Shown here piece after piece: positions 1 through 64,000 of a stretch of 64,000 nucleotides of DNA. Location of the stretch: IMG/VR virus record IMGVR_UViG_3300044837_000219, positions 5,005-69,004 of that record; one strand, 5' to 3'. Each line of letters opens with the position of its first letter. Position 1 is the first letter of the stretch. The DNA comes from a virus. The position numbers and the translations under genes are program-made. The notes under the pieces were generated by a model, which saw nothing but the letters and a program-made list of their open reading frames with translations, had not been told where the DNA came from and did not search any database.

Positions 1-116
1 TGGCGCACCGCGCTCCGGAACGCAGCAGAAGAACGGAGCGCCCGCACCGGGCGCTGGACGTCCCGCCAGTGACCCGCAGCGCGTAGCGAAGCCGAACGGC
101 GTGACACGCTGACGAC

Positions 117-1214
117 ATGAGCGAACCGGCCACGGTTCCACCACAAGCGGGATCTCTTGTACCACAGGAGGCACCAACAGATGCACTCGGGAGAAGGGTC
201 GCCGGGCCTGCGGCGGCCCTCCTCGCCGTGGCGGCAGCGCATCAGTTGGCGCAGAATGCGTTGATCTCCAACACGCTCAAGGCTGTGCTCTCTGTCTGGT
301 ATGGCGTGCCGTTCCGCAACCTTTCCGGCGGCTGGCGAACGGCTGGACCGCGCATCTACGGCTTCGTGAGCGTTGCGCAGGAGATCGCTGCTGCAGAGGC
401 AGCGTCGTACGTGCAGCACGCGTTCGCAGTGCAGGGCGTCGAGATTGATCTACCGCCGATTAGTGCGCGCGCCTTCGCTGGCGCCACGGCGGACGGGCTC
501 GACATGGAGCACGTGCTCGTCGGTGCCGTCGTCTCTGCGAAGCAGCGGATCCAGCGCGGCGGCGACATGGCTGAAGCGTATGCATCGGGCGCTGCGTACT
601 TGACGACGGTGACGAAGACGGAAGTCACCGATGCTGGCACTTCGGCCGACCATGTTGCGCTCATCGCTGCGCAGCGCACCAACACAGCAACACCGCCAGC
701 GTCGGGCTCCATCGTCACCGAAACAGGAACGAAGAAGCGCTACGGCTGGGTTCGCATGCTCAACCCGCCGTCGTGCGGTCGTTGCGCTGTCTTGGCTGGA
801 AAGTTCTACAAGTGGAACGACGGCTTCGAGCGACACCCGAACTGCGACTGCCGACACATCCCAGTCGAAGAGAACCTCGCTGAAGACTTGACGACGGATC
901 CTTCGCTTTACTTCAACTCACTCAGCATCGCTGACCAGGAGAAGTACTTCGGAGTGGCGAACGCTGCGGCGATTGCTGCTGGAGCCGACCCATCGCAGGT
1001 CATGAACGCAGCGATGCGCAAGGGTGGTGTCTACACGGTTGGCGGACGTCGCTACACGCGCGAGGGCACAACTCGACGCGGCTTCTACGGAACGACCGCT
1101 TCCGGACGTACTAAGCAACGACGACCGACTCCGTACCAAATTATGAAGGATGCGCGCGGCGATCAGGCTGCCGCAGTCCGGCTGCTGAAGCAGTTCGGAT
1201 ACATTCTCCAGTGA
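117..1214 (+). CDS. MuF-like minor capsid / head morphogenesis protein
   Basis: W-x-R...SCGRCAVLAG...FERHPNCDCRHIP motif typical of actinophage MuF-like proteins; lies directly upstream of scaffold and capsid genes. Confidence 0.75.
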   Translation: MSEPATVPPQAGSLVPQEAPTDALGRRVAGPAAALLAVAAAHQLAQNALISNTLKAVLSVWYGVPFRNLSGGWRTAGPRIYGFVSVAQEIAAAEAASYVQHAFAVQGVEIDLPPISARAFAGATADGLDMEHVLVGAVVSAKQRIQRGGDMAEAYASGAAYLTTVTKTEVTDAGTSADHVALIAAQRTNTATPPASGSIVTETGTKKRYGWVRMLNPPSCGRCAVLAGKFYKWNDGFERHPNCDCRHIPVEENLAEDLTTDPSLYFNSLSIADQEKYFGVANAAAIAAGADPSQVMNAAMRKGGVYTVGGRRYTREGTTRRGFYGTTASGRTKQRRPTPYQIMKDARGDQAAAVRLLKQFGYILQ

Positions 1215-1262
1215 GGGATGCCGCAACGGCGCCCATCAACTACCCGAAACGGGGAGGCAGGA

Positions 1263-1832
1263 ATGTCCGAAGGAGCACCCGAGGGTCAGACCGGCGGCGA
1301 CGGCGGGGCTGGACCTGGTGGCACAGGAGAACCCGACTACAAGGCACGGTTCGAAGCACTCGGCGGTGAAGAGGCCGAGAAGTGGAAGACCCTGTCGCGC
1401 AAGAACGAAGAGGACTTCAAGAAGGCATCTCGTGAGGCACAGCGCAACGCTGCTGCTGCAGAGGAACTTCGCCGGTTGAAGGAGTCTGGTCAGTCCCACG
1501 AGGAGAAACTCACTTCGCTGGCAGCAGCGCACGAGAGTCTCACGAAGGAACACCAGACGATCGCTTCGGAGCGCGAATCTTTGAAGGTCGAGGTTTCTCG
1601 TCTTCGCGCAGGTCTCGCAGCGGGATTGACGCTCGATGACATGCAGTACATCCCCCTCGGCGACGAGGAGGGGATGGTGAAGGCCGCCAAGACGCTGGCA
1701 CAGCGACTCGGAACTGCACGGACGCCTGACTTCGATGGTGGTGGGCGCGGGGGTTCCCCCGAGCCTCCGAAGACGTTCGGCGGCGTCATCCGCAATCTGC
1801 GAGATCAGCAGCGCGGAGGCCCCGCTTCGTAG
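1263..1832 (+). CDS. Capsid scaffolding protein
   Basis: Charged coiled-coil protein (KWKTLSRKNE) between MuF and MCP; GGGGAGG RBS before ATG 1263. Confidence 0.75.
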   Translation: MSEGAPEGQTGGDGGAGPGGTGEPDYKARFEALGGEEAEKWKTLSRKNEEDFKKASREAQRNAAAAEELRRLKESGQSHEEKLTSLAAAHESLTKEHQTIASERESLKVEVSRLRAGLAAGLTLDDMQYIPLGDEEGMVKAAKTLAQRLGTARTPDFDGGGRGGSPEPPKTFGGVIRNLRDQQRGGPAS

Positions 1833-1880
1833 CAGCAGGACGGCGGCATCGCTGGTCCTGCAGAGTCGAAAGGACCAGCG

Positions 1881-2846
1881 GTGCCTTACAACAACCTGAC
1901 TTCGCGCAGCGACGTCGGCGCACTCATTCCCGAGGAAGTCAGCAACATCATGCTCGGGAAGGCGACCGAGCAGTCGGCCGTCCTCTCCATGTTCCGCCGG
2001 ATCCCCGTCTCGGCCGTCCAGGTCCGATTCCCGATCCTGAGCGCGCTCCCGATGGCCTACTGGGTCACCGGTGACACCGGGCTCAAGCAGACCACGGAGA
2101 TCGGCTGGACCAACAAGTACCTGAACGTCGAAGAGATCGCGACGATCCTTCCCGTTCCGGAGAACGTGGTCGACGACCTCGACCGCGACATCTGGGACGA
2201 GGCGATGCCTCTCCTGACCGAAGCGTTCGCGCGGACCTTCGACAGCGCCGTGTTCTTCGGCACGAACGCTCCGGCGTCGTTCCCGCAGAACGTCATCGCA
2301 GCGGCTGCCGCTGCGGGCAACGTGGCCGACGTCGGTTCGGCTGCGAACACCGGCGGCTTCATGAACGACATCGACAAGGTCTACGGCATGGTCGAGACCG
2401 ACGGCTTCGAGGTCGACGGCTTCCTCGGTGCCATCGCCGCCCGGCCGCTGCTGCGGCAGGCGCGTGACAGCACCGGCCAGCGGCTGGACTCCGGCCGCGT
2501 GTCCGGCGACCTGCGCTCGATCGACGGCTACCCCGTGCAGTACCCGATGCGCGGCCTGTGGCCCGCTGCGGGTGGCGCGGGCGTGAACGGTGTCGCCCTG
2601 GTGGCCGGTGCGTGGCGCGAGAACTTCGTCGTCGGTATCCGGAAGGACATCACGGTGAAGGTGCTCGACCAGGCGGTCATCACCGACAACACCGGTGCCA
2701 TCATCTTCAACCTGCCGCAGCAGGACATGGTGGCAATCCGTCTGACCTTCCGGGCCGGTTGGCAGGTCAAGAACACCATCAACAACGACAACCCGAACGC
2801 CAGCACCCGCTACCCGGTCGCGTACCTGCGCACGCTGGGCGCGTAG
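1881..2846 (+). CDS. Major capsid protein (HK97 fold)
   Basis: LIPEEV..I, AYWV.G...KQTT, NLPQQDMVAIRLTFRAGW motifs; strong codon bias; AAGGA RBS. Confidence 0.92.
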   Translation: MPYNNLTSRSDVGALIPEEVSNIMLGKATEQSAVLSMFRRIPVSAVQVRFPILSALPMAYWVTGDTGLKQTTEIGWTNKYLNVEEIATILPVPENVVDDLDRDIWDEAMPLLTEAFARTFDSAVFFGTNAPASFPQNVIAAAAAAGNVADVGSAANTGGFMNDIDKVYGMVETDGFEVDGFLGAIAARPLLRQARDSTGQRLDSGRVSGDLRSIDGYPVQYPMRGLWPAAGGAGVNGVALVAGAWRENFVVGIRKDITVKVLDQAVITDNTGAIIFNLPQQDMVAIRLTFRAGWQVKNTINNDNPNASTRYPVAYLRTLGA

Positions 2847-2852
2847 TTCGGA

Positions 2853-2883
2853 CGGCCGGAGCGCACACGTTGCGCTCCGGCCG
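2853..2883 (+). terminator. Stem-loop after MCP
   Basis: CGGCCGGAGCGCA-cacgt-TGCGCTCCGGCCG perfect 13-bp stem. Confidence 0.6.
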
Positions 2884-2928
2884 CTCGTGGTTGTCTTGAA
2901 AACGCTTCTCCCGGAAGGAAATCCAGTC

Positions 2929-3339
2929 ATGAGTCCCGCAGGCGAGCAGGCACCAGTCCAGCAGAAGTTGGAGGTCGAACTCCCCGCGAGCGCGACCGCC
3001 GTCAACAACTCGGGCGCCGTGCGCGCCCCGTTCGACGGAACCATCACCGACGTCTCCTACGTGCCGGTTGCGACCATCACCGGCGCCAACACCAACACCC
3101 GCGCCGTTTCCCTGGTCAACCACGCCCAGGACGGCACCGGTACCGCGATTGCGGCCACGCTGCAGTTCAACAGCGGCGTGAACGCCACCGGCTTCGACGA
3201 GAAGGCGATCACGCTCTCCGGTACTCCCGCGAACCTCGCGGTCGTCGCCGGAGACGTCCTGGAGGCCAAGTCGACAGCCGTCGGCACCGGCCTGGCCGAC
3301 CCGGGTGGCACGCTGTTCGTGACCATCGCGCGGGCCTGA
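2929..3339 (+). CDS. Putative capsid decoration / small virion protein
   Basis: Beta-rich Thr/Ala/Gly protein immediately after MCP; GAAGGA RBS before ATG 2929. Confidence 0.5.
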   Translation: MSPAGEQAPVQQKLEVELPASATAVNNSGAVRAPFDGTITDVSYVPVATITGANTNTRAVSLVNHAQDGTGTAIAATLQFNSGVNATGFDEKAITLSGTPANLAVVAGDVLEAKSTAVGTGLADPGGTLFVTIARA

Positions 3340-3352
3340 GAGGAGAACCGAA

Positions 3353-3631
3353 ATGGCCGAGAACGTCAGGGCTGCAGCCAAGCCCCGCACTCCGAACGAG
3401 GCTCCGTCCGATTCACCGGCGAACGAGCCCGGCGGCGACGCCGCGCAGGCTCACGCGCAGAAGGTGATGGACGAGGGCAACGCGAAGGGCTACCTGGGCG
3501 AGCAGCCCCACGAGCCGCACGCCCCGGAGGCGTACACCCTGGAGGGTGGCGCTCCCGAGGTCGACATCGTGAACCCGGTTCCCCGGCGCGAGCCGGTCGA
3601 CCGGACCGCTGCCGAGCAGAACCGCGCCTGA
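3353..3631 (+). CDS. Hypothetical protein (head region)
   Basis: GAGGAG RBS, in-operon ORF. Confidence 0.6.
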   Translation: MAENVRAAAKPRTPNEAPSDSPANEPGGDAAQAHAQKVMDEGNAKGYLGEQPHEPHAPEAYTLEGGAPEVDIVNPVPRREPVDRTAAEQNRA

Positions 3632-3651
3632 GCGAGTAGGAGGACGCCACC

Positions 3652-4119
3652 GTGACCACGCAGTACTTCCATGTCGCAGTCAGCGACATCGAGACGCGGT
3701 GGCGTCCTCTTTCCGCCGAAGAGACTACTGTCGCAACGGTTTTGCTAGCCGACGCCGATCGCAACCTGTTCTTCGCCCGGCCGACGCTCGCGACGGCAAT
3801 CGCGCTCGACACCGACGACCCGAAGTACATCGACCCGGAGACTGCGAAGGTTCCCGTCGTCGACCAGGTCTGGCGGGTCCTCATCAACCCGGACTCGTTT
3901 CGCACCACCAACGTCGGGGCCGACGGTTCGATCGGCGCGGGCTACTTCAGCACCGAAGTACTGCGCCCGCGCGTCGCGCTGGCACCCGGCGATCTCGACA
4001 CCATCGACCGTGCGTTGCGAGTGACGAAGCAGGGCAACTCGCCCGTTGTGTCGCGCCGCATGCGCAACGTGGACTACGGCATTCCCTCTGTCGACATGAA
4101 CGCGCTTCCCACCCCGTAG
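3652..4119 (+). CDS. Head-to-tail adaptor
   Basis: VSDIETRWRPLSAEE...LLADA...V.RVLINPD pattern of actinophage adaptors; gene order. Confidence 0.75.
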   Translation: MTTQYFHVAVSDIETRWRPLSAEETTVATVLLADADRNLFFARPTLATAIALDTDDPKYIDPETAKVPVVDQVWRVLINPDSFRTTNVGADGSIGAGYFSTEVLRPRVALAPGDLDTIDRALRVTKQGNSPVVSRRMRNVDYGIPSVDMNALPTP

Positions 4120-4127
4120 GAGCAGAA

Positions 4128-4850
4128 GTGACTTCCGAACTGACCCCCCGGGGCGCGCTGTCGCTGAACCGCGTTCCCCTGATCGAGCGCCCCGTCGTTT
4201 CGACGTTCGCCGAGGCCGTGCGGTACGGCACGCCGTTCGGCGAGGGACGCCCGCAGCGTCTCTTCGGTCGCCGGAAGGCGATGCAGAAGGCGCGCTGGCA
4301 GGCCGCGAACGCCGAGAACTTCAAGCGCTCGCTCATCGACCAGATCAAGTTCGAGGCCAACGCGCTGCCGAACCGACTCAACGCCATCGGCCACCTGTGG
4401 CTCGCGAAGTTGAACCTCGACGGTTCGCTCGACGACCTGGGCCTGGTGTCGTGCCGCGTCGTCACCGACACCGGCGTGGCGTTCATCGTGGATGCTTTCC
4501 AGAACCTGGTGGAACTGGAGACCATGAAGTTCCACGGTCTCGGCACCGGCACCACCGCCGAGTCGGCCGCGCAGACCGCGCTGGTCACCGAACTCACCAC
4601 GCAGTACTCCACCGCGAGCACCCGGCCCACCGGAACGCTGGGCGAGAAGTCCGGCGATGCGAAGACGTACGAGACCACGGCGACCATCACCGTGAGCGCA
4701 ACCGTCGCAGCGACCGAGCACGCCATCCTTTCGCAAGCAGCGACCGGCGGTGGCACGATGCTCGACCGTTCGGTGTTCGCCGCCGTCAACCTGGCCTCCG
4801 GCGAGTCACTGCAGGCGACGTACCAGTTGACATTTCCCTCAGGTGGTTAG
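4128..4850 (+). CDS. Virion structural protein with tail-collar-fibre-like domain
   Basis: VVTDTG...GLGTGTTAESAAQTALVTE...MLDRSVFAAVNLASGESLQATYQLTF; AGGAG RBS before GTG 4128. Confidence 0.55.
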   Translation: MTSELTPRGALSLNRVPLIERPVVSTFAEAVRYGTPFGEGRPQRLFGRRKAMQKARWQAANAENFKRSLIDQIKFEANALPNRLNAIGHLWLAKLNLDGSLDDLGLVSCRVVTDTGVAFIVDAFQNLVELETMKFHGLGTGTTAESAAQTALVTELTTQYSTASTRPTGTLGEKSGDAKTYETTATITVSATVAATEHAILSQAATGGGTMLDRSVFAAVNLASGESLQATYQLTFPSGG

Positions 4851-4880
4851 TGGACGGGGAGGGATGGTACGCTTCCCTGC

Positions 4881-5420
4881 ATGGGACTCAAGCCTCTCTC
4901 TCTCGTCTACGTCTGCGTGCGGCCGGAGTGCGGGAAGGAGTTCAATCCGTGGCACAAGAGCCAGCGGTATTGCTCCAACCAGTGCTCCGGTCTGCACGCG
5001 CGTGTCGCCAAGCGAACCGAACGTCAGTTGCCAGAGAGCCAGTGCGAGCGCGATGGATGCTTCAATTCGGTTGTCCAAGACCGCTCCGATCGAGTCAAGC
5101 GCTTCTGCTCACGCGAGTGCTACCGCTTGAACAAGGACGGTCGAACGCAGCACACGCCGGATGGGTACACGCTCGTCTATCGGCCCGACCATCCTGCCGC
5201 GTACACCAGTGGGCAGATTTTCGAGCACCGCGTCGTCATGGAAGAGACGCTCGGTCGCTACCTCGAACCTCACGAGACCGTTCATCACGTCAACGGCGTC
5301 AAGTCGGACAACCGGCCGGAGAACCTTCAGTTGCGGTCCGGCCGCCACGGGAAGGGCGTTGTGCACCAATGCCTCGACTGTGGCTCGCGGAACGTAGGAA
5401 CGGTGCCGCTGGACGACTAA
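4881..5420 (+). CDS. Free-standing HNH (homing) endonuclease with N-terminal Cys motifs
   Basis: EHRVVME..LGRYL...ETVHHVNGVKSDNRPENL HNH signature; YCSNQC and FCSREC motifs. Confidence 0.9.
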   Translation: MGLKPLSLVYVCVRPECGKEFNPWHKSQRYCSNQCSGLHARVAKRTERQLPESQCERDGCFNSVVQDRSDRVKRFCSRECYRLNKDGRTQHTPDGYTLVYRPDHPAAYTSGQIFEHRVVMEETLGRYLEPHETVHHVNGVKSDNRPENLQLRSGRHGKGVVHQCLDCGSRNVGTVPLDD

Positions 5421-5439
5421 CCTCCCTCGGGAGGCTTTA

Positions 5440-6984
5440 GTGGCGATTTCCAGGGTCTCAATCGGCGCCATCGTTGAATCAGCGTCGGCGACGTCTATTA
5501 CGCCGTCGCTCCCCGCCAGCCTAGCAACCGATGACTATGTGGTGTTCTTCTGCACCGTTCCCGGTACGAACACGGCAAGCGAGGTCAGCGAGCACAGCGG
5601 AACGCCGTCGGGCTGGACGCAGATCCAGGCGCCGAAGTTCGTCAACGATACGAACATCATCTCGGCATACGGTCGATTCAAGGACGGCACCTGGTCGACG
5701 ATGCCGACCATCAGCACGACGCATGCGGCGAGCCGAACTGCTGCTGCTTCGGTTGCTTATCGCGGTGTTGACAAGACAACGCCGATCGACGTTGCCGCAG
5801 TGTTCACCGGAACAACTACCGCAGGTAGCGGCGCTACCTCTGTGGCCTTGACCGGCGTGACCACAACGACCGCCGGAGCGATGCTTCTGTCGGGCTGCGT
5901 TGTCGACAGTTCGACGGACGTGTTCAGCCCAACCGCGCCCTCCGGCATGACGTTCCTCGTCACAAGCACGGGCACCGGCGATGGCGCGGCCGGGCGCGGC
6001 CTGAGTCTCGCCGAGGAGAGCCGAGCCTCCGCTGGCGCAACTGGCACGCGTACGTGGACGCACAGCGTCTCCGTTGGCAACGGCGGCTTCGTTGTTGCGC
6101 TCCGGCAGAGCCAGGCGGTAACGAAGACGCTGACTGGCAGTATCACTGCGACCGGCGCTCTCATCAAGATTCCGCTGAAGAGTCTGACCGGCAGCATCAC
6201 CGCTGCTGGCGTCGCCATCAAGACGACGCTGAAGAGTGCGTTCACGGCCAGCATCACCGCCACTGGCGCTGCCATCAAGAAGACGTTGAAGAATGTCTTC
6301 ACTGCCAGCGTTACTGCGACCGGAGTGCTGACCCAGACCAAGGTGGCGCCGAAGACCTTCACAGCGTCGATTACTCCTGCTGGCGTGTTCATCCGCACGA
6401 GCGTGACGAAATTGCTCTCTGGATCCATCACCAGCGCTGGTGTCGCTGTAAAGAGCGTAGTCAAGAACGCGTTCACCGGTTCGAGCACGGCCACCGGTGT
6501 AGCGATCAAAACCGCCCCGAAGACGTTCAGCGGCTCAGTGACCCCTGCTGGATTTCTCGGCAAGGCTCTCGCGCGAATCTTCACCGGATCGACGACGTCG
6601 ACCGGTGTTGCCGTCAAGACCACGCTGAAGACGCCAACTGGTTCCGTCACGGCGACAGGCGCTTACATAAAGGTTCCAATCAAGCGATTGAGCGGATCCG
6701 TAACGCCGACCGGCTTCCTGAGCAAGTTCATGTCCAGGATCTTCACGGGAGCGATCGTTACGGCTGGTGTCGCCGTAAAGAAGACGATCAAGTTGCCGTT
6801 CACCGGATCGACGACAGCGACGGGTTTCTACCGCAAGTCGTTCATCCGCGTCTTCACCGGATCAGTTACTCCAGTCGGCGCCTCTGTTATCACATTCCTT
6901 GGTCGCCTCTTCGGCCGCCCCGGCGAGGCTGTCGTCACTATCGAGAAGTATGCGGAAGCCATCATTCGCATACAGAACAACTAA
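5440..6984 (+). CDS. Putative fibre protein A (globular N-domain + about 14 repeats)
   Basis: Repeats of K-x-F/L-T-G-S-x-T-x-x-G of about 18-19 aa; paralogue of next gene. Confidence 0.6.
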   Translation: MAISRVSIGAIVESASATSITPSLPASLATDDYVVFFCTVPGTNTASEVSEHSGTPSGWTQIQAPKFVNDTNIISAYGRFKDGTWSTMPTISTTHAASRTAAASVAYRGVDKTTPIDVAAVFTGTTTAGSGATSVALTGVTTTTAGAMLLSGCVVDSSTDVFSPTAPSGMTFLVTSTGTGDGAAGRGLSLAEESRASAGATGTRTWTHSVSVGNGGFVVALRQSQAVTKTLTGSITATGALIKIPLKSLTGSITAAGVAIKTTLKSAFTASITATGAAIKKTLKNVFTASVTATGVLTQTKVAPKTFTASITPAGVFIRTSVTKLLSGSITSAGVAVKSVVKNAFTGSSTATGVAIKTAPKTFSGSVTPAGFLGKALARIFTGSTTSTGVAVKTTLKTPTGSVTATGAYIKVPIKRLSGSVTPTGFLSKFMSRIFTGAIVTAGVAVKKTIKLPFTGSTTATGFYRKSFIRVFTGSVTPVGASVITFLGRLFGRPGEAVVTIEKYAEAIIRIQNN

Positions 6985-6996
6985 GGGGGAGGTGAC

Positions 6997-8037
6997 ATGG
7001 CAATCGTCTCGCGGACGGCGACGGTAGTTGAGAACTCGTCGGCATCGTCCATCACCGGCTCGCTTCCGTCCGACCGGGTGACAGGCGACCTCGCCATCGC
7101 CGTCTTCTCCTTCTCCGGCAGCGGCACCGTGACCGGCCCGGCGGGGTGGACGCAGTTCTTCGCCCCCGTCTCGCTCAGCGGAGTCACTCTTGCTGCGTAC
7201 TACCGCATTAGCCCGCCCGCAGCGCCGACGGCCAGTACGAGCGCTTCTGCCGACCGATGCAGCGTCGTCTGCCAGTCCTACGGCAACGTGAATCAGGGCG
7301 CGCCTATCGACGTGGCTGCGGTCGTCACGCAGGGGCCAGCGACCAACACGACGCTCGTAACGACCGGCCTGACGGTTGCAACCGCTGGAGCGCGCTTGGT
7401 TGCGGCCCTGGCCGGAGATGCGTCCACGCGAACCATCACTATTCCCTCTGGCATGACGCTGGTGAAGTCGTACTCTGCTGCGCCGAACGGGCGTCTGCTG
7501 GGCGTCGCTGACGAAGTGCGCGCGGCCACCGGAGCAACTGGCACTCGCTCGTGGACTATCGCTCCGTCGGTCACCATCGACATGATCGGCTTCGTTGTCG
7601 CGATTGCGCCGCAGACCGGCCTGTCGCTCTCCGGAAGCATCTCTGCCAGCGGCACACTGCGCAAGGTCACCACGAAGAACTTCTTCACCGCTTCGATTAC
7701 GGCCACTGGCGCGTTCTCGAAGTTGAAGGTCGTCTTCCGCATGTTCGACGGCAGTACGGCACCGACTGGAGTGCTCGTCAAGTTGTGGCACAAGAACTTC
7801 ACTGGTGCCATCGCTTCGAATGGAATCGTCGGAAAACTGCTCAGTCGAACGTTCGTCTCTTCGATTACGGCAACCGGATTCTTCCGCAAGGCATTCGTGC
7901 GTCGCTTCACTGGCTCCATCGCGACGACCGGTAACGTGGTCATCACCTTCCTCGGTCGCGCATTCGGTCTTCCCGGTCGCGCAGCGGTGACCATCGAGAA
8001 GGCTGGCGATGCTCTCATTCGAGTAAGGAGGAAGTGA
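6997..8037 (+). CDS. Putative fibre protein B (paralogue, about 6 repeats)
   Basis: Same N-domain (SITxSLP, GATGTRxWT) and same C-terminus (ITFLGRxFGxPGxAxVTIEK) as fibre A. Confidence 0.6.
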   Translation: MAIVSRTATVVENSSASSITGSLPSDRVTGDLAIAVFSFSGSGTVTGPAGWTQFFAPVSLSGVTLAAYYRISPPAAPTASTSASADRCSVVCQSYGNVNQGAPIDVAAVVTQGPATNTTLVTTGLTVATAGARLVAALAGDASTRTITIPSGMTLVKSYSAAPNGRLLGVADEVRAATGATGTRSWTIAPSVTIDMIGFVVAIAPQTGLSLSGSISASGTLRKVTTKNFFTASITATGAFSKLKVVFRMFDGSTAPTGVLVKLWHKNFTGAIASNGIVGKLLSRTFVSSITATGFFRKAFVRRFTGSIATTGNVVITFLGRAFGLPGRAAVTIEKAGDALIRVRRK

Positions 8038-8342
8038 TGCCGACCCGGGCAGTGCGCGAAATCTTCGAGGGTCAGCGCCTCATCATCGAATGTGAGTTCA
8101 GGAAGCGCGGCGTTCCCACCGATCCGATCGGTGTGCAGTGCATCGTACGCAAGCCGAGCGGATCGCAGGCGGCGCTCAACTACCCTGACATCAATCTCAC
8201 TCGACGCGAACTTGGCATCTTCGAAGCCAACATCACAGTCGACGAGGGTGGAACGTGGTGGGTCCGCTTCGAGGGGTTCGGAACCGTCGATGCGGTGCAA
8301 GAATCGTCGTTCGAAGTCAGATCAACCGTGATGTCGTCGTAG
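8037..8342 (+). CDS. Small beta-sandwich virion protein
   Basis: PTDP..V...VRKPSG...GIFEANITVDEGGTWWVRFEG pattern; overlaps fibre B stop. Confidence 0.5.
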   Translation: MPTRAVREIFEGQRLIIECEFRKRGVPTDPIGVQCIVRKPSGSQAALNYPDINLTRRELGIFEANITVDEGGTWWVRFEGFGTVDAVQESSFEVRSTVMSS

Positions 8343-8353
8343 AGGAGACAGAA

Positions 8354-8494
8354 GTGGCCGACGAGAAGAAGAACGAGCAGACCGAGCGCGAAGTGAAGAA
8401 CGTCGTGGGTGACTACCCCGAGCGCCCATACGACCAGGCCATCTCCAAGGAGCACCGCGCTTTCCTGGAGGAGCAGGAGAAGAAGACCAAGTGA
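8354..8494 (+). CDS. Small hypothetical protein
   Basis: AGGAG RBS, GTG start, stop overlaps next start. Confidence 0.5.
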   Translation: MADEKKNEQTEREVKNVVGDYPERPYDQAISKEHRAFLEEQEKKTK

Positions 8495-8850
8495 ACGTCA
8501 CCGCACTCATTAAGACAGGGCGTCGCATCGCTGGCGACGCCCTCCTCGACTCGGGCGTCATCTCCGACCCCGTGGACGTGTCTGATGGGCGCGGCGGCTG
8601 GACGCAGACGTTCGTAGCGCGAGCGGACCCAATCAAGTGCCGCGTCGTCGGAGTCAAGGATCAACTCGTCGAGAACATCAGCGACGTCCTCCAGGGGCCG
8701 AACACATCCATCATTCTGTGCGCGTGCGGCACGGTTATGGTTGAAGGCGCTCGGATTCACGTCAACAACACCACGTACCAGATCGGCGCGCGCTTGAGTG
8801 CCGATTCAGTGACGACCGTCAATGAGCGCTACGTCGGTCGGGAGGTGTAG
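8491..8850 (+). CDS. Head-to-tail stopper / head closure protein
   Basis: SDGRGGWTQT...IKCRV motif; gene order. Confidence 0.7.
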   Translation: MNVTALIKTGRRIAGDALLDSGVISDPVDVSDGRGGWTQTFVARADPIKCRVVGVKDQLVENISDVLQGPNTSIILCACGTVMVEGARIHVNNTTYQIGARLSADSVTTVNERYVGREV

Positions 8851-8852
8851 CA

Positions 8853-9209
8853 ATGGGTCGCGTCGTCGTGCGTTACAACAAGATTCCCAAGATCAAGGTT
8901 GCCATCAACCCGGCCCTCGGCGACGCGATGGACGAAAGCGTTGACACGCTCGACACGACGTTGAACGAAAGAGTGTGGCGCGACACGGGAATCCTTGCTG
9001 GCACGATCCAGGACCGCGACCCGTCTCGTCTGCACGCGCTCATCTCTGTCGGTCTGAACAAGGGCCGAGGCTTCTACTCGCGCTTCCTGGAATGGGGCAC
9101 GAGCAAGTTGGCCGCCCGTCCTGTCGTCGGACCAACGGCGCACCAGTTCGAGCCGAAGATGGTCACCATTTTCACGAAGCACATCCGACGCGCTTGCAGT
9201 AAGGGGTGA
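8853..9209 (+). CDS. HK97 gp10-like neck/tail completion protein
   Basis: RDTGILAGTI...FYSRFLEWGTSKLAARP motif. Confidence 0.8.
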   Translation: MGRVVVRYNKIPKIKVAINPALGDAMDESVDTLDTTLNERVWRDTGILAGTIQDRDPSRLHALISVGLNKGRGFYSRFLEWGTSKLAARPVVGPTAHQFEPKMVTIFTKHIRRACSKG

Positions 9210-9215
9210 TGCATT

Positions 9216-9656
9216 GTGTCAGACATTCTTGAGTCGACGGACATCATCGACCCCTGGCTGTACTCGACTCTGCACGGCGACGGCGTTCTGAACACTGCCG
9301 TTGGCGGGCGCTTCGTGAACACACTGTCGTCAGGCAAGGTGGCGACTCCGTACGTCGTGTTCTCGGCAACGAGCACGCGAGCAGTTCGCGGCGTCGGTGG
9401 CGTGCTCCTCGATACCGACAGTCTCTACGAGATCAAGGCAGTGACGAACGAGCCGGGATTCACGCAGGCGAGCGCACTCGCCGCGCGAATCAAGGGACTC
9501 ATCGAAACCATCAACAGGAGCATCACCATCTCGACGCCGTTCCCAGCGAGTGTGACGTGCTTCTGGGAGACCGAGATCCGCTACCCGGAAGTCACCGAAG
9601 GAGTTCAGTACCGCCACCTCGGCGGGCTCTACCGGATCCGGGCGTGCGCGTTGTGA
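9216..9656 (+). CDS. Tail terminator
   Basis: LYSTL..D..L...VGGR...PYVVF motif; gene order. Confidence 0.75.
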   Translation: MSDILESTDIIDPWLYSTLHGDGVLNTAVGGRFVNTLSSGKVATPYVVFSATSTRAVRGVGGVLLDTDSLYEIKAVTNEPGFTQASALAARIKGLIETINRSITISTPFPASVTCFWETEIRYPEVTEGVQYRHLGGLYRIRACAL

Positions 9657-9666
9657 AGGAGCAGAA

Positions 9667-10917
9667 GTGAAGGTCATTCCACGTCGGATTCTCGCCATCG
9701 GCGCTGCAACCGTCGTTCTCCTCAGCGGCGGCGCTGCCTACGCGTTGTCGAACAGCCCGAGTAACGATGACGCCAAGGCGGCGCTGAAGACGCTGAACGA
9801 CTACGTTACGGCGCATTCCAGCGACAGCCCCAGACCGACGGTCACCGTGACGTCGAGCAGGACGCGCCCGCCCGTCACCAGGACGCACACCGTGACGGTG
9901 ACGGCTCCGGCGACGTCGCCGATCGCTACCGTCACGCCGAGCGCTACCGTCACGCCGAGCGCTACCGCCCCCCCCGCCGGGGCGCAGTGGCTGTCCGGGG
10001 CATCGTCGGACTACGCGGGCAACGGAACCTACGGCACGTGGCGCGGCGAGCCGGTCAGCATCATCGGCACCTGGAGCGACACGAAAGGCTGCGCCGAGAC
10101 CGCGTGCTCGCTCGACTTCCTAGGCAGCAAGAGCCTAGGCGCCAGCATGCGGCTGGACATCGCCGTCGCTGCCATCTGGAAGAGCGAGACGTGGCCGCAG
10201 GCTGCGGCTGGCGACTTCGACGCGCGCTGGCGTACGCAGTTGCAGAATCTGAAGACGAAGTCTGCAGCGCTCGGATTGAAGCCGCAGAACGTCTACATCC
10301 GCTTCGCACATGAGATGAACGGCGACTGGACCGACTGGCGCGTACCGAAGGGACAGGAAGCCAATTTCCGCGCAGCGTTCGTCCGCTACTCGAATCTGCG
10401 CTACGAGGTCTTCGGTACCTCGGTTCCGGCGAAGTTGACGTTCTCACCGAACGACGGAACATCGGGTGGATACGCCGAACCGAAGGATCTGTTCGTCGGG
10501 AAGGACGAGCAGGGTCGTCGTGTCGCTGACGTTTACTCGATCGACTCGTATAACTCCTGGCCGCATCGCACCGACGCTACGGCGATCTGGAATGCGCTGA
10601 ACGATACGAACAACCCAGCATCGCACGAGTCGCACCGCTTGTTCGCCAAATCACAGGGAGTTCCGTTCGGAATTAGCGAATGGGGCAACTGTGGCGTTGC
10701 ATCGCAGTGCGAAGGTGGCGGCGGTGAATCACCGGCCTACGTGCAGCAGTTGAACCGCTATCTGCGCACCCACGCCGGTGACATCGACAACCCCACGCCC
10801 GGACAGACGTTGTACGACATCCAGTTCAACCTGTGGTCGCAGTACGCGCTTTACGGGTCCGAAGCACACCAGCCCCAGACGGCGAGTGCTTATGTCGCAC
10901 TCGTCTGGGGCAAGTAA
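9667..10917 (+). CDS. Secreted glycoside hydrolase family 26-like protein
   Basis: Signal peptide ending AAYA, Thr/Pro linker, IRFAHEMNGDW (acid/base Glu), SIDSYN, PFGISEWG (nucleophile Glu). Confidence 0.8.
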   Translation: MKVIPRRILAIGAATVVLLSGGAAYALSNSPSNDDAKAALKTLNDYVTAHSSDSPRPTVTVTSSRTRPPVTRTHTVTVTAPATSPIATVTPSATVTPSATAPPAGAQWLSGASSDYAGNGTYGTWRGEPVSIIGTWSDTKGCAETACSLDFLGSKSLGASMRLDIAVAAIWKSETWPQAAAGDFDARWRTQLQNLKTKSAALGLKPQNVYIRFAHEMNGDWTDWRVPKGQEANFRAAFVRYSNLRYEVFGTSVPAKLTFSPNDGTSGGYAEPKDLFVGKDEQGRRVADVYSIDSYNSWPHRTDATAIWNALNDTNNPASHESHRLFAKSQGVPFGISEWGNCGVASQCEGGGGESPAYVQQLNRYLRTHAGDIDNPTPGQTLYDIQFNLWSQYALYGSEAHQPQTASAYVALVWGK

Positions 10918-10988
10918 GTCCACCGCCAGGGACAATGGCGTCTCTGGCACAGTAGTTCTCGAATAGTCCTCGCGGAAGGAGTCCGGCC

Positions 10989-11993
10989 GTGCCGGAGCGC
11001 GCAACAATCGCCCAGGGGGTGCAGATCGGCGTCGAATCGACGCCGGGCACGGCTGTTGCCGCCGCCAAGCGCCTGGGCTCCATCGGTTTCACCCTCGCCC
11101 CGCACATCGATACGAACGCGAATCGTCCGATGGGCCAGAAGTACGCCAGCCTCCAGATTCTCAATCAGGAGTGGTCGACTGCTTCGATCGACGGTTCGCC
11201 GTCCTACACCGAACTTCCGTTCGTCTTCGCGTCGCTGATCAACACGCCGACGATCACGGAGTTCATGGACTCGGCGATTCACACCGGCGCGTTCAAGTAC
11301 GTCTTCGATAGCAACCCGTACGGCGACGACACCCCGAAGACGTTCACCATCGAACAGGGCTCGTCGGTTCGCGCCGCGCGCGCTGCGGGCTGCCTCATCA
11401 CCGGCATCGAACTCGGTCTGTCGCGCTCGGAGGTTTCCATCTCCGGCGACGCGATCGGCGGCCTGTTCGAAGATGGCGTCACGCTGACGTCCACTCCGAC
11501 GCAGTTGCCGCAGATCCCGGTGCGGCCGGGTGAACTCACGTTCTACATGGACGACACCTGGGCCGGGCTGGGTACCACGAAGTTGACCCGCGCGCTGTCC
11601 GGCTCGTTCAAGTTGGACTCGCGCTACGGTCCGCTGTGGGTCGTGGATGCGTCGAAGCCGTCGTACGTCGCAACGGTCGAGACCGAGCCGGGTCTGGAGG
11701 CTTCACTTCTCCAGGTGATGGACGGCCAGGGGATGTCGAACCTGACGCATCTGCGGCAGGGTGACGTCCGCTACTTCCGCATGGAGGCGGTCGGGCCGAA
11801 GATTTACGACGGCTCGGTCACCGACTACTACCACAAACTCACCATCGACCTTGCGGCGCAGGTGAGTGACGTTGCCGAGCCCAGCGACGAGGACGGCGTC
11901 TACGCGATCGAATGGACGCTCGGCGGCGTCGTCGACTCCACCAACGCGAAGGCGTTCCACATCGAGGTCGTCACCACCACGGCGACGCTCTGA
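10989..11993 (+). CDS. Major tail (tube) protein
   Basis: QIGVESTPGTAV N-terminus, KTFTIEQG; position before chaperone and tape measure. Confidence 0.85.
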   Translation: MPERATIAQGVQIGVESTPGTAVAAAKRLGSIGFTLAPHIDTNANRPMGQKYASLQILNQEWSTASIDGSPSYTELPFVFASLINTPTITEFMDSAIHTGAFKYVFDSNPYGDDTPKTFTIEQGSSVRAARAAGCLITGIELGLSRSEVSISGDAIGGLFEDGVTLTSTPTQLPQIPVRPGELTFYMDDTWAGLGTTKLTRALSGSFKLDSRYGPLWVVDASKPSYVATVETEPGLEASLLQVMDGQGMSNLTHLRQGDVRYFRMEAVGPKIYDGSVTDYYHKLTIDLAAQVSDVAEPSDEDGVYAIEWTLGGVVDSTNAKAFHIEVVTTTATL

Positions 11994-12008
11994 TCGCAGT
12001 TCTTCTCC

Positions 12009-12057
12009 GGATGAACGCTCCAGGTGCGGAAACGCTTCTCGCCTGGAGCGTTCGTCT
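12009..12057 (+). terminator. Stem-loop after major tail gene
   Basis: GGATGAACGCTCCAGG...CCTGGAGCGTTCGTCT inverted repeat. Confidence 0.6.
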
Positions 12058-12082
12058 GTTCGTCGCCTGCTACTTTCTGGTT

Positions 12083-12490
12083 ATGCGCATTTCCGACGCC
12101 ATCAGCCCGAGCACCCGGCTCGCGATTCCATTCGCGGGCGATGCGGTATTGAACATCGAGTACCGGAACTCCTCCGTCACTCTCGCCCAGATGGAGAAGA
12201 TGCTGGCCGACGCCGAAGAGGCGATGGAGGCCACCAAGGAAGAGGAAGAGAGCAAGGACAGCGGCGACCGTGCCCAGATTGCCCGGATGAGGGAGCGCGT
12301 CGCCTCGGCGCGGAAGAACCTGATCGGGCAGATTGTCGGCACGGTTGTCTCGTGGGATCTGACTCAGGATGACAACGAGACGGTCATTCCGCTGACCGAA
12401 GAGGCTCTCGTCCACGTCCCGACGAACGTCTTCACCGCAATCATCAAGGCCGTGCGTCGCGACCAGCAGGCGGACGGAGAGGGAAAATAA
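12083..12490 (+). CDS. Tail assembly chaperone (short form)
   Basis: Between major tail and tape measure; VVSWDL motif; ends in slippery G-GGA-AAA-TAA. Confidence 0.8.
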   Translation: MRISDAISPSTRLAIPFAGDAVLNIEYRNSSVTLAQMEKMLADAEEAMEATKEEEESKDSGDRAQIARMRERVASARKNLIGQIVGTVVSWDLTQDDNETVIPLTEEALVHVPTNVFTAIIKAVRRDQQADGEGK

Positions 12491-12684
12491 TTGCGAGGTA
12501 CCTCAATACGGATGGCGTGGCAGGCGAACTTCCGGCGTGGTATCGAGTGATCAAGGCAGCGCAGTACTTGAGGGTAGATCCGTGGGAATTGGCCGACCGG
12601 CCAGCAATCTGGACCTCATGGGCTGAGCAGGGCATGATCGCCGAAGCAAGACACCGGAGAGAGCAGCAGTCGCGCAAGAAGTGA
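12481..12684 (+). other. Programmed -1 frameshift site (GGGAAAA, 12481-12487) and long chaperone extension
   Basis: X-XXY-YYZ heptamer just before stop; -1 frame open to TGA 12682-12684 (IIARYLNTDG...QQSRKK), 10 nt before tape measure start. Confidence 0.85.
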
Positions 12685-12694
12685 GAGGTGCCTC

Positions 12695-15600
12695 GTGCCT
12701 ACCGTTGCCGAACTCGGCATCGAACTCGACGCCAAGGATAAGGGCGCCGAAGCGCTTCTTGACCGCATCGACGCGCGCATCACGGCGATCGACGGCAAGG
12801 ACATCGACATTCCGGTTCGGGTCGACGAGGGCGATTCACAGCAGGAACTCGAAGCACTCCAGGCTGAACTCGACGCGATCAGTGGCGACGACGTCCTCAT
12901 CCCGATTGAACTCTCGGGGATCGAGCAGGCCCTGTTCGACTTCGACGAACTCACCGGCGAGGTCACAGCCCTCGACGGTGAGAGCGTCAATATCCCGATC
13001 GACCTGAACGGGATCCAGGACGCGCTGACCGGCATCGACGAACTCATCGCCGAGGCACAGATCGCCGACGCAGAGAAAATCGTCATCGAGGCTGAGGCCA
13101 AGCGCGTTGCCGAAGTGACGGCAGAGTTCAGTGCGCTGACGGCGATTCTCGATTCGATCGACGGACGCGTCGCCAGTTCCGAAGTCGACGTCAACAACGT
13201 CGGCGAAGTCCTGGCCGAACTCGCAGCGGTCGAAGAGGCGCTCAACGCTATTGACGGCGACACTGCCAACGCTGATGTCGACATCGACACTGCCGGTGCA
13301 CTAGCGAAGATCCTCGAACTCAAGGCTGCGCTGCACGGGCTCAAGGACGACATTGACGACGTCGACAAGAAGAGGTTCGGCAATCTAAGCAGCGAGTTCC
13401 AGCGACTCAGCACCATCTCGCAGCGAACATCGACGAACATCTCCGGCGTTATGACGGCAGTGCTCGCGCTCGGACCGGCGCTAGTTCCTGCGCTGGCCGT
13501 CGTCGGCACCGGCGTGATGGCTGTCGGCAACGCATTCATCGGCGCCGGTGTTGCGGGTGGCCTGTTCGGCTTCGCTGCCGTGTCTGCGCTGAGCCCGGTC
13601 GCTGACGCGTTGAAGAAGTTGAAGACCTACCAGGACCAGTACAACCTGGCCGTCACCGATAAGCAGAAGGAGACTGCACTCGCGCGCATCACCGCGCTGA
13701 TGAATAGCCTCGACCCGGCGCAGCGCGCCGTGCTGACCAGCATTCAGCAGGTGCAGTCGGTGTGGGCCAAGATGGTCGACACGGTGCGCCCGGAAATCTT
13801 CCAGATGACGGCGACCGCTCTCGGTGCTGTCGCTGCCGCGCTGCCGCATCTCGCTCCGCTGCTGCAGTCGACGACGTCGATGCTGCACGAGGTGGAGAAC
13901 GCGGCCATCACCGCGTTCGGTAGTCCGGTGTGGCAGACGTTCTTCAACAACATCATCAACGAAGGTGCTCCGGCGCTCGCCGAAATCCTCCAGATCGTCG
14001 GCAACCTCGCCACGGGCTTCGTGGGCATGTTCAACGCATTCGCGCCGATGGGGCTCCAATTCCTCGTGTGGCTGGAGCAGGCGACACAGAAGTTCGCCGA
14101 GTGGGGCGCCGGTCTCGCCGCCAGCCCCGGATTCCACGCGTTCATTGACTACGCAATGGCGAACATGCCGGTGCTCGGCGCTCTGATCGTTGCGCTCGCG
14201 AAGGCGTTCGTTGCGCTCATCGTCGAAGCGGCACCGCTCGGCACCACGATTGTTCAGCACCTGACGAGCATGCTCAACGCAATCACCGCGCTTCACGACA
14301 GCGCGCCCGGATTGCTCACCGTCGGTCTTGCGATCCTCGGTATCGGCGCCATTGCGCTGAACGTCATCGGACCGCTGGTCAACCTAGTCGGTCTGATCAC
14401 TACGCTCGTCGAAGCGGGCAGCGTACTCGAAGGAATCTTCGGTGCCATCGGCGCCGCCGCCGCCGGAGTCCTCGGACCCTTCCTGCTCATCGCCGCCGCC
14501 GTGGCGGTAGTCGTCGCAGGAATCATCCTTGCCTACCAGCACTTCAACAACTTCCGCGACGCAGTCGACGGACTGGGCCAGAAGTTGGCCGACATCGGCC
14601 AGTCCATCCTCGGTGCGATCCAGCCTGCCATCGGCGCCATCGTCGGGTTCTTCAACCAGCAGGTAGCGAAGGTCCAGGAGTGGGTGAGCCAGAACCGCGA
14701 ACTTCTCATCAATTCGTGGAATCAGATCCAGTCCATCGTCTCTTCAGTGCTGACAACGCTCGTCGGCGAAATTTCCGGTGCACTCGATCAGATCGTCGCA
14801 ATCTGGGGTGCAATCTGGCCTGGACTGTCTACGGTTCTCTCCGGAGTGTGGACCGTCATCTCCGGCGTCCTTTCCGGAGCGCTCGACGTCATCTTGGGCA
14901 TCATTCAGGTTTTCGCGGGGATTCTGACCGGAGACTGGTCGGCGGTGTGGTCCGGGCTCGGCGGCATCCTTTCCGGCGTCTGGAGTGCGCTGGGTGCGAT
15001 CGTTTCCGGCGGATGGCAAATCATCGTCGGAATCTTCCAGATGATCGGTGGAGTGCTGCTTTCCATCTGGCAAGGAATCTGGGGAGCGCTGACCGCAGCC
15101 GCAAGCGCAGTGTGGGGCGTAATCACCGCAGCGGTATCCGCCGGTTGGAATGCCATCGTCGCAGTCTTTTCTGCCGTCGGTTCCGTGCTGCTGTCGGTGT
15201 GGAATGCAATTTGGGCCGCACTGACCGCAGCGGCTTCTGCAGTGTGGGCGTCAATCACTGCAGCCGTCTCTCTCGGGTTCGCAGTGATCGTCGGAATCTT
15301 CAGCGCCATCGGTGCGCAGTTGTCGACGATCTGGAGCGGTGTCTGGGCAATCCTCGGCCCGCCGGTCATGGCGTTCGTCCAGGTCGCTACGGCAATCGTT
15401 ACCGGCCTACAGACGATCCTTACGACAATTTTCACCGCCATCGGTGCAGCCATCACGGCGATCTGGAATGTCTTCTGGACTGGACTGCAGGTCGTGGTTG
15501 GCGTCGTTCTCACTGCAATCGGCGTCGCCGTTCAAACTGGACTCATTGCCATGCAGACGATGTTTTCTGCGATCGGCGCAGCGATCATGGCAGTGTGGAA

Positions 15601-16570
15601 TGCCTTGTGGGGTGCCATCGGTCCGCCGGTTACTGCAGCGCTCTCGGCCGTTAGTTCTGCCGTCAGCACCGCGCTTTCCGCCATCGCCGCCTTCTTCTCT
15701 GCGACGTGGGCGGCCATCAGTTCAGCAACGTCGGCCGCGTGGGCTGCTATCACTTCGGCGGTGTCTGCGGCGATAAGCGCCGTCGTCTCTGCAATCACGT
15801 CGGGCCTGTCTGCAGCGGTGTCGGCAGCATCGGCGGCGTGGTCGGCGATCCAGTCGGCTGCAGCCTCCGCGTGGGCGGCAATAACTTCAACGGTGTCCAG
15901 CGCCATCTCTACCGTCGTGAATGCCATTACGTCCGGTGTTGCGACGTTCCTGGCGCGCTGGCAGTCCGGATGGGCCAACATGGGTTCATCGGTGTCGAGT
16001 GCGGTCTCGACCATCATGGGCTACGTCAACGGGCTCGTCTCGCAGGTTCTCGGTGCGATTTCGGGCTTGGCGAGTCAAATGTTCAGCGCAGGCGCCAGAA
16101 TCATGAGCAGCCTGGCCGACGGGATCAAGTCACAGGTCAGTGCCGCCGTCGGTGCAGTGCAGAGCGCCATCGGCGCGGTGACGAGCCTGCTGCCGGGATC
16201 TCCGGCCAAGACGGGTCCGCTGAGCGGCCAGGGCTACGTCCTGCTGCGCGGTCAGCGATTCATGGCCGATCTGGCGAAGGGGCTGTCGGATCAGGGCGAA
16301 CTGCGTAAGCGGGCTGGTGAAGTCGCCGACCTGATGTCGCTCGACTTCGCAGGGGGCGGCGGGTTCGGTGCTCCGGCTGCTGCGCTCTCCGGCGCCTACT
16401 CCGGTAGCGCTATGGCTGGAGGTGGCGGTGATCTCTACATCACCGTCGAGGCGGGCGCGATTCCGATCGACGCACGCGGAGCGTCCAGCGCGGAGGACGT
16501 CAAGGCGGCCTTCGACGACGGCGCTGCAACACTGGTGGAGCAGATTCGGCTGGCCGTCGGGAAGAGGTAA
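12695..16570 (+). CDS. Tape measure protein
   Basis: 1291 aa, Ala/Gly-rich helical with periodic Trp repeats, LPGSPAKTGPL motif near C-terminus. Confidence 0.93.
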   Translation: MPTVAELGIELDAKDKGAEALLDRIDARITAIDGKDIDIPVRVDEGDSQQELEALQAELDAISGDDVLIPIELSGIEQALFDFDELTGEVTALDGESVNIPIDLNGIQDALTGIDELIAEAQIADAEKIVIEAEAKRVAEVTAEFSALTAILDSIDGRVASSEVDVNNVGEVLAELAAVEEALNAIDGDTANADVDIDTAGALAKILELKAALHGLKDDIDDVDKKRFGNLSSEFQRLSTISQRTSTNISGVMTAVLALGPALVPALAVVGTGVMAVGNAFIGAGVAGGLFGFAAVSALSPVADALKKLKTYQDQYNLAVTDKQKETALARITALMNSLDPAQRAVLTSIQQVQSVWAKMVDTVRPEIFQMTATALGAVAAALPHLAPLLQSTTSMLHEVENAAITAFGSPVWQTFFNNIINEGAPALAEILQIVGNLATGFVGMFNAFAPMGLQFLVWLEQATQKFAEWGAGLAASPGFHAFIDYAMANMPVLGALIVALAKAFVALIVEAAPLGTTIVQHLTSMLNAITALHDSAPGLLTVGLAILGIGAIALNVIGPLVNLVGLITTLVEAGSVLEGIFGAIGAAAAGVLGPFLLIAAAVAVVVAGIILAYQHFNNFRDAVDGLGQKLADIGQSILGAIQPAIGAIVGFFNQQVAKVQEWVSQNRELLINSWNQIQSIVSSVLTTLVGEISGALDQIVAIWGAIWPGLSTVLSGVWTVISGVLSGALDVILGIIQVFAGILTGDWSAVWSGLGGILSGVWSALGAIVSGGWQIIVGIFQMIGGVLLSIWQGIWGALTAAASAVWGVITAAVSAGWNAIVAVFSAVGSVLLSVWNAIWAALTAAASAVWASITAAVSLGFAVIVGIFSAIGAQLSTIWSGVWAILGPPVMAFVQVATAIVTGLQTILTTIFTAIGAAITAIWNVFWTGLQVVVGVVLTAIGVAVQTGLIAMQTMFSAIGAAIMAVWNALWGAIGPPVTAALSAVSSAVSTALSAIAAFFSATWAAISSATSAAWAAITSAVSAAISAVVSAITSGLSAAVSAASAAWSAIQSAAASAWAAITSTVSSAISTVVNAITSGVATFLARWQSGWANMGSSVSSAVSTIMGYVNGLVSQVLGAISGLASQMFSAGARIMSSLADGIKSQVSAAVGAVQSAIGAVTSLLPGSPAKTGPLSGQGYVLLRGQRFMADLAKGLSDQGELRKRAGEVADLMSLDFAGGGGFGAPAAALSGAYSGSAMAGGGGDLYITVEAGAIPIDARGASSAEDVKAAFDDGAATLVEQIRLAVGKR

Positions 16571-16573
16571 GGC

Positions 16574-19500
16574 GTGGCAACGACGATTACCACAGCCGTC
16601 CACCAGGACTCGATTTCTGGCTCGCCAGAGAAGCGTCTCGATGTCTCCCCGGACGGAACGTTGTGGGTTGCCGTCATTGACGTCGGTAAGATTCGCTTCT
16701 TCTCCAGCCAGGACAACGGCGGAACGTACACCTACTCAGGTACCAGCGACCTGTCGCTCGGATCGAACGAAGACACGGCGGTGCCGTCGTTCCAGATCGA
16801 CGCCGACGGCTTCGCGCACGTCTGCTTCGTGCGCTGGCAGGTGGACCCGCAGACCATCACCTACGCACGCGGCATCCCGCGAACCGGCGGCGGATGGTCC
16901 TGGACGACGAAGACTCTCGCCCCAGCGGCGGGGCGCGTCGGTGTCGACTCGGACATCGTCGCGTTCCGCAACGGGACCGGCTGGGTCGCTTTCATCGCCT
17001 ACTCCTACGACGATGGTGCGTCGGCGGGGGCGAAGATGGCGCGCGTCGACATCGCGGCCAACGGAACCATCAGCATCAACTCGCTGAACGTCGGTCCGGC
17101 CACAAACATCCCGTGGCAGATCAAGACCATCACATTCGCGCACACCGGCGACGGAAAGACTCCGTCGGCAACGCCGCACGTCTTCCTGGCGACAGCGACG
17201 GGTGTTGGCTCAACGGACAGCGCGCGCTGGTACCGCTACAAGTACCAGAGCGGCAACTGGACCTTCGACTCGCCGGTCAACTTCGACACGGCGGTCATCA
17301 TTCACGACACCGTGCTGTGCTCCGTCTACGACGGCACGCGCGCCTTCGTCGTGTGGTCGCCGACGAACACCACGCTCGAAGCGGCCGAGTGGGACGGCGC
17401 TGCTGGCAGCATCACGCAGCGGAATCCTCCGGCGATGCCGGGCGGTACCGGAACGCTGCAGGGAATCAGCCTGGCCGTCGACCCGAGCACGCAGGACATC
17501 TACCTCGTCGCCTACGGCGGAACGAACGTCGACATCATCTGGACGAAGTTCGTGCGCGCCACCACGACGTGGAGCGCATGGGCGACCGCTGTCGACCGTG
17601 GAACGGACAACAGCGACGGTCACGTGCAGTTGGTGCGCTACCCGCCGCGCGACAGCATCGACATGGTTTATACCGAAGGCACCGGCCCGTACACCATCAA
17701 GGGCCAGCAGTTGCTCGCGCTGACGCGCTCCCCGAGCGCTCCGGTGCTTCTCTCGCCAGCCAACGGGGCGCTCGCCGATCTGGCGAGCGGCGGAACGTTC
17801 GTCTGGGACTACCAGACCGTTTCTCCCGGAGATACGCAGCAGGGCTTCGTGTTCCGGCGCCAGTACGGCGGTGGACCGACGACCGAGTACTGGAACGTTT
17901 CGACGCAGGCATGGCAGAGCGGTCTGGTCGTCAACGCCACCGACCCGAATGCTCCGGAGCAGTTGTCGTTCCCGGCTGGGAAGTGGACGACCGGAACGAC
18001 CTACAACTGGTCGGCTCGCACGCGTTCGTCGACCGGCGCCGACTCGACGTTCGCCGCGAACCGCACCGTCGTTGCTTCGGTCTCGCCGAAGGTCGTAGTG
18101 ACCGCTCCGATTGGCATCTACTACGGCGAGAGCACTCCGCTGGTGCAGTGGACGTACACGAGCATCAACGCGCAGCGGGACTACCAGGTGCGCATCGTCG
18201 CACCGGGCGGGCTGACCATCGACCCGACCAATCCACTGCCTGCCGTGTTCGACTCCGGCGTCATCACGAACGCGAGCGCGCGCAACCTGCGTGTCACCAC
18301 CAGCCTGAGCGATGGCACCGCGTACCGGGCTTACGTGCGCGCCACGGACATCAACGGCGTCCAGAGCCCCTGGGTGTACTCCGACTTCACGCTGAGCCTC
18401 CAGCCGCCCTCAGGGCCGCTCGTGGAGGCGCTCGACATCATCCAGTACGAGACCAGCGTCCCGCGCGTCCGGCTCGACCTGACGGCGCGCTCGAACTTCC
18501 TGTCCAGCCCCGGCGCGCTCGGCCAAGCGGACTGGGAGGTCAACAGCAACATCGTGCTGACGGCGCAGCAGAGCGACCCGGTGAACCTGCTCGTCGAGTC
18601 CCTGAAGTTCACCTCCGTCGCCGCCGGAGACATGAGCGCCCGAACGACGCCGGGTTCGCCTCCTACTGCGCCGCCGGGCCGCCCGCAGCCCACCGGGCCG
18701 CTCTCGTTCCCCGTCATCGGCGGCGGGTTCTACACCGGCATCGCTGCGTTCAAGACGCAGACGAACGTGCGCGCCGCGCGCGTAAAGATCCGTTGGTACG
18801 ACGCAGACGACGGCACCGGCGCGTTCATCTCCGAGACGATCGGATCGCAGGTCAACACCGGAACCGTCGCTTACACACCAGGTTTCGTCACCGCGCAGGC
18901 TCCAGCGACGGCGAAACTGGCGCGCATGGTCGTAGAGATCCTCGGCGCCACGGCGGCAAGCGAGGTCTACTGGGTCGGCTACCTGTCGTTCCACCCCGGC
19001 ACCGACACGGCATGGCAGAGCGGCGGCTATGCAACGACGGAAACCCTTGCGGTGGAACGGAGTCTGGACGGCGGAACGACGTGGGAGGTCGTCACTGACC
19101 GCATCAAGCCGGACCTCTACCAGCGCGCGCAGATGACCGACCGCGAGATGCCGTTCGGCACCGAGGTGAAGTACCGCGCCACGACGAACGTTGACGTCGG
19201 CGGGACTGCCGTACTGTCGAGCGCCTTCTCTCCGGTAGCGACCATCGCTGTCGACAACGACATCTGGGCGATCAGGGACACGCTGGTCGACCTGAGCGAG
19301 TTCAACGCTTACGTCATCGACTTCAAGGAGCGTGAAGATGACGGCTCAGAGGTCTTCTGGGTGTCCGGTCGCACTTCACCCTACGTCGACACCGAGGGAT
19401 TGCGTTCGCCCTCAGGCTCGCTCCGGTTGTACGTCAAGCCGGACAGCATCGACAGCGTGGTTGCGATCCTCCGGACGACCAATCCGTTGGTGCTGCAGAG

Positions 19501-19606
19501 TCCGGTAGGACGCCTCTACCGCGTGCGAATCATCAAGCGCGAGTACACGCCGACCGAAGTGAGCACGTCGCGCTACATCGACGCTGACTTCTACGAGGTG
19601 GTCTGA
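16574..19606 (+). CDS. Large minor tail / baseplate protein (multi-domain, beta-rich)
   Basis: First gene after tape measure; FN3-like segments (PSAPVLLSP, YNWSART, YRAYVRATD). Confidence 0.75.
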   Translation: MATTITTAVHQDSISGSPEKRLDVSPDGTLWVAVIDVGKIRFFSSQDNGGTYTYSGTSDLSLGSNEDTAVPSFQIDADGFAHVCFVRWQVDPQTITYARGIPRTGGGWSWTTKTLAPAAGRVGVDSDIVAFRNGTGWVAFIAYSYDDGASAGAKMARVDIAANGTISINSLNVGPATNIPWQIKTITFAHTGDGKTPSATPHVFLATATGVGSTDSARWYRYKYQSGNWTFDSPVNFDTAVIIHDTVLCSVYDGTRAFVVWSPTNTTLEAAEWDGAAGSITQRNPPAMPGGTGTLQGISLAVDPSTQDIYLVAYGGTNVDIIWTKFVRATTTWSAWATAVDRGTDNSDGHVQLVRYPPRDSIDMVYTEGTGPYTIKGQQLLALTRSPSAPVLLSPANGALADLASGGTFVWDYQTVSPGDTQQGFVFRRQYGGGPTTEYWNVSTQAWQSGLVVNATDPNAPEQLSFPAGKWTTGTTYNWSARTRSSTGADSTFAANRTVVASVSPKVVVTAPIGIYYGESTPLVQWTYTSINAQRDYQVRIVAPGGLTIDPTNPLPAVFDSGVITNASARNLRVTTSLSDGTAYRAYVRATDINGVQSPWVYSDFTLSLQPPSGPLVEALDIIQYETSVPRVRLDLTARSNFLSSPGALGQADWEVNSNIVLTAQQSDPVNLLVESLKFTSVAAGDMSARTTPGSPPTAPPGRPQPTGPLSFPVIGGGFYTGIAAFKTQTNVRAARVKIRWYDADDGTGAFISETIGSQVNTGTVAYTPGFVTAQAPATAKLARMVVEILGATAASEVYWVGYLSFHPGTDTAWQSGGYATTETLAVERSLDGGTTWEVVTDRIKPDLYQRAQMTDREMPFGTEVKYRATTNVDVGGTAVLSSAFSPVATIAVDNDIWAIRDTLVDLSEFNAYVIDFKEREDDGSEVFWVSGRTSPYVDTEGLRSPSGSLRLYVKPDSIDSVVAILRTTNPLVLQSPVGRLYRVRIIKREYTPTEVSTSRYIDADFYEVV

Positions 19607-20700
19607 TGTGGCAGACCACCGACGCGTTCGCCACAGCACTGCAGCGAAGCGATCGGCGCTGGCGCAACAAGGTTGAGGTTCTCTACGGTGGCGACCTGGT
19701 CACCACTCTCAACGTTCTCGTCGATGGATACGTCAACATCGACGACGTCGCGGTCAGGCGCTCGTGCTACGTCACCCTCGTCGACACCGAAGGCAACCTG
19801 ACGCCATCGAGCGCACGAGACCTGCTGGCGCCCAAGGGAACTGAGATTCGTCTCTACAAGGGACTCTGGACCGGCACCGCCTACGAAGACGTTCCGCTCG
19901 GCGTGTTCGGCATCGTCGAGCCGGAGGTGTCGGCCCACAGCAGCGGCACGACGCTGCGCATCAAGGGCTGGGACCGGGTCGACGCCATCCGCGTCCGGCA
20001 GTTCGAGAACCCCTACGCCGTGGCGTCAGGTACGGCGACGTGGTCTGCGATCTCCAGCATCATCACGTCGCGACTCACGGTGCCGGTGCGGGTGACGCAG
20101 ACCGGAAACTCGGCGCCGGAGAGCACCTTCGACGCGTTGAGCGATCCGTGGGACGCGGTGCGTGCACTGTCCGACGCCGACAGCCTGCGCGCCTACTTCG
20201 ACCCGCTGGGCACCGCCGTCATCGAGCCCGACGTCGAGGTCGTCACTGACATCACCTACTCCCCCAGTCAGAACGGCTTCCTCGTCTCGGTCCCGTCGCG
20301 CACTATCACTGCAGCCCGGACGTACAGCGGTGTCATCGTGCGCGGCGAGACTCCGGAGGCCGGAGCGATCCGCAGCGAACTTTGGGACACCGACGTCAAC
20401 TCGCCGACGTACGCCAACGGTCCGTTCGGTCGTCGGCCGTACGGCTTCTACTCGAAACTCATTACGACACAAGGTATGGCGGACCAGGCTGCAGCGACCA
20501 TCTTCGCGCGCGTGACGAAGATGCGGCAAGAAATCACCATCATGACTGCAGGCTCGCCAGGACATGACGTCGGAGACGTCGTGCGCGTCATCGACCCGAA
20601 GTCACGCACCAACGGGTACTTCAAGGTGACTGGAGGTCAGGTGCAGATCCGTCCGGGACTGAACCGCTGGAAGATGGAGGAGGCGCAGACTGTTGGCTGA
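19606..20700 (+). CDS. Minor tail protein (hub-like)
   Basis: WDTDVNSPTYANGPFGRRP.GFYS motif common in actinophage minor tails; gene order. Confidence 0.75.
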   Translation: MWQTTDAFATALQRSDRRWRNKVEVLYGGDLVTTLNVLVDGYVNIDDVAVRRSCYVTLVDTEGNLTPSSARDLLAPKGTEIRLYKGLWTGTAYEDVPLGVFGIVEPEVSAHSSGTTLRIKGWDRVDAIRVRQFENPYAVASGTATWSAISSIITSRLTVPVRVTQTGNSAPESTFDALSDPWDAVRALSDADSLRAYFDPLGTAVIEPDVEVVTDITYSPSQNGFLVSVPSRTITAARTYSGVIVRGETPEAGAIRSELWDTDVNSPTYANGPFGRRPYGFYSKLITTQGMADQAAATIFARVTKMRQEITIMTAGSPGHDVGDVVRVIDPKSRTNGYFKVTGGQVQIRPGLNRWKMEEAQTVG

Positions 20701-21619
20701 CTTCCTCCCCGTCGCGACTGAGAACGATCTGCCCGCGAACATTCCCGACGGCGGTGCGATCCCTGTCGACGCAGCAGTCTCTGCGCTCGCCGACACGCTG
20801 GCCGACCTCGCCGACACCGACCCGACGAACGTGCGCATCGGTGCAATCACGAGCATCTCGGATCCGTTGTCGCAGAACAGAGTCCAGACCAGCATCACCG
20901 GAACGTCCTGGGTCAGCCGGACGGCGGACGCATCGCTGCGCGTCGGCGATCGGGTGTGGCTGCTGCAGCAGGGGCCGCAGTTCATCGTCGGCGGTCGGCT
21001 GTCCGGCACGGACGCCTTCACGCCCATCGGCGCCTTGATGCCCTACGCAGGCTCCTCCAGTGTCGTTCCGACCGGATGGCTCGCCTGCGACGGAACGGCA
21101 GTCAACCGCACCACCTACGCCGCGCTGTTCGCCGTCATCGGCACCATCTACGGCGCGGGCAACGGCTCGACGACGTTCAACCTGCCGAACCTCGTCAACC
21201 GCATTCCGGTCGGATCCGGCTCGTCCTACACGCGCGGCCAGACCGGCGGCGCTGCAACGGTGACTCTGACCGAATCGCAGTTGGCGTCGCACAATCACAG
21301 CCTGTCCGGATCGGCAAGTTCTGCTGGCTCCCACAGCCACTCCGGCTCGGCCGATAGCAACGGCGACCACAGCCACTCCGGCGACGGCGCTGTCGGCAAC
21401 CGTTCTGACCTGCTGGCTGGCGGTGGCACGAACGCAGCGACCAACAGCGGCACCGGCAGCACTGGTTCGGCTGGCGGTCACGGTCACAGCATTTCCATCG
21501 GGTCTGGTGGCGATCACTCGCACAGTCTCTCCGGTTCGGTCGGAGACGCCGGTTCCGACTCTTCGCACGAGAACATGCCGCCGTTCGTTGCAATGCCGTA
21601 CATTATCCGAGCGCTATAG
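20693..21619 (+). CDS. Tail fibre protein with tail-collar domain
   Basis: PIGALMPYAG..VPTGWLACDG.AVNRTTYAALFAVIGT.YG.GNGSTTFNLPNL; H-x-H repeats; HENMPPF. Confidence 0.88.
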   Translation: MADFLPVATENDLPANIPDGGAIPVDAAVSALADTLADLADTDPTNVRIGAITSISDPLSQNRVQTSITGTSWVSRTADASLRVGDRVWLLQQGPQFIVGGRLSGTDAFTPIGALMPYAGSSSVVPTGWLACDGTAVNRTTYAALFAVIGTIYGAGNGSTTFNLPNLVNRIPVGSGSSYTRGQTGGAATVTLTESQLASHNHSLSGSASSAGSHSHSGSADSNGDHSHSGDGAVGNRSDLLAGGGTNAATNSGTGSTGSAGGHGHSISIGSGGDHSHSLSGSVGDAGSDSSHENMPPFVAMPYIIRAL

Positions 21620-21633
21620 GGGGAGACCTCGCT

Positions 21634-22083
21634 GTGAGTGTTACACCATTTGGTCGTCAGTTCCGTGGTCCTTATGAGACCTGCATCATGGCTTTCCTCA
21701 TGGCGGTGTCTCCGACGCTGCTTCTCCCGCACGGAGGCCCACCGAGGAGCCTTGAGAGACTGCTGAACGGACCGATGCTCGCGGTGTGGTCGACAATGCT
21801 GATTGTCGGGTCAGCGTTGACCCTGATCGGCATCGCATGGAGGGGGCGCTATACCACAGCGCTTGCGGTCGAGAAAATTGGCCTCATCTTCCATGCGGGA
21901 GCGTGCGTTGTCTACGCGATCGGCCTTCTGTCGAACTTCGACCAAGCGAACAACACGTTCATACCTGCTGGGTTCGTGTTCGCCATCGCCGTAGCACACG
22001 TCTGGCGCCTGATCCAGATACGAATCAGCGTCAAGCGAATCATGCTTCTGACAGAGGAGATAGAGAAAGTAGGCGAGCAGTGA
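21634..22083 (+). CDS. Multi-pass membrane protein (lysis region)
   Basis: About 4 hydrophobic segments; GGGGAG RBS. Confidence 0.65.
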   Translation: MSVTPFGRQFRGPYETCIMAFLMAVSPTLLLPHGGPPRSLERLLNGPMLAVWSTMLIVGSALTLIGIAWRGRYTTALAVEKIGLIFHAGACVVYAIGLLSNFDQANNTFIPAGFVFAIAVAHVWRLIQIRISVKRIMLLTEEIEKVGEQ

Positions 22084-22538
22084 ATGTTGGTCCAGCGGCA
22101 GCAGCGATTGCAAACGTCGTCATGGCAATCTCTGGCGGCGGTGTTCTGGCGGCTGTCGTCGGACACTTCTTCCTGCGTCGCAGAACGAACGCCGAAGCAG
22201 AGTCCATCGAAGCAGAGACTGCGTCGAAACTCCTCAAGGGTGTTACCGGTGAACTTGAACGGATGCAAGCCAAGCAGATCGTCTTCGAGTCGCGCGTAGA
22301 GAAGTGCGAGAAGGCACGCGAAGAATCAGAGCGTAGAGCGCGTAGTGCAGAGCGTCTTGCACACGAATCCCTGCTGGCAGAGAAGGAGTTGAGAGCGAAC
22401 CTCGCTACGCTTCAGAAGGCGTACATGATTACTCGACGTCGAGTCGAGTATCTGACTGAGGTGGTACAGCAGGCTGGCATCAAGGTATCGACCTGGTCGA
22501 CGCCGCCCGCAGGTATAGAGAAGCAGGAGACGAAGTGA
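22080..22538 (+). CDS. Membrane-anchored coiled-coil protein (lysis region)
   Basis: N-terminal hydrophobic GGGVLAAVVG segment then coiled coil; GTGA overlap. Confidence 0.6.
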   Translation: MNVGPAAAAIANVVMAISGGGVLAAVVGHFFLRRRTNAEAESIEAETASKLLKGVTGELERMQAKQIVFESRVEKCEKAREESERRARSAERLAHESLLAEKELRANLATLQKAYMITRRRVEYLTEVVQQAGIKVSTWSTPPAGIEKQETK

Positions 22539-22684
22539 CTACACAGCCCGATTGGAGCCTGATCGACAGTCAGGGTCCGCCCGACGACATTCCCACGCCG
22601 CAGACGCCGATCTTCGAGGAGAGCGAGTCACTCTTCCCGGATGCATCGCTTGAAGTCGATGGCATCCAGGAGGTGCGACCGTGA
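22535..22684 (+). CDS. Small acidic hypothetical protein (49 aa)
   Basis: AGGAG RBS; GTGA overlaps at both ends. Confidence 0.45.
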   Translation: MTTQPDWSLIDSQGPPDDIPTPQTPIFEESESLFPDASLEVDGIQEVRP

Positions 22685-23463
22685 GTTCCACAGCGACCGC
22701 ATTCCTCAACGGTGCCAAGACTGAGGTCAATTACCGCGAGGGCAGGAACAACGACAACAAGTATGGCCGGTGGTACACCACGGCCAAGCACGATGGCCTC
22801 GACTGGAACCACCAGGCGTACTGCGCCATCGGATTGTCTTGGGTGGCGAACAACGTCGGCGCGCTCGATATCCTCGGCGGGCTGTGGGCGTACTGCCCGT
22901 ACTGGGCGGCGTGGTGGCGCAAGCGCGGCCAGTGGGGGAAGTCGACGCCCAATCGCGGCGACATCGCGTTCTTCGACTGGACCGGCAAGCAGCGCAACGG
23001 TTTCGAGATGCATGTCGCTCCGGTGCTGGAGCGGGTCGATGCAACGCACATCAGGACCATCGAGTTCAACACGGTGGCCGGGACTGGCAACCAGTCCGAC
23101 GGTGGCGGCGTTTTCATCCGCACCCGGCACATCTCGACGGTCGTCGGCTACGGTAAGCCGTTGTGGACGCCAGAGACCAAGGTACAGCCGATTGGGCACG
23201 TCGCTCACGAGATTCTCGTCGTGGATGGCGTGTGGGGCGCTCGAACGACGAAGCGTCTGCAGGAACTGCTGCACGTGAACAAGACCGGCGTCCTCGACGC
23301 CGTGACGTTGAAGGCGCTGGCCGTCTGGCTTCACCAGAAGTCGACCGGCACGTTCACGCTGTTGATGAAGACAGCACTGCAGCACCGGGTCGGCGTGTCG
23401 GCCGACGGCGAGATCGGTCCGGTTACCGTTCGAGCACTGCAGCGTTACCTCAACCGGCTCTGA
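22681..23463 (+). CDS. Endolysin (CHAP domain + peptidoglycan-binding repeats)
   Basis: AYCAIGLSWV (Cys), GDIAFFDW, HVA (His), TIEFNT; VDGVWGARTTKRLQ and ADGEIGPVTVRALQ repeats. Confidence 0.9.
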   Translation: MSSTATAFLNGAKTEVNYREGRNNDNKYGRWYTTAKHDGLDWNHQAYCAIGLSWVANNVGALDILGGLWAYCPYWAAWWRKRGQWGKSTPNRGDIAFFDWTGKQRNGFEMHVAPVLERVDATHIRTIEFNTVAGTGNQSDGGGVFIRTRHISTVVGYGKPLWTPETKVQPIGHVAHEILVVDGVWGARTTKRLQELLHVNKTGVLDAVTLKALAVWLHQKSTGTFTLLMKTALQHRVGVSADGEIGPVTVRALQRYLNRL

Positions 23464-23474
23464 AGGGAGCACTC

Positions 23475-23849
23475 ATGAACTACGCGGCGAAGTTCATCTT
23501 CTTCGTCCTCGCGGGTGTGGTCGGCTCGGTGGTCGCCATGTTCGCCGACGGCCACGTGACCTTCCACGAGGGCATCAACGTCGTCGTCCTGTGCGTCGGC
23601 GCCGCCCTGATCTTCTTCAAGGCGAACACTCCCGAGCAGCCGCTCGCCAAGGAAGTCATCGCCATCTTCTCGGCCGCCGGTGTGCTGCTGGTGTCGTCGT
23701 GGACCGACGGCCACATCACCAACGACGAGTGGGCGCAGATCGCGATGGCTGCGTTCGCCGTGCTGTCGTCGTTCGCCGGTAACAACGTCGGCGACGACGC
23801 GGACAAGGTGACGGCTCGCGTGTCCAGCCCACGCTACATCGGCGAGTAG
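23475..23849 (+). CDS. Holin
   Basis: Four hydrophobic segments forming an internal duplication (DGHVTFHE / DGHITNDEW); follows endolysin. Confidence 0.7.
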   Translation: MNYAAKFIFFVLAGVVGSVVAMFADGHVTFHEGINVVVLCVGAALIFFKANTPEQPLAKEVIAIFSAAGVLLVSSWTDGHITNDEWAQIAMAAFAVLSSFAGNNVGDDADKVTARVSSPRYIGE

Positions 23850-23864
23850 AGCCGACCCACGAAT

Positions 23865-23899
23865 GCCGCCGGGAGCCTCGCGCATAGGCTCCCGGCGGT
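23865..23899 (+). terminator. Stem-loop after holin
   Basis: GCCGCCGGGAGCCT...AGGCTCCCGGCGGT. Confidence 0.6.
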
Positions 23900-23942
23900 G
23901 CCACAATGGAGTGAGACACTCCATCTCTTCGAGGCGGTAATC

Positions 23943-24257
23943 ATGGCAGGAACAACCAGCGATCCAGCCGACCCGAGGCTGACGCGCGGCGCTGATGACG
24001 ATCCCGTACCGCAGGCGCCGGTCTACCTCGTGCTGTCGGACGACGAGCGCGCCAAGGGGCTCGTCCGCCCGATGAGGACGTCGTACATCCACGAACCCTG
24101 CGGCACCGTCACAACGATGGGCCACAGGATCGCAGAGACGTACGCGCGCGACCCGAAGTTCTACGGCGCCACGTACTGCGTGGCCTGCCAGATGCACCGG
24201 CCCGTCGGCGCGGAAGGCGAGTTCATCTGGCAGGACGGCTCGAAGGTCGGCACGTGA
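23943..24257 (+). CDS. Hypothetical Zn-binding protein
   Basis: HEPCG...TYCVAC motifs; GAGGCGG RBS. Confidence 0.6.
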   Translation: MAGTTSDPADPRLTRGADDDPVPQAPVYLVLSDDERAKGLVRPMRTSYIHEPCGTVTTMGHRIAETYARDPKFYGATYCVACQMHRPVGAEGEFIWQDGSKVGT

Positions 24258-24535
24258 GGGCCGCCTGGCTGGCCGGTCTCGCTGGGGCGGTAGCGCTCAC
24301 CGGCTGCACGAGCGCTCCGGCCCCGATCGTCACCTCGACGCCGCACCCGGCGCACTCGCCGGTCACGCCCGAGGTGCTCAAGACCCGCATGCGGCCGACG
24401 ACGGCGGCGCCGAGCGCCAGCCCGAAGCCTCGTCCGGTCACCCTGCACGGCACGTGCAGCAAGCCGGGGAAGACCGGACACGCGAAGAACGGCGAGTGGT
24501 ACGTCTGCAGGGCGGGGCGCTGGGTCACCCCCTGA
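24254..24535 (+). CDS. Lipoprotein
   Basis: Lipobox ALTG-C, Pro/Thr linker, small Cys-pair C-terminal domain. Confidence 0.65.
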   Translation: MRAAWLAGLAGAVALTGCTSAPAPIVTSTPHPAHSPVTPEVLKTRMRPTTAAPSASPKPRPVTLHGTCSKPGKTGHAKNGEWYVCRAGRWVTP

Positions 24536-24537
24536 AG

Positions 24538-24580
24538 CAGAGAGGACCGGCACCACCCTGAGGGGTGCCGGTCCTCTCTG
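24538..24580. terminator. Strong hairpin ending the late region
   Basis: CAGAGAGGACCGGCACC...GGTGCCGGTCCTCTCTG perfect 17-bp stem. Confidence 0.7.
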
Positions 24581-24772
24581 TCGCGACAGCCATCGCAGGC
24601 GCTTCCGGGGTCTACGGAGGAAGCGCAACCAGTATCGCAGGCCGTCGTCTCCCCGGCGAGGGGGCACGCCTCGCGGCTGGTGGCAGGGCGAGCGCCGACG
24701 GCTTCCAGATGGTCGTCGTGTGCTCCGTGGATGATTCGGACCGCTCGCGCTGCCGGAGCCAGCGTAGCGCGG

Positions 24773-24905
24773 AGGGGGCAGGGGGCGGACGGGGGCAGGC
24801 GTTTCCTCTTTACCCCTGTGTACGGATGCGTGGATTGGGGTTTGGACCTGCCCCCTGTGCCCCACTTCTGCCCCCAGGCTTGTTGATCTTCTTTAGGAGA
24901 TCAAC
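24773..24905. repeat. Iteron-like locus 1 (AGGGGGCA-type repeats facing inward) plus palindrome
   Basis: Three GGGGGC units then three GCCCC units, TTACCCCT, followed by GTTGATCTTCT-TT-AGGAGATCAAC. Confidence 0.6.
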
Positions 24906-25085
24906 TCCGAAAAGGATCAGTCACAGGATCGCTGCTGAGGGCTTTTGATCACACCCCTGGGGTGAGCGGCTTCAGACGGGGGGTCAGGCTGGGAAATCGG
25001 CGCCTGCGCCCGTTCTGGGCTGCTGAGACTGAGACGCCCGAGCCCCCGGCCCATCGGCAGGGTGACTCGGGCGTCTTGGACGTCT

Positions 25086-25367
25086 TCAGGCGGCTGCGTA
25101 CCGGCCACGACTGCGGGACCACGCGACGCGACCACTCTCCCGGCAGGGATCGCACCTGCAACCGAGATTCGTGTAGGCGTTGTCGGTTCCATGACGCGGA
25201 TCGTCAGGCGCGAGCCCACGACGGCGTGCATTCTCGCGATGACGTCTGCGCTGTGCGTTGGCCGCCTCGCGGCAGCAGCGGTCGCGACAACCGGCGCTAT
25301 AGCCGGTTGCGGAGCCGTGTCGCTCGTCGGTGGGCGTCATCGGCGGCTTCGAACGACGAACTGTCAT
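25086..25367 (-). CDS. Protein with duplicated HG..Y..GCRxxxC motif
   Basis: RHGSATGYSAGCRDRCCRE and RHGTDNAYTNLGCRCDPCRE. Confidence 0.65.
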   Translation of the reverse strand: MTVRRSKPPMTPTDERHGSATGYSAGCRDRCCREAANAQRRRHRENARRRGLAPDDPRHGTDNAYTNLGCRCDPCRESGRVAWSRSRGRYAAA

Positions 25368-25876
25368 CGCAACCCCTCTCCTGCGCGCATCGCCTCCAGG
25401 TGCCGGATGAAGTCCGGGTCGTGAACGTGGTCGAGGTAGCGCGGGTCCTTCCGCCCCGGGTGGTGCAGCAGCGCGTGCTCCTGAACCAGACCGGGCCAGT
25501 CTTCGTCGCCAGTGTCCAGCGCCTTGCCGTGCAGCAGCCAAGCGTGCGAGCGGAGTTCTCCGGGGTGGACGAAGTCGACCGGCACCCGGTAGGGCTCGTC
25601 GGGCGCTCGCTGGATGGCCTGCACCTTGCCGCCGAGCGACACTTGCGCCAGAGCGATGGCCTGGTCCATCGCTGCGCTCATCGAGAGCAGGACGTTCACG
25701 TCTCCGTCCGGCGGGCACTTCGCCGCCGGAATGACCTTGTGCTTGCCTTCGCGCTCGACCACGACCGCTCCGGCGTTCGGTCCGGTTTTCGGTCGCCCAG
25801 TGACCTTCCACGCAACGGGATCGACGCCTTTCGACTGGATGATGTCGCCGACGCCGACGTGGCGCCACTTGCCCAT
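25364..25876 (-). CDS. Hypothetical protein
   Basis: In-operon ORF (MGKWRHVGVGD...), ATGA overlap with next gene. Confidence 0.55.
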   Translation of the reverse strand: MGKWRHVGVGDIIQSKGVDPVAWKVTGRPKTGPNAGAVVVEREGKHKVIPAAKCPPDGDVNVLLSMSAAMDQAIALAQVSLGGKVQAIQRAPDEPYRVPVDFVHPGELRSHAWLLHGKALDTGDEDWPGLVQEHALLHHPGRKDPRYLDHVHDPDFIRHLEAMRAGEGLR

Positions 25877-25881
25877 CGCCA

Positions 25882-26100
25882 CTACTCGTCCTCCTCTTCC
25901 GACTTCTTGCGCCAGTCGCTCAACTTCGTGGCGATCGACGGCGATGTCTGGCCCTTGCCTACCCTGCCCATCACGAGCCGCACCACCTGCACGACGAAGA
26001 CGATGACGAGCAGCAGCATCACCATCAGCAGCATCCGGTTCGTCGGATCGCCTGCGGTGCACCATAGGCCGCCGTTCGCGATGCACTGGTCGTCTAGCAT
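25882..26100 (-). CDS. Small membrane protein
   Basis: Single hydrophobic helix MLLMVMLLLVIVFVVQVV. Confidence 0.55.
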   Translation of the reverse strand: MLDDQCIANGGLWCTAGDPTNRMLLMVMLLLVIVFVVQVVRLVMGRVGKGQTSPSIATKLSDWRKKSEEEDE

Positions 26101-26420
26101 CAGATGCTCCTCGGCTGCGGTCCGTGCAGCGCGTTCAGGATGCGGATGAAGTGTCGCGAACGGTTCATGGCCGATGCGATGTTCGCGGGGAGGTCTTGCA
26201 TCGCGTAGCCCTTGTTGCTGGTTGAAATGGCCTGCGCGTAGTCCAACCACACGTCGAACATGGTCTGGATCTGGTCGATGACTTCAGTGCTGACGGTGAT
26301 GCTCGGCTCCGTCGCCAGCACCGCGAGTGCACTCTCGATGCTGAAAATCGTCTCGTCGCGCAACTTCTCGGCAACCTTGAGGGCGGCCCCGCCTGCGGTG
26401 CCACCGATCGGTGTGGGCAT
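26100..26420 (-). CDS. Hypothetical protein
   Basis: AGGAG RBS; first gene of leftward operon. Confidence 0.6.
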   Translation of the reverse strand: MPTPIGGTAGGAALKVAEKLRDETIFSIESALAVLATEPSITVSTEVIDQIQTMFDVWLDYAQAISTSNKGYAMQDLPANIASAMNRSRHFIRILNALHGPQPRSI

Positions 26421-26424
26421 GGGG

Positions 26425-26494
26425 TTGACTCCTGTCTGACTCGCGGGTGAGAGTCTCAGTCTCAGAGACTAGATGGGATCCCATCTGGCGTCAA
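26425..26494. promoter_or_regulatory. Divergent promoter region with operator
   Basis: Minus-strand TTGACG-N17-TAGTCT; operator TGAGAG-TCTCA-GTCTCA 26448-26464; palindrome AGATGGGATCCCATCT 26471-26486. Confidence 0.6.
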
Positions 26495-26512
26495 CCGACG
26501 GAGGGAGCGCTC

Positions 26513-26731
26513 GTGGCGCGCAGGGCAAGGATCGTGCGGCAGTTGCCGGTGGGACTGTGGGCGCATCATGACCGGTATCTGCGCACGTGGGCGGTCGACG
26601 GCGGCACCTCGGAGGCGGACCTCGTGCGCACGGCGCTGGACTTCGCGATGGATGCTCAGGGGCACACCTGCGTGCGTGGCGCCAATGAGACTGAGTGTCC
26701 CGCTTGCGGGGGCGCCCGGGGGCAGGTGTAG
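26513..26731 (+). CDS. Ribbon-helix-helix-like DNA-binding protein
   Basis: Beta strand RQLPVGL then YLRTWAVDGGTSEADLVRTALD; C-terminal Cys motif; GGAGGGAG RBS. Confidence 0.55.
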   Translation: MARRARIVRQLPVGLWAHHDRYLRTWAVDGGTSEADLVRTALDFAMDAQGHTCVRGANETECPACGGARGQV

Positions 26732-26839
26732 GGTGAAACCCTGTGTCTCAGTGATCCGGGCCAACCTCGGCCCGAACGCACATCACCCCTGGTCAGCGTG
26801 TCCGCGCTGCCAGGGGATCAGTGGGAGGTTCACTCGCGC

Positions 26840-29158
26840 ATGCAGTCTACCGTCGAAACACTGACGATCCCAGAGATCGCCGACGACGCCGACCTGATCT
26901 CCGCAGCCATCGCCTACGCGAACGCGGGCTTCTACATCGTGGCCGTCGAGCCGGACACGAAGAGGCCCGCCGCGTTCTACGGCAAGGGCTGGCCGCACAT
27001 GTCCAGCCGCGATCCGCAGGAGATCGCATACTGGTTCGCCGGATCCCCTTACCAACTCGCACTGCACATCGGCCGGTCGGGCGCCGTCGCGTTCGACGTG
27101 GACGAGCCCGACAAGATTCCGGCCATCCTCCAGCGGGCCTTCGACGAGTGCCGCCCGCCGTTTCAGAGCACACGCGAGACCGGCGGTCGAGGTCACCGCA
27201 TCTTCGCCGTACCGGAGGGTCGGCGACTCGGCAACTCGGTTGGCGGGCTCGGGCGCGGCTGGGGTGACGTCCGAGGCCGCAACGGCATCATCGTGGTCGA
27301 GCCGTCGTTCCACACGAAGCACAGCGACGGCGGACGCTACAAATGGCTGACGACCGGCGCGGTGCCGATGCTGCCCGACTACGTTGCCGAACTGCTGCCC
27401 GAGGCGGGCGTCGACACCGAAGCGGCCACCGACGCCGTCGTCCGGAAGTTCATGGACGAATACACCGACGAGCGGCGCGGTGCACTGCTGACGGCGGTGC
27501 TGAACAAGTTCTCCTCCGAACTGAAGGAGGGGTCGCGGCACGAAGCGCTGGTGCGTAATCTCGTGTGGGCGATGCGCGAATCACGGCTCGGCTGGTATCC
27601 GGCGCAGATGGCAGCGGACACCATGCAGTCGATGTTCTCGAATGCGATGGCGGGCGAGCGCCACCCGGTCCCAGAGTTCCAGGGCGCCCTCGCCTTCGCC
27701 GTGGCGCAGGCTCTGCTCATCGACCCTGACGAGCGCAGGGACGAAGCCTCGGCGCGCCTGAAGGCTCGGGACGCAGCGAAGAAGGCTGCGATCGGTGTGA
27801 CGTCGCAGGATGGCAGGGCTCGACCGAAGCAGCGACCCCGCGATCCGGGTGACTACTTCTACGACAAGAGCGCTGGCATTGACATGGAGATGCTTGTGCA
27901 GGACGTCTTCTCGGTCGGACCCATCGCGGTAGGTCCGAACCACGACTTCTGGACGTACGATGCCGGAGTGTGGCGTTCGAATCCGAAAGAGGTCGGCAAG
28001 CGGGTATGGAATCTCCTCGGTCCACGCTACCGGGGATCGCACGCCACCAACGCAGAACACGGCGTTCTTGCCGAAGCAATGGAGATTGCGGTCAATCCCG
28101 TTTCCGATTACATGAATTTCGCGAATGGCATGCTGGAGTGGCGTACCGGAGAGTTGCACGAACACAGCCCGCACTACGGCAGCACTGTGCAATTCCCGCT
28201 GGAGTGGAAGCCTGACGCACTCTGCCCGCAGTTCGATGACTTCCTTGCCACCATCTTCAGCGAAGACTACGTCGAACTGGCCTGGCAGATGCTCGGCTAC
28301 CTCATGTTCAGTGGCAATCCGCACCAGAAGGCATTCTTGTTCCTCGGCTCCGGTGCTAACGGCAAGGGCACGCTGATGCGCGTCATCGACGCCATGCTCG
28401 GCACCGAGAACTGTTCGAGCGAGTCCCTCGACGATCTGAACCAGAACAGGTTCGCCGCGTACAGTCTGTTCGGCAAGATTGCTAACCTGGCCGGTGACAT
28501 CGACGCGACGTACCAGACCAGCACCGCAGCGTTCAAGAAGTTGACCGGCGAAGACATGTACGCCGGTGAGCGCAAGTACGGCGACCGGTTTCTCTTCAAG
28601 GCATGGGCCGTCCCAGTCTTCTCCGCGAATAAGATTCCGGGCTCAGCCGACGCTTCCGAAGGCTACCTGCGGCGCTGGATCATCCTGAAGTTCGATCGCA
28701 CGTTTTCCGAGAAGGAGCGCATCCAGGGGCTGTCCGATCGACTCATCACTGAACTGCCCGGTATCGCCGTCAAGGCGATCCAGGCGCTCGCCGGAGTCAT
28801 CGACGGCCCCGGGTTCAAGTTGGACGGCGAGGTGGCGCAGGCGAAGGAGGAGTTCGCCGAAGCAATCGACCAGGTGCGCCAGTGGATGGGCGAATGCACC
28901 ATCACGGCACCGGGCTCGCAGGTTCCGCGTGCGAAAGCGTACGCGTCGTATAAGTTCTGGGCCGGAAGCAATGGGCATCGCGTGCTGTCGGCCAGCGAGT
29001 TGTACCAGCGCATGAACAGCGCATCGAAGAGTGGCAAGAAGATCGAGAAGAAGATTCGCGGCAACCGCGTGTTCGTCGACTTCGAAATCGTCGAGTTCAG
29101 CGTCAACACGTTCGCGCCGTCCAGCGACGTCCTGCCCGACGCCTTCGGAGATGAGTAA
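26840..29158 (+). CDS. Bifunctional primase-polymerase fused to D5/P4-family SF3 helicase
   Basis: Prim-pol VAFDVD, GRGHRIF, DVRGRNGIIV; helicase GSGANGKGT (Walker A), FKKLTGED, FSANKIP, GYLRRW. Confidence 0.92.
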   Translation: MQSTVETLTIPEIADDADLISAAIAYANAGFYIVAVEPDTKRPAAFYGKGWPHMSSRDPQEIAYWFAGSPYQLALHIGRSGAVAFDVDEPDKIPAILQRAFDECRPPFQSTRETGGRGHRIFAVPEGRRLGNSVGGLGRGWGDVRGRNGIIVVEPSFHTKHSDGGRYKWLTTGAVPMLPDYVAELLPEAGVDTEAATDAVVRKFMDEYTDERRGALLTAVLNKFSSELKEGSRHEALVRNLVWAMRESRLGWYPAQMAADTMQSMFSNAMAGERHPVPEFQGALAFAVAQALLIDPDERRDEASARLKARDAAKKAAIGVTSQDGRARPKQRPRDPGDYFYDKSAGIDMEMLVQDVFSVGPIAVGPNHDFWTYDAGVWRSNPKEVGKRVWNLLGPRYRGSHATNAEHGVLAEAMEIAVNPVSDYMNFANGMLEWRTGELHEHSPHYGSTVQFPLEWKPDALCPQFDDFLATIFSEDYVELAWQMLGYLMFSGNPHQKAFLFLGSGANGKGTLMRVIDAMLGTENCSSESLDDLNQNRFAAYSLFGKIANLAGDIDATYQTSTAAFKKLTGEDMYAGERKYGDRFLFKAWAVPVFSANKIPGSADASEGYLRRWIILKFDRTFSEKERIQGLSDRLITELPGIAVKAIQALAGVIDGPGFKLDGEVAQAKEEFAEAIDQVRQWMGECTITAPGSQVPRAKAYASYKFWAGSNGHRVLSASELYQRMNSASKSGKKIEKKIRGNRVFVDFEIVEFSVNTFAPSSDVLPDAFGDE

Positions 29159-29292
29159 TGACCGAAAACAAGAAATTGAAGCAGGCCGTCCGCGCGCGCA
29201 TGGAGGCGACGGGTGAGAAGTACACGGTCGCGCTGCGAGAGGTCCAGCGTCAGCAACTGGAGCAGCAGGCCGATGAAGACGCCAGTGAGTGA
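29158..29292 (+). CDS. Small protein (MTENKKLKQAVRARMEATGEKYTVALR...)
   Basis: Translated by hand; TAATG overlap; K..vRARM..TGE.Y..A pattern of small actinobacterial proteins. Confidence 0.5.
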   Translation: MTENKKLKQAVRARMEATGEKYTVALREVQRQQLEQQADEDASE

Positions 29293-29551
29293 GTGGAGGC
29301 ACAAGACGTTCGTCCCCGCCGTCATCGTGAAGCGATACGGCTGGGATCGCGTCCTGCGCGAGCGCTGCGCCGATGCTCTGTTCATGGCAGGCAAGGCGGG
29401 CATATTGACGCTCGACGAGCCGAAGAACACCACGGTGACATCATGGGTCATTGGTTCTGACGGTTCATACATCCCGCAGCCAGCGGACGGCACGGAGACG
29501 TTCTTCGGCATCGAGTTTACCTTCGATGTTGACATCCAGGCGGCGTCGTGA
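29285..29551 (+). CDS. Hypothetical protein
   Basis: In-operon ORF; stop is the TGA of the operator. Confidence 0.5.
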   Translation: MSEWRHKTFVPAVIVKRYGWDRVLRERCADALFMAGKAGILTLDEPKNTTVTSWVIGSDGSYIPQPADGTETFFGIEFTFDVDIQAAS

Positions 29552-29565
29552 GACAGTAGGTCTCA
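29529..29565 (+). promoter_or_regulatory. Promoter/operator, leaderless start
   Basis: TTGACA-N17-GACAGT; TGAGAC-AGTAG-GTCTCA whose last A is the A of ATG 29565. Confidence 0.75.
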
Positions 29566-30329
29566 TGACGCAGACAGACAAGATCCTCGAAAAGATCGCC
29601 CTCCTGCTTCGCAAGGCCGAGTCAACGACGCCGCAAGAGGCCGAGGCGCTCACGGAGCACGCCGAGCGCCTGATGGTTCGTCACGGCATCGAGCGCGCTC
29701 GTGCGGAGGCTGCAGCGCTTGGTCGCGACCGCAAGGCCGAAGAGATCGTCACCATCGAGATGGACGTGCCCAGCGGGGCATATGGCGATGCTTACGCGTC
29801 GGTCACACTCGCCATCGCCAATGCGTACGGTGCCGTTCGGGTCTACATCTTCACCAGGCGCACCGACGAAGCGAAGTCGAAGACGGTGAGGATCGTCGGT
29901 TACCAGAGCGATGCTGAATCGGTGCGCACGTTGGCGACGTCACTTCTGCTGCAGGGCCGCGTAGCGCTGGACGCGTGGTGGAGGTTCGAGCGCGAGAACT
30001 ACGGTCGGATCGCGCCTGCGACGGCTGGTTCATGGCGGCGCGCGTACCTGCGTGGCTTCGGTTCAGGTGCTGCGGAGAAACTGAAGAACATGCGACTGAA
30101 GGTCGTAGCCGAAGAGGAGACGAGCACTCCAGGCACCGAGTTGATGCTGGTTGACCGCAAGGCTGCTGTCGACATCGCTTACGACGACATTGCCGCAAGT
30201 CTCGGTCTGCGCATGGGCCGAAGCGTCCGCGTCAGCCCGCGAGCGATGAATGCAGGTCGGCGCGACGGGAGCAACGCTAACGTCGGAGGTGGCACGCTGG
30301 CCGGATCTCGGCGCGCGCTTGGTAGGTGA
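29565..30329 (+). CDS. DUF2786-like domain protein
   Basis: KILEKIALLLRKAES...EAEAL...AERLM..HGI N-terminal motif. Confidence 0.75.
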   Translation: MTQTDKILEKIALLLRKAESTTPQEAEALTEHAERLMVRHGIERARAEAAALGRDRKAEEIVTIEMDVPSGAYGDAYASVTLAIANAYGAVRVYIFTRRTDEAKSKTVRIVGYQSDAESVRTLATSLLLQGRVALDAWWRFERENYGRIAPATAGSWRRAYLRGFGSGAAEKLKNMRLKVVAEEETSTPGTELMLVDRKAAVDIAYDDIAASLGLRMGRSVRVSPRAMNAGRRDGSNANVGGGTLAGSRRALGR

Positions 30330-30347
30330 GTCGAAGGAGAGCCCGAA

Positions 30348-31088
30348 TTGACCGTCAACTGGTTGTTGCTCGGATTGCTCGGAATCACCGCGCTGGGCGG
30401 CGTCCTCATCGGACTGGTCGTCGCCCCGCGCGGGCCGCGCCCCGAGCGCAAGACCTTCTTCGTCGTCCGATCGTGGTTCGAGCCGCAGGGATTGGAGCCG
30501 TTGTTCGAAGCGCGCTCAATCAAGTCCGCGCAGCAGTGGAAGGTCGAGCACCGTGAAGATTTCGGTGCGGAGAATAACACGCTCTACGTCTACGACAGTT
30601 CGTACGTCCGTGACTACAACGCCCGCGCGATGACGACCACGAAGTTCTGGGACACCATCGAAGCACTCGGGCGGGCCTGGGAGCAGTTGCAGGAAGCGAA
30701 CGGCATCATCGAAGCGCTGCGCGGTGAACTGCAGAAGAGGCCGCCGGTGCTGGACATGGGCAGGGATCCCGCACTCACGGTCGACGCACAGACGCAGGTC
30801 ATCCACGACACGGCTGAGTTGATCCTGGACGAGATCCGTCGGCTCGCCGCGAGCCCGCCGGAGGGTATCCCGCACCTGGTTCGGGCTGCGACGTGGCCGG
30901 AGCCGGGCAGCGTGATGGCCCAGTTCACCCCGACGGAGGAGATGGCTCTCGACGCTGCCGCCTCGGCGAGTCAGGCGCTCCCGAAGCCACCAGCGGGTGC
31001 ACCGTCCGTGACGCTGATGAAGCCGACCTCGAAGCCGAACACCCAGACCGTCGTCATCGACATGGGGACCGGCCAGCGCAAGCCGTAG
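30348..31088 (+). CDS. Membrane-anchored hypothetical protein
   Basis: N-terminal TM helix; AAGGAG RBS. Confidence 0.6.
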   Translation: MTVNWLLLGLLGITALGGVLIGLVVAPRGPRPERKTFFVVRSWFEPQGLEPLFEARSIKSAQQWKVEHREDFGAENNTLYVYDSSYVRDYNARAMTTTKFWDTIEALGRAWEQLQEANGIIEALRGELQKRPPVLDMGRDPALTVDAQTQVIHDTAELILDEIRRLAASPPEGIPHLVRAATWPEPGSVMAQFTPTEEMALDAAASASQALPKPPAGAPSVTLMKPTSKPNTQTVVIDMGTGQRKP

Positions 31089-31158
31089 TAGCGATCCTGT
31101 CGGTGGTGGGCGCTAGAGTCTCAGGTGAGCACTGCGGCGACACGACCAGGGGAGAAGT

Positions 31159-32280
31159 ATGCGACCGATCGTTCTCGATGACGACGCCTTCGAGGGGCGC
31201 GAGCGCATCATCGAACACCTCGATGCCGACGAGTTCAGTCTCGACGACTTGCCCGATGCGTTCGCTACGAACGTGGACGGCATCGAACGCCCGCCGGGCG
31301 GTGAAACGCTGATCCGGCGAGCGACCAACGGTCGCCCGTACATCTTTCCGCTCGGTCCCGACGGCCTGCCTGTGCTGACGCAGAAGACGTACACCTACAC
31401 GCGCGTCACGACGTTCATCGACAAGATCGACGACAACACGAATATTCACAAGTGGGAGATGCGACACCTGCTCGCCATTCTCTCCACGCCGGAAGGCGAG
31501 GGATTCCTACTCGAAGCGGCGTCGTACGACCCGGAGTCGATGACGTACCGCGAGAAGATGAACGAACTCGTCATACGCGTCCTCGAACGCGCCGGAACGA
31601 AGGACCGCGCGGCCAAGGGGACGGCGGTGCATGCCATCACCGAGCGCAGCGATATGGGCATGAACGTGTCGCGCATTCCGACGAAGTACCACCCTCATCT
31701 CGCCGCGTACCGTGAGTTCACGCAGCACTTCGAAATGGTGGAGATCGAGAAGTTCGTCGTCAACGACGACTACGAGACCGGCGGAACACCAGACCGCGTC
31801 GTGCAGTACAAGCCATGCAAGCACTGCGGCTGCGAGTACTACATCGAAGACCTCAAGACCGGCCGCGTGGACAACTACACGGAACTCGCCATCGCGATGC
31901 AGTTGGCGCTGTACGCGCACTCGAAGAAGTACAACATCGAGACCGGCGAGCGCATCGACCTGCCCCCGCTCTGCCCCCACAAGGGCATCGTCGTGCACCT
32001 GCCAGCGCACTCCAGCGATCCGTTCACGGATGGCGGCGTGAAATGGGTCAACATCGCACGCGGCTGGAAGTACGTTGATCTGTGCGCACGCATCGCGAAG
32101 GCGCGCGCAGAGAAGAACATGGTGGTGCCGTTCGAGCCGACGACGAACGTGTGGTCAATCCTGCGCTTGTGCAACACCCAGTTCGAGGTGCGACGCGTGT
32201 TCGAGGTGCACCGTGAAGAGTTCGATTTGGATGAGCGCCTGCACGAACTCATGGCGCTCCGGATGGAGGATCTGTCGTGA
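31159..32280 (+). CDS. PD-(D/E)XK (RecB/Cas4-like) exonuclease
   Basis: YTRVTT, KGTAVHAITE, GGTPDRV, IEDLKTG, QLALYA. Confidence 0.85.
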   Translation: MRPIVLDDDAFEGRERIIEHLDADEFSLDDLPDAFATNVDGIERPPGGETLIRRATNGRPYIFPLGPDGLPVLTQKTYTYTRVTTFIDKIDDNTNIHKWEMRHLLAILSTPEGEGFLLEAASYDPESMTYREKMNELVIRVLERAGTKDRAAKGTAVHAITERSDMGMNVSRIPTKYHPHLAAYREFTQHFEMVEIEKFVVNDDYETGGTPDRVVQYKPCKHCGCEYYIEDLKTGRVDNYTELAIAMQLALYAHSKKYNIETGERIDLPPLCPHKGIVVHLPAHSSDPFTDGGVKWVNIARGWKYVDLCARIAKARAEKNMVVPFEPTTNVWSILRLCNTQFEVRRVFEVHREEFDLDERLHELMALRMEDLS

Positions 32281-32474
32281 TCACATATGAGTGGACTCCG
32301 GCAATGCTGTCGAAGGCCAAGTGTCCGTACTGCGGCGTCAGTCTCGTCGTGCACGTCCAGGAGGACTGCGACAAGGTGCAGGTGCAACTGCGCGAGGCAG
32401 TGCGCGTCCGGCTGCGGGTGCGCACCAGCAAGCCGCGACCATCGGTCCGGTTGACAGGTATGTCATCCGCATGA
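32277..32474 (+). CDS. Small Cys-motif protein
   Basis: CPYCG; GTGA overlap; stop is operator TGA. Confidence 0.45.
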   Translation: MITYEWTPAMLSKAKCPYCGVSLVVHVQEDCDKVQVQLREAVRVRLRVRTSKPRPSVRLTGMSSA

Positions 32475-32488
32475 GACTATAAGTCTCG
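32451..32488 (+). promoter_or_regulatory. Promoter/operator
   Basis: TTGACA then TGAGAC-TATAA-GTCTCG. Confidence 0.7.
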
Positions 32489-32520
32489 ATGTAACGGAAG
32501 TCTACGAAGCGAGGGAAGCA

Positions 32521-33621
32521 ATGGGATACCTGAACAACCACGGCATCACGTCGGTCAACCGGAAGTGGAGCCCTAAGTACCTCGGTCTCATCAACCACGT
32601 CGTCTTCGTGGTCGATGCGTCCGCGTCCATGCGACCGCTCCGGGCCGCCGTTCTCAACCTGCTGCGCGAGCAGATCAAGTTGCTGGCGAAGCGCAGCGAG
32701 GAGACCGGCCAGGAGACGCGGGTCAGCGTCTACCTCTTCGATCAGGACGTCGAGTGCGTGGTCTACGACCGCGACGTCCTGCGCTCCATGAGCCTCGACG
32801 ACGTCTACGAGGCGCACGGAATGACGGCGCTGATGGACGCGACGTCAATGGGCATCACCGAACTGCAGAAGACGGCGACGCTGCACGGCGACCACTCGTT
32901 CCTCTTCTTCGTCATCACCGACGGCGACGAGAACCAGTCGCGCTTCACCAACTCGTCCTTCCTGAACCGGCAGATCACATCGCTGCCGGAGAACTGGACG
33001 ATGACCTGCTTCGTCCCCGACTTGAGCGGCACCGTGCAGGCCAACCGGTACGGATTCCCGCAGTCGAACATCGTGCGGTGGGACACCACGGTCGAGGGCA
33101 TGGAGCGGCTCAGCGCCACGCTGACCCAAGCGACCGACACCTACTTCACCGGCCGCACCAGCGGCGTGCGCGGCTACAAGAGGGGTGGCCTGTTCGGCGG
33201 CGGCGAGGACATGCTGAACGACCAGACGGTGCAGGACGCCGGACTCGTCGAGATCGACCCGTCGCGCTACTCCGTCTTCACGCTGTCCGAGCGGATCGAA
33301 GCGAAGCCGTTCTGCGAGCAGAAGGGGTTCGACTACAAGAACGGCGTCGTCTACTACGAGTGGTTCAACACGCAGGACATCCAGCCGCAGAAGACCGTGC
33401 TGTTCCAGCGCATCCGTGACGGCAAGGTGTTCACCGCCACGATGGGCTCGCAGGCGGCGCGTGACCTGCTCGGTCTCGACGCCCGTAACGTCTCGCGCGG
33501 CAAGCCTGCGCCGAACAAGGAGTACCGGCGCTTCATCCAGTCCACCGCGCCGAACCGGAAGTTGATCCCCGGCAAGCACGCGCTGGTGCTCGACGCGCTG
33601 CGGTCCGTCGTGAGCGTGTGA
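32521..33621 (+). CDS. vWA domain protein
   Basis: MIDAS VVDASASM, TALMDA, VITDGDEN; extra C-terminal domain. Confidence 0.85.
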   Translation: MGYLNNHGITSVNRKWSPKYLGLINHVVFVVDASASMRPLRAAVLNLLREQIKLLAKRSEETGQETRVSVYLFDQDVECVVYDRDVLRSMSLDDVYEAHGMTALMDATSMGITELQKTATLHGDHSFLFFVITDGDENQSRFTNSSFLNRQITSLPENWTMTCFVPDLSGTVQANRYGFPQSNIVRWDTTVEGMERLSATLTQATDTYFTGRTSGVRGYKRGGLFGGGEDMLNDQTVQDAGLVEIDPSRYSVFTLSERIEAKPFCEQKGFDYKNGVVYYEWFNTQDIQPQKTVLFQRIRDGKVFTATMGSQAARDLLGLDARNVSRGKPAPNKEYRRFIQSTAPNRKLIPGKHALVLDALRSVVSV

Positions 33622-33932
33622 TGGCTGACGTGCCCCGACTGGAGTTCGCCGAGTTCGACGAATCGCCCGACGACGAGCAGCCCTCAGACATCGCCCAGTG
33701 CGATGACTGCAAGAACCACATCATCTCGGGGCGAACGTTCCTCCTCGGAATCGACGGTGGCCTTGCTGCCATTGCCTGTCCGAACGACGGCTGTGATGCC
33801 GGTCCGGATATCGACCCGGACATGCTGCAGATGCCGGACATCAAGGTGACGCTCGCACTGCGCTTCGAGGGCGGGACGTTCGAGCACCCGCAGGACGGCG
33901 ACTACTACTTCGACATCACGGCGGTGCAGTAG
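33621..33932 (+). CDS. Hypothetical acidic Cys-motif protein
   Basis: In-operon ORF. Confidence 0.5.
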   Translation: MADVPRLEFAEFDESPDDEQPSDIAQCDDCKNHIISGRTFLLGIDGGLAAIACPNDGCDAGPDIDPDMLQMPDIKVTLALRFEGGTFEHPQDGDYYFDITAVQ

Positions 33933-34147
33933 TGGCGAAGATGAAGGCGACCGTCATCATCGAGATCGAGGCGTCGAACGGATCAACGTTCAAACTCCAG
34001 TTCGAGGAGGTCTATTCGCTCGCTCAGGACAATCCGCGCCGGTGGGCCTTCGATTCCGACAGCGTCGTCGCCAAGGCAGCCACCAAGGTGCATGACGGTA
34101 TCGTCGGAACCTTCGGAAGTGTGACGAAGGAGCAGTACGGCAGATGA
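33932..34147 (+). CDS. Hypothetical protein
   Basis: In-operon ORF with overlapping junctions. Confidence 0.5.
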   Translation: MAKMKATVIIEIEASNGSTFKLQFEEVYSLAQDNPRRWAFDSDSVVAKAATKVHDGIVGTFGSVTKEQYGR

Positions 34148-34449
34148 AGCGAGCGCTGATTGACACGGTGATCGAGCATCAACTCACCTGGCAGGAGTTC
34201 CAGCGACTCAACACGCCTCAACTCTGGAAGGAGATCATCGACGGCCTTCGTGCGCAGGCTGACGCTACGGCTGCAGCAGTCGGCGGACACGTCGACCCGG
34301 ATGTGCTGCCGACGCTCCTGGAGCCTCAGGTGAGGAAGCATGCGATCGTCGGCGGCGACTGGCTACTCTTCGCCGCGCGCTGGACGGTGTTGGTGCCGGA
34401 GAAGTTCGACAACATCACCGCAGCGCGCGAAGACGAACGGATGCGATGA
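34144..34449 (+). CDS. Hypothetical protein
   Basis: AAGGAG RBS; ATGA overlap. Confidence 0.55.
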   Translation: MKRALIDTVIEHQLTWQEFQRLNTPQLWKEIIDGLRAQADATAAAVGGHVDPDVLPTLLEPQVRKHAIVGGDWLLFAARWTVLVPEKFDNITAAREDERMR

Positions 34450-34472
34450 TCTGCCAGATAGCATCTCCACGC

Positions 34473-34510
34473 GGGCCCCGGCGATCCAGGCGCCGGGGCT
34501 CGTCCTTTTT
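34473..34510 (+). terminator. Intrinsic terminator
   Basis: GGGCCCCGGCG...CGCCGGGGCTC followed by T run. Confidence 0.6.
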
Positions 34511-34537
34511 CGACCCGGGGGCAGGAAGGGGCAGGGC

Positions 34538-35182
34538 ATGGGAAAGAAGCGTGAACAGAAGCAGTGGAAGGGTGCGCAGCCGCAGTCCATCGTGCTGGAC
34601 GAGGCAACGGGCGTCGTCCAGCGGCTGAACGACTTCACCAAGCAGATGAACGACGTCGCCGAACGGATCAGGAACAACACAGCGCGCCAGGAGGCCAGAA
34701 ACGCTGCGACAGCAGCCCGGCGACGCGCGGGCTCGCGGGCGGCGGTCTCGATCGAGTTCGACGAACTCCGCGAGGACGGCCGACCGACGTTCGACGCGCT
34801 CTATCTCGCCGTGGCGCAGACCGTCGGCATGGCAGCCGACTGCAGCCGCCCTAACGGTCTCGTGGGCGCCGTTGCGGTCAGGGACGACGTTCCGCTCGCT
34901 TGGGGCTACGTTGGCGTCGCAGCGGGCTTCCCAGGCTGTCTGAGCGGTGCATGTCCGCGAGCGACGTCGGACGTGCTGCCCGGCACCGATTACGACAACT
35001 GCATCAGTCAGCACGCCGAGGTCAACCTCATCGGCTTCGCTGCGCACCACGGGATCTCGCTGGCCGACGCGACGCTGTACGTCTCGCGTGAGCCGTGCAA
35101 GAACTGCTACAAGGCGATCAGTGCGGCGAGGATCGTTCGAGTCGTGTGGCAGTTGGGGTTGACAGCGTCAGCGCCCGCATGA
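34538..35182 (+). CDS. dCMP deaminase-family protein
   Basis: ADCSR..VGAV, QHAEVN, LYVSREPCKNC zinc-deaminase motifs. Confidence 0.85.
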   Translation: MGKKREQKQWKGAQPQSIVLDEATGVVQRLNDFTKQMNDVAERIRNNTARQEARNAATAARRRAGSRAAVSIEFDELREDGRPTFDALYLAVAQTVGMAADCSRPNGLVGAVAVRDDVPLAWGYVGVAAGFPGCLSGACPRATSDVLPGTDYDNCISQHAEVNLIGFAAHHGISLADATLYVSREPCKNCYKAISAARIVRVVWQLGLTASAPA

Positions 35183-35196
35183 GAGTGTCGGTCTCA
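35159..35196 (+). promoter_or_regulatory. Promoter/operator
   Basis: TTGACA then TGAGAG-TGTCG-GTCTCA. Confidence 0.7.
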
Positions 35197-35245
35197 GCAC
35201 CGAGCACTGGAAGCACTGGACATCACAGAGACAAGGGAAAACAAC

Positions 35246-35914
35246 ATGGCTGAAGTTCTGGACGACTTCGACGCATTCGGCGGCGGCGGTGGGGCTCCGG
35301 TCCCGTCGTGGAAGACGATGGGCGTCGGTGGTCGTACCAAGGGTGTGATTCTCCCGCAGATCCACCCGAAGGCCGGTGTGCTCGTGGCGTACTTGACCAC
35401 GCAGCAAACGTCGATGCCGACCGAAGACAAGCCTGCGCAGCCGCTGACCTACGACAACGGCGACCCGCGCACGCAGGCCGAGTTCCTGGTCCAGACGGAC
35501 ATCCGGGACTTCCGGGACTGCTCGCGCAAGTTCAAGGAGTTCGCGCAGGAGAACGACGTCGAGGACGACGGCATCCGCCGGGTCATCGTCAAGGGCCGCT
35601 CCGGCTCGCGGTCGATGCAGAAGAACGGTCGCCAGACCTTCGGCGGCCAGGGCCGTCCGGAGTACGGCGCCTACATCGACTACACGCTCCTGGAGCAGAA
35701 GCCGATCCGGGGTACCTCGTACGACGAGAACATCACGGAGTGCAAGTTCGCCAAGGGCGACGCAGCCTCGGCGAAGGTGGTCAACGACTACCTGGCCGAG
35801 AACCACTCCGAGTTCCTGGGCGGCGTCGGTGACGCGTTCGAGGACAAGACCAGCGCCGGTTCCGCTCCCGCAGGAGTCGGCGTGAAGAACTCGGGCGACG
35901 ACCCCGAGTTCTGA
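35246..35914 (+). CDS. Putative ssDNA-binding protein
   Basis: YDNGDPRTQ...VQTD.R...EDDGIRR pattern of actinophage SSB-like proteins; acidic tail ending DDPEF. Confidence 0.6.
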   Translation: MAEVLDDFDAFGGGGGAPVPSWKTMGVGGRTKGVILPQIHPKAGVLVAYLTTQQTSMPTEDKPAQPLTYDNGDPRTQAEFLVQTDIRDFRDCSRKFKEFAQENDVEDDGIRRVIVKGRSGSRSMQKNGRQTFGGQGRPEYGAYIDYTLLEQKPIRGTSYDENITECKFAKGDAASAKVVNDYLAENHSEFLGGVGDAFEDKTSAGSAPAGVGVKNSGDDPEF

Positions 35915-35920
35915 CAGGAC

Positions 35921-35965
35921 GACGCGTCGGGCTGACTTCGGCGGCGTCGTTCAGCCCGACGCGTC
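35921..35965 (+). terminator. Stem-loop
   Basis: GACGCGTCGGGCTGA...TCAGCCCGACGCGTC. Confidence 0.6.
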
Positions 35966-36051
35966 ATCTGTAGCACGGAACCACCCAAAACTGTTACGCT
36001 GACGGCCAACAGGCAGGCGAACCCAAACCTAGATCGAGGAGCACACAGATC

Positions 36052-36426
36052 ATGACCGTCGAGACCACCGAGGCACCGGTCGAGAAGAAGACCCGCGTGA
36101 AGCGCAGCCCGGCGGAACTGAAGGCCGCGCGCGTCGCGAAGGCCGAGAAGGCGCTGAAGCGGACCGAGGACAGCGGTACCAAGGTCGTGGAGCGCGCGAA
36201 GGAACTGCGCGAGAAGGCCGACGCCGCGCAGGCCAAGGCCGACGCGCACGCGGAGGCGCTGGCGCAGGCGCGGGCGACCCTGGCCTGGGAGCAGGCCCGG
36301 CCGATCCCGCGCGAGGTGCTGACCGGCGAGACCGAGAACCCGTTCGAGGACTCGGTCGACGACTTCGAGGACGACGACGAGGACGGCACCGACGCGGACC
36401 CGGACCTGGACGACGACGACCTCTGA
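36052..36426 (+). CDS. Coiled-coil protein with basic N-terminus and very acidic tail
   Basis: GAGGAG RBS; strong codon bias. Confidence 0.7.
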   Translation: MTVETTEAPVEKKTRVKRSPAELKAARVAKAEKALKRTEDSGTKVVERAKELREKADAAQAKADAHAEALAQARATLAWEQARPIPREVLTGETENPFEDSVDDFEDDDEDGTDADPDLDDDDL

Positions 36427-36505
36427 TCGAACCGCGAGGCCAGCGAGCCCGCCATCTGCCGTCGTGGACGGTGGTGGCGGGCTCGCTCTGTTGTGAGGAG
36501 GAGTT

Positions 36506-37105
36506 GTGGCACGCGCGCAGTGCAAGGCAGTCGACTGCCAGCAGCAGAAGGCGCCCAGCAACCCGATGTACTGCTTCGAGGACTGGTTGGCGCGCCAGCC
36601 AGCAGCGGTGCAGGTGCGGTACGCGGAACGTCGTCTGCTGTCGATCCCGCAAGACCTGTGGGTCATGCGGATGCCGAAGGAAGAGTGGCCGGTAGGACGT
36701 CGCTGGTGCAGCGGCTGCCAGACGTTCGTCCGGCTGAAGGACTGCCCCTCCGGCGGTTCGCGGTGCCGAGCCTGCAACTCCAACGCTGCGCACGCGCGGA
36801 TGGTCGAGGCGACGTACGGAATCACCGAGGACGACTTTCGACGGCTGTGGCGCGCGCAGGGCGGGCGCTGCTACATCTGCCAGCGCCGGGTGCACAGCAA
36901 GCGCCCTGCCGTCGACCATGACCACGAGACCGGCGAGGTTCGCGGCCTGCTGTGTCCAGACAACGAACGGGGCTGCAACCATGCCATTCTCGGGAACATA
37001 CGTGGCGAGACACTCGAAGAGAAGATCGAGATGGTCTATCGCGTCGCCGAGTATCTTCGCAACCCTCCGGCGCGTTATGTCTTGCGCGGACAGGCTCCTG
37101 CATGA
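36506..37105 (+). CDS. Endonuclease VII (Holliday junction resolvase-like)
   Basis: YGIT...QGGRCYIC...AVDHDHETGEVRGLLC...CN. Confidence 0.9.
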   Translation: MARAQCKAVDCQQQKAPSNPMYCFEDWLARQPAAVQVRYAERRLLSIPQDLWVMRMPKEEWPVGRRWCSGCQTFVRLKDCPSGGSRCRACNSNAAHARMVEATYGITEDDFRRLWRAQGGRCYICQRRVHSKRPAVDHDHETGEVRGLLCPDNERGCNHAILGNIRGETLEEKIEMVYRVAEYLRNPPARYVLRGQAPA

Positions 37106-37119
37106 GATACTGAGTCTCA
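37082..37119 (+). promoter_or_regulatory. Promoter/operator
   Basis: TTGCGC then TGAGAT-ACTGA-GTCTCA. Confidence 0.6.
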
Positions 37120-37148
37120 CGAAGAAGCGAGAGATTGAGGAGCCCAAG

Positions 37149-37607
37149 ATGAGCGACGAAGGCCAGCCCGTCCAGATCGGTACCGAACTGCACCGCGACG
37201 TCGAGGATGCGTTCAGCGACTTCATGCTGAACCGGCCGTTCGACTGCGGCTTCGACCCGAACGACGAGGACCCAGACCGCAAGGGCGAGATCGACATGTT
37301 CCGCAGCCAGGCGCTGCGCTGCATGTTCCTCAACACCGACTTCGGCGCGTTCGTCACGAAGGCGGCGCAGGAGGTCATGGACCACGAGTTGAACACGCGC
37401 TGGAGCAACGGCGAATCGCTGAACGCCAGCGATGTCGAGCAGTTGCGCCACCTGATGGGGCACGTGTCGACGGACCTTCTCAACCGGCTGATGACGCAGG
37501 CGATCGAGCCGTTCGTCGCCAATCTCATTCGCGAGGGACGTTACTCGCGCAACGGCATGTACCCGACCCACGACTTCACGGCTGCGCAGCAGCCGCCGCA
37601 GGAGTAG
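37149..37607 (+). CDS. Hypothetical protein
   Basis: GAGGAG RBS. Confidence 0.6.
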   Translation: MSDEGQPVQIGTELHRDVEDAFSDFMLNRPFDCGFDPNDEDPDRKGEIDMFRSQALRCMFLNTDFGAFVTKAAQEVMDHELNTRWSNGESLNASDVEQLRHLMGHVSTDLLNRLMTQAIEPFVANLIREGRYSRNGMYPTHDFTAAQQPPQE

Positions 37608-37609
37608 CG

Positions 37610-38164
37610 ATGAAGAAGATCCCGACCATTTTCGTGCGCGACCCGGAGAACCCGGACCGGATTCTGCTCGACCAGATCCATCCCGCGTGTCGCTGGGTGT
37701 TCGACGGCGAAGGTACTCCAACGCGCAAGTACGACGGCACCTGCGTCCTGCTTGACGTTCAAGGACGATGGTTCGCCCGTCGGCAGGTCAAGGTCGGCAA
37801 GAGCGCTCCCGAGGGCTACATCCCGGTCGATCGCGACGACGTCACCGGCAAGGTGTTCGGCTGGGAGCCGATGGAGAACTCCGGCTGGAAGTCGATGCAC
37901 GCTGAGGCTCTGTTCCGCCAGGAGGGCGAGTTCTGGCTTCCGGGGACGTACGAACTCTGCGGCCCGAAGATCAATGGCAATCCCGAGCGACTTCACGGCC
38001 ACATGCTCGTCGCGCACTCCGCAGCGCAGGTCATTCCGCTACCGGCGGAAATGTTTCGTCCGCTCGATATGGCGCTGTGGGTGAAGTCGCAGGGCTGGGA
38101 GGGTATCGTGTGGCATCACCCGGACGGTCGCATGGCGAAGTTGAAGGTCCGCGATCTGTTCTGA
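37610..38164 (+). CDS. RNA ligase-like nucleotidyltransferase (DUF5565-like)
   Basis: Motif I TRKYDGT, GTYELCGPKINGNP, motif IV EGIVW, motif V AKLK. Confidence 0.75.
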   Translation: MKKIPTIFVRDPENPDRILLDQIHPACRWVFDGEGTPTRKYDGTCVLLDVQGRWFARRQVKVGKSAPEGYIPVDRDDVTGKVFGWEPMENSGWKSMHAEALFRQEGEFWLPGTYELCGPKINGNPERLHGHMLVAHSAAQVIPLPAEMFRPLDMALWVKSQGWEGIVWHHPDGRMAKLKVRDLF

Positions 38165-38171
38165 CCCACGA

Positions 38172-38403
38172 GTTGCCCGGCGGGCGTGCTGGACGCCATT
38201 CAACGCCGGGCGGCCGAGCCGGAGCGGTCTGTAGCAGAGCCCGCCAGCAAGGGTGATGTACTCCGGCGCCACAGACTCGCTGGCCGGACAGCCAGAGCAG
38301 AACGTGCGCGACCTCCCTGGGCTGGTTGGGGGAGGTAAGTGATGAGTCGCGCGCGTCCCAGCGAGCACCGCCCACCGATCGCGTGGCCTGCGATCGGTGG
38401 GCG
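38172..38403 (+). ncRNA. Candidate structured RNA downstream of the RNA ligase gene
   Basis: Four consecutive helical domains read by eye in an ORF-poor gap, ending in a 14-bp terminator-like stem. Confidence 0.45.
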
Positions 38404-38469
38404 TTGTGGTGTTCGGGTTCGAAATCTGTCACTCTAGAACCCTTCTCAGGCAGGAAGAGGGTTCTCGTA

Positions 38470-38706
38470 ATGGATCACGTTGACCGGCTGATGCGCGGCA
38501 TGAGGTTCGCGTTCGGCATCTGGGCACCGCGCACCGCGTACGCCGTCGGCGTGCTGTGGTGGGCCACGGACTACTCGCCGTCGGTCGTAGTGCTGGGCTT
38601 CACCGTCGTGCCCGCTGTGCGACTGCTGCTCGACCAGCCACTCCTCGTTGCCGCTGAGACGGCGCAGGCTCACCGCTCCGGCCCGATCGGAGCCCGCCGT
38701 GACTGA
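38470..38706 (+). CDS. Small membrane protein upstream of the TraB-like gene
   Basis: Two hydrophobic segments; overlaps translocase start. Confidence 0.5.
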   Translation: MDHVDRLMRGMRFAFGIWAPRTAYAVGVLWWATDYSPSVVVLGFTVVPAVRLLLDQPLLVAAETAQAHRSGPIGARRD

Positions 38707-40738
38707 TTCCACCGACCCGTCCGACGAGGACGTCAGGCGACTGCTGGACGGCGCTTCAGCGCTTCTGGGCGGGCTCGACGAGGATGGAGACGGCGAGCCT
38801 GACGGTCTCGTCGAACCTGACGCCACAGCGGGGCAGGAAGCGCCGCTCCTGTTCGAGCGCTCGTCCATCGTCGGCGGGCCGAAGCGGAAGCGGCTGGACC
38901 GCCCCCAGCACCGCGTTGCGCGCGCCGGAGCCAAGGCCGTGTCGCCACAGACGATGGCGCGGCTGATGCGCGCCGAGGGGCGCGGCATGCTGCGTTTCTT
39001 CGACTGGTTGCACAACTACTACAACGCCAACGACAAGTTGGACTTGCGGCTGCGGAACCCGCGCGCGCACCACGAAATCCACGAGCAGCGCCGGAACCGT
39101 ACCTTCATCTCTGCCGGGACGCTGCTGCTGCTCGCGCTCCTCCTGTTCGCCAGTGCGGGCCTCGTGGGGCTGGCGGGGGCCGCCTTCGTCATCTTCGCTG
39201 CGTTCGCGCGCGCGGGGCGGGGCAAGGACCGCCTGCTGGACGCGGAGGCGGGCGACGACATCGGGATGGGAGAGACGCGCATCCAGCGCGCGGTCGCGCG
39301 CGCGGTGTTCGGTGTCGACCTGTCGAACGAGAAGTACCGGGACTGGTGGCGGAACATCATCGTCCGCGAGGGCTGGACGCAGGTCGTCGGATCCGACACC
39401 CGCACCATCCGGCTGGGCCTCCCGGCACCGCACAGCGCCGCCAAGGCGAAGGCCAAGGAGCGTGACATCGCCGCCGCGCTCGACTTGACAGAGCAGCAGG
39501 TGCGCATCATCGCCGACCCGCGACGGGAGAACGCGGGCGACTTCGATCTGATCGTCTACAACAGCAACCCGTGGGACATCCCCGCGACGTTCTCCCCGAT
39601 CGCGCTGGAACCGCGCCGGACCTGCATCTGGGATGGCATCGACTTCGGCATCGACATCGACCGTCAGCCGGTGCGACTGGACATCGTCGGCAAGAGCATG
39701 CTCATCGGCGGGCTGCCGGAGATGGGCAAGACCACGACGGCGCTCACCATCATGACGTCCGTGGTGCTCGATCCGTTCGTGCGCATCTGGGTGGCCGACG
39801 CCAAGGGCGTCGACACTGCACCGCTCATCCCGCTGGCGTACCGCTACATCGGTGCGTCGCAGGAAGAGATGGTGAAGATGCTGCAGGAGTTGATGGCTTG
39901 GGGTCGCCAGAAGTTGATGGCACTCAAGGAAGTCCGGCGCGTCAAGTTCGACCGCAGTCTGTGCGCGATGTACCAGCAGATTGATGCGAATCACCCGCTG
40001 GCGACGGTCGACGTCGTTTACATCGACGAGGCGCGGTTCTACACGAACGGCGCCGTCGACCTACAGTCGCGGCGCATCGTGTCGCTGCTGTCGCAGATCA
40101 TCGAGATGTTCCGCGCCGTCGGCATCATCGTCATCGTCGCCACGCAGCGCCCGTCAGTGAAGAACATTCCGTCGGAAATCCGGGACCTGCTGCGTATCCG
40201 GCTCGCGCACGCATGCACAACGCCTGCGATGAGCAACACCATCCTCGGCGAAGGCGCAGCAGGGCAGGGCTTCAGCGCCACGCAGTTCGACGAGGACCAG
40301 CCCGGCGTTTCGTGGCTGCGCGTCCTGAAGTCGTTCCGCCAGGTGCGACCGCATCTGACCCAGGACGAGCAGTTGGAAAAGGCGTGCGAGGAAGCCTGGC
40401 GGCAGCGCTCCGAGGTCGGAACAACGCCGGAGGCGATCGACGCCACCATGACGTCGGTGCCGACGCTGCTGCTGGACATCAAGGCCATCTGCGACGAGCG
40501 CGAGTGGAAGCGCGTCCCGACGAACGTCCTGCTGCCGCTGCTCGCGGCGCGCTCGCAGGAGTACGACGGAATGAGCGCCACCGAGTTGTCGTCGCGGATG
40601 GGCAACTCCGGCGTGACGCCTCGACCGATCGGTCCGTGGGACTTCGAGGAAGGCGAGCCCGGCAAGAACGTACGTGGTTACCGGCTGGAATGGATCGAGG
40701 CTGCGATCGAGCGGCACAAGAAGGAGACGGTGCAGTGA
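38699..40738 (+). CDS. FtsK/SpoIIIE DNA translocase, actinomycete conjugative TraB type
   Basis: TM helix pair, Walker A GLPEMGKT, VADAKG, Walker B VVYIDE, VATQRPS..IPSEIRD, SNTILG, C-terminal wHTH ending NVRGYRLEWI. Confidence 0.85.
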   Translation: MTDSTDPSDEDVRRLLDGASALLGGLDEDGDGEPDGLVEPDATAGQEAPLLFERSSIVGGPKRKRLDRPQHRVARAGAKAVSPQTMARLMRAEGRGMLRFFDWLHNYYNANDKLDLRLRNPRAHHEIHEQRRNRTFISAGTLLLLALLLFASAGLVGLAGAAFVIFAAFARAGRGKDRLLDAEAGDDIGMGETRIQRAVARAVFGVDLSNEKYRDWWRNIIVREGWTQVVGSDTRTIRLGLPAPHSAAKAKAKERDIAAALDLTEQQVRIIADPRRENAGDFDLIVYNSNPWDIPATFSPIALEPRRTCIWDGIDFGIDIDRQPVRLDIVGKSMLIGGLPEMGKTTTALTIMTSVVLDPFVRIWVADAKGVDTAPLIPLAYRYIGASQEEMVKMLQELMAWGRQKLMALKEVRRVKFDRSLCAMYQQIDANHPLATVDVVYIDEARFYTNGAVDLQSRRIVSLLSQIIEMFRAVGIIVIVATQRPSVKNIPSEIRDLLRIRLAHACTTPAMSNTILGEGAAGQGFSATQFDEDQPGVSWLRVLKSFRQVRPHLTQDEQLEKACEEAWRQRSEVGTTPEAIDATMTSVPTLLLDIKAICDEREWKRVPTNVLLPLLAARSQEYDGMSATELSSRMGNSGVTPRPIGPWDFEEGEPGKNVRGYRLEWIEAAIERHKKETVQ

Positions 40739-41052
40739 AGAAGACGCTCGATTTCTCCGACCGGCGCGACTGGGGACACGACATCACCTTCAGGGTTGAT
40801 GCGAACATCAACCCTTTCGTGGTCAAGGGAAGTCTGTGGCATACGCCCAGTCCCGGAATCGGTGATTGGCTCGTTCTGCGGCACGGCAGTGGCCGTCCGG
40901 TGCTCTACCAGTTCACGTCGGTGAAGAGGGTCACAGATCCGCAGGACATGACGCATTTCGAGGCTGAGTTCGTCCGACTCAGTCAGCGGCCCGATGTCGT
41001 TCCGGAGTGCTGCTGTGGATGCATCGAAGAGGCGGGAGTGCGTCATGGCTGA
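40735..41052 (+). CDS. Hypothetical protein
   Basis: AAGGAG RBS; GTGA overlap with translocase stop. Confidence 0.55.
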   Translation: MKKTLDFSDRRDWGHDITFRVDANINPFVVKGSLWHTPSPGIGDWLVLRHGSGRPVLYQFTSVKRVTDPQDMTHFEAEFVRLSQRPDVVPECCCGCIEEAGVRHG

Positions 41053-41554
41053 GGCAGTAGCGCCGATCATCGACATCGCGACCGGTCAGCGCATCGCAGC
41101 GCCCGCCGTGGCGAAGCCGCGTCGGATCTGCGAGGACGAGCGCGGCCGGTACATCATGGTGGACGGCCAGCGCATCCCGGTGCGCAACGGCTGGCGGCCG
41201 GGCGACCAGGACCCGTTGGAGGACTGGCAGACGGCGCGCGAGATCGCACAGGACATCGCGAACGGCGACGGCCTGCACATCGAGCCAGGTAAGTGGCTCG
41301 GCTCGCTCCTGACGGTGTCAACGTCCGTCGGCGGCTGGACGACGTACCGGTGCGCTCCGGAGCCGATGGTGGCCGCGTGGCTCGCTAGCCTCGGCGTGGT
41401 ATGGACACCCTGGTCGCTGTGGCTCACCTGGCACGCTGCGCCGCTGGGTGGCTTCCCAGCGCTCGCTGCGGCCATCTCCTTCGTCGGTGCACCGTTCCTG
41501 CTGTGGACGCGGTTCTGCATCAACCACACCGAACTCGGAAGGCCGCGTACGTGA
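41045..41554 (+). CDS. Membrane protein
   Basis: C-terminal hydrophobic helices; GGGAG RBS. Confidence 0.55.
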   Translation: MAEAVAPIIDIATGQRIAAPAVAKPRRICEDERGRYIMVDGQRIPVRNGWRPGDQDPLEDWQTAREIAQDIANGDGLHIEPGKWLGSLLTVSTSVGGWTTYRCAPEPMVAAWLASLGVVWTPWSLWLTWHAAPLGGFPALAAAISFVGAPFLLWTRFCINHTELGRPRT

Positions 41555-42030
41555 GGGGATCAACTCACAGGGAATGGGGCGCTGTAACAGGCGCCCTTAT
41601 CTCTGCCGCTGCAGGGAACGACCCGCTCAACGTCGCCGTGTGCTTCGGCATGGGCTACGCGTGCGCGTCGTTCCCTGACCGGATCGAAGCACCGCTACGT
41701 CTGCAGCACCGGGGCATCTCGCACGCCTGGGAGGTCTACGCAGCGCTGGCAGCGCTCGCCTGGTGGCTTCCGCCGGTCGTCGACTACCCGGTGTGGGGTT
41801 TCGCGCTGGCGTGCCTCTCCCACCTGACCGGCGACCTGATGTTCGGCAAGTCCGGCTACGGACGCGGTGCAGGCATACCGTGGTTGCTCGGCACCTGCCA
41901 CTGGGGGCCGAATCTCTTCAAGGTGAACAACTGGACCGAGAAGCACTTCCGATGGCTGCTCATCAAGGTGAGGCCGTACAGCCTCGCCGGTGCGTTCCTG
42001 TGGGCGTTAATCCACATGGTGGTGGCGTAA
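41551..42030 (+). CDS. Membrane-bound metal-dependent hydrolase (YdjM-like)
   Basis: GSTH, FPDRIE, HRGISH, LSHLTGD, GIPW motifs with TM helices. Confidence 0.75.
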   Translation: MRGSTHREWGAVTGALISAAAGNDPLNVAVCFGMGYACASFPDRIEAPLRLQHRGISHAWEVYAALAALAWWLPPVVDYPVWGFALACLSHLTGDLMFGKSGYGRGAGIPWLLGTCHWGPNLFKVNNWTEKHFRWLLIKVRPYSLAGAFLWALIHMVVA

Positions 42031-42233
42031 TGTCGCATGAGCAGAAGACCGCATACAACGACCTTCTCACTTCACACATCCGACGCATCCAGAGCCTGCA
42101 TCCTGAACTGACGTCATTCAGTGCGACGGTTCGCTATCTGGTGACGCTAGGACTTGCTGCTGAGTACGCTCGCGATGCTGCAGCGACGCCGAACCCCTAC
42201 CTGTACCCATCGAAGGAGTTGACGGATCCATGA
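42030..42233 (+). CDS. Small, possibly RHH-like protein
   Basis: SFSATVRYLVTLGL helix pattern; TAATG overlap. Confidence 0.45.
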   Translation: MSHEQKTAYNDLLTSHIRRIQSLHPELTSFSATVRYLVTLGLAAEYARDAAATPNPYLYPSKELTDP

Positions 42234-42394
42234 CGTATGACATCATCCCCCAGGCGGCCCTGAGCGCGCCTGAGACGCGTGAGGCGCTTCCGCCGGTGCT
42301 CTGCATCCACTGCGGCAACGAGGTGCCCATGTGCGACCGGCAAGCGTCCGGCGCGTCGCACCCCATCTGCAGGAAGAAGCAGAAACGCTCATGA
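42230..42394 (+). CDS. Small Cys/His protein
   Basis: Hand translation MTYDIIPQ...LCIHCG...HPIC; AAGGAG RBS. Confidence 0.45.
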   Translation: MTYDIIPQAALSAPETREALPPVLCIHCGNEVPMCDRQASGASHPICRKKQKRS

Positions 42395-42612
42395 GCAGCG
42401 GCGGCGAAGTACGCTCAATTCTGCTCCATGTCGTTGTCGCCGATGCTGAGCACTGGACGACGGGGCAGCAGGTTGCTGCCATCCATTGCGACCTGCCGGA
42501 TTGTCTTTCTACCGCAGATCACGCCATGCACCATCTGGAGGCGCACCTACGTCAGCAGGGCGAAGAGTTCATCGCGACGTACCATCAGATGTTCGCTTCA
42601 GACCTGCTCTGA
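42391..42612 (+). CDS. Hypothetical protein
   Basis: ATGA overlap; last ORF before terminator. Confidence 0.45.
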   Translation: MSSGGEVRSILLHVVVADAEHWTTGQQVAAIHCDLPDCLSTADHAMHHLEAHLRQQGEEFIATYHQMFASDLL

Positions 42613-42617
42613 ATGCA

Positions 42618-42664
42618 GAAGGCCCGGACCCAGGATGCTGCTGGCATCCTGGGTCCGGGCCTTC
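42618..42664. terminator. Bidirectional hairpin between convergent operons
   Basis: Perfect 21-bp stem GAAGGCCCGGACCCAGGATGC / GCATCCTGGGTCCGGGCCTTC. Confidence 0.75.
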
Positions 42665-42842
42665 GTGTTGCGCGTCCAACCACACCGTGAGAGTTGAACG
42701 CTGCGCAGGTGCGGCTCGCTCGCCGTGCTGGGCGTTGCGTGATGTCGCGGCTACAGCCACTTCACCGGGCGAGGTCGTGGCCGCCCTTCCCCTCGACGCG
42801 CCCTGCGTCGGAGATTGAGGCGGGGTTGACGCCCTCAGGTGA

Positions 42843-43130
42843 TTACTTACAGAGTGCGCTGCCCTCGGCGACAGTGATAGCAGCGTAGGACGAAGTTCCG
42901 TGGTATGTGGTAATGATCGCTGCTCCGTTGATGCACTTCACGGCCAGGTTGCTGAAACCGTCCGGCATGTTCACGATGAAGGCCGACCCGTCGGCAACGC
43001 CGTTGTTAAACTTGCTCTTGTCGATTGGCGCGTCATTCCACGGCTGACTGCCGCTGTCGGTCGGGTCGCACGCAGACAGCGTGAAAACCAGCCCGATGAC
43101 GCCTGCAGCGATGAGGAGGCCCCTCTTCAT
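42843..43130 (-). CDS. Lipoprotein
   Basis: MKRGLLIAAGVIGLVFTLSA-C lipobox. Confidence 0.7.
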   Translation of the reverse strand: MKRGLLIAAGVIGLVFTLSACDPTDSGSQPWNDAPIDKSKFNNGVADGSAFIVNMPDGFSNLAVKCINGAAIITTYHGTSSYAAITVAEGSALCK

Positions 43131-43193
43131 TTTCGATCTCCGTCCTGTAGGCGAGGTGGGCGGCGGCACCTTCTCCGAGCGCCGCCGCCGCAC

Positions 43194-43601
43194 TCACTCG
43201 GCGTCTTGCTTGATCTGCGGGAAGATCGAGGACAACTTGGACATGCGATCGAAGAACCCGTTCGGATCCCAGTCGCTGCGCCGGTTGATGCATCCGGCGG
43301 CCTGCTTGATGAGTTCCCACGCCTTCTTGCGCGCATCCTTGCCTTCCTCGCCTTCGATGATTACGTCTACGTTCCGTACCCGGTCGATGTTGATGACCGT
43401 AGCCTTCTCCATTGGTGAATACGAAGTCGGCGTGACGTAGACGCAACCTCCACGTATCTCCCGGACGAGCCCCTGCGTCTCCGTTGTGCGGAGTCGGGAG
43501 TTTATCCAGAGAATGTGGACGAAGTTGCCTCGTGACAGCGCCCAGGGAACCAGTTTCGGGCTGGGTTCCTCGGGCGCCGCCTCGGGGGCAACATCAGTCA
43601 C
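43194..43601 (-). CDS. Hypothetical protein
   Basis: In-operon ORF. Confidence 0.55.
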   Translation of the reverse strand: MTDVAPEAAPEEPSPKLVPWALSRGNFVHILWINSRLRTTETQGLVREIRGGCVYVTPTSYSPMEKATVINIDRVRNVDVIIEGEEGKDARKKAWELIKQAAGCINRRSDWDPNGFFDRMSKLSSIFPQIKQDAE

Positions 43602-44532
43602 TTACCACCCGGAGAGCACCGCGCACGATGCCCCGGACGGTGGAGACCTTCAGGGTGATGCGCGCCGGGTTGTCCGGCGTGCCGTCGTGCGGGTACTTCT
43701 CGCGGAGCACCCGGGCGACGCCCTTGACGAGACGCTGCTCGTCGTGAGTGAAGGTCTTGCGCGGCCCCTGCGGCACGCTTGCGGTCTCGACCTCTGCCTG
43801 GTCGAGACGCGTCTGCAGGTCGCCTACGCGGGTGGAGAGGCGCTCGCGCTCCTGCGCGGCCAGTTCGAGCGCCGAGCGTGCGTTGTCCCGCTCGGCGCGC
43901 ACGGCGCTCAGTTCGTTCAGCGCGCCGTCGCGCTCGCCTTCAGCGTGCGCGGCGTGGTTGACCGCGCCGCTGAGCGCTTCGACCGCGTCGTTGCGCTCCG
44001 TCGCGAACTTCTGCGCCGATTCGAGCACCTGGTCGCGCTCGGTCTGCAGCCGGGCCACGAGTTCGTTCGCCTCGTAGACCTCGACCTTCAGTCGCGCTGC
44101 TTCTGCCACGGTCTGGCGCAACTTCTCCTGGACTGCCTCCACCTCCTCCCGCGATGTGTCCTTCGTCTTGGTTCCGAACACGCTGGCCTCCTTCTGCTTG
44201 GGCTGCACGATCCTGGCGTCCGCCGGGACGTGGTTCGGGTGGACGTACACCACGCGGTCGCCGCGCTTCTTCAGCAGGCGGACGATGATGCCGTCCTTAT
44301 GCATGCGCGACGTCGCGCCGGACGTCGGGCTGTCGTAGGCGTCGGGGTCGAAGTTCTTCTTCAGGTACTCCACGATCTCGCGGTTCGTCGAACCGGCCTG
44401 ACCGGACGTCTCCAGGCAACGCATGATGTGCTGCTGCATGGCGTCGTTGTGCGCGGTGCTGCGCTTGTTCGGGACCTTCGTCGTCCGCGTCGGCGCGAAC
44501 TCGTCGGCGTCGTCAATCTCTTGGGTTGTCAT
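43594..44532 (-). CDS. wHTH + long coiled-coil protein
   Basis: GSTNREIVEYL...SGATSRMHKDGIIVRL then heptad repeats; AAGGAG RBS. Confidence 0.65.
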   Translation of the reverse strand: MTTQEIDDADEFAPTRTTKVPNKRSTAHNDAMQQHIMRCLETSGQAGSTNREIVEYLKKNFDPDAYDSPTSGATSRMHKDGIIVRLLKKRGDRVVYVHPNHVPADARIVQPKQKEASVFGTKTKDTSREEVEAVQEKLRQTVAEAARLKVEVYEANELVARLQTERDQVLESAQKFATERNDAVEALSGAVNHAAHAEGERDGALNELSAVRAERDNARSALELAAQERERLSTRVGDLQTRLDQAEVETASVPQGPRKTFTHDEQRLVKGVARVLREKYPHDGTPDNPARITLKVSTVRGIVRGALRVVSD

Positions 44533-44556
44533 CGTTGGCGCTCCTTCGGGCTCCTG

Positions 44557-44593
44557 TGAGACTCATCGTCTCAATAAGTGGTCTCTCTGTCAA
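44557..44593 (-). promoter_or_regulatory. Promoter/operator
   Basis: Minus TTGACA; TGAGAC-TCATC-GTCTCA. Confidence 0.7.
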
Positions 44594-44600
44594 GTCGTGC

Positions 44601-44891
44601 TCAGGCGTTGACGTGCAGACTTCCGACGCCGTCCAGTTCGAAGACGGTCTCTCTGCCGCCGCTGTCGGCGTGCTGGCGCGCGATGTCGGCTGCGTACTCC
44701 GGCTTCATCCCGTACTGCACGAGGCAAGCCATCACGCGCAGGATCTTCGTCTCCTTCGCGTTGAACTCCAGCGCAACGCCGCCCTGCGGCAAGGTGCCGC
44801 CCTCGGGCACGATGTAGCCACGCGTCGTCCAGTGGTGCACCTGTCGATACGAGACGCCCAGTTGCTGCGCCAGATCAATGCCTCGCGCCAT
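44601..44891 (-). CDS. MerR-like HTH protein
   Basis: LAQQLGVSYRQVHHWTTRGYIVP. Confidence 0.75.
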   Translation of the reverse strand: MARGIDLAQQLGVSYRQVHHWTTRGYIVPEGGTLPQGGVALEFNAKETKILRVMACLVQYGMKPEYAADIARQHADSGGRETVFELDGVGSLHVNA

Positions 44892-45565
44892 CAGACCTCC
44901 TCTGCAATGCGGAAGATTCCGCGCGGCTGCCGCTCATCTTCGACGAGCGTGACGTACTCGTGCAGCCCGACGTGCCGCGCGTACGCCGCCGTTCCGGGCT
45001 CGCACAGTACAGCAACCCGGAAGGCACCTCCGTACTCCGCTTCGGACAGGCCACGCATCAGGAGGGGGATGAGCACGCTCTGCACGCGCATCGGGTGCTC
45101 CGAAAACTTCCATTTGATCGCCGGATACTTCGTCAGTTGCCACGGGATGCCGGTCAATCCAGGCACCGCGTCAGGCCAGCCCTTGACCCTCGCCGTGGCG
45201 AAGACCTGCACTGAGAACGTCCAGGTGATCTCATCGCCGGTATCGACGACGTGGCGCTCCTTGCGGAGTTCCTCGACGATCCGATGCTCCATTTCTTCCT
45301 GGACGTCGCGCAGCAGTTCCGGATCGACGTTCTGAACGATCCAGGAGGCTTCGACCGGAAGGCCCGCCCCCAGCATTGCGCGCGATCCGAAGAAGTTCGC
45401 CATCAGGGTCCGCGCGCGCTCGGTAGTGTCCATGACGACCGAAGGCTCGTCGCCGCCGAGCCACCGCGATTTCGTCGGCTTCATGTAGCGGAAGTAGAAA
45501 AGTTTCATCCCGTTCTGCAGCGGGCGGTACGAGCGCGGCAGGTTATCCCTGCGGTGCCGAGTCAC
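44891..45565 (-). CDS. Hypothetical protein
   Basis: In-operon ORF. Confidence 0.5.
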   Translation of the reverse strand: MTRHRRDNLPRSYRPLQNGMKLFYFRYMKPTKSRWLGGDEPSVVMDTTERARTLMANFFGSRAMLGAGLPVEASWIVQNVDPELLRDVQEEMEHRIVEELRKERHVVDTGDEITWTFSVQVFATARVKGWPDAVPGLTGIPWQLTKYPAIKWKFSEHPMRVQSVLIPLLMRGLSEAEYGGAFRVAVLCEPGTAAYARHVGLHEYVTLVEDERQPRGIFRIAEEV

Positions 45566-45621
45566 AGGTAGTCGTCCTCTCCGGCGGACTTGAACAATGC
45601 GTCGATCTCAGCGGCGACTTC

Positions 45622-45870
45622 TTAGGCGTCTCGCTTCGCGGTATCGACGATTCCCTTGCCCATCGGTGTGAGCGCGATGCGCCAGATGTCAACGATGGTG
45701 GTCCGAGTACGCAACGTGTTGTGCGACTTGAACGGCTCCATCGTGACGCAACCCTTGCGTTCGAGCGGCCGGTACACGCTCTCCCTCTCGCCGGGCACCA
45801 GCAGGTATCCGGCCTCGCCGACGAGCGTGAGTCGATCCCTCTCGCGATTGCCGATGCGAATGCGCACCAT
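45622..45870 (-). CDS. Hypothetical protein (wHTH-like end)
   Basis: LERKGCV...IALTPMGK. Confidence 0.45.
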   Translation of the reverse strand: MVRIRIGNRERDRLTLVGEAGYLLVPGERESVYRPLERKGCVTMEPFKSHNTLRTRTTIVDIWRIALTPMGKGIVDTAKRDA

Positions 45871-46229
45871 CACATGCCCGCCTGTTCCGCTCGCTTGACG
45901 ATGTTCGCGAGGTGGACGAAGAATCGAGCCATCGACGTGCCCGTGTTACCGGTGAGGTGCTCGACGTTGCCGAGCGCCGTCAGCGCGACGTCGAGGTTCT
46001 CCTTGATGAGTTCCACCGTCTGGTCGCTCTGCGGCTTGCGCGGGTTCTGGCCGGTGTGCGCGATCATCTTGGTGATGACCTCGCCCGCCTCTTCCGTCAA
46101 CTTCGACATCCGGCCCCAGGTGACCGCCTCGGGATCCCTGTGTTCGTTCGCACCGTCGAACCAGTCGCTCAAGCGCTTGATGTCGGCGCCCATCACATAG
46201 AGAAGTTCGTTCGGACCTGAAGACTGCAC
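45870..46229 (-). CDS. MazG-like nucleotide pyrophosphohydrolase
   Basis: KLTEEAGEV...GQNPRK...KENLDV; AGGAG RBS. Confidence 0.8.
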   Translation of the reverse strand: MQSSGPNELLYVMGADIKRLSDWFDGANEHRDPEAVTWGRMSKLTEEAGEVITKMIAHTGQNPRKPQSDQTVELIKENLDVALTALGNVEHLTGNTGTSMARFFVHLANIVKRAEQAGM

Positions 46230-46273
46230 GGAGTGCTCCTATCTCGGTGGGATTCCTTGCCGCAGGTGATGCC

Positions 46274-46394
46274 TGGTGGGCCTGGTGGATTCGAACCACC
46301 TCAGCGTCTTGCGACCTTTTACCGTGCCCGCGTCCGAGCGGCCCTCGCGGGCACCGAGAAGGTCGGAGTCTGCGTCGCGACCAACCCGGTGCCC
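46274..46394 (-). ncRNA. tRNA-like RNA (non-canonical, 121 nt, CCA end)
   Basis: 5' GGGC...GGTGG-TTCGAAT-CCACC-AGGCCC-A-CCA 3'; own promoter immediately upstream; no normal anticodon arm. Confidence 0.65.
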
Positions 46395-46396
46395 TA

Positions 46397-46434
46397 TGAG
46401 ACGTATAGTCTCACGCGCCTTACATGCCTGTCAA
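46397..46434 (-). promoter_or_regulatory. Promoter/operator for tRNA-like RNA and MazG operon
   Basis: Minus TTGACA; TGAGAC-GTATA-GTCTCA. Confidence 0.75.
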
Positions 46435-46838
46435 GACTCCTTCTTGATCCCGGGGATCCGCAGGAAGACCTGTCCGCGCTCCTGGGCGAGATGGCAGAAG
46501 CCGCCCTCGATGATGCCCATCTTCATGAGCAGTTCGAGTAGTTGGGACACATCCTCCCACGCGAAGCGGCCGGGGATGACGAGATGTGAATGGCCGGGCG
46601 TGGCGCTCGGGATGACCCGGAGGGCGTGGCGGTCGATATCCAGCATCAGAATGTGCAGGTTGAGCCCGGGGGACTCGTCGCTGATTCTGATGACCTCGCT
46701 GCCGTACGCGTTCGCCGCCGGATCCTCGAAGTGGACCCGCCTGCGATCGTTGCCCTCTTCGTAATCTGCATCGAAGTCAATCGCCCACGCCTCGACTCCC
46801 GTGCTGCGAATGAAGTCGATGTCTTCGTCTTTCGACAT
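46431..46838 (-). CDS. Hypothetical protein
   Basis: AAGGGAG RBS; LDID..PS.TPGH.HL motif. Confidence 0.6.
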   Translation of the reverse strand: MSKDEDIDFIRSTGVEAWAIDFDADYEEGNDRRRVHFEDPAANAYGSEVIRISDESPGLNLHILMLDIDRHALRVIPSATPGHSHLVIPGRFAWEDVSQLLELLMKMGIIEGGFCHLAQERGQVFLRIPGIKKES

Positions 46839-46860
46839 GATTCTGTCTCCCTTGGTCGCT

Positions 46861-46922
46861 TGAGATCCACAGTCTCACACTGGTTACACGCTTGTCAAGC
46901 GAGTTCGGGACTGCTAGTCTCA
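46861..46922. promoter_or_regulatory. Divergent promoter/operator pair
   Basis: TGAGAT-CCACA-GTCTCA with minus TTGACA; degenerate CGGGAC-TGCTA-GTCTCA before ATG 46927. Confidence 0.65.
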
Positions 46923-46926
46923 GCAC

Positions 46927-47340
46927 ATGACGCTGAAGCCATCGCCTCGAACGCTCGGCCCCGACCAGCGCAGCATCCTTCGCGCAATGAAGGATCACGG
47001 CTCCTGGTATCAGGGTTGCGGGTGGATCTGGAGCAACGACTCGACCACCGTGCGTCTGCTCGAATCGCTCGCGCAGCGGGGATATGTGCGTCGAACTCTT
47101 CGCCCTGCTGGAGTCGAACACCTGACCGGAAGGGATCTGGTTCCCTACCTGCTGTTCGAGTACATCGACCCGCGTGACGATGTGCAGGCTGCGATGGATC
47201 GGCTGGTGAAGGTGTTGAACGACGCCGTCCGTCAATACAACTGCTATCAGGACACCGGCCTCACGTTCGTTCCTGACGCTCTACTCGTCAAACTGGCGCG
47301 CACCGCGACCGAGTTCTTCGAGGGAGGGTCGGATGACTGA
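46927..47340 (+). CDS. Hypothetical protein (wHTH-like N-terminus)
   Basis: QRSILRAM...TVRLLESLAQRGYV. Confidence 0.55.
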   Translation: MTLKPSPRTLGPDQRSILRAMKDHGSWYQGCGWIWSNDSTTVRLLESLAQRGYVRRTLRPAGVEHLTGRDLVPYLLFEYIDPRDDVQAAMDRLVKVLNDAVRQYNCYQDTGLTFVPDALLVKLARTATEFFEGGSDD

Positions 47341-47791
47341 ACTGCAGTACGGCGTCGCGTGGCGCCTGCGTATCGACAGGTTCGACCGCATCCAGCCGGG
47401 CTACTTCGTCGGCCTGGGCGCTCGCAGAACAGATTTCGACCTCTACCGGCTCGACACCGACGGTAGGCCGAACTACGTGTTCGATCCGCTGGCTGACGCC
47501 ACGGCGGCGGGCACTGCGGCCTTCGTGGAGTTGGGCCGTCCGATCGACGTACTCCTGCCGAAAGGCGGCGGCGTCGGCGACATCGTGCTGGCGGGCAGCA
47601 TCAACCTGCACGTCCTCGCCAAGCGTGCTGACACGCCAGAGAAGTGGCAGAAGTTCCTGTGGAAGTTCAAGTCGTGGCTGAAGGAGAGCAATCCGAAGGA
47701 GGCGGTGCGCAAGCGCTACATCGTGCACATGGAGAAGGACTCGAACGGGTTGTGGACCATCGTCAGCAAGGAGGAGAATCGGTGGCTCTGA
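47333..47791 (+). CDS. Hypothetical protein
   Basis: GGAGG RBS; overlap. Confidence 0.55.
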   Translation: MTELQYGVAWRLRIDRFDRIQPGYFVGLGARRTDFDLYRLDTDGRPNYVFDPLADATAAGTAAFVELGRPIDVLLPKGGGVGDIVLAGSINLHVLAKRADTPEKWQKFLWKFKSWLKESNPKEAVRKRYIVHMEKDSNGLWTIVSKEENRWL

Positions 47792-48955
47792 AGAAGGTGC
47801 AGGACTTGTCGAAGGGCGACAAGACGCCCTGGTACGAGGTGGCACACAAGCCGCTTGCGGCGATCGTCTCTCCGGGCAAGAACGTCGTTCTCGTGCGCGT
47901 CATCTACAACGATGGTGGCGATGGCATCCGCGAGTTCGACTATGACCAGGACATCGAGGTGAACGATGGGTAGCGGGCTCGGCTGGCCGGAGTGCGTGTG
48001 CAACGTCGGCTGCCAGGAGTGCGGACTGCACCCCGGCCGCGTGCTGACGAAGGAGCAGAGCATCGCGTTCCGGAAGAAGTGGGATGCGGAGGTGGACCGT
48101 GCGTCAGAGCGAGCCTCGCGCGGAGACTGAGGAAATCACCGAGTGCGAGGCGTGCGGGGACCTGATTCCGCTCTGCCGTTGCCCGGGACGGTGCGGCGGC
48201 TGTCTGCAGTGGCGCGAGAAGTGCGTCTGTCGCAGTGCACGGCGTCGGCGCGGCATGAATCAGAAGAATGAATGGCAGTGCTTCGAGTGCGAGCATCAAC
48301 TGGAGTACTGCATGTGCAGCAACCGAGTCTTCGAGAACCTCGCCCGAGGTCTCATCGGCATCAAGGACCCGAAGAAGCGCAAGCAGGCGCACAAGGCGCT
48401 CGTCGCGCTCGTCATCAAGTGGAACATCATCGAACATGAGGGGCAGTTGTGAGAGATAACGTCGAGCGTCCGTTGCGCGAGACGGAGATAACTATTCCGG
48501 CGACGCACGAGGTGTACGTCGCCCAGGTGGCGACGACTGGTCGGTTCCGTGAGGACCGCTGGCCGAACATCGAAGCGGACATCGAGATGCGCGTTCGGCG
48601 TCGGCGTAACCCGGCGCGACGACGCGACCCGGAGGAGTTGATTCGTGCGGAGTCGCTGCCGCTGTCGTTGGCGTACGCGCTGGCGCTCGCGGTGGCGGCT
48701 CCAGTCGAGATTCCGATCAGCGCCATCCGCAACGTTGATTGGCGTGTCACCAAAATCAGCATCTACAACGACAGTTTCGACGGGCTCTGCGTCGAACTTA
48801 CCTTCGAGTCAACTGCAGCGGTTCTGAGCACCGAAGCGAAGATTTACTGGCACATCAAGGACTGGACGGCGCCGCTCTGGTTCGCCGACGCCATCCGTGA
48901 CTTCGTCGGGCCGATGTTCTCGCGGCGGGGGTTGACAGACGTGTCATCCACATGA
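47782..48955 (+). other. Run of small hypothetical genes (47782-47973, 47966-48130, Cys-rich ORF(s) to 48452, 48449-48955)
   Basis: Tightly overlapping ORFs with RBSs; starts uncertain. Confidence 0.45.
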
Positions 48956-48969
48956 GACAGTAGGTCTCA
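48932..48969 (+). promoter_or_regulatory. Promoter/operator, leaderless start
   Basis: TTGACA; TGAGAC-AGTAG-GTCTCA ending in the A of ATG 48969. Confidence 0.75.
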
Positions 48970-49268
48970 TGATGACAGCGAAGCAGATCGACCAGAACCC
49001 CTTCGTCGGCGAACTGAAGCAGCACGTGAAGTGGGCGGGACTTCCGATGCACCAGTTCCGCGACGAGTGCCTGCACGTTCGCGCGATGCTCGCCGCCCTC
49101 GCTGGCGACCAGAACATCGCTGGATTCCTTGGCGCGGAGCCGAACCTGGACCGCGACAACGACCTCTACAACTGCCTGGAGACCGTGTTCGCGTTCCACG
49201 CGACGCCCGGCGACCTGGCCGACGCCATCGAGGCGTTCGACTTCATGATCGCACTGACGGAGGGCTGA
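48969..49268 (+). CDS. Hypothetical protein
   Basis: Leaderless ATG at operator end. Confidence 0.6.
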   Translation: MMTAKQIDQNPFVGELKQHVKWAGLPMHQFRDECLHVRAMLAALAGDQNIAGFLGAEPNLDRDNDLYNCLETVFAFHATPGDLADAIEAFDFMIALTEG

Positions 49269-49269
49269 G

Positions 49270-49464
49270 ATGCCCCGGATTCAGCGAAAGGCAATCATCG
49301 TTGGCGATGCCTTCGATGTCGCCTTCAAGGTTCGACTCGAACTCGCCACCGGCGAAGTCAAGGAGTGGGACTGGGTCGCGCAGTCGAGCATGCCGAAGTT
49401 CATGGCCTGGTTCGCGCAGGGCAACTGGAACAACGTCGTCAACATCACCGTGGAGAAGATATGA
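49270..49464 (+). CDS. Hypothetical protein
   Basis: GGAGG RBS. Confidence 0.5.
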   Translation: MPRIQRKAIIVGDAFDVAFKVRLELATGEVKEWDWVAQSSMPKFMAWFAQGNWNNVVNITVEKI

Positions 49465-49655
49465 AGCGCTGGAAGGCGTCATTCAAGGACGCGTCGAGCC
49501 TCAAGACGCTCGATCGGCGGAAGTGGGACGACAAGCGCGACCTCTACGTTGAAGGCGTTCCGGCTGTCGACGACCACGCCGCACGCGTTGCGGTCTTCAA
49601 GATCGCGAACAAGTTCCTGAAAAACCCCTACCTGGACGACCTGGAGGAAATGTAA
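49461..49655 (+). CDS. Hypothetical protein
   Basis: ATGA overlap, GGAG RBS. Confidence 0.5.
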   Translation: MKRWKASFKDASSLKTLDRRKWDDKRDLYVEGVPAVDDHAARVAVFKIANKFLKNPYLDDLEEM

Positions 49656-50098
49656 TGGCAGTCATCGACCTGGACCGCAAGTTGGCCGAACGCGAAGGAA
49701 TCGAGGTGCCGAAGGCTTCCGCCGAGGTGCTGAAGCGCATCGGCGTGTCGCGGCAGCGCTGGAACCGCATGACCATCGCGCAGCAGATCGAGGCCCTGCT
49801 GCAGCGCGTCGAGCGCGACGAGAACAAGACCGAGGCCCTGAAGGGTATGCCGGTCGAGCCGATCTCCTCGCCGGACCAGGATGCTCAGGTGGTCTGGTTC
49901 GTCAAGAACTGGGGCGGCGAGGAGCGGTACGAGTACGTCGCGATCAGCACCCCGAAGGGCTGGATCATCTCCGGCCAGAACAAGACCTCGCCGAAGTCGT
50001 GGACCGAGGTGCTCATGTTCTCGCTGCTGCGCGAGCAGGACGACTTCAACCCGGAGTTCCACGTCGCGACCGGATGGACCTACATGGAGCGTGCGTGA
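49655..50098 (+). CDS. Hypothetical protein
   Basis: GGAGG RBS; TAATG overlap. Confidence 0.6.
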   Translation: MAVIDLDRKLAEREGIEVPKASAEVLKRIGVSRQRWNRMTIAQQIEALLQRVERDENKTEALKGMPVEPISSPDQDAQVVWFVKNWGGEERYEYVAISTPKGWIISGQNKTSPKSWTEVLMFSLLREQDDFNPEFHVATGWTYMERA

Positions 50099-50893
50099 CC
50101 GACTGGGGCACTTCCGACCGTGAGGTGAACGGCGTCGCCTACACGTACTACCCGGTGGGACTGTTCTCGCTGACGTGGTCGTGCGGGAAATGCGCATCGC
50201 TCGTCACCGACGTCGATGTTCACGCCGGGTTCCACAAGGGCGAGGACGAGATAACGGAGCGCGTTCGGGAACTGATGGACGCGCGAGAGGAGAAGATGAC
50301 GTGAGTGCGTATCAAGACATGATGCGCGAGGAGGAGTTCGCGATCCTCGAAGAACTCCGGTCGATCGTCTGCGACATGGGCGACTACATGAATTTCGACG
50401 ACGAACAGTTGAGCCGCCTGCGAGAACTGCGGGCCAAGATGCGCACGCAGTACCAAGAGAGATGGGGAGAGGTGGCACCGTGAGCGACATGCCGGAGATT
50501 CGGCTGCCGTCCTACTGGGCGATGACGTTGGGGGAGTTCATCCGTCAACTGGAGGCGCAGCCGCAGGAAAATCCGATCGTTTCGGACACCGGTGAGATGG
50601 TCGGCGGATTCTCGTCGTACCGGGGCTACTACGAAGACCTGGCGATCGTTCCGGCTCAGGCGACGAACATCCTCGCGGACGACCGGACGCCGCTCACTAC
50701 GGTCGGCGCCGTTCTCGCTGAGGCGGAGGCGTGCATCGGTCGGACGTTCCAGGGATGGAAGGGCGGCGACTACACGATGGAGGCCCACGCCGACCTCTGG
50801 TTCGCCCAGGAAGGCTCAGCGATCGGTTGGCGGCCCGTCGGGCTTCGGTTGGACGAAGGTATCGTTACCATCGTGCTCTGCGGCGGTCTGTGA
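50095..50893 (+). other. Three small hypothetical genes (50095-50304, 50301-50483, 50480-50893)
   Basis: GTGA-coupled ORFs; last has SYRGYYEDLA...FQGWKGGDYTM. Confidence 0.55.
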
Positions 50894-50908
50894 TTTCGCT
50901 GTCGTCGC

Positions 50909-50953
50909 CGACGCTGCGACCCCTGGCCCACTGGGCTGGGGGTCGTAGCGTCG
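50909..50953 (+). terminator. Stem-loop
   Basis: CGACGCTGCGACCCCTGGCCC-act-GGGCTGGGGGTCGTAGCGTCG. Confidence 0.6.
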
Positions 50954-50957
50954 CAGC

Positions 50958-51854
50958 ATGCCTGCTGACTTCGTCCACACGCGCCGCATCCCCGCGCTGC
51001 CTCCCGACGTTCCCGGCGCTGGACGGCTGGGACGCCACGTGCGCCACGACCCGCGCTCGCGGGCGTTCGCCTACAAGCCAGCCACCGTGTCGTTGCGTTC
51101 GCGCTCGCATCCGCGCCGCATCCCGGTGCTCGATCAGGGCGAACTGGGGAAGTGCACCGCAGAGGCGTCCGTCGGCGCGCTCGGCACCGACCCGTTCTTT
51201 CCGTCGCTGTCCGACCTGGGGCAACTCACCTTCGACGACGTGATGAGTAACGATCTCTACTCGCAGTTCACCCGTGAGGACTCCTACGACGGCACCTGGC
51301 CGCCGGACGATACCGGCAGCGACGGGCTCACCGCAGCGAAGGTGTTGAAGGAACGGGGACTGATCTCCGGGTATCAGCACGCGTTCACGCTGGAGGATGC
51401 GCTCGCGGCGCTGTCCGGCAACGGTGATGACGATCCGGGGCGGCCGGTGATTACCGGCGTCAACTGGTACTCGTCGATGGACAAGCCGACGTCGTACGGC
51501 CAGGTGAGCATCACGTCGCAGGCGTACGTGCGTGGCGGGCACGAGTTCGAGGTGTCGTCCATCGACGTCGCCCAGAAGCGCGTGTGGTGCTGGCAGTCCT
51601 GGGGGGCGTCGTGGGGCGTCAATGGCATGTTCTGGATGTCCTGGGACACCTGGGAGCGCCTGCTGCACGAAGAGGGCGACGTTACCGTGTTCGTGCCGCG
51701 CGGCGGGGTCACTCCGGCGCCGACGGTCGATCCCGCTGACCTCGCACTCGCTGCGGCGTTCCGCACCGGCAACTGGGTCGGCTCGCATCATGTCGGAGCG
51801 AACAAGGCAGCAGCGCTCGCTGCCGCAGCGTGGCTGAAGGCCAGGAATCTGTAG
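50958..51854 (+). CDS. Papain-like (C1) cysteine peptidase
   Basis: LDQGELGKCT (Gln/Cys), GGHEF (His), QSWGASWGVNG. Confidence 0.8.
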   Translation: MPADFVHTRRIPALPPDVPGAGRLGRHVRHDPRSRAFAYKPATVSLRSRSHPRRIPVLDQGELGKCTAEASVGALGTDPFFPSLSDLGQLTFDDVMSNDLYSQFTREDSYDGTWPPDDTGSDGLTAAKVLKERGLISGYQHAFTLEDALAALSGNGDDDPGRPVITGVNWYSSMDKPTSYGQVSITSQAYVRGGHEFEVSSIDVAQKRVWCWQSWGASWGVNGMFWMSWDTWERLLHEEGDVTVFVPRGGVTPAPTVDPADLALAAAFRTGNWVGSHHVGANKAAALAAAAWLKARNL

Positions 51855-51948
51855 CCTGCTCCGTTGGCGCACATGCAAATGCACGCGCAAATGCATGTGC
51901 GATTGAGTGCGCTTGACCTTTACAGCGATGTGAGGGACCGTAGGTCAC

Positions 51949-52099
51949 AGGCGCAGCCCGAGAGAAAACCATAGCCCGGATTGCGTTGGAGTGGTCTCCG
52001 TTTGGTCAACCGATGGTCTGCGGAGGCAGGCCGCTGACCGTCGGTGGAGGCCACTCCACAGACAGGCCGTCCTCAGCGTCGAGGGCGGCCTGTTCGTTT
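51949..52099 (+). ncRNA. Candidate small RNA with own promoter and terminator
   Basis: TTGACC promoter/degenerate operator 51913-51949; long hairpin 51987-52058; terminator 52062-52099; no ORF. Confidence 0.6.
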
Positions 52100-52135
52100 G
52101 ACAGCGCTGTGACTCCTGTGAGACACTAGGTCTCA
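52098..52135 (+). promoter_or_regulatory. Promoter/operator, leaderless start
   Basis: TTGACA; TGAGAC-ACTAG-GTCTCA-TG. Confidence 0.75.
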
Positions 52136-52181
52136 TGAGCACAGACACTTACTTCATCGCTGCCACTATTGGTGTACCGAG

Positions 52182-53162
52182 GTGAACCCCCAGCGTCGGC
52201 TGACGCCCGCTCGTTGCATCGAGTGGATGGGCGAGGTTCTCGGCCTGGAGAAAGAACTCAAGGCAGGCATCGCCTCGTACGTTCGCAGCATGATGCCGGA
52301 CGCTGAGCGTGCTGTTGCCGAAGGTCTTATACAGATGGCCTTCTCGGCATCGGACTCCATGCGGAAGGGTGACGCCGTTCTCGTCACCACCGAGACGATG
52401 CAGTTGGTCGACTTCGCTTCGCAGTCTCTCGTCGAGGAGGACGAGCGTCTGTTCTACGACGTCGACCTCGCTCCGCTCCAGCGCGCCGTTCTGTTCTTCG
52501 AGCAGCCGTTGCCGGTCACCATCACCGCTGGATACAGGGACTTGCGTAGCAACTACGACGGCAAGATTGTCTGCGACGCGATGATGTTCTGGGACTCGCG
52601 AAGCGACTATCCGGATGAGTCCGACCCGGTGCAGGTCTACGTGTGCTACCTCCGCGCCATCGAGTCGCCTCGCCTCTCGATGGCTATCGACGAGTCGTTC
52701 TTGACGATTCTGTGGATGACCGGCACCACCGAAGTCATGGAGCGCTACACGCCCGAGAACTATGCGCCGTCGAGCAGTGATGACGTCGGTGCACTCTCGC
52801 GAGCGGACCTGCATTCCTTCCTGCAGTCGTTCTGGACGTTGATGCGCCAGCCCATCATCAGCGAGCAGCGCGTGCGTCCGATCGAGCCCACCGCGCGGAA
52901 GCATCGCAAGAAGTTGACGAATCGCGGAGAGGTGCGGATGCTGCACCTGCGTCAGCACGTTCGACCGACTGGCGCCTCGGCGGCGGGGTCTGCTGCGGAG
53001 CGGCACTTCGAGTACTCGCATCGGTTCATTGTGCGTGGCTTCTGGCGCAACCAGCGCTGCGGCGTCGGTGGCAAGGAGCGCAAGAGGATCTGGGTTGACT
53101 CTTACGTCAAGGGACCTGCGGACAAGCCGCTCGTCGTCGGCAAGCGCGTCTACAAGGAGTGA
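52182..53162 (+). CDS. Hypothetical phage protein
   Basis: C-terminal HRFIVRGFWRNQ...KRIWVDSYVKGP motif. Confidence 0.7.
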   Translation: MNPQRRLTPARCIEWMGEVLGLEKELKAGIASYVRSMMPDAERAVAEGLIQMAFSASDSMRKGDAVLVTTETMQLVDFASQSLVEEDERLFYDVDLAPLQRAVLFFEQPLPVTITAGYRDLRSNYDGKIVCDAMMFWDSRSDYPDESDPVQVYVCYLRAIESPRLSMAIDESFLTILWMTGTTEVMERYTPENYAPSSSDDVGALSRADLHSFLQSFWTLMRQPIISEQRVRPIEPTARKHRKKLTNRGEVRMLHLRQHVRPTGASAAGSAAERHFEYSHRFIVRGFWRNQRCGVGGKERKRIWVDSYVKGPADKPLVVGKRVYKE

Positions 53163-53165
53163 GTC

Positions 53166-53369
53166 ATGAGCGGCAAGAGTGAACGTCAGATTCGACATGC
53201 GAAGGCGTGCTCTCGGAAGGTGCGCTACGAAACGATGGAGGAGGCCAAATCGCAACTCCGGCACGTGCGAAGGGTGGAGGAAGGCAAGGCGCTGAACGCC
53301 TACAAATGCGCCGTCTGCAAGGGCTATCACGTTGGTACGACGCCGACCTGGCGCCGTCCGGATCGCTGA
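53166..53369 (+). CDS. Small Zn-finger protein
   Basis: C..KVRY...EA...AYKCAVCKGYHV. Confidence 0.6.
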   Translation: MSGKSERQIRHAKACSRKVRYETMEEAKSQLRHVRRVEEGKALNAYKCAVCKGYHVGTTPTWRRPDR

Positions 53370-53385
53370 CGAGAGGATTTCCTTC

Positions 53386-53619
53386 ATGAAGCAATGGCTG
53401 GGTCGTATCGAAGTCAACATGAATGACGGCTGTGATTGGCAGCGCTGGAACGACTGGACCAACGACAACATCAACGTTGTCGTCAGTCGGACGCAGACGC
53501 TGCAGAGACTTCTCGGTGAGCCGAATCTCGGCAACGAAAGCACGCCGTGGTCGTTCCGCGCGGTCTTCGAGGAAGTCGAAATGAAGTCGCCGGTCGAGGA
53601 ACTCAAGCAGCGTCGATGA
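53386..53619 (+). CDS. Hypothetical protein
   Basis: GAGAGG RBS. Confidence 0.45.
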   Translation: MKQWLGRIEVNMNDGCDWQRWNDWTNDNINVVVSRTQTLQRLLGEPNLGNESTPWSFRAVFEEVEMKSPVEELKQRR

Positions 53620-53852
53620 AGCGCTACCTGGTCTTCTGGAACTGGACGGAACCCGACTACGAGAGCGATGGTCGCTCGACCTACAGCGTCAAGTACACAC
53701 AGACCGTCGTCGAATCGCTCAGCGACCCGAAAGACGACGACGCGGACGACTTCGTCGGGGTGCTGAAGACTCACATCGTTGAGTCGCAGGCTTCTTTCAT
53801 CGGGTTGGGCGAAGACGACGTGAACATCACAGGAGTACTCCCCCTGTTTTGA
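53616..53852 (+). CDS. Hypothetical protein
   Basis: ATGA overlap. Confidence 0.45.
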   Translation: MKRYLVFWNWTEPDYESDGRSTYSVKYTQTVVESLSDPKDDDADDFVGVLKTHIVESQASFIGLGEDDVNITGVLPLF

Positions 53853-53887
53853 GCCCGCTTGTCACAGGGATGCGGTACGGTGGCGGC

Positions 53888-54976
53888 ATGAGAATCCAGA
53901 AGAGGGGGCTCGCCGCCACCGTGGCGGGCCTGGCAGGCTTCGCCATCGTCGCCTTCGGCTTGACTGCGTCCGCACCGTCGGCTTCGGCCGCTGCGTGCCA
54001 GGTGGCCGCTGCGGGCGACATCGCCGAGAACGGCGGCCAGCAGCAGCACACCGGCGACCAGATCCGTTCACTCAACCCGCAGTACGTGTTGCCGCTCGGT
54101 GACATCGCGTACGACAGCGGCACGACCGCCGAGTTCGCGTCCTGGTACAACCCGGCGTGGGGCTCGTTCAAGGGCATCACCCGACCGACGCCGGGCAACC
54201 ACGAGTACGAGACGGCGGGCGCTGCGGGCTACTTCGCCTACTTCGCCGGTCAGGTCGGCACCTCGGCCTACTACGCATTCGACGTGTGCGGCTGGCGGTT
54301 GTACTCGCTGAACAGCGAACTGACCGGCACGGCGCGCACCACGATGCTCACCTGGTTCGCTGCCGACGCTGCGGCGCACTCGACGCAGCCGGGCATCGCC
54401 TACTGGCACAAGCCGCGCTGGAGCGACGGCGACAGCCACGGCAACGACACCGTGCAGCAGGATCTGTTCGCCGCCGCTGCGAACGCGCACATGAAGATGG
54501 TGCTGAACGGTCACGACCACGTGTACGAGCGGTTCGCGGAGATGAACTCGTCCGGCGTCGCTGCAGCCGGTGGCACGCGGGAGTTCATCGTCGGCACCGG
54601 CGGGGCCGGGCTCAACGGCTTCGACGGCTCGTACCCCTCGACGTCGCAGGCGCGCGTTCAGGGCTCGAACGGCGTCATGCTGCTGACGCTGCGCTCGAAC
54701 GGGTACGACTGGAAGTTCTCCGACTGGGACGGCTCGGCCAGCGACGCCGGTTCGCTGAACTGGTCGGTGGTTACTCCGACCGTTTCGGTCACTCCCACTG
54801 TCTCCGTCACGCCGACGGTGACGCCGACGTCGTGCGCGCCGACCACCGTGACGGCGCCTGCGGTCACGTCCACCGTCACGGTGACGGCTCCGGCTGCCAC
54901 GGTCACGAAGACCGTCACGGCCAGCGGGACGCCCTTCCTGGCGACGATGACGGGGCTGGTCACGCCGCCTGCGTAG
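53888..54976 (+). CDS. Secreted calcineurin-like metallophosphoesterase
   Basis: Signal peptide; AAGDIA, LGDIAYD, PGNHEY, YWHKP, NGHDHVYER; Thr/Pro-rich tail. Confidence 0.85.
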   Translation: MRIQKRGLAATVAGLAGFAIVAFGLTASAPSASAAACQVAAAGDIAENGGQQQHTGDQIRSLNPQYVLPLGDIAYDSGTTAEFASWYNPAWGSFKGITRPTPGNHEYETAGAAGYFAYFAGQVGTSAYYAFDVCGWRLYSLNSELTGTARTTMLTWFAADAAAHSTQPGIAYWHKPRWSDGDSHGNDTVQQDLFAAAANAHMKMVLNGHDHVYERFAEMNSSGVAAAGGTREFIVGTGGAGLNGFDGSYPSTSQARVQGSNGVMLLTLRSNGYDWKFSDWDGSASDAGSLNWSVVTPTVSVTPTVSVTPTVTPTSCAPTTVTAPAVTSTVTVTAPAATVTKTVTASGTPFLATMTGLVTPPA

Positions 54977-54990
54977 CCGGTGTGTGATCT

Positions 54991-55028
54991 GGGGCCGTTC
55001 TCCCTCGGGAGGGCGGCCCCTTTCGTTT
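54991..55028 (+). terminator. Intrinsic terminator
   Basis: GGGGCCGTTCTCC-ctcg-GGAGGGCGGCCCC-TTTCGTTT. Confidence 0.75.
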
Positions 55029-55064
55029 GACAGCGATGTAACGTCTATGAGACACTAGGTCTCA
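55027..55064 (+). promoter_or_regulatory. Promoter/operator
   Basis: TTGACA; TGAGAC-ACTAG-GTCTCA. Confidence 0.75.
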
Positions 55065-55085
55065 ACGACGACGAAGGAGATTGAG

Positions 55086-55379
55086 ATGAGCGAGCGAATC
55101 CTCACCATCAGCGACGCGGTCCGACTCGGCATCGTGTGCGAGGCGGCCGAGCGGAAGTACCCCGTCGCTCGCGTGCTGGAGAGCGGCCTGGTCGTTTTCG
55201 GTACGGCGCGTTCCATCGGAGACCGCGACGGCAACTTCGCGACGCGAACGATGGACGTGCGGGACTGCTTCCTGCGCGTGACGACCAAGTCCGGCCTGGA
55301 GACGTACTGGCCGATCGCGGAACTCATGAACGAGGTCAACACCGGCGAGTTCGTTGCCAACTACCGCTCGGAGGACTGA
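55086..55379 (+). CDS. Hypothetical protein
   Basis: AAGGAG RBS. Confidence 0.65.
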   Translation: MSERILTISDAVRLGIVCEAAERKYPVARVLESGLVVFGTARSIGDRDGNFATRTMDVRDCFLRVTTKSGLETYWPIAELMNEVNTGEFVANYRSED

Positions 55380-55380
55380 G

Positions 55381-55536
55381 ATGCTCCCCTACGTCGCCAT
55401 CATCAAGCCCTTGACGGGCGGTTCCTTCATCTACGGCCCGTTCGAGTCGTACAACGCCGCCCGGACGTGGGCCGAGAAGAAGTACAGCGGCGACGAGTTC
55501 GGGCGCGAGTATGAGTGGCTGCGCGCTCCCAGTTGA
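55381..55536 (+). CDS. Small hypothetical protein
   Basis: GGAGG RBS; YGPFES motif; stop lies in the next -35 box. Confidence 0.5.
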   Translation: MLPYVAIIKPLTGGSFIYGPFESYNAARTWAEKKYSGDEFGREYEWLRAPS

Positions 55537-55570
55537 CACCGCTGTGACGTCTGTGAGACACTGAGTCTCA
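55533..55570 (+). promoter_or_regulatory. Promoter/operator
   Basis: TTGACA; TGAGAC-ACTGA-GTCTCA. Confidence 0.75.
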
Positions 55571-55591
55571 ACGACGACGAAGGAGATTCAG

Positions 55592-56209
55592 ATGGCGATC
55601 ACCATGTGCGGCCCGAACTGCACCACCGAGAACAAGAACGGCGGCGGACGCTGCGCCGACCCGCAGGTCACCTTCTCTGGTGCCGTGTTGGCGCTGTACG
55701 AGCGGAACGGCTACGACGACAGCGACTTCTACGCCGTCGTGTGGGACGCCTCGGCCAGCGACGTCCGCACCATCTGCTACGGCTCCACCTCGTACTGGTC
55801 GTACCACAACGGCGCGTCGGTCGACGCGTCGCCGGACATCGACCGCACCGCTCGCGCCGCGCGTCGTCCCACCGTTCGGCGGCTGTTCCTGGAGCAGTTG
55901 GTCGCCGAGGCGAAGCGCCCGGTGCGTGGGTGCAAGGTGCGCGCGCTGGTCACCCGGGGCAAGAATGTCGGCGTCGAGGGCACCGTGACCTGGGTGGGCG
56001 TCGACCACTACCGTTCCCGGTACGGCATCGAGTACAAGCGCTTCGGCATCTCGGTCGAGGGCAACTCCGAGCGGGTGTTCATGTCGGAGGACAAGGTCGA
56101 GCGCATCGACATCACCCCAGTCTCGCAGGACGACGCCTTCGCGCAGGCCGATGCCTGGGTGGACGCGGCCAACTGGCGCTCGCTGATCAACCCGCTCGCC
56201 CCGATCTGA
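55592..56209 (+). CDS. Hypothetical phage protein
   Basis: ERNGYDDSDFYAVVWD motif; AAGGAG RBS. Confidence 0.7.
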   Translation: MAITMCGPNCTTENKNGGGRCADPQVTFSGAVLALYERNGYDDSDFYAVVWDASASDVRTICYGSTSYWSYHNGASVDASPDIDRTARAARRPTVRRLFLEQLVAEAKRPVRGCKVRALVTRGKNVGVEGTVTWVGVDHYRSRYGIEYKRFGISVEGNSERVFMSEDKVERIDITPVSQDDAFAQADAWVDAANWRSLINPLAPI

Positions 56210-56266
56210 ACCGAACTGTCGTCGGGGGCGTCCAATTGGGCGCCCCCTCTCGTTGAAGGAGAAGTC

Positions 56267-56602
56267 ATGCCCTGGTACCTGTGGCTCATCGTCGCCTGGC
56301 AGGCGTTCCTGTTGCTCGTCACCGTTGCCGTCGCCGGGAGGACGATTCAGGTAAGCAATGTTCGCCTGAGCGCATTCGTGACGACGACGGTCATCCGTGC
56401 GCTCATTACGTGGGCGCTGCTTGCCAACGGCGCTTCCGCGCCCTGGACTGCAACGTTGACGTGCCTCGCGTTCTTCGACCTGGTGCACGACGCGAATCGT
56501 CTGCAGCGCCGCCGCGCCTGGACCGTCGATGGATTCGACATCCTCGTCGCTCTCGTCATCTACGGCGGAACGATCGCGCTCGCACTGAGCACCTGGCACT
56601 GA
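56267..56602 (+). CDS. Membrane protein
   Basis: Several hydrophobic segments; AAGGAG RBS. Confidence 0.6.
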   Translation: MPWYLWLIVAWQAFLLLVTVAVAGRTIQVSNVRLSAFVTTTVIRALITWALLANGASAPWTATLTCLAFFDLVHDANRLQRRRAWTVDGFDILVALVIYGGTIALALSTWH

Positions 56603-56611
56603 GCCGGACGC

Positions 56612-56649
56612 TTGACACCGTTGTGACGTCTGTGAGACACTGAGTCTCA
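56612..56649 (+). promoter_or_regulatory. Promoter/operator
   Basis: TTGACA; TGAGAC-ACTGA-GTCTCA. Confidence 0.75.
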
Positions 56650-56679
56650 CAAGGAAGCGAACAACACAAGGAGACCGAG

Positions 56680-57201
56680 ATGACCGAGAACACCGCCGCC
56701 GCCCTTCGTACCCAGGCCAGCGAGCAGTTCGCCGCCGCCGAAGAGTCCTTCGAGCGCTGCGACACCGACGGCTTCCTCTCGCAGTGGGCGTCGTCCATCA
56801 CCGGCCGGAAGTTGATGCTGCAGGCCGAGATCGAGGAGCGGGGCGGCAAGGCCGAGTTCGTGGCGCTGTTCGACCTGGAGGGCGCGCTGGTGCCAGCCAA
56901 GATGATCGAGACGCGCTACGGCTGGTCCTGGGCGCTGCTCGACCCGAAGAACCCGCGCGGTCGCTTCCTCGGCTTCTTCAACCCGTCCAAGGCGTCCACT
57001 CCGGAGAAGCGGCGCGCGGCGAACGCCAAGAAGGGCTTCTACCTCGGCACCGTGCTTGCTCCGGCGAAGGCCGAGATCATGGGCGGCGGGACTGGTCTGG
57101 CGGGCGCTGCGTCCTGCTACGTGGGCGCTCGGCGCACCGACGGCGGCTTCAGCGCCGACGTCGACATCATCGACAACGGAATCGAGGTTTCCAGTGAGTG
57201 A
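56680..57201 (+). CDS. Hypothetical phage protein
   Basis: ESFERCDTDGFLSQWAS motif; AAGGAG RBS. Confidence 0.7.
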   Translation: MTENTAAALRTQASEQFAAAEESFERCDTDGFLSQWASSITGRKLMLQAEIEERGGKAEFVALFDLEGALVPAKMIETRYGWSWALLDPKNPRGRFLGFFNPSKASTPEKRRAANAKKGFYLGTVLAPAKAEIMGGGTGLAGAASCYVGARRTDGGFSADVDIIDNGIEVSSE

Positions 57202-57264
57202 AGTGCTGCTGCGGCTCCTGGTGGGCGACGACATCGCCCACCAGGAGCAGGAGGGGAAGTCGCT

Positions 57265-57549
57265 GTGAATCTCGTCTTCGAAATCTTCTGGACCGTCCTC
57301 ATCATCTACTGGGTCGGCTGGATCGTCGGACTGTGGCAGTCGCTGCTCGGTGCGTTCGAGCACATCGTCCGCGCGCTCAAAGGCAATCCACAATCGGAGG
57401 AGCGACTTCAGGCCGAGGTCCGTCGATTGGAGAAGCGGCAGAAGGAACTCACCCAGCAGTTGGTCGACGAGCGCAACAAAACGCGACTAGTGATCGAGGG
57501 CAAGCCGCACTCGACCACCGACGAGCAGGACTGGGGGACTCCGAAGTGA
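57265..57549 (+). CDS. Membrane-anchored coiled-coil protein
   Basis: N-terminal TM then coiled coil. Confidence 0.55.
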   Translation: MNLVFEIFWTVLIIYWVGWIVGLWQSLLGAFEHIVRALKGNPQSEERLQAEVRRLEKRQKELTQQLVDERNKTRLVIEGKPHSTTDEQDWGTPK

Positions 57550-58439
57550 ACGCGTTGCTGATGATGCTCACGTCGCTCGTGACGACATTCGTCGTCTGGG
57601 GGATGACGCATGAGTCGGGACCGGTCCATGACGTCTGGATGGGAATGAAACGAGTCATCGAACGTTGGCTCGAACCCATCTTCCACTTCGAGGCGAAGGA
57701 GCAGGGGCGCCAGGAGCGCAGGGAGATGCGCAGGCATCTGCAGGAGGTGGAGGCAGAGAACGAGCGCCTGAAGCGCTCCTACCGCCTCCTGCTGGACGGT
57801 ACGCCCGGCGCAGCGCAGGATCCGGCGCCTAGCGCCAAGACGATGCCGACGCCGCCGGATCTGCCCATCTGGGGCGCGCAGCCGCGACTGCACACCACCG
57901 ATGCGAAGCAGACGCCGGAGTTCGAGCAGTTCTCATTCAGTCGCGACGAGCGTTTCATCGGTCGCCTGGAGAGGGATCGCGACGCCGCGATGAAGTTGGC
58001 GAACGAGCAGAAGAAGCGCTTCGAAGAGGCCGTCCAGGAGATACACCGGCTGGAGCGCGAAGTCGGCAGGATGCTCAACGATGGGGTTCTACCTTCTGCG
58101 AAGGTGACGAACGATACGACCGTGACGTTCTCGGACTTCGATGCTGAGTACTGGAAGCGCAAGATGGAGCAGTCGGCGAATCATCCGAAGTATGGCGTTG
58201 TCAACCGGATCAAAGACGGAGGTGGGCGTTTCATCGTCTTCATCGAGTTCGAGGCGCGGAACGACTCGCAGGCTGACGGAATCGCTCGATTGGCGATGTC
58301 GCTGCAGTGCAAGCAGGACAGGTGTCGCTACATCACCGGATCGCTGGATCGGGACTCACGCGTCGGGGCCTCCGTGGTGCAGAAGTACAACTGGATGTAT
58401 AGGTACCGCTACGTGTGCCAGCCGATAGACACTGACTGA
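57546..58439 (+). CDS. Membrane-anchored coiled-coil protein
   Basis: GTGA overlap; N-terminal hydrophobic helix; stop is operator TGA. Confidence 0.6.
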   Translation: MNALLMMLTSLVTTFVVWGMTHESGPVHDVWMGMKRVIERWLEPIFHFEAKEQGRQERREMRRHLQEVEAENERLKRSYRLLLDGTPGAAQDPAPSAKTMPTPPDLPIWGAQPRLHTTDAKQTPEFEQFSFSRDERFIGRLERDRDAAMKLANEQKKRFEEAVQEIHRLEREVGRMLNDGVLPSAKVTNDTTVTFSDFDAEYWKRKMEQSANHPKYGVVNRIKDGGGRFIVFIEFEARNDSQADGIARLAMSLQCKQDRCRYITGSLDRDSRVGASVVQKYNWMYRYRYVCQPIDTD

Positions 58440-58480
58440 GACTTGACGTCTCGGGCCTCCTCGTGAGACTATAGGTCTCA
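58437..58480 (+). promoter_or_regulatory. Promoter with tandem operators
   Basis: TGAGAC-TTGAC-GTCTCG over the -35 and TGAGAC-TATAG-GTCTCA over the -10. Confidence 0.75.
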
Positions 58481-58509
58481 TAGGGAAGCGAACTCACGAG
58501 GAGGCCGAG

Positions 58510-59551
58510 ATGCGACAGATGACGATGGTCAGCCCGCTGGGGAACAAGGTCATCACCCGATCGAAGCGTCGGTACGCTGTGGTGACCGATGTGCGCGACA
58601 TGGCTGGCGTGCCGACCGGCATGGCCCAGTGCGTGCTCCGCACCGACGACTACCAGCGCGCGGTGCGGCACGTGTGCAAGAAGCGCCCGCTGGTCCACCA
58701 GGGGTACAACACCTTCTTCATCTACGACACGGTGCTGCGCACCCGCGTTGCACGAGGCTAGGGAGGCCGTGATGAGCAAGACGATGCGGAACGTGCCGGA
58801 AGCGGTGCGTGAGGTGCAGGATCGGCGCCGGAGCGGGTCGCACGGGCTGCACGCGGACCGGCGCACCCGGCGCCTTCGGACCCGCCGCGCAGCGCTACAG
58901 CGTGCAATCCGGGAGGGCTGAGATGCCTCGACGCAGAGATTATCGCGACTCGCCGCAGTATCAGCGGCTGCTGGACCAGTACGAGCAGATGAAACGCGAG
59001 ACCCGCAGTTATGAACTGCAACCGTCGCCCAGCGCTACTGACGCCGCTGGCGTCACCGTGTATGACATCAGCACGTTGCCTGGAGGACTGAAGTCATGAC
59101 CGACGACAAGCGAGTCCCCGACACGTTCGGACCGGAGGACGTCGAGCGCGCGCTGCGCGTGTGGTTCCTCCGGGCGAAGAGATGGAGCGAGCGGCTGCAG
59201 GCGCTGGCGAAGCAGCACGACGTCCCGATGCCGCACTACTCGCGTGACTACATCATCGCCGGTAATCACGACGGAGTGAACTTCGACGGCAAGACGGTCG
59301 AGTGGATCGAACTGATGGGCGACGAACCGGCGGACCGGTTCGAGGCGCCGTACGACGTCGTGCGCACAGATCATGCTGCCGACACCTGGCTTGACGAGTG
59401 GCTGACGCAAGCGCTCAAGGAAAAGAACGACCGAAGGATTCTCCTGGAGGCGCAGAGCAAGACCGCCGAACAGCGCCGGATCAGGGCGCAGTACGAGGAG
59501 TACCTTCGACTCAAGGCCATCTTCGAGGAGAAGCAGGGGTCCGAATCGTGA
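58510..59551 (+). other. Four small hypothetical genes (58510-58761, 58772-58921, 58923-59099, 59096-59551)
   Basis: Consecutive ORFs each with a GGAGG-type RBS. Confidence 0.55.
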
Positions 59552-59775
59552 ACGGCATCGAGTTGGTCTCTACCGAGGAGGTGCGCGACACCATCCTCCA
59601 CCTGGAGAACAAGGCCAGCACGAAGCAGGTTGCCGATGAACTGGGTGTGAAATACGACGTCGCCAACTTCCACATCGCACGCATGCGCAAGTGCGGCTGG
59701 CTGACGCGCGTACGCGAAGGTCGGAGTTGGATGTACTCGGTTCGGGATTACGCGCGGTGTCGTGAGTGGGCATAG
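59548..59775 (+). CDS. Winged-helix DNA-binding protein
   Basis: STKQVADELGV...ANFHIARMRKCGWLTRVREGRSWMYSV. Confidence 0.7.
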   Translation: MNGIELVSTEEVRDTILHLENKASTKQVADELGVKYDVANFHIARMRKCGWLTRVREGRSWMYSVRDYARCREWA

Positions 59776-59860
59776 CGAACCGTCTCCGTCGACTCCACGG
59801 CGGGCTTGACGCGCACAGCGAACGCCGGAGCGCACAGAAAATCCGACAAATTGGGACACC

Positions 59861-60088
59861 AGGGGGCAGGGAAGGGGGCAGGGGGCAGATTTTGGGGGTC
59901 CTAAACCCTTACCCCTGCGTACGTACGGGGACTTGTACGTATCTACTGCCTCTATCTGCCCCCTCTTCATGCGCGCGTTAGAAGGGGGCAGTAGGGGGCT
60001 AGAGAGTTACGTAAGTCCCCGTGACGCGTTAGGGGTAAGGGTTTGAGACCCCCAAAACCTGCCCCCCTGCCCCCCTTTCCTGCCCCCT
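59861..60088. repeat. Large imperfect palindrome with AGGGGGCA iterons; probable replication origin
   Basis: Arms AGGGGGCAGGGAAGGGGGCAGGGGGCAGATTTTGGGGGTC..AAACCCTTACCCCT..CGGGGACTT mirrored on the right. Confidence 0.7.
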
Positions 60089-60121
60089 CTCGCCACAACC
60101 GTCAAGAAGGGTTAACGTTTG

Positions 60122-60607
60122 ATGGACAGCAACGAGGTCGCACCTGCCAGCGATCCTCTGCGGATTCCGGGGAGCACGAACGCGCACGAACTGATCCAGT
60201 TCCTGCGGTTCTACCCCGATGGACGCGAGGAGGTGGTCGACGGCTACATCTGGGGTGCGACACAGCCCGTTCGAGGCATGCGGTGCTTCTGGGTCCTCGA
60301 AGTCGACAGCGAGGGCGCGGTGCGCCGATCTCCCGCCGAGGCGGTAGTCGTCGCCAGCAGGAGGCATCGTGTCGGTCGGCTGGCGAAGACTCGCACCGGG
60401 CTGGAGCGCTGGATGCGTACCGCCGGTCGCTTCGTCGACATCGGCACCGCGTACACCGAAACCGACCGACGAAGCGATACCGGCAAGAAGACGGCCTGTG
60501 GCGTAGATCGCACGAAGCCGCCAACCAGCATCCTGGTAGCACCGCTCGACCCCAGCATTTTCGCAGCACTGTCAGGTGACACCCCACCCGAGCCTCTGTT
60601 ACAGTGA
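60122..60607 (+). CDS. Hypothetical protein
   Basis: ORF following the palindrome. Confidence 0.5.
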   Translation: MDSNEVAPASDPLRIPGSTNAHELIQFLRFYPDGREEVVDGYIWGATQPVRGMRCFWVLEVDSEGAVRRSPAEAVVVASRRHRVGRLAKTRTGLERWMRTAGRFVDIGTAYTETDRRSDTGKKTACGVDRTKPPTSILVAPLDPSIFAALSGDTPPEPLLQ

Positions 60608-60612
60608 GTCTC

Positions 60613-60897
60613 ATGGATGCGTCAGGATCGGAGGTGAAAGAAGTGAACGAGACGAAGGTTCTGCTCCCGGATGGGCGGACCGTCAGCATCGACGAGATCG
60701 GTGGTCTCGCGGAGGTGGCCGACCATTACGGTTGGAACCACTCGACGCTGACCACGTGGGTCAACCGCTATGCCGATGTTCCCACTCCGGCGAAGACCCT
60801 GCGGCGCGGCGCGCTGTACGTTATCTCCGACTGGGACGGATGGCGCCCAGGGGAGGGTGAGGATCGTGTCCGATCCAGCGCTGGGGCCGTCGCCTGA
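60613..60897 (+). CDS. AlpA/excisionase-like HTH DNA-binding protein
   Basis: GGLAEVADHYGWNHSTLTTWVNRYADVPTP...LYVISDW; promoter GTGACA..TACAGT with operator half-site; start may be leaderless ATG 60613 or a downstream GTG. Confidence 0.65.
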   Translation: MDASGSEVKEVNETKVLLPDGRTVSIDEIGGLAEVADHYGWNHSTLTTWVNRYADVPTPAKTLRRGALYVISDWDGWRPGEGEDRVRSSAGAVA

Positions 60898-61090
60898 CGA
60901 CAACCCAATCGAAGAGTTCCCCCTCTTCGATCACGACGAGAGCACCTGCACCACCTGCACGGAAGAAGGGCCGGACCGACTACTCGGCGACAGCAGGATC
61001 TTCGCCGTAGTGATTGGTTCGGTCCTTCTGGTTGTTCTGTTGCTTATTGTCTTGGCGTTCGCACTATTCGACGAGAGGTGGCTGCACTGA
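60866..61090 (+). CDS. Small membrane protein
   Basis: C-terminal TM; H...CTTC motif. Confidence 0.5.
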   Translation: MSDPALGPSPDDNPIEEFPLFDHDESTCTTCTEEGPDRLLGDSRIFAVVIGSVLLVVLLLIVLAFALFDERWLH

Positions 61091-61869
61091 TGCTCGACAG
61101 CGCACCCTACGGTGGCTTGGCCGTCGAAGAGGTCCCCAGGGTCGTCACGCAGGCCGTACGCGGCATCACGGCCGAAGCGGTGGTTGCCGCGCCGGTTGCT
61201 CCCCCTCGCGTGCCCTGCTGCGACGCCAGCGAGGACCAGATGCCGGAAGAGTGCTGGAGGCTGCTCATCGCGCTCGTGCCGCAGCAGCCGAGCATGCTGC
61301 AACTCCGAGCCACGTACGCGCAGGCCGGAGTTGAACGGCTGCTCAAGCAGACAGGGAAGTGCAGCAAGTGCGGCACGGTCGCCACCGTGAACACGGATGG
61401 CTCGCTGCGCTCGCACAGCCAGCCCAAGGTGGAGAAGTGCCCCGGCATCGGCACCGCGCCGGAGTCGACGACGCTCGTTAAGGGTGTTGCGAAGGGGGTG
61501 TGTGCGTTCTGCGGCATCGTCAAGCCTCCGACGAAGAAAGGCACGATGCCGTCGCACCAGCCCGCCAGCGTGGCGTGTGCGGCCGAAGAGGTGGACGGCG
61601 ACGGCAACAGCAGCACGCCGTTCACGATGCTTCCGCCGACCACGCTGCCGCCGGTGGAGTCGCTCGTGCTGCGTACGGTGTGGGCGCGCGACCAGTACGC
61701 GTTCGGCTGCTGGCTGTGGGACAACCTGGCCGACAACGGCAAGGGTGAGTGGTCGTTCGACTACGGCATCATTCGTGGCGAGGAAACCAGGCTCGCGACG
61801 AAGATTGTCGGCGTCACGGTGTGGCGGGCGTTCCTCGCTACGCGGATCGAGCGCTACTCTCCGGCCTGA
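61090..61869 (+). CDS. Hypothetical protein with two Cys/His Zn-ribbon repeats
   Basis: GKCSKCG...LRSH...CPG and GVCAFCG...MPSH...CA. Confidence 0.6.
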   Translation: MLDSAPYGGLAVEEVPRVVTQAVRGITAEAVVAAPVAPPRVPCCDASEDQMPEECWRLLIALVPQQPSMLQLRATYAQAGVERLLKQTGKCSKCGTVATVNTDGSLRSHSQPKVEKCPGIGTAPESTTLVKGVAKGVCAFCGIVKPPTKKGTMPSHQPASVACAAEEVDGDGNSSTPFTMLPPTTLPPVESLVLRTVWARDQYAFGCWLWDNLADNGKGEWSFDYGIIRGEETRLATKIVGVTVWRAFLATRIERYSPA

Positions 61870-61901
61870 CTGTTGATCTTGGAACGAAGGCTGGAGGCGG
61901 C

Positions 61902-62249
61902 ATGGCTCGCGCGAAGCGCATCTGCAAGCGCACCGGCTGCGGAAAGACCGCAACACACAACGGATGGTGCGACGACGACGCACGAGCGGCCGATCTTGCG
62001 CGCGGGACGCGTCACCAGCGCGGATACGGCAGCGCGCACGACGCCGACCGCGAGCGGCTGCTGCACGCGTACGACCTCGCCGTGGCGGCAGGCATCGTGC
62101 CGCGCTGCTGGAGGTGCGGACAGTTGATGTTGCCCGGCCAGTCGCTCGCGGCCGACCACAGCAAGATCAGTGCCGCTGCTGGCGGCCGGGCCGACGTCCT
62201 GGTGCACCTGGACCCCTGCAACTCTGGCAAGCGCCGTCCAGGCGCCTGA
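61902..62249 (+). CDS. HNH endonuclease (packaging-associated type)
   Basis: ICKRTGC...HQRGYGSAH...RCWRCG...AADH...HLDPCNSGK; GGAGG RBS. Confidence 0.75.
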   Translation: MARAKRICKRTGCGKTATHNGWCDDDARAADLARGTRHQRGYGSAHDADRERLLHAYDLAVAAGIVPRCWRCGQLMLPGQSLAADHSKISAAAGGRADVLVHLDPCNSGKRRPGA

Positions 62250-62477
62250 GCAGGCCCCCAGGCGCTGTTGATCTTGGGACTGAGACACTGACGCCCAGCG
62301 CCGGATCTGACCCGCTGGAGGGGCCGCTAGGGCTCCGCTCGCTCCCGTGCATACGAGCACGCGTGGGCGCTGGCCTGCGCGGGCGGGAGCGCCCGCGCAG
62401 CAGCACGCGCACCGGCGCTGACCTGGGCGTACAGGCCCTCGTGCACGGCTGGCCTGCACCTGCCCCCAGAGGCATGA

Positions 62478-63087
62478 TCACGGGCGCTTGCGGCGACACC
62501 TGGCGCGCTGCACGAGGCAGTGCGCGGTGAGTCCTCCGGCGATGATGGCGCCGAACGTGCTGTGCGCCTGCAGTGCGACGATCAGCCCCAGCCCCCAGCA
62601 GATCGCGACGACTAGCCAGAACTCGCGTGCTCCCATCACGAAACCTCCACCTGTAGTTGCTGCCACGTCATGAAGGCGATGCGCGAGGCAATCTGTGGTC
62701 CGCGCGTGATGACGATGCGTGTGCCGGTGAGTCCGTACATCCGGCCGTTCTCGTCCTGTGCGACGTACAGCATGGGCGAGCGCTCGCCGTTCACGTACAC
62801 GTTCCATCCACGGACGAACCGTTGTGTTCGATGCGCACCGGTTGACGGATCCTGAGTCACGGCGACCCGCAAGCGTCCCTTGACGTTGCGAACGGTCACG
62901 ATGGTGTTCACTTCACGCCACGCTTAGCGATGCGTTGTGCCTGGCGCGCCCGACGAACAGGAGCGCTCGCGGAGCGACGTCGCCGGTTGGTACGGCGACG
63001 GGTGGACCGTGCTCGCTGGAACTCGACGCGCTGCCAGATTGCAACAACGATCATCGCGCCAAGCAGCATGTAGACGATGCCTTCCAT
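62478..63087 (-). other. Three small leftward genes (62478-62636 membrane, 62636-62911, 62908-63087 membrane)
   Basis: Coupled ORFs downstream of minus-strand promoter 63117-63153. Confidence 0.55.
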
Positions 63088-63116
63088 GATCTGCCCCTTC
63101 GTGCGTTGACTTGCCT

Positions 63117-63153
63117 TGAGACTCACTGTCCCACCATGTTACACGCCTGTCAA
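63117..63153 (-). promoter_or_regulatory. Promoter/operator
   Basis: Minus TTGACA; TGAGAC-TCACT-GTCCCA. Confidence 0.7.
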
Positions 63154-63155
63154 GA

Positions 63156-63270
63156 CCCCTGGGGGGTATTGTGGGCGGCCGGAGGCTCGATCCAGATTTT
63201 CTAGGATCATAGGCACCCCTGGGGGGTATTGTGGCGGACTGAGAAAATATTTCGGATTTTCTGGGATTTT
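63156..63270. repeat. Tandem direct repeat ACCCCTGGGGGGTATTGTGG x2 with GATTTTCT
   Basis: 20-bp exact copies at 63156 and 63215. Confidence 0.7.
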
Positions 63271-63325
63271 GATTCTGGGCTGGCACATTGCGTCGCGATT
63301 CTTCCACATGGTCGGCTCTACGATG

Positions 63326-63362
63326 TTGACGTGCTTGCACACCTATGGGACACTGAGTCTCA
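63326..63362 (+). promoter_or_regulatory. Promoter/operator
   Basis: TTGACG; TGGGAC-ACTGA-GTCTCA. Confidence 0.7.
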
Positions 63363-63387
63363 AGCCAACGACACAACGGAGGTTCAC

Positions 63388-63543
63388 ATGTCTAAGAAGC
63401 GCGAGTGCCAGACAACCTACGTAGCGATTCACGCTGGGCGGGTCACCTACGTGGTGGACCCGTACGCATCGCAGGTCTACGATGTCAACATCAAAATGTG
63501 GATGTGCGAAGCCTGTATTGAGTCGGCAGCGCTGGGAGTGTGA
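63388..63543 (+). CDS. Small hypothetical protein
   Basis: GGAGG RBS; MCEAC motif. Confidence 0.5.
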   Translation: MSKKRECQTTYVAIHAGRVTYVVDPYASQVYDVNIKMWMCEACIESAALGV

Positions 63544-63784
63544 TATCTGCTCCTGCGAGCGTCGCTCCGGCGCCGTCCGCACCGGAGCGCTCCGGTGCTC
63601 CGGTGACGCTCACCTATCGCTTAACGTGCATCCCCTGAGCGCCTCCCCTACCGCCGGTAGGTGGAGGTGCTCTCGTTTTAGTCGACCTGACGTTGTCAGG
63701 GATGCCGTTCGGCATTCTTGCCGATCGAGCGCGTATGTACGATCGCTGTGCTTTCCGCTTCTGCTTCTGCTCTGCTTGCGCTCA

Positions 63785-64000
<216 letters not shown>

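Follow-up and report, generated by a model that had tools for sequence, protein, structure and literature searches.

Why should a tailed phage encode a double-stranded DNA pump of the kind known from conjugative plasmids, was such a gene borrowed from a plasmid, and what could it do for the virus? These questions are raised by a locus in the window, i.e., the whole stretch of 64,000 nucleotides of viral DNA analyzed here, which belongs to a 69-kb metagenomic record. Proteins of the TraB family are anchored in the membrane, carry a single motor of the FtsK/SpoIIIE type, and translocate dsDNA for the conjugative plasmids and AICEs of actinomycetes; the initial annotation took the locus for a plasmid-type TraB module embedded in a phage genome. 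That the record represents a tailed phage is evident from its genes for terminase, portal, protease, capsid, tape measure, tail proteins, and endolysin. Searches with Pfam and PHROGs of the window and of the remaining 5 kb of the record detected no integrase, as the initial annotation had already noted for the window; nor was there a partition gene in the 69-kb record, any tRNA gene, or, among 401 Actinomycetes genomes that were searched, a close prophage copy.

The Pump Gene and Its Operon

The pump gene (38699..40738, plus strand) encodes a TraB-family dsDNA translocase of 679 aa from a GTG at 38699; an alternative start, TTG at 38648, gives 696 aa. The expected ATPase of about 680 aa with Walker motifs, ATQRPS, and a C-terminal winged helix was indeed recovered: Walker A, GGLPEMGKTT, lies at 39707–39736 (residues 337–346), Walker B, VVYIDEA, at 40007–40033 (residues 437–445), and ATQRPS at 40139–40156 (residues 481–486), the Walker A/B and ATQxP motifs being invariant in all 13 members of the pump family. 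The winged helix (about 40430–40735) is predicted from the AlphaFold model, where residues 590–679 fold as helix–strand–helix–helix–strand–strand–helix with pLDDT >80, and from profile comparison. Instead of the N-terminal pair of transmembrane segments proposed earlier, one hydrophobic stretch of 35 residues is seen (39104–39208, residues 136–170), which may cross the membrane once or twice and is drawn as one helix by AlphaFold.

The gene belongs to a set of eight tightly spaced plus-strand ORFs (38470–42612), a putative operon in which successive starts and stops overlap by 1–11 nt, given the start codons chosen in the analysis. The hairpins reported to bound it are both real. The upstream one (38369–38403), which is self-complementary, has a 15-bp G+C-rich stem (−34.6 kcal/mol, z −4.8; none of 200 shuffles equally stable) and is situated 205 nt past an RNA-ligase gene and 66 nt ahead of the first ATG of the operon. 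The downstream one (42618–42664), a perfect 22-bp stem between the convergent plus-strand operon and a leftward block, reaches −52.1 kcal/mol on the plus and −50.3 on the minus strand (z −8.9 and −10.1; 0/200 shuffles as good on the plus strand) and is read as a bidirectional terminator. The initial annotation also held that the operon lacks a TGAGAC operator common elsewhere in the genome, and this survives in a sharper form: the hexamer by itself is not enriched (44 observed vs. 44.5 expected), whereas the palindrome TGAGAC-N5-GTCTCA, allowing up to two mismatches, occurs 25 times against 3.7 expected, with zero copies at 37119–44557. Thus, the pump operon is devoid of the 17-bp palindromic operator common in this phage.

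The seven neighbors of the pump (designated g1 and g3–g8, all on the plus strand) are mostly obscure. Two of them, g1 and g4, carry hydrophobic segments, in agreement with the small membrane proteins described before. The former (38470..38706; 78 aa, hydropathy peak at residues 36–54) shares its last 8 nt with the pump gene, which begins at a GTG; a small transmembrane protein also precedes, with the same 8-nt overlap, a 38%-identical pump relative (locus L005). The latter (41042..41554; 170 aa, C-terminal third hydrophobic) has a sole relative, P0017 (43% identity), whose contig of 4,685 bp has the same length as that carrying the pump P0002 (81% identity). Between the pump and g4 lies g3 (40735..41052), a 105-aa soluble protein matching PHROG 8812 (unknown function; E 3.7e-7) and no other family. 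The YdjM-like membrane hydrolase of the initial annotation, g5 (41551..42030; 159 aa from a GTG overlapping the g4 stop), does match Pfam YdjM weakly (E 2.5e-6), though at 27.6 bits, under the curated cut-off of 29, and it has no match in other libraries. The supposed RHH-like protein, g6 (42030..42233; 67 aa), finds no counterpart in Pfam, PHROGs, NCBIfam, or PADLOC, and the same is true of g1. The 54-aa g7 (42230..42394) could be a zinc ribbon, judging from the spacing of its four cysteines (C-x2-C-x7-C-x11-C); neither it nor the last gene of the operon, g8 (42391..42612; 73 aa), matched any family.

Affiliation and Ancestry of the Pump

The search of plasmids with the pump (tblastn) matched 43 records, 39 of them from Streptomyces, including pSG5 (E 1e-30) and pSVH1 (E 4e-27), both recognized from the record titles. 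At the protein level (BLASTP), the pump aligns collinearly with pSG5 TraB from the anchor to the C-terminus (residues 150–670 of 679; 28.9% identity, E 1.6e-42), with invariant residues in common in the C-terminal domain; the match to pSVH1 TraB has an E of 1.5e-38. The profile of the pump C-terminal domain was aligned by hhalign to TraB C-termini with a probability of 93% (E 3e-7) vs. 0.06% for FtsK-gamma, so by profile comparison the domain is a homolog of the TraB DNA-recognition domain and not of FtsK-gamma.

The phylogeny that had been proposed as a check on the TraB assignment agrees with it. In a tree of 48 motor domains, comprising 13 phage-family proteins (the pump and 12 metagenomic relatives), 16 TraB proteins, all of the pSG5/pSVH1 type, as well as FtsK, cluster J, and EccC representatives, the phage family (itself supported at 98/100) is a sister group to the pSG5/pSVH1-type TraB, with which it forms a clade supported at 97/94. 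The chromosomal FtsK joins an FtsK-like protein of a cluster J mycobacteriophage (99/95), and the EccC domains are placed elsewhere. The stem of the phage family is long (1.49 changes per column), and the tool used for the tree cautions against joins of long branches.

The origin of the gene is illuminated by a collinear IMG/VR contig, G004 (41,659 bp), which matches 30 of the 99 ORFs called on the record (identity of 55% for the portal, 75% for the capsid, and 58% for endonuclease VII). It harbors a TraB-like gene (42% identity to the pump) at the equivalent position, flanked by endonuclease VII and the leftward block, and a hairpin of different sequence at the place of the 42618–42664 stem; none of the seven neighbors, g3 among them, is found at this locus. 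Hence, the pump is an inherited phage gene, an old and conserved component of the phage genome, and the notion of its recent embedding does not hold. The nearest cellular or plasmid TraB, only 28–34% identical to the pump at 38 of 38 loci, likewise speaks against a recent donor. A second soil metagenome contains pieces that match the pump gene and both of its flanks at ~97% identity; the genomic context was visible for one of the 12 close pump relatives. Overall, with sequence, fold, phylogenetic membership, and synteny in a second phage all demonstrated, the gene very probably represents a phage-lineage TraB subfamily inherited vertically in a group of soil actinophages rather than a recent plasmid cassette.

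The claim of a plasmid-type module fails on the neighbors. Around 43 TraB loci of plasmids or chromosomes, none of the seven had a match at E ≤ 0.01, and the proposed search for Spd helpers, made against 23 proteins of pSG5 and pSVH1, returned no credible match; judging from these comparisons, the neighbors are not Spd homologs. No GntR-type TraR/Kor regulator was found in profile searches and no repeat array abutting the pump gene, whereas pSVH1 has four exact GACCCGGA words directly after traB.

Possible Roles of the Pump

The mechanism tentatively put forward here is the pumping of phage dsDNA across the septum or envelope without virions, which we consider possible rather than probable as a whole. 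The pump would be expressed from its own terminator-bounded operon free of the common palindromic operator, inserted in the membrane by the 35-residue hydrophobic segment, and assembled, as TraB is, into a hexameric channel. The C-terminal winged helix would read a short repeated DNA word, a candidate being GGGGGCAG, which occurs 17 times in the whole 69-kb record vs. 2.2 expected. Eight exact copies, four on each strand, lie in a large imperfect inverted repeat (59861–60088) inside a 570-bp intergenic gap; a smaller array of the same architecture, in which 2 + 2 words surround a shared TTACCCCTG-GTACG core, is located at 24764–24875, upstream of the gene 24962–26149. In a mycelial host, ATP would then drive replicating phage dsDNA across the septum or cell envelope, so a single infection could reach adjacent hyphal compartments or hyphae with no virions needed. 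The membrane proteins g1 and g4 may assist in this phage, not being conserved parts of the system.

If this is true, a soil tailed phage may spread without virus particles. Virion-independent spread of DNA across septa is plausible: in Thoma et al. 2015 (PMC4447253), TraB is described as translocating dsDNA after binding 8-bp clt repeats, and the SpdB2 homologs of phages phiC31 and VWB are proposed to spread phage DNA. As to the host, Micromonospora, Actinoplanes, and a Micromonosporaceae genome supply the nearest named portal homologs and one pump relative. These taxa are mycelial; the septal model would lose its rationale in a non-mycelial host. Against the mechanism count the non-Spd nature of the neighbors and their absence from the collinear contig, the lack of abutting repeats and of a GntR-type regulator, the long stem, and the origin-like arrays, distant from the pump gene (14–21 kb). 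Built like origins or operators, the two arrays could equally be origins, and that at 59861–60088 could be a docking site, a replication origin, or a regulatory site; the collinear contig (41.7 kb) has no such array, only four scattered single copies of GGGGGCAG. Moreover, the transfer of naked DNA may be of little benefit to a lytic phage.

The same machinery (membrane anchor, motor, and winged helix) would also serve segregation instead of spread, with the pump clearing or moving DNA at sporulation or division septa, an alternative that we regard as rather unlikely. In one variant, phage genomes are pumped into prespores and the virus is carried in spores, as in the SpoIIIE-mediated entrapment of phage DNA known from Bacillus; in another, chromosome segregation and development of the host are manipulated during infection. 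Since neither an integrase nor a partition gene was found in the record, some other route of persistence would be useful, and ftsK-like genes are named as candidate developmental manipulators in papers on Streptomyces phages (PMC10117723, PMC13587820). Still, the pump is of the TraB and not the chromosomal FtsK type, the copies of host FtsK in cluster J phages (49–52% identical to the Streptomyces FtsK motor) fall in another clade, and a C-terminal domain so unlike FtsK-gamma would not be expected to recognize KOPS-like words of the host.

An improbable alternative is a conflict system, in which the pump excludes or expels competing DNA (superinfecting phages, conjugative plasmids, or AICEs with a related TraB) or forms a defense or anti-defense set with the small membrane proteins and the YdjM-like hydrolase. 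The variability of g3–g8 between relatives, common for conflict genes, and the separate regulation of the operon, with none of the 25 operators near, fit this explanation; so does the PADLOC model mad8 (E 1.4e-11), although it covers just the generic motor (residues 316–516), and the other seven proteins match no PADLOC model. The full-length collinearity is to TraB, and conservation of the pump at one locus while its neighbors vary argues that it acts without them.

That the gene is an inert plasmid or AICE remnant, or the contig a chimeric assembly of phage and conjugative element, seems very improbable. The record is metagenomic, no read or contig was found to bridge either junction, strong hairpins bracket a locus lacking the phage operator, and G+C at 38–42 kb (0.66–0.67) is slightly above the record average (~0.64). 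These points are opposed by the GC3 of the pump gene (0.88), which resembles that of its neighbors, by the independent collinear contig, by the retention of all catalytic motifs in 13 family members at 49–81% identity, by the remoteness of even the nearest cellular or plasmid TraB, and by the absence of any plasmid replication, integration, or Spd gene beside the pump. Least credible is the reading as a standard FtsK/SpoIIIE of chromosomal type or an EccC-like ATPase of type VII secretion, of the sort already annotated in actinophages as "FtsK-like DNA translocases": PHROG 1358 "FtsK/SpoIIIE-like" (E 2e-29), a weak Pfam FtsK_SpoIIIE match below cut-off (E 2.2e-4), and Foldseek, with the FtsK motor as the best solved structure (4e-11), then TcpA (9e-11) and EssC/EccC (only ~1e-6), point that way, but the tree, the single motor unlike that of EccC, the lack of FtsK-gamma, and one weak tblastn match among 50,697 phage records (the FtsK-like genes of cultured phages staying unmatched at E ≤ 1e-5) vs. 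409 records for Streptomyces FtsK disfavor it.

Comparison with Known Systems

Like the pump, the FtsK-like translocases of cultured phages (Schatzie, Baka, and Courthouse of cluster J; Bacillus phages) are phage-borne FtsK/SpoIIIE superfamily members of unknown role. They (442 aa in Schatzie) differ in being chromosomal FtsK motor copies, scoring 369 bits with the NCBIfam FtsK model, grouping with FtsK on the tree, and matched by pSG5 TraB only at E 3e-5. In phiC31 and VWB, plasmid-spread-type genes also reside on actinophages, their role suggested in PMC4447253 being to aid phage DNA spread; there, Spd membrane proteins occur without a pump, here a pump without recognizable Spd proteins.

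Spread of a phage by conjugation-type transfer would not be wholly new, with one functional precedent in the plasmid-phage pZL12 (phage ZL12; GQ919031; Zhong et al. 2010), whose conjugal transfer requires a tra gene, as cited in PMC3583192. Its genome is likewise that of a tailed phage and encodes an FtsK/SpoIIIE-type Tra (pZL12.71c, 725 aa; GenBank annotation). Unlike the present record, pZL12 is a plasmid-prophage of 90 kb that encodes ParA/ParB as well as an integrase, and its unrelated Tra has no detectable similarity to the pump (BLASTP E 0.54; nothing in a profile search of the pZL12 record).

The closest known counterparts are TraB of pSG5 and pSVH1. The phage pump departs from them in its long separate branch, its shorter N-terminal cytoplasmic part, its residence in a tailed phage instead of a plasmid or AICE, and a locus without homologs of the GntR-type TraR, SpdB2, Spd79, and SpdB3 or an adjacent repeat array. 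It resembles them in size (679 aa vs. 738 and 772 aa), in collinearity over the anchor, motor, and C-terminal domain (29–32% identity, E 1e-38 to 1e-42), in its position as their sister clade on the motor tree, and in a homologous C-terminal recognition domain.

Family assignment of the TraB-like ATPase

The TraB-like ATPase of the phage, here called the pump, is encoded at 38699–40738 on the + strand and comprises 679 aa from the GTG at 38699, the form also used in the public gene call (P0001). It contains one motor, with the Walker A, Walker B and ATQRPS motifs at residues 337–346, 437–445 and 481–486, respectively; these catalytic motifs are invariant in all 13 members of the phage family. 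We take the protein as an active, membrane-anchored pump likely directed by sequence and acting on dsDNA. The predicted anchor preceding the motor is a 35-residue hydrophobic stretch (residues 136–170, hydropathy peak 2.44), which aligns with the hydrophobic stretch of the TraB proteins characterised in the Streptomyces plasmids pSG5 and pSVH1. In BLASTP, pSG5 TraB is matched from the anchor through to the C-terminus (residues 150–670, 28.9% identity, E 1.6e-42), and the multiple alignment of the pump with TraB is collinear throughout. The C-terminal part (residues 590–679) was modelled by AlphaFold as a confident winged helix (H-b-H-H-b-b-H, pLDDT above 80), and its hhalign comparison with the TraB C-termini gave a probability of 93% (E 3e-7, 71 columns) versus 0.06% for FtsK-gamma. 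By these comparisons, the domain is homologous to the TraB domain recognising clt, the plasmid docking site composed of 8-bp repeats, and is predicted to recognise DNA.

The maximum-likelihood tree was built from 48 motor domains, including 13 phage-family members, 16 TraB proteins of plasmid and genomic origin, 3 chromosomal FtsK, 10 EccC domains, 4 other FtsK-like proteins, one FtsK-like protein of a cluster J mycobacteriophage and one distant viral protein; TraB is represented in it by the pSG5/pSVH1 type only, and the reference FtsK and EccC come from three genomes only. The phage family is monophyletic (support 98/100) and forms one clade with TraB (97/94), a grouping to be read with the long stem of the family (1.49) and the long-branch joins of which the tool warns. 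Chromosomal FtsK joins the cluster J mycobacteriophage protein (99/95), and the EccC domains are located in other clades. The ATPase phylogeny that had been called for in the initial annotation thus places the pump with TraB, apart from chromosomal FtsK and EccC, and, as far as alignment, fold prediction and phylogeny can tell, the TraB-family assignment is right.

Other identities of the protein were considered and rejected. Chromosomal FtsK/SpoIIIE is disfavoured by the FtsK-gamma comparison, by the separate clade and by the NCBIfam FtsK model, which assigned 17.8 bits to the pump versus 369 bits to the FtsK-like protein of a cluster J phage. Against EccC/EssC, whose ~1,300 aa comprise two or three FtsK-like ATPase domains in tandem, stand the single motor of the pump in 679 aa, the separate clades and the Foldseek score (~1e-6, as compared with 4e-11 for the FtsK motor; a PDB profile search likewise matched FtsK, at 7e-7). 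The sole PADLOC match in the operon, to the model mad8, is that of a generic motor and was dismissed as an identity. The NCBIfam model NF041214 (plasmid_TraB) yielded 42.7 bits for the pump at a cut-off of 800, but pSG5 TraB itself, taken as the control, scores just 32.8 bits, so this type of TraB is outside the coverage of the model, which cannot serve as a membership test.

A tblastn-type search of 72,556 plasmids matched 43 records, 39 of them from Streptomyces and pSG5 and pSVH1 among them. Twelve metagenomic proteins are 49–81% identical to the pump, and, in a profile search covering 1.84 billion representatives, 130 proteins passed E <= 1e-30 and 2,537 passed E <= 0.001, these proteins grading continuously into plasmid-type TraB. 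All 38 related genomic loci are at 28–34% identity; their hosts are Streptomyces (33 loci), Kitasatospora, Actinacidiphila, Nocardiopsis and one actinobacterial MAG. Among 401 Actinomycetes genomes searched for prophage copies, eight matched at E <= 1e-30, all at the level of plasmid TraB and none of them close. The locus search with the pump protein or its profile found nothing close in genomes and returned only a 23%-identical viral locus and a 2.4-kb metagenome fragment (L005); scans with the relatives P0013 and P0143 gave no loci, and that with P0287 returned a locus (L075) of G004, a related IMG/VR phage contig.

In 50,697 GenBank phage records, there was one weak match to the pump, and the best matches of pSG5 TraB to cluster J phages reach E 3e-5. 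The phage genes carrying the annotation “FtsK-like DNA translocase” are copied from the FtsK motor of the host. Two unrelated groups of “FtsK-like” actinophage proteins would be split in annotation, i.e., these copies of the host motor and the TraB-type pumps, the latter having a DNA-recognition domain of their own. Full-text searches within one open-access library listed no paper on a TraB of the pSG5/pSVH1 type from a tailed phage without plasmid functions.

The pump gene in its phage genome

Judging by its gene content, the record is that of a tailed phage. The PHROGs assignments include the large terminase, portal, head protease, major capsid protein, a 1,291-aa tape measure, tail proteins and endolysin, along with a Prim-Pol/D5 primase-helicase, exonuclease, dCMP deaminase, endonuclease VII and RNA ligase. 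Since the terminase shares no more than 53% identity with the terminases of phages cultured from Arthrobacter, Streptomyces and Gordonia, the phage is regarded as a new actinophage; no near-identical DNA was found among GenBank phages. The IMG/VR record comprises 69,004 bp, of which 5005–69004 make up the window. With 99 ORFs called by third-position G+C, it is an estimated 96% complete (CheckV), with no terminal repeats found and no tRNA genes. Its last stretch is a tandem (GTGC)n run with 12 or more units (window 63947–64000); the contig probably broke at this simple repeat, and its right end may differ from that of the genome. The initial annotation noted that no integrase was visible, and this holds for the 69-kb record: neither an integrase nor ParA/ParB nor an obvious repressor was detected by Pfam or PHROGs among the ORFs scanned, and the record, at its estimated completeness, may lack an end. 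The lineage, being devoid of recognisable integrase and partition genes, may therefore be lytic.

The replication protein (26798–29158) is a fusion of Prim-Pol and a D5-type helicase. This combination is one AICE replication module in the list of Ghinet et al. 2011 (PMC3218068). Such fusions are also frequent in actinophages.

The pump is the second of eight + strand genes stretching from 38470 to 42612, whose starts and stops, with the starts chosen, overlap by 1–11 nt, as would be expected in a translationally coupled operon. The two strong hairpins reported to bound the operon (38369–38403 and 42618–42664) were recovered at exactly these positions, with a stability far above that of shuffled sequence. 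A sigma-70 promoter scan found nothing 5' of the operon, the consensus scan being weak for actinobacteria. Just 5' of the ATG of the first gene, a short imperfect inverted repeat (GAACCCTTCT ... AGAGGGTTC, 38436–38465) lies across the purine-rich ribosome-binding stretch; it could be an operator or translational control element that belongs to the pump operon alone. In the metagenome fragment L005, which is of lower G+C, a 116-aa single-TM protein (967–1317) precedes the pump relative (1310–2455, 38% identical), and its stop overlaps the pump start by 8 nt, as in the first gene and the pump of the window; the two small proteins are unlike.

Neighbours of the pump had been described as small membrane proteins, a YdjM-like membrane hydrolase and an RHH-like protein. 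The comparison of all seven neighbours by BLASTP with 23 pSG5/pSVH1 proteins gave no credible match (the lowest E, 0.003, was that of the fifth gene with a part of TraB), and tblastn against 43 TraB loci gave a single HSP at E 0.058, so that no Spd spread protein (SpdB2, Spd79, SpdB3 or other) was recognised among them. Spd proteins diverge fast, and the neighbours may therefore still be Spd analogues. The YdjM label of the fifth gene corresponds to an existing Pfam match, albeit one below the threshold, and the RHH label of the sixth gene found support in none of four libraries. The only accessory gene of the operon with a relative is the fourth (170 aa): it matched one protein at 43% identity, the contig of which equals in size that of the closest pump relative; an ESM Atlas search with it gave no usable match. 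A GntR-type TraR (Kil-Kor) regulator, carried by both pSG5 and pSVH1, was not found by Pfam among the 87 ORFs of the phage record that were scanned.

The contig G004 (41,659 bp), which encodes the pump relative P0139, is collinear with the window's phage, 30 of 99 ORFs being matched. Among the shared genes are the terminase (61–65% identity), portal (55%), capsid (75%), endolysin (57%) and endonuclease VII (58%), as well as tail genes, exonuclease and deaminase. Its TraB-like gene (561 aa, 42% identity) is flanked by endonuclease VII and the leftward block, i.e., at the position of the pump, and is directly followed on its 3' side by a hairpin and then by a convergent gene; none of the seven other operon genes is present. 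By this synteny without the neighbours, the pump is an inherited gene of the phage group, handed down vertically, and the accessory genes are variable additions. Hence, although the initial annotation was largely right in what it observed, its embedded plasmid module was wrong: the neighbours are unlike plasmid proteins, the GntR regulator is missing and the pump occurs at the same place in G004 without them.

In G004 (loci L075–L078), the terminase is matched in three separate pieces with gaps, and the portal match has one in-frame TAG; these features could stem from inserted elements (intein, homing endonuclease) or from sequencing errors. The same contig carries three tandem paralogues of the window gene at 2887–3339. 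Pieces of the region are present, in small shares, in two soil metagenome runs; among the sequencing runs listed, none of RNA contained it. The contigs from these two soil DNA runs are short and bridge neither operon junction; the joints seen in them, single low-depth contigs at 85% likeness, were given no weight.

Operators and candidate docking sites

The TGAGAC operator, from which the operon had been said to be free, turned out to be a part of a 17-bp palindrome, TGAGAC-N5-GTCTCA, rather than a hexamer unit. Counting at most 2 mismatches, it occurs in 25 copies, 10 of them exact, versus 3.7 expected; with two exceptions, the copies belong to the non-structural part of the genome, which starts at 23.9 kb (23912–63362; e.g., 29549–29565, 44557–44573, 48953–48969 and 55048–55064). 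No copy exists between 37119 and 44557, so the pump operon lacks this operator, as originally noticed. The palindrome probably serves a phage regulator as its operator or as a promoter element; in G004, a palindrome based on GTCTAGGCCTAGAC is present instead, in six copies.

Palindromic operators also bracket a leftward block on the - strand (42843–46838), which faces the pump operon. It encodes a 116-aa protein whose start resembles a signal peptide and which has a lipobox-like motif, LSAC (42843–43193, -), a 312-aa coiled-coil protein (43594–44532, -) and a 96-aa MerR-type HTH protein (44601–44891, -). The block may represent an immunity or exclusion region, although an integrase was not found.

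As a positive control, the k-mer cluster scan found four exact GACCCGGA words directly 3' of pSVH1 traB, matching the clt type known from PMC4447253. Nothing comparable emerged from the same scan in or beside 38165–42842. The hairpin at 42618–42664 was rejected as a clt-like site, as the hairpin at the same place in G004 is of unrelated sequence. The second most enriched 8-mer of the record is GGGGGCAG, with 17 copies versus 2.2 expected, 12 of which are gathered in two intergenic arrays. The first of them (24764–24875) is composed of direct GGGGGCAG words, a TTACCCCTG-GTACG core and inverted CTGCCCCC words; the second, larger one (59861–60088) shares this architecture and core and makes up an imperfect inverted repeat of ~230 bp. 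The 41.7 kb of G004 yielded no such array, its four copies being single and scattered. These arrays may be the docking site of the pump and, equally, may be origins or operators and other regulatory sites.

Possible roles and known systems

Within a mycelial actinomycete, a virion infects a single hyphal compartment, and the way in which the infection then passes cross-walls matters for phage ecology and for phage contamination of antibiotic fermentations. Our favoured reading, held tentatively, is that the pump would carry dsDNA of the phage through septa or from one hypha to another in a mycelial host; Micromonosporaceae and their relatives are the candidate hosts. Its fuller form is more doubtful: the inherited pump of a possibly lytic lineage, the tailed actinophages from soil, would move the replicating genome as naked dsDNA across septa or between hyphae of a multicellular host, docking on 8-bp arrays specific to the phage (GGGGGCAG), as a second infection route independent of the capsid.

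The movement of phage DNA between compartments competes with other uses of the same motor. The pump may serve segregation or carriage in spores, or it may serve exclusion or defence; in either case, the family would still represent a compact DNA motor that is directed by sequence and has a new recognition word. That the gene is an inert passenger is unlikely, as a TraB-like gene is retained in synteny in G004.

If the favoured transfer of phage DNA is true, a phage-owned TraB pump would constitute a direct and testable mechanism for crossing the cross-walls, and the line between conjugation and infection would be blurred. To our knowledge, such blurring has so far been shown for one plasmid-prophage only. 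In the fuller form of the reading, “conjugative” spread would become a normal part of the lytic cycle, beyond plasmid-prophages such as pZL12. Virion-free spread seems a reasonable idea and not one without precedent, which would extend two published statements. According to its GenBank record, pZL12 differs from the window's phage in harboring ParA/ParB and an integrase, which were not found in the latter, and in encoding a 725-aa FtsK-type Tra, a protein unrelated to the pump at the BLASTP level.
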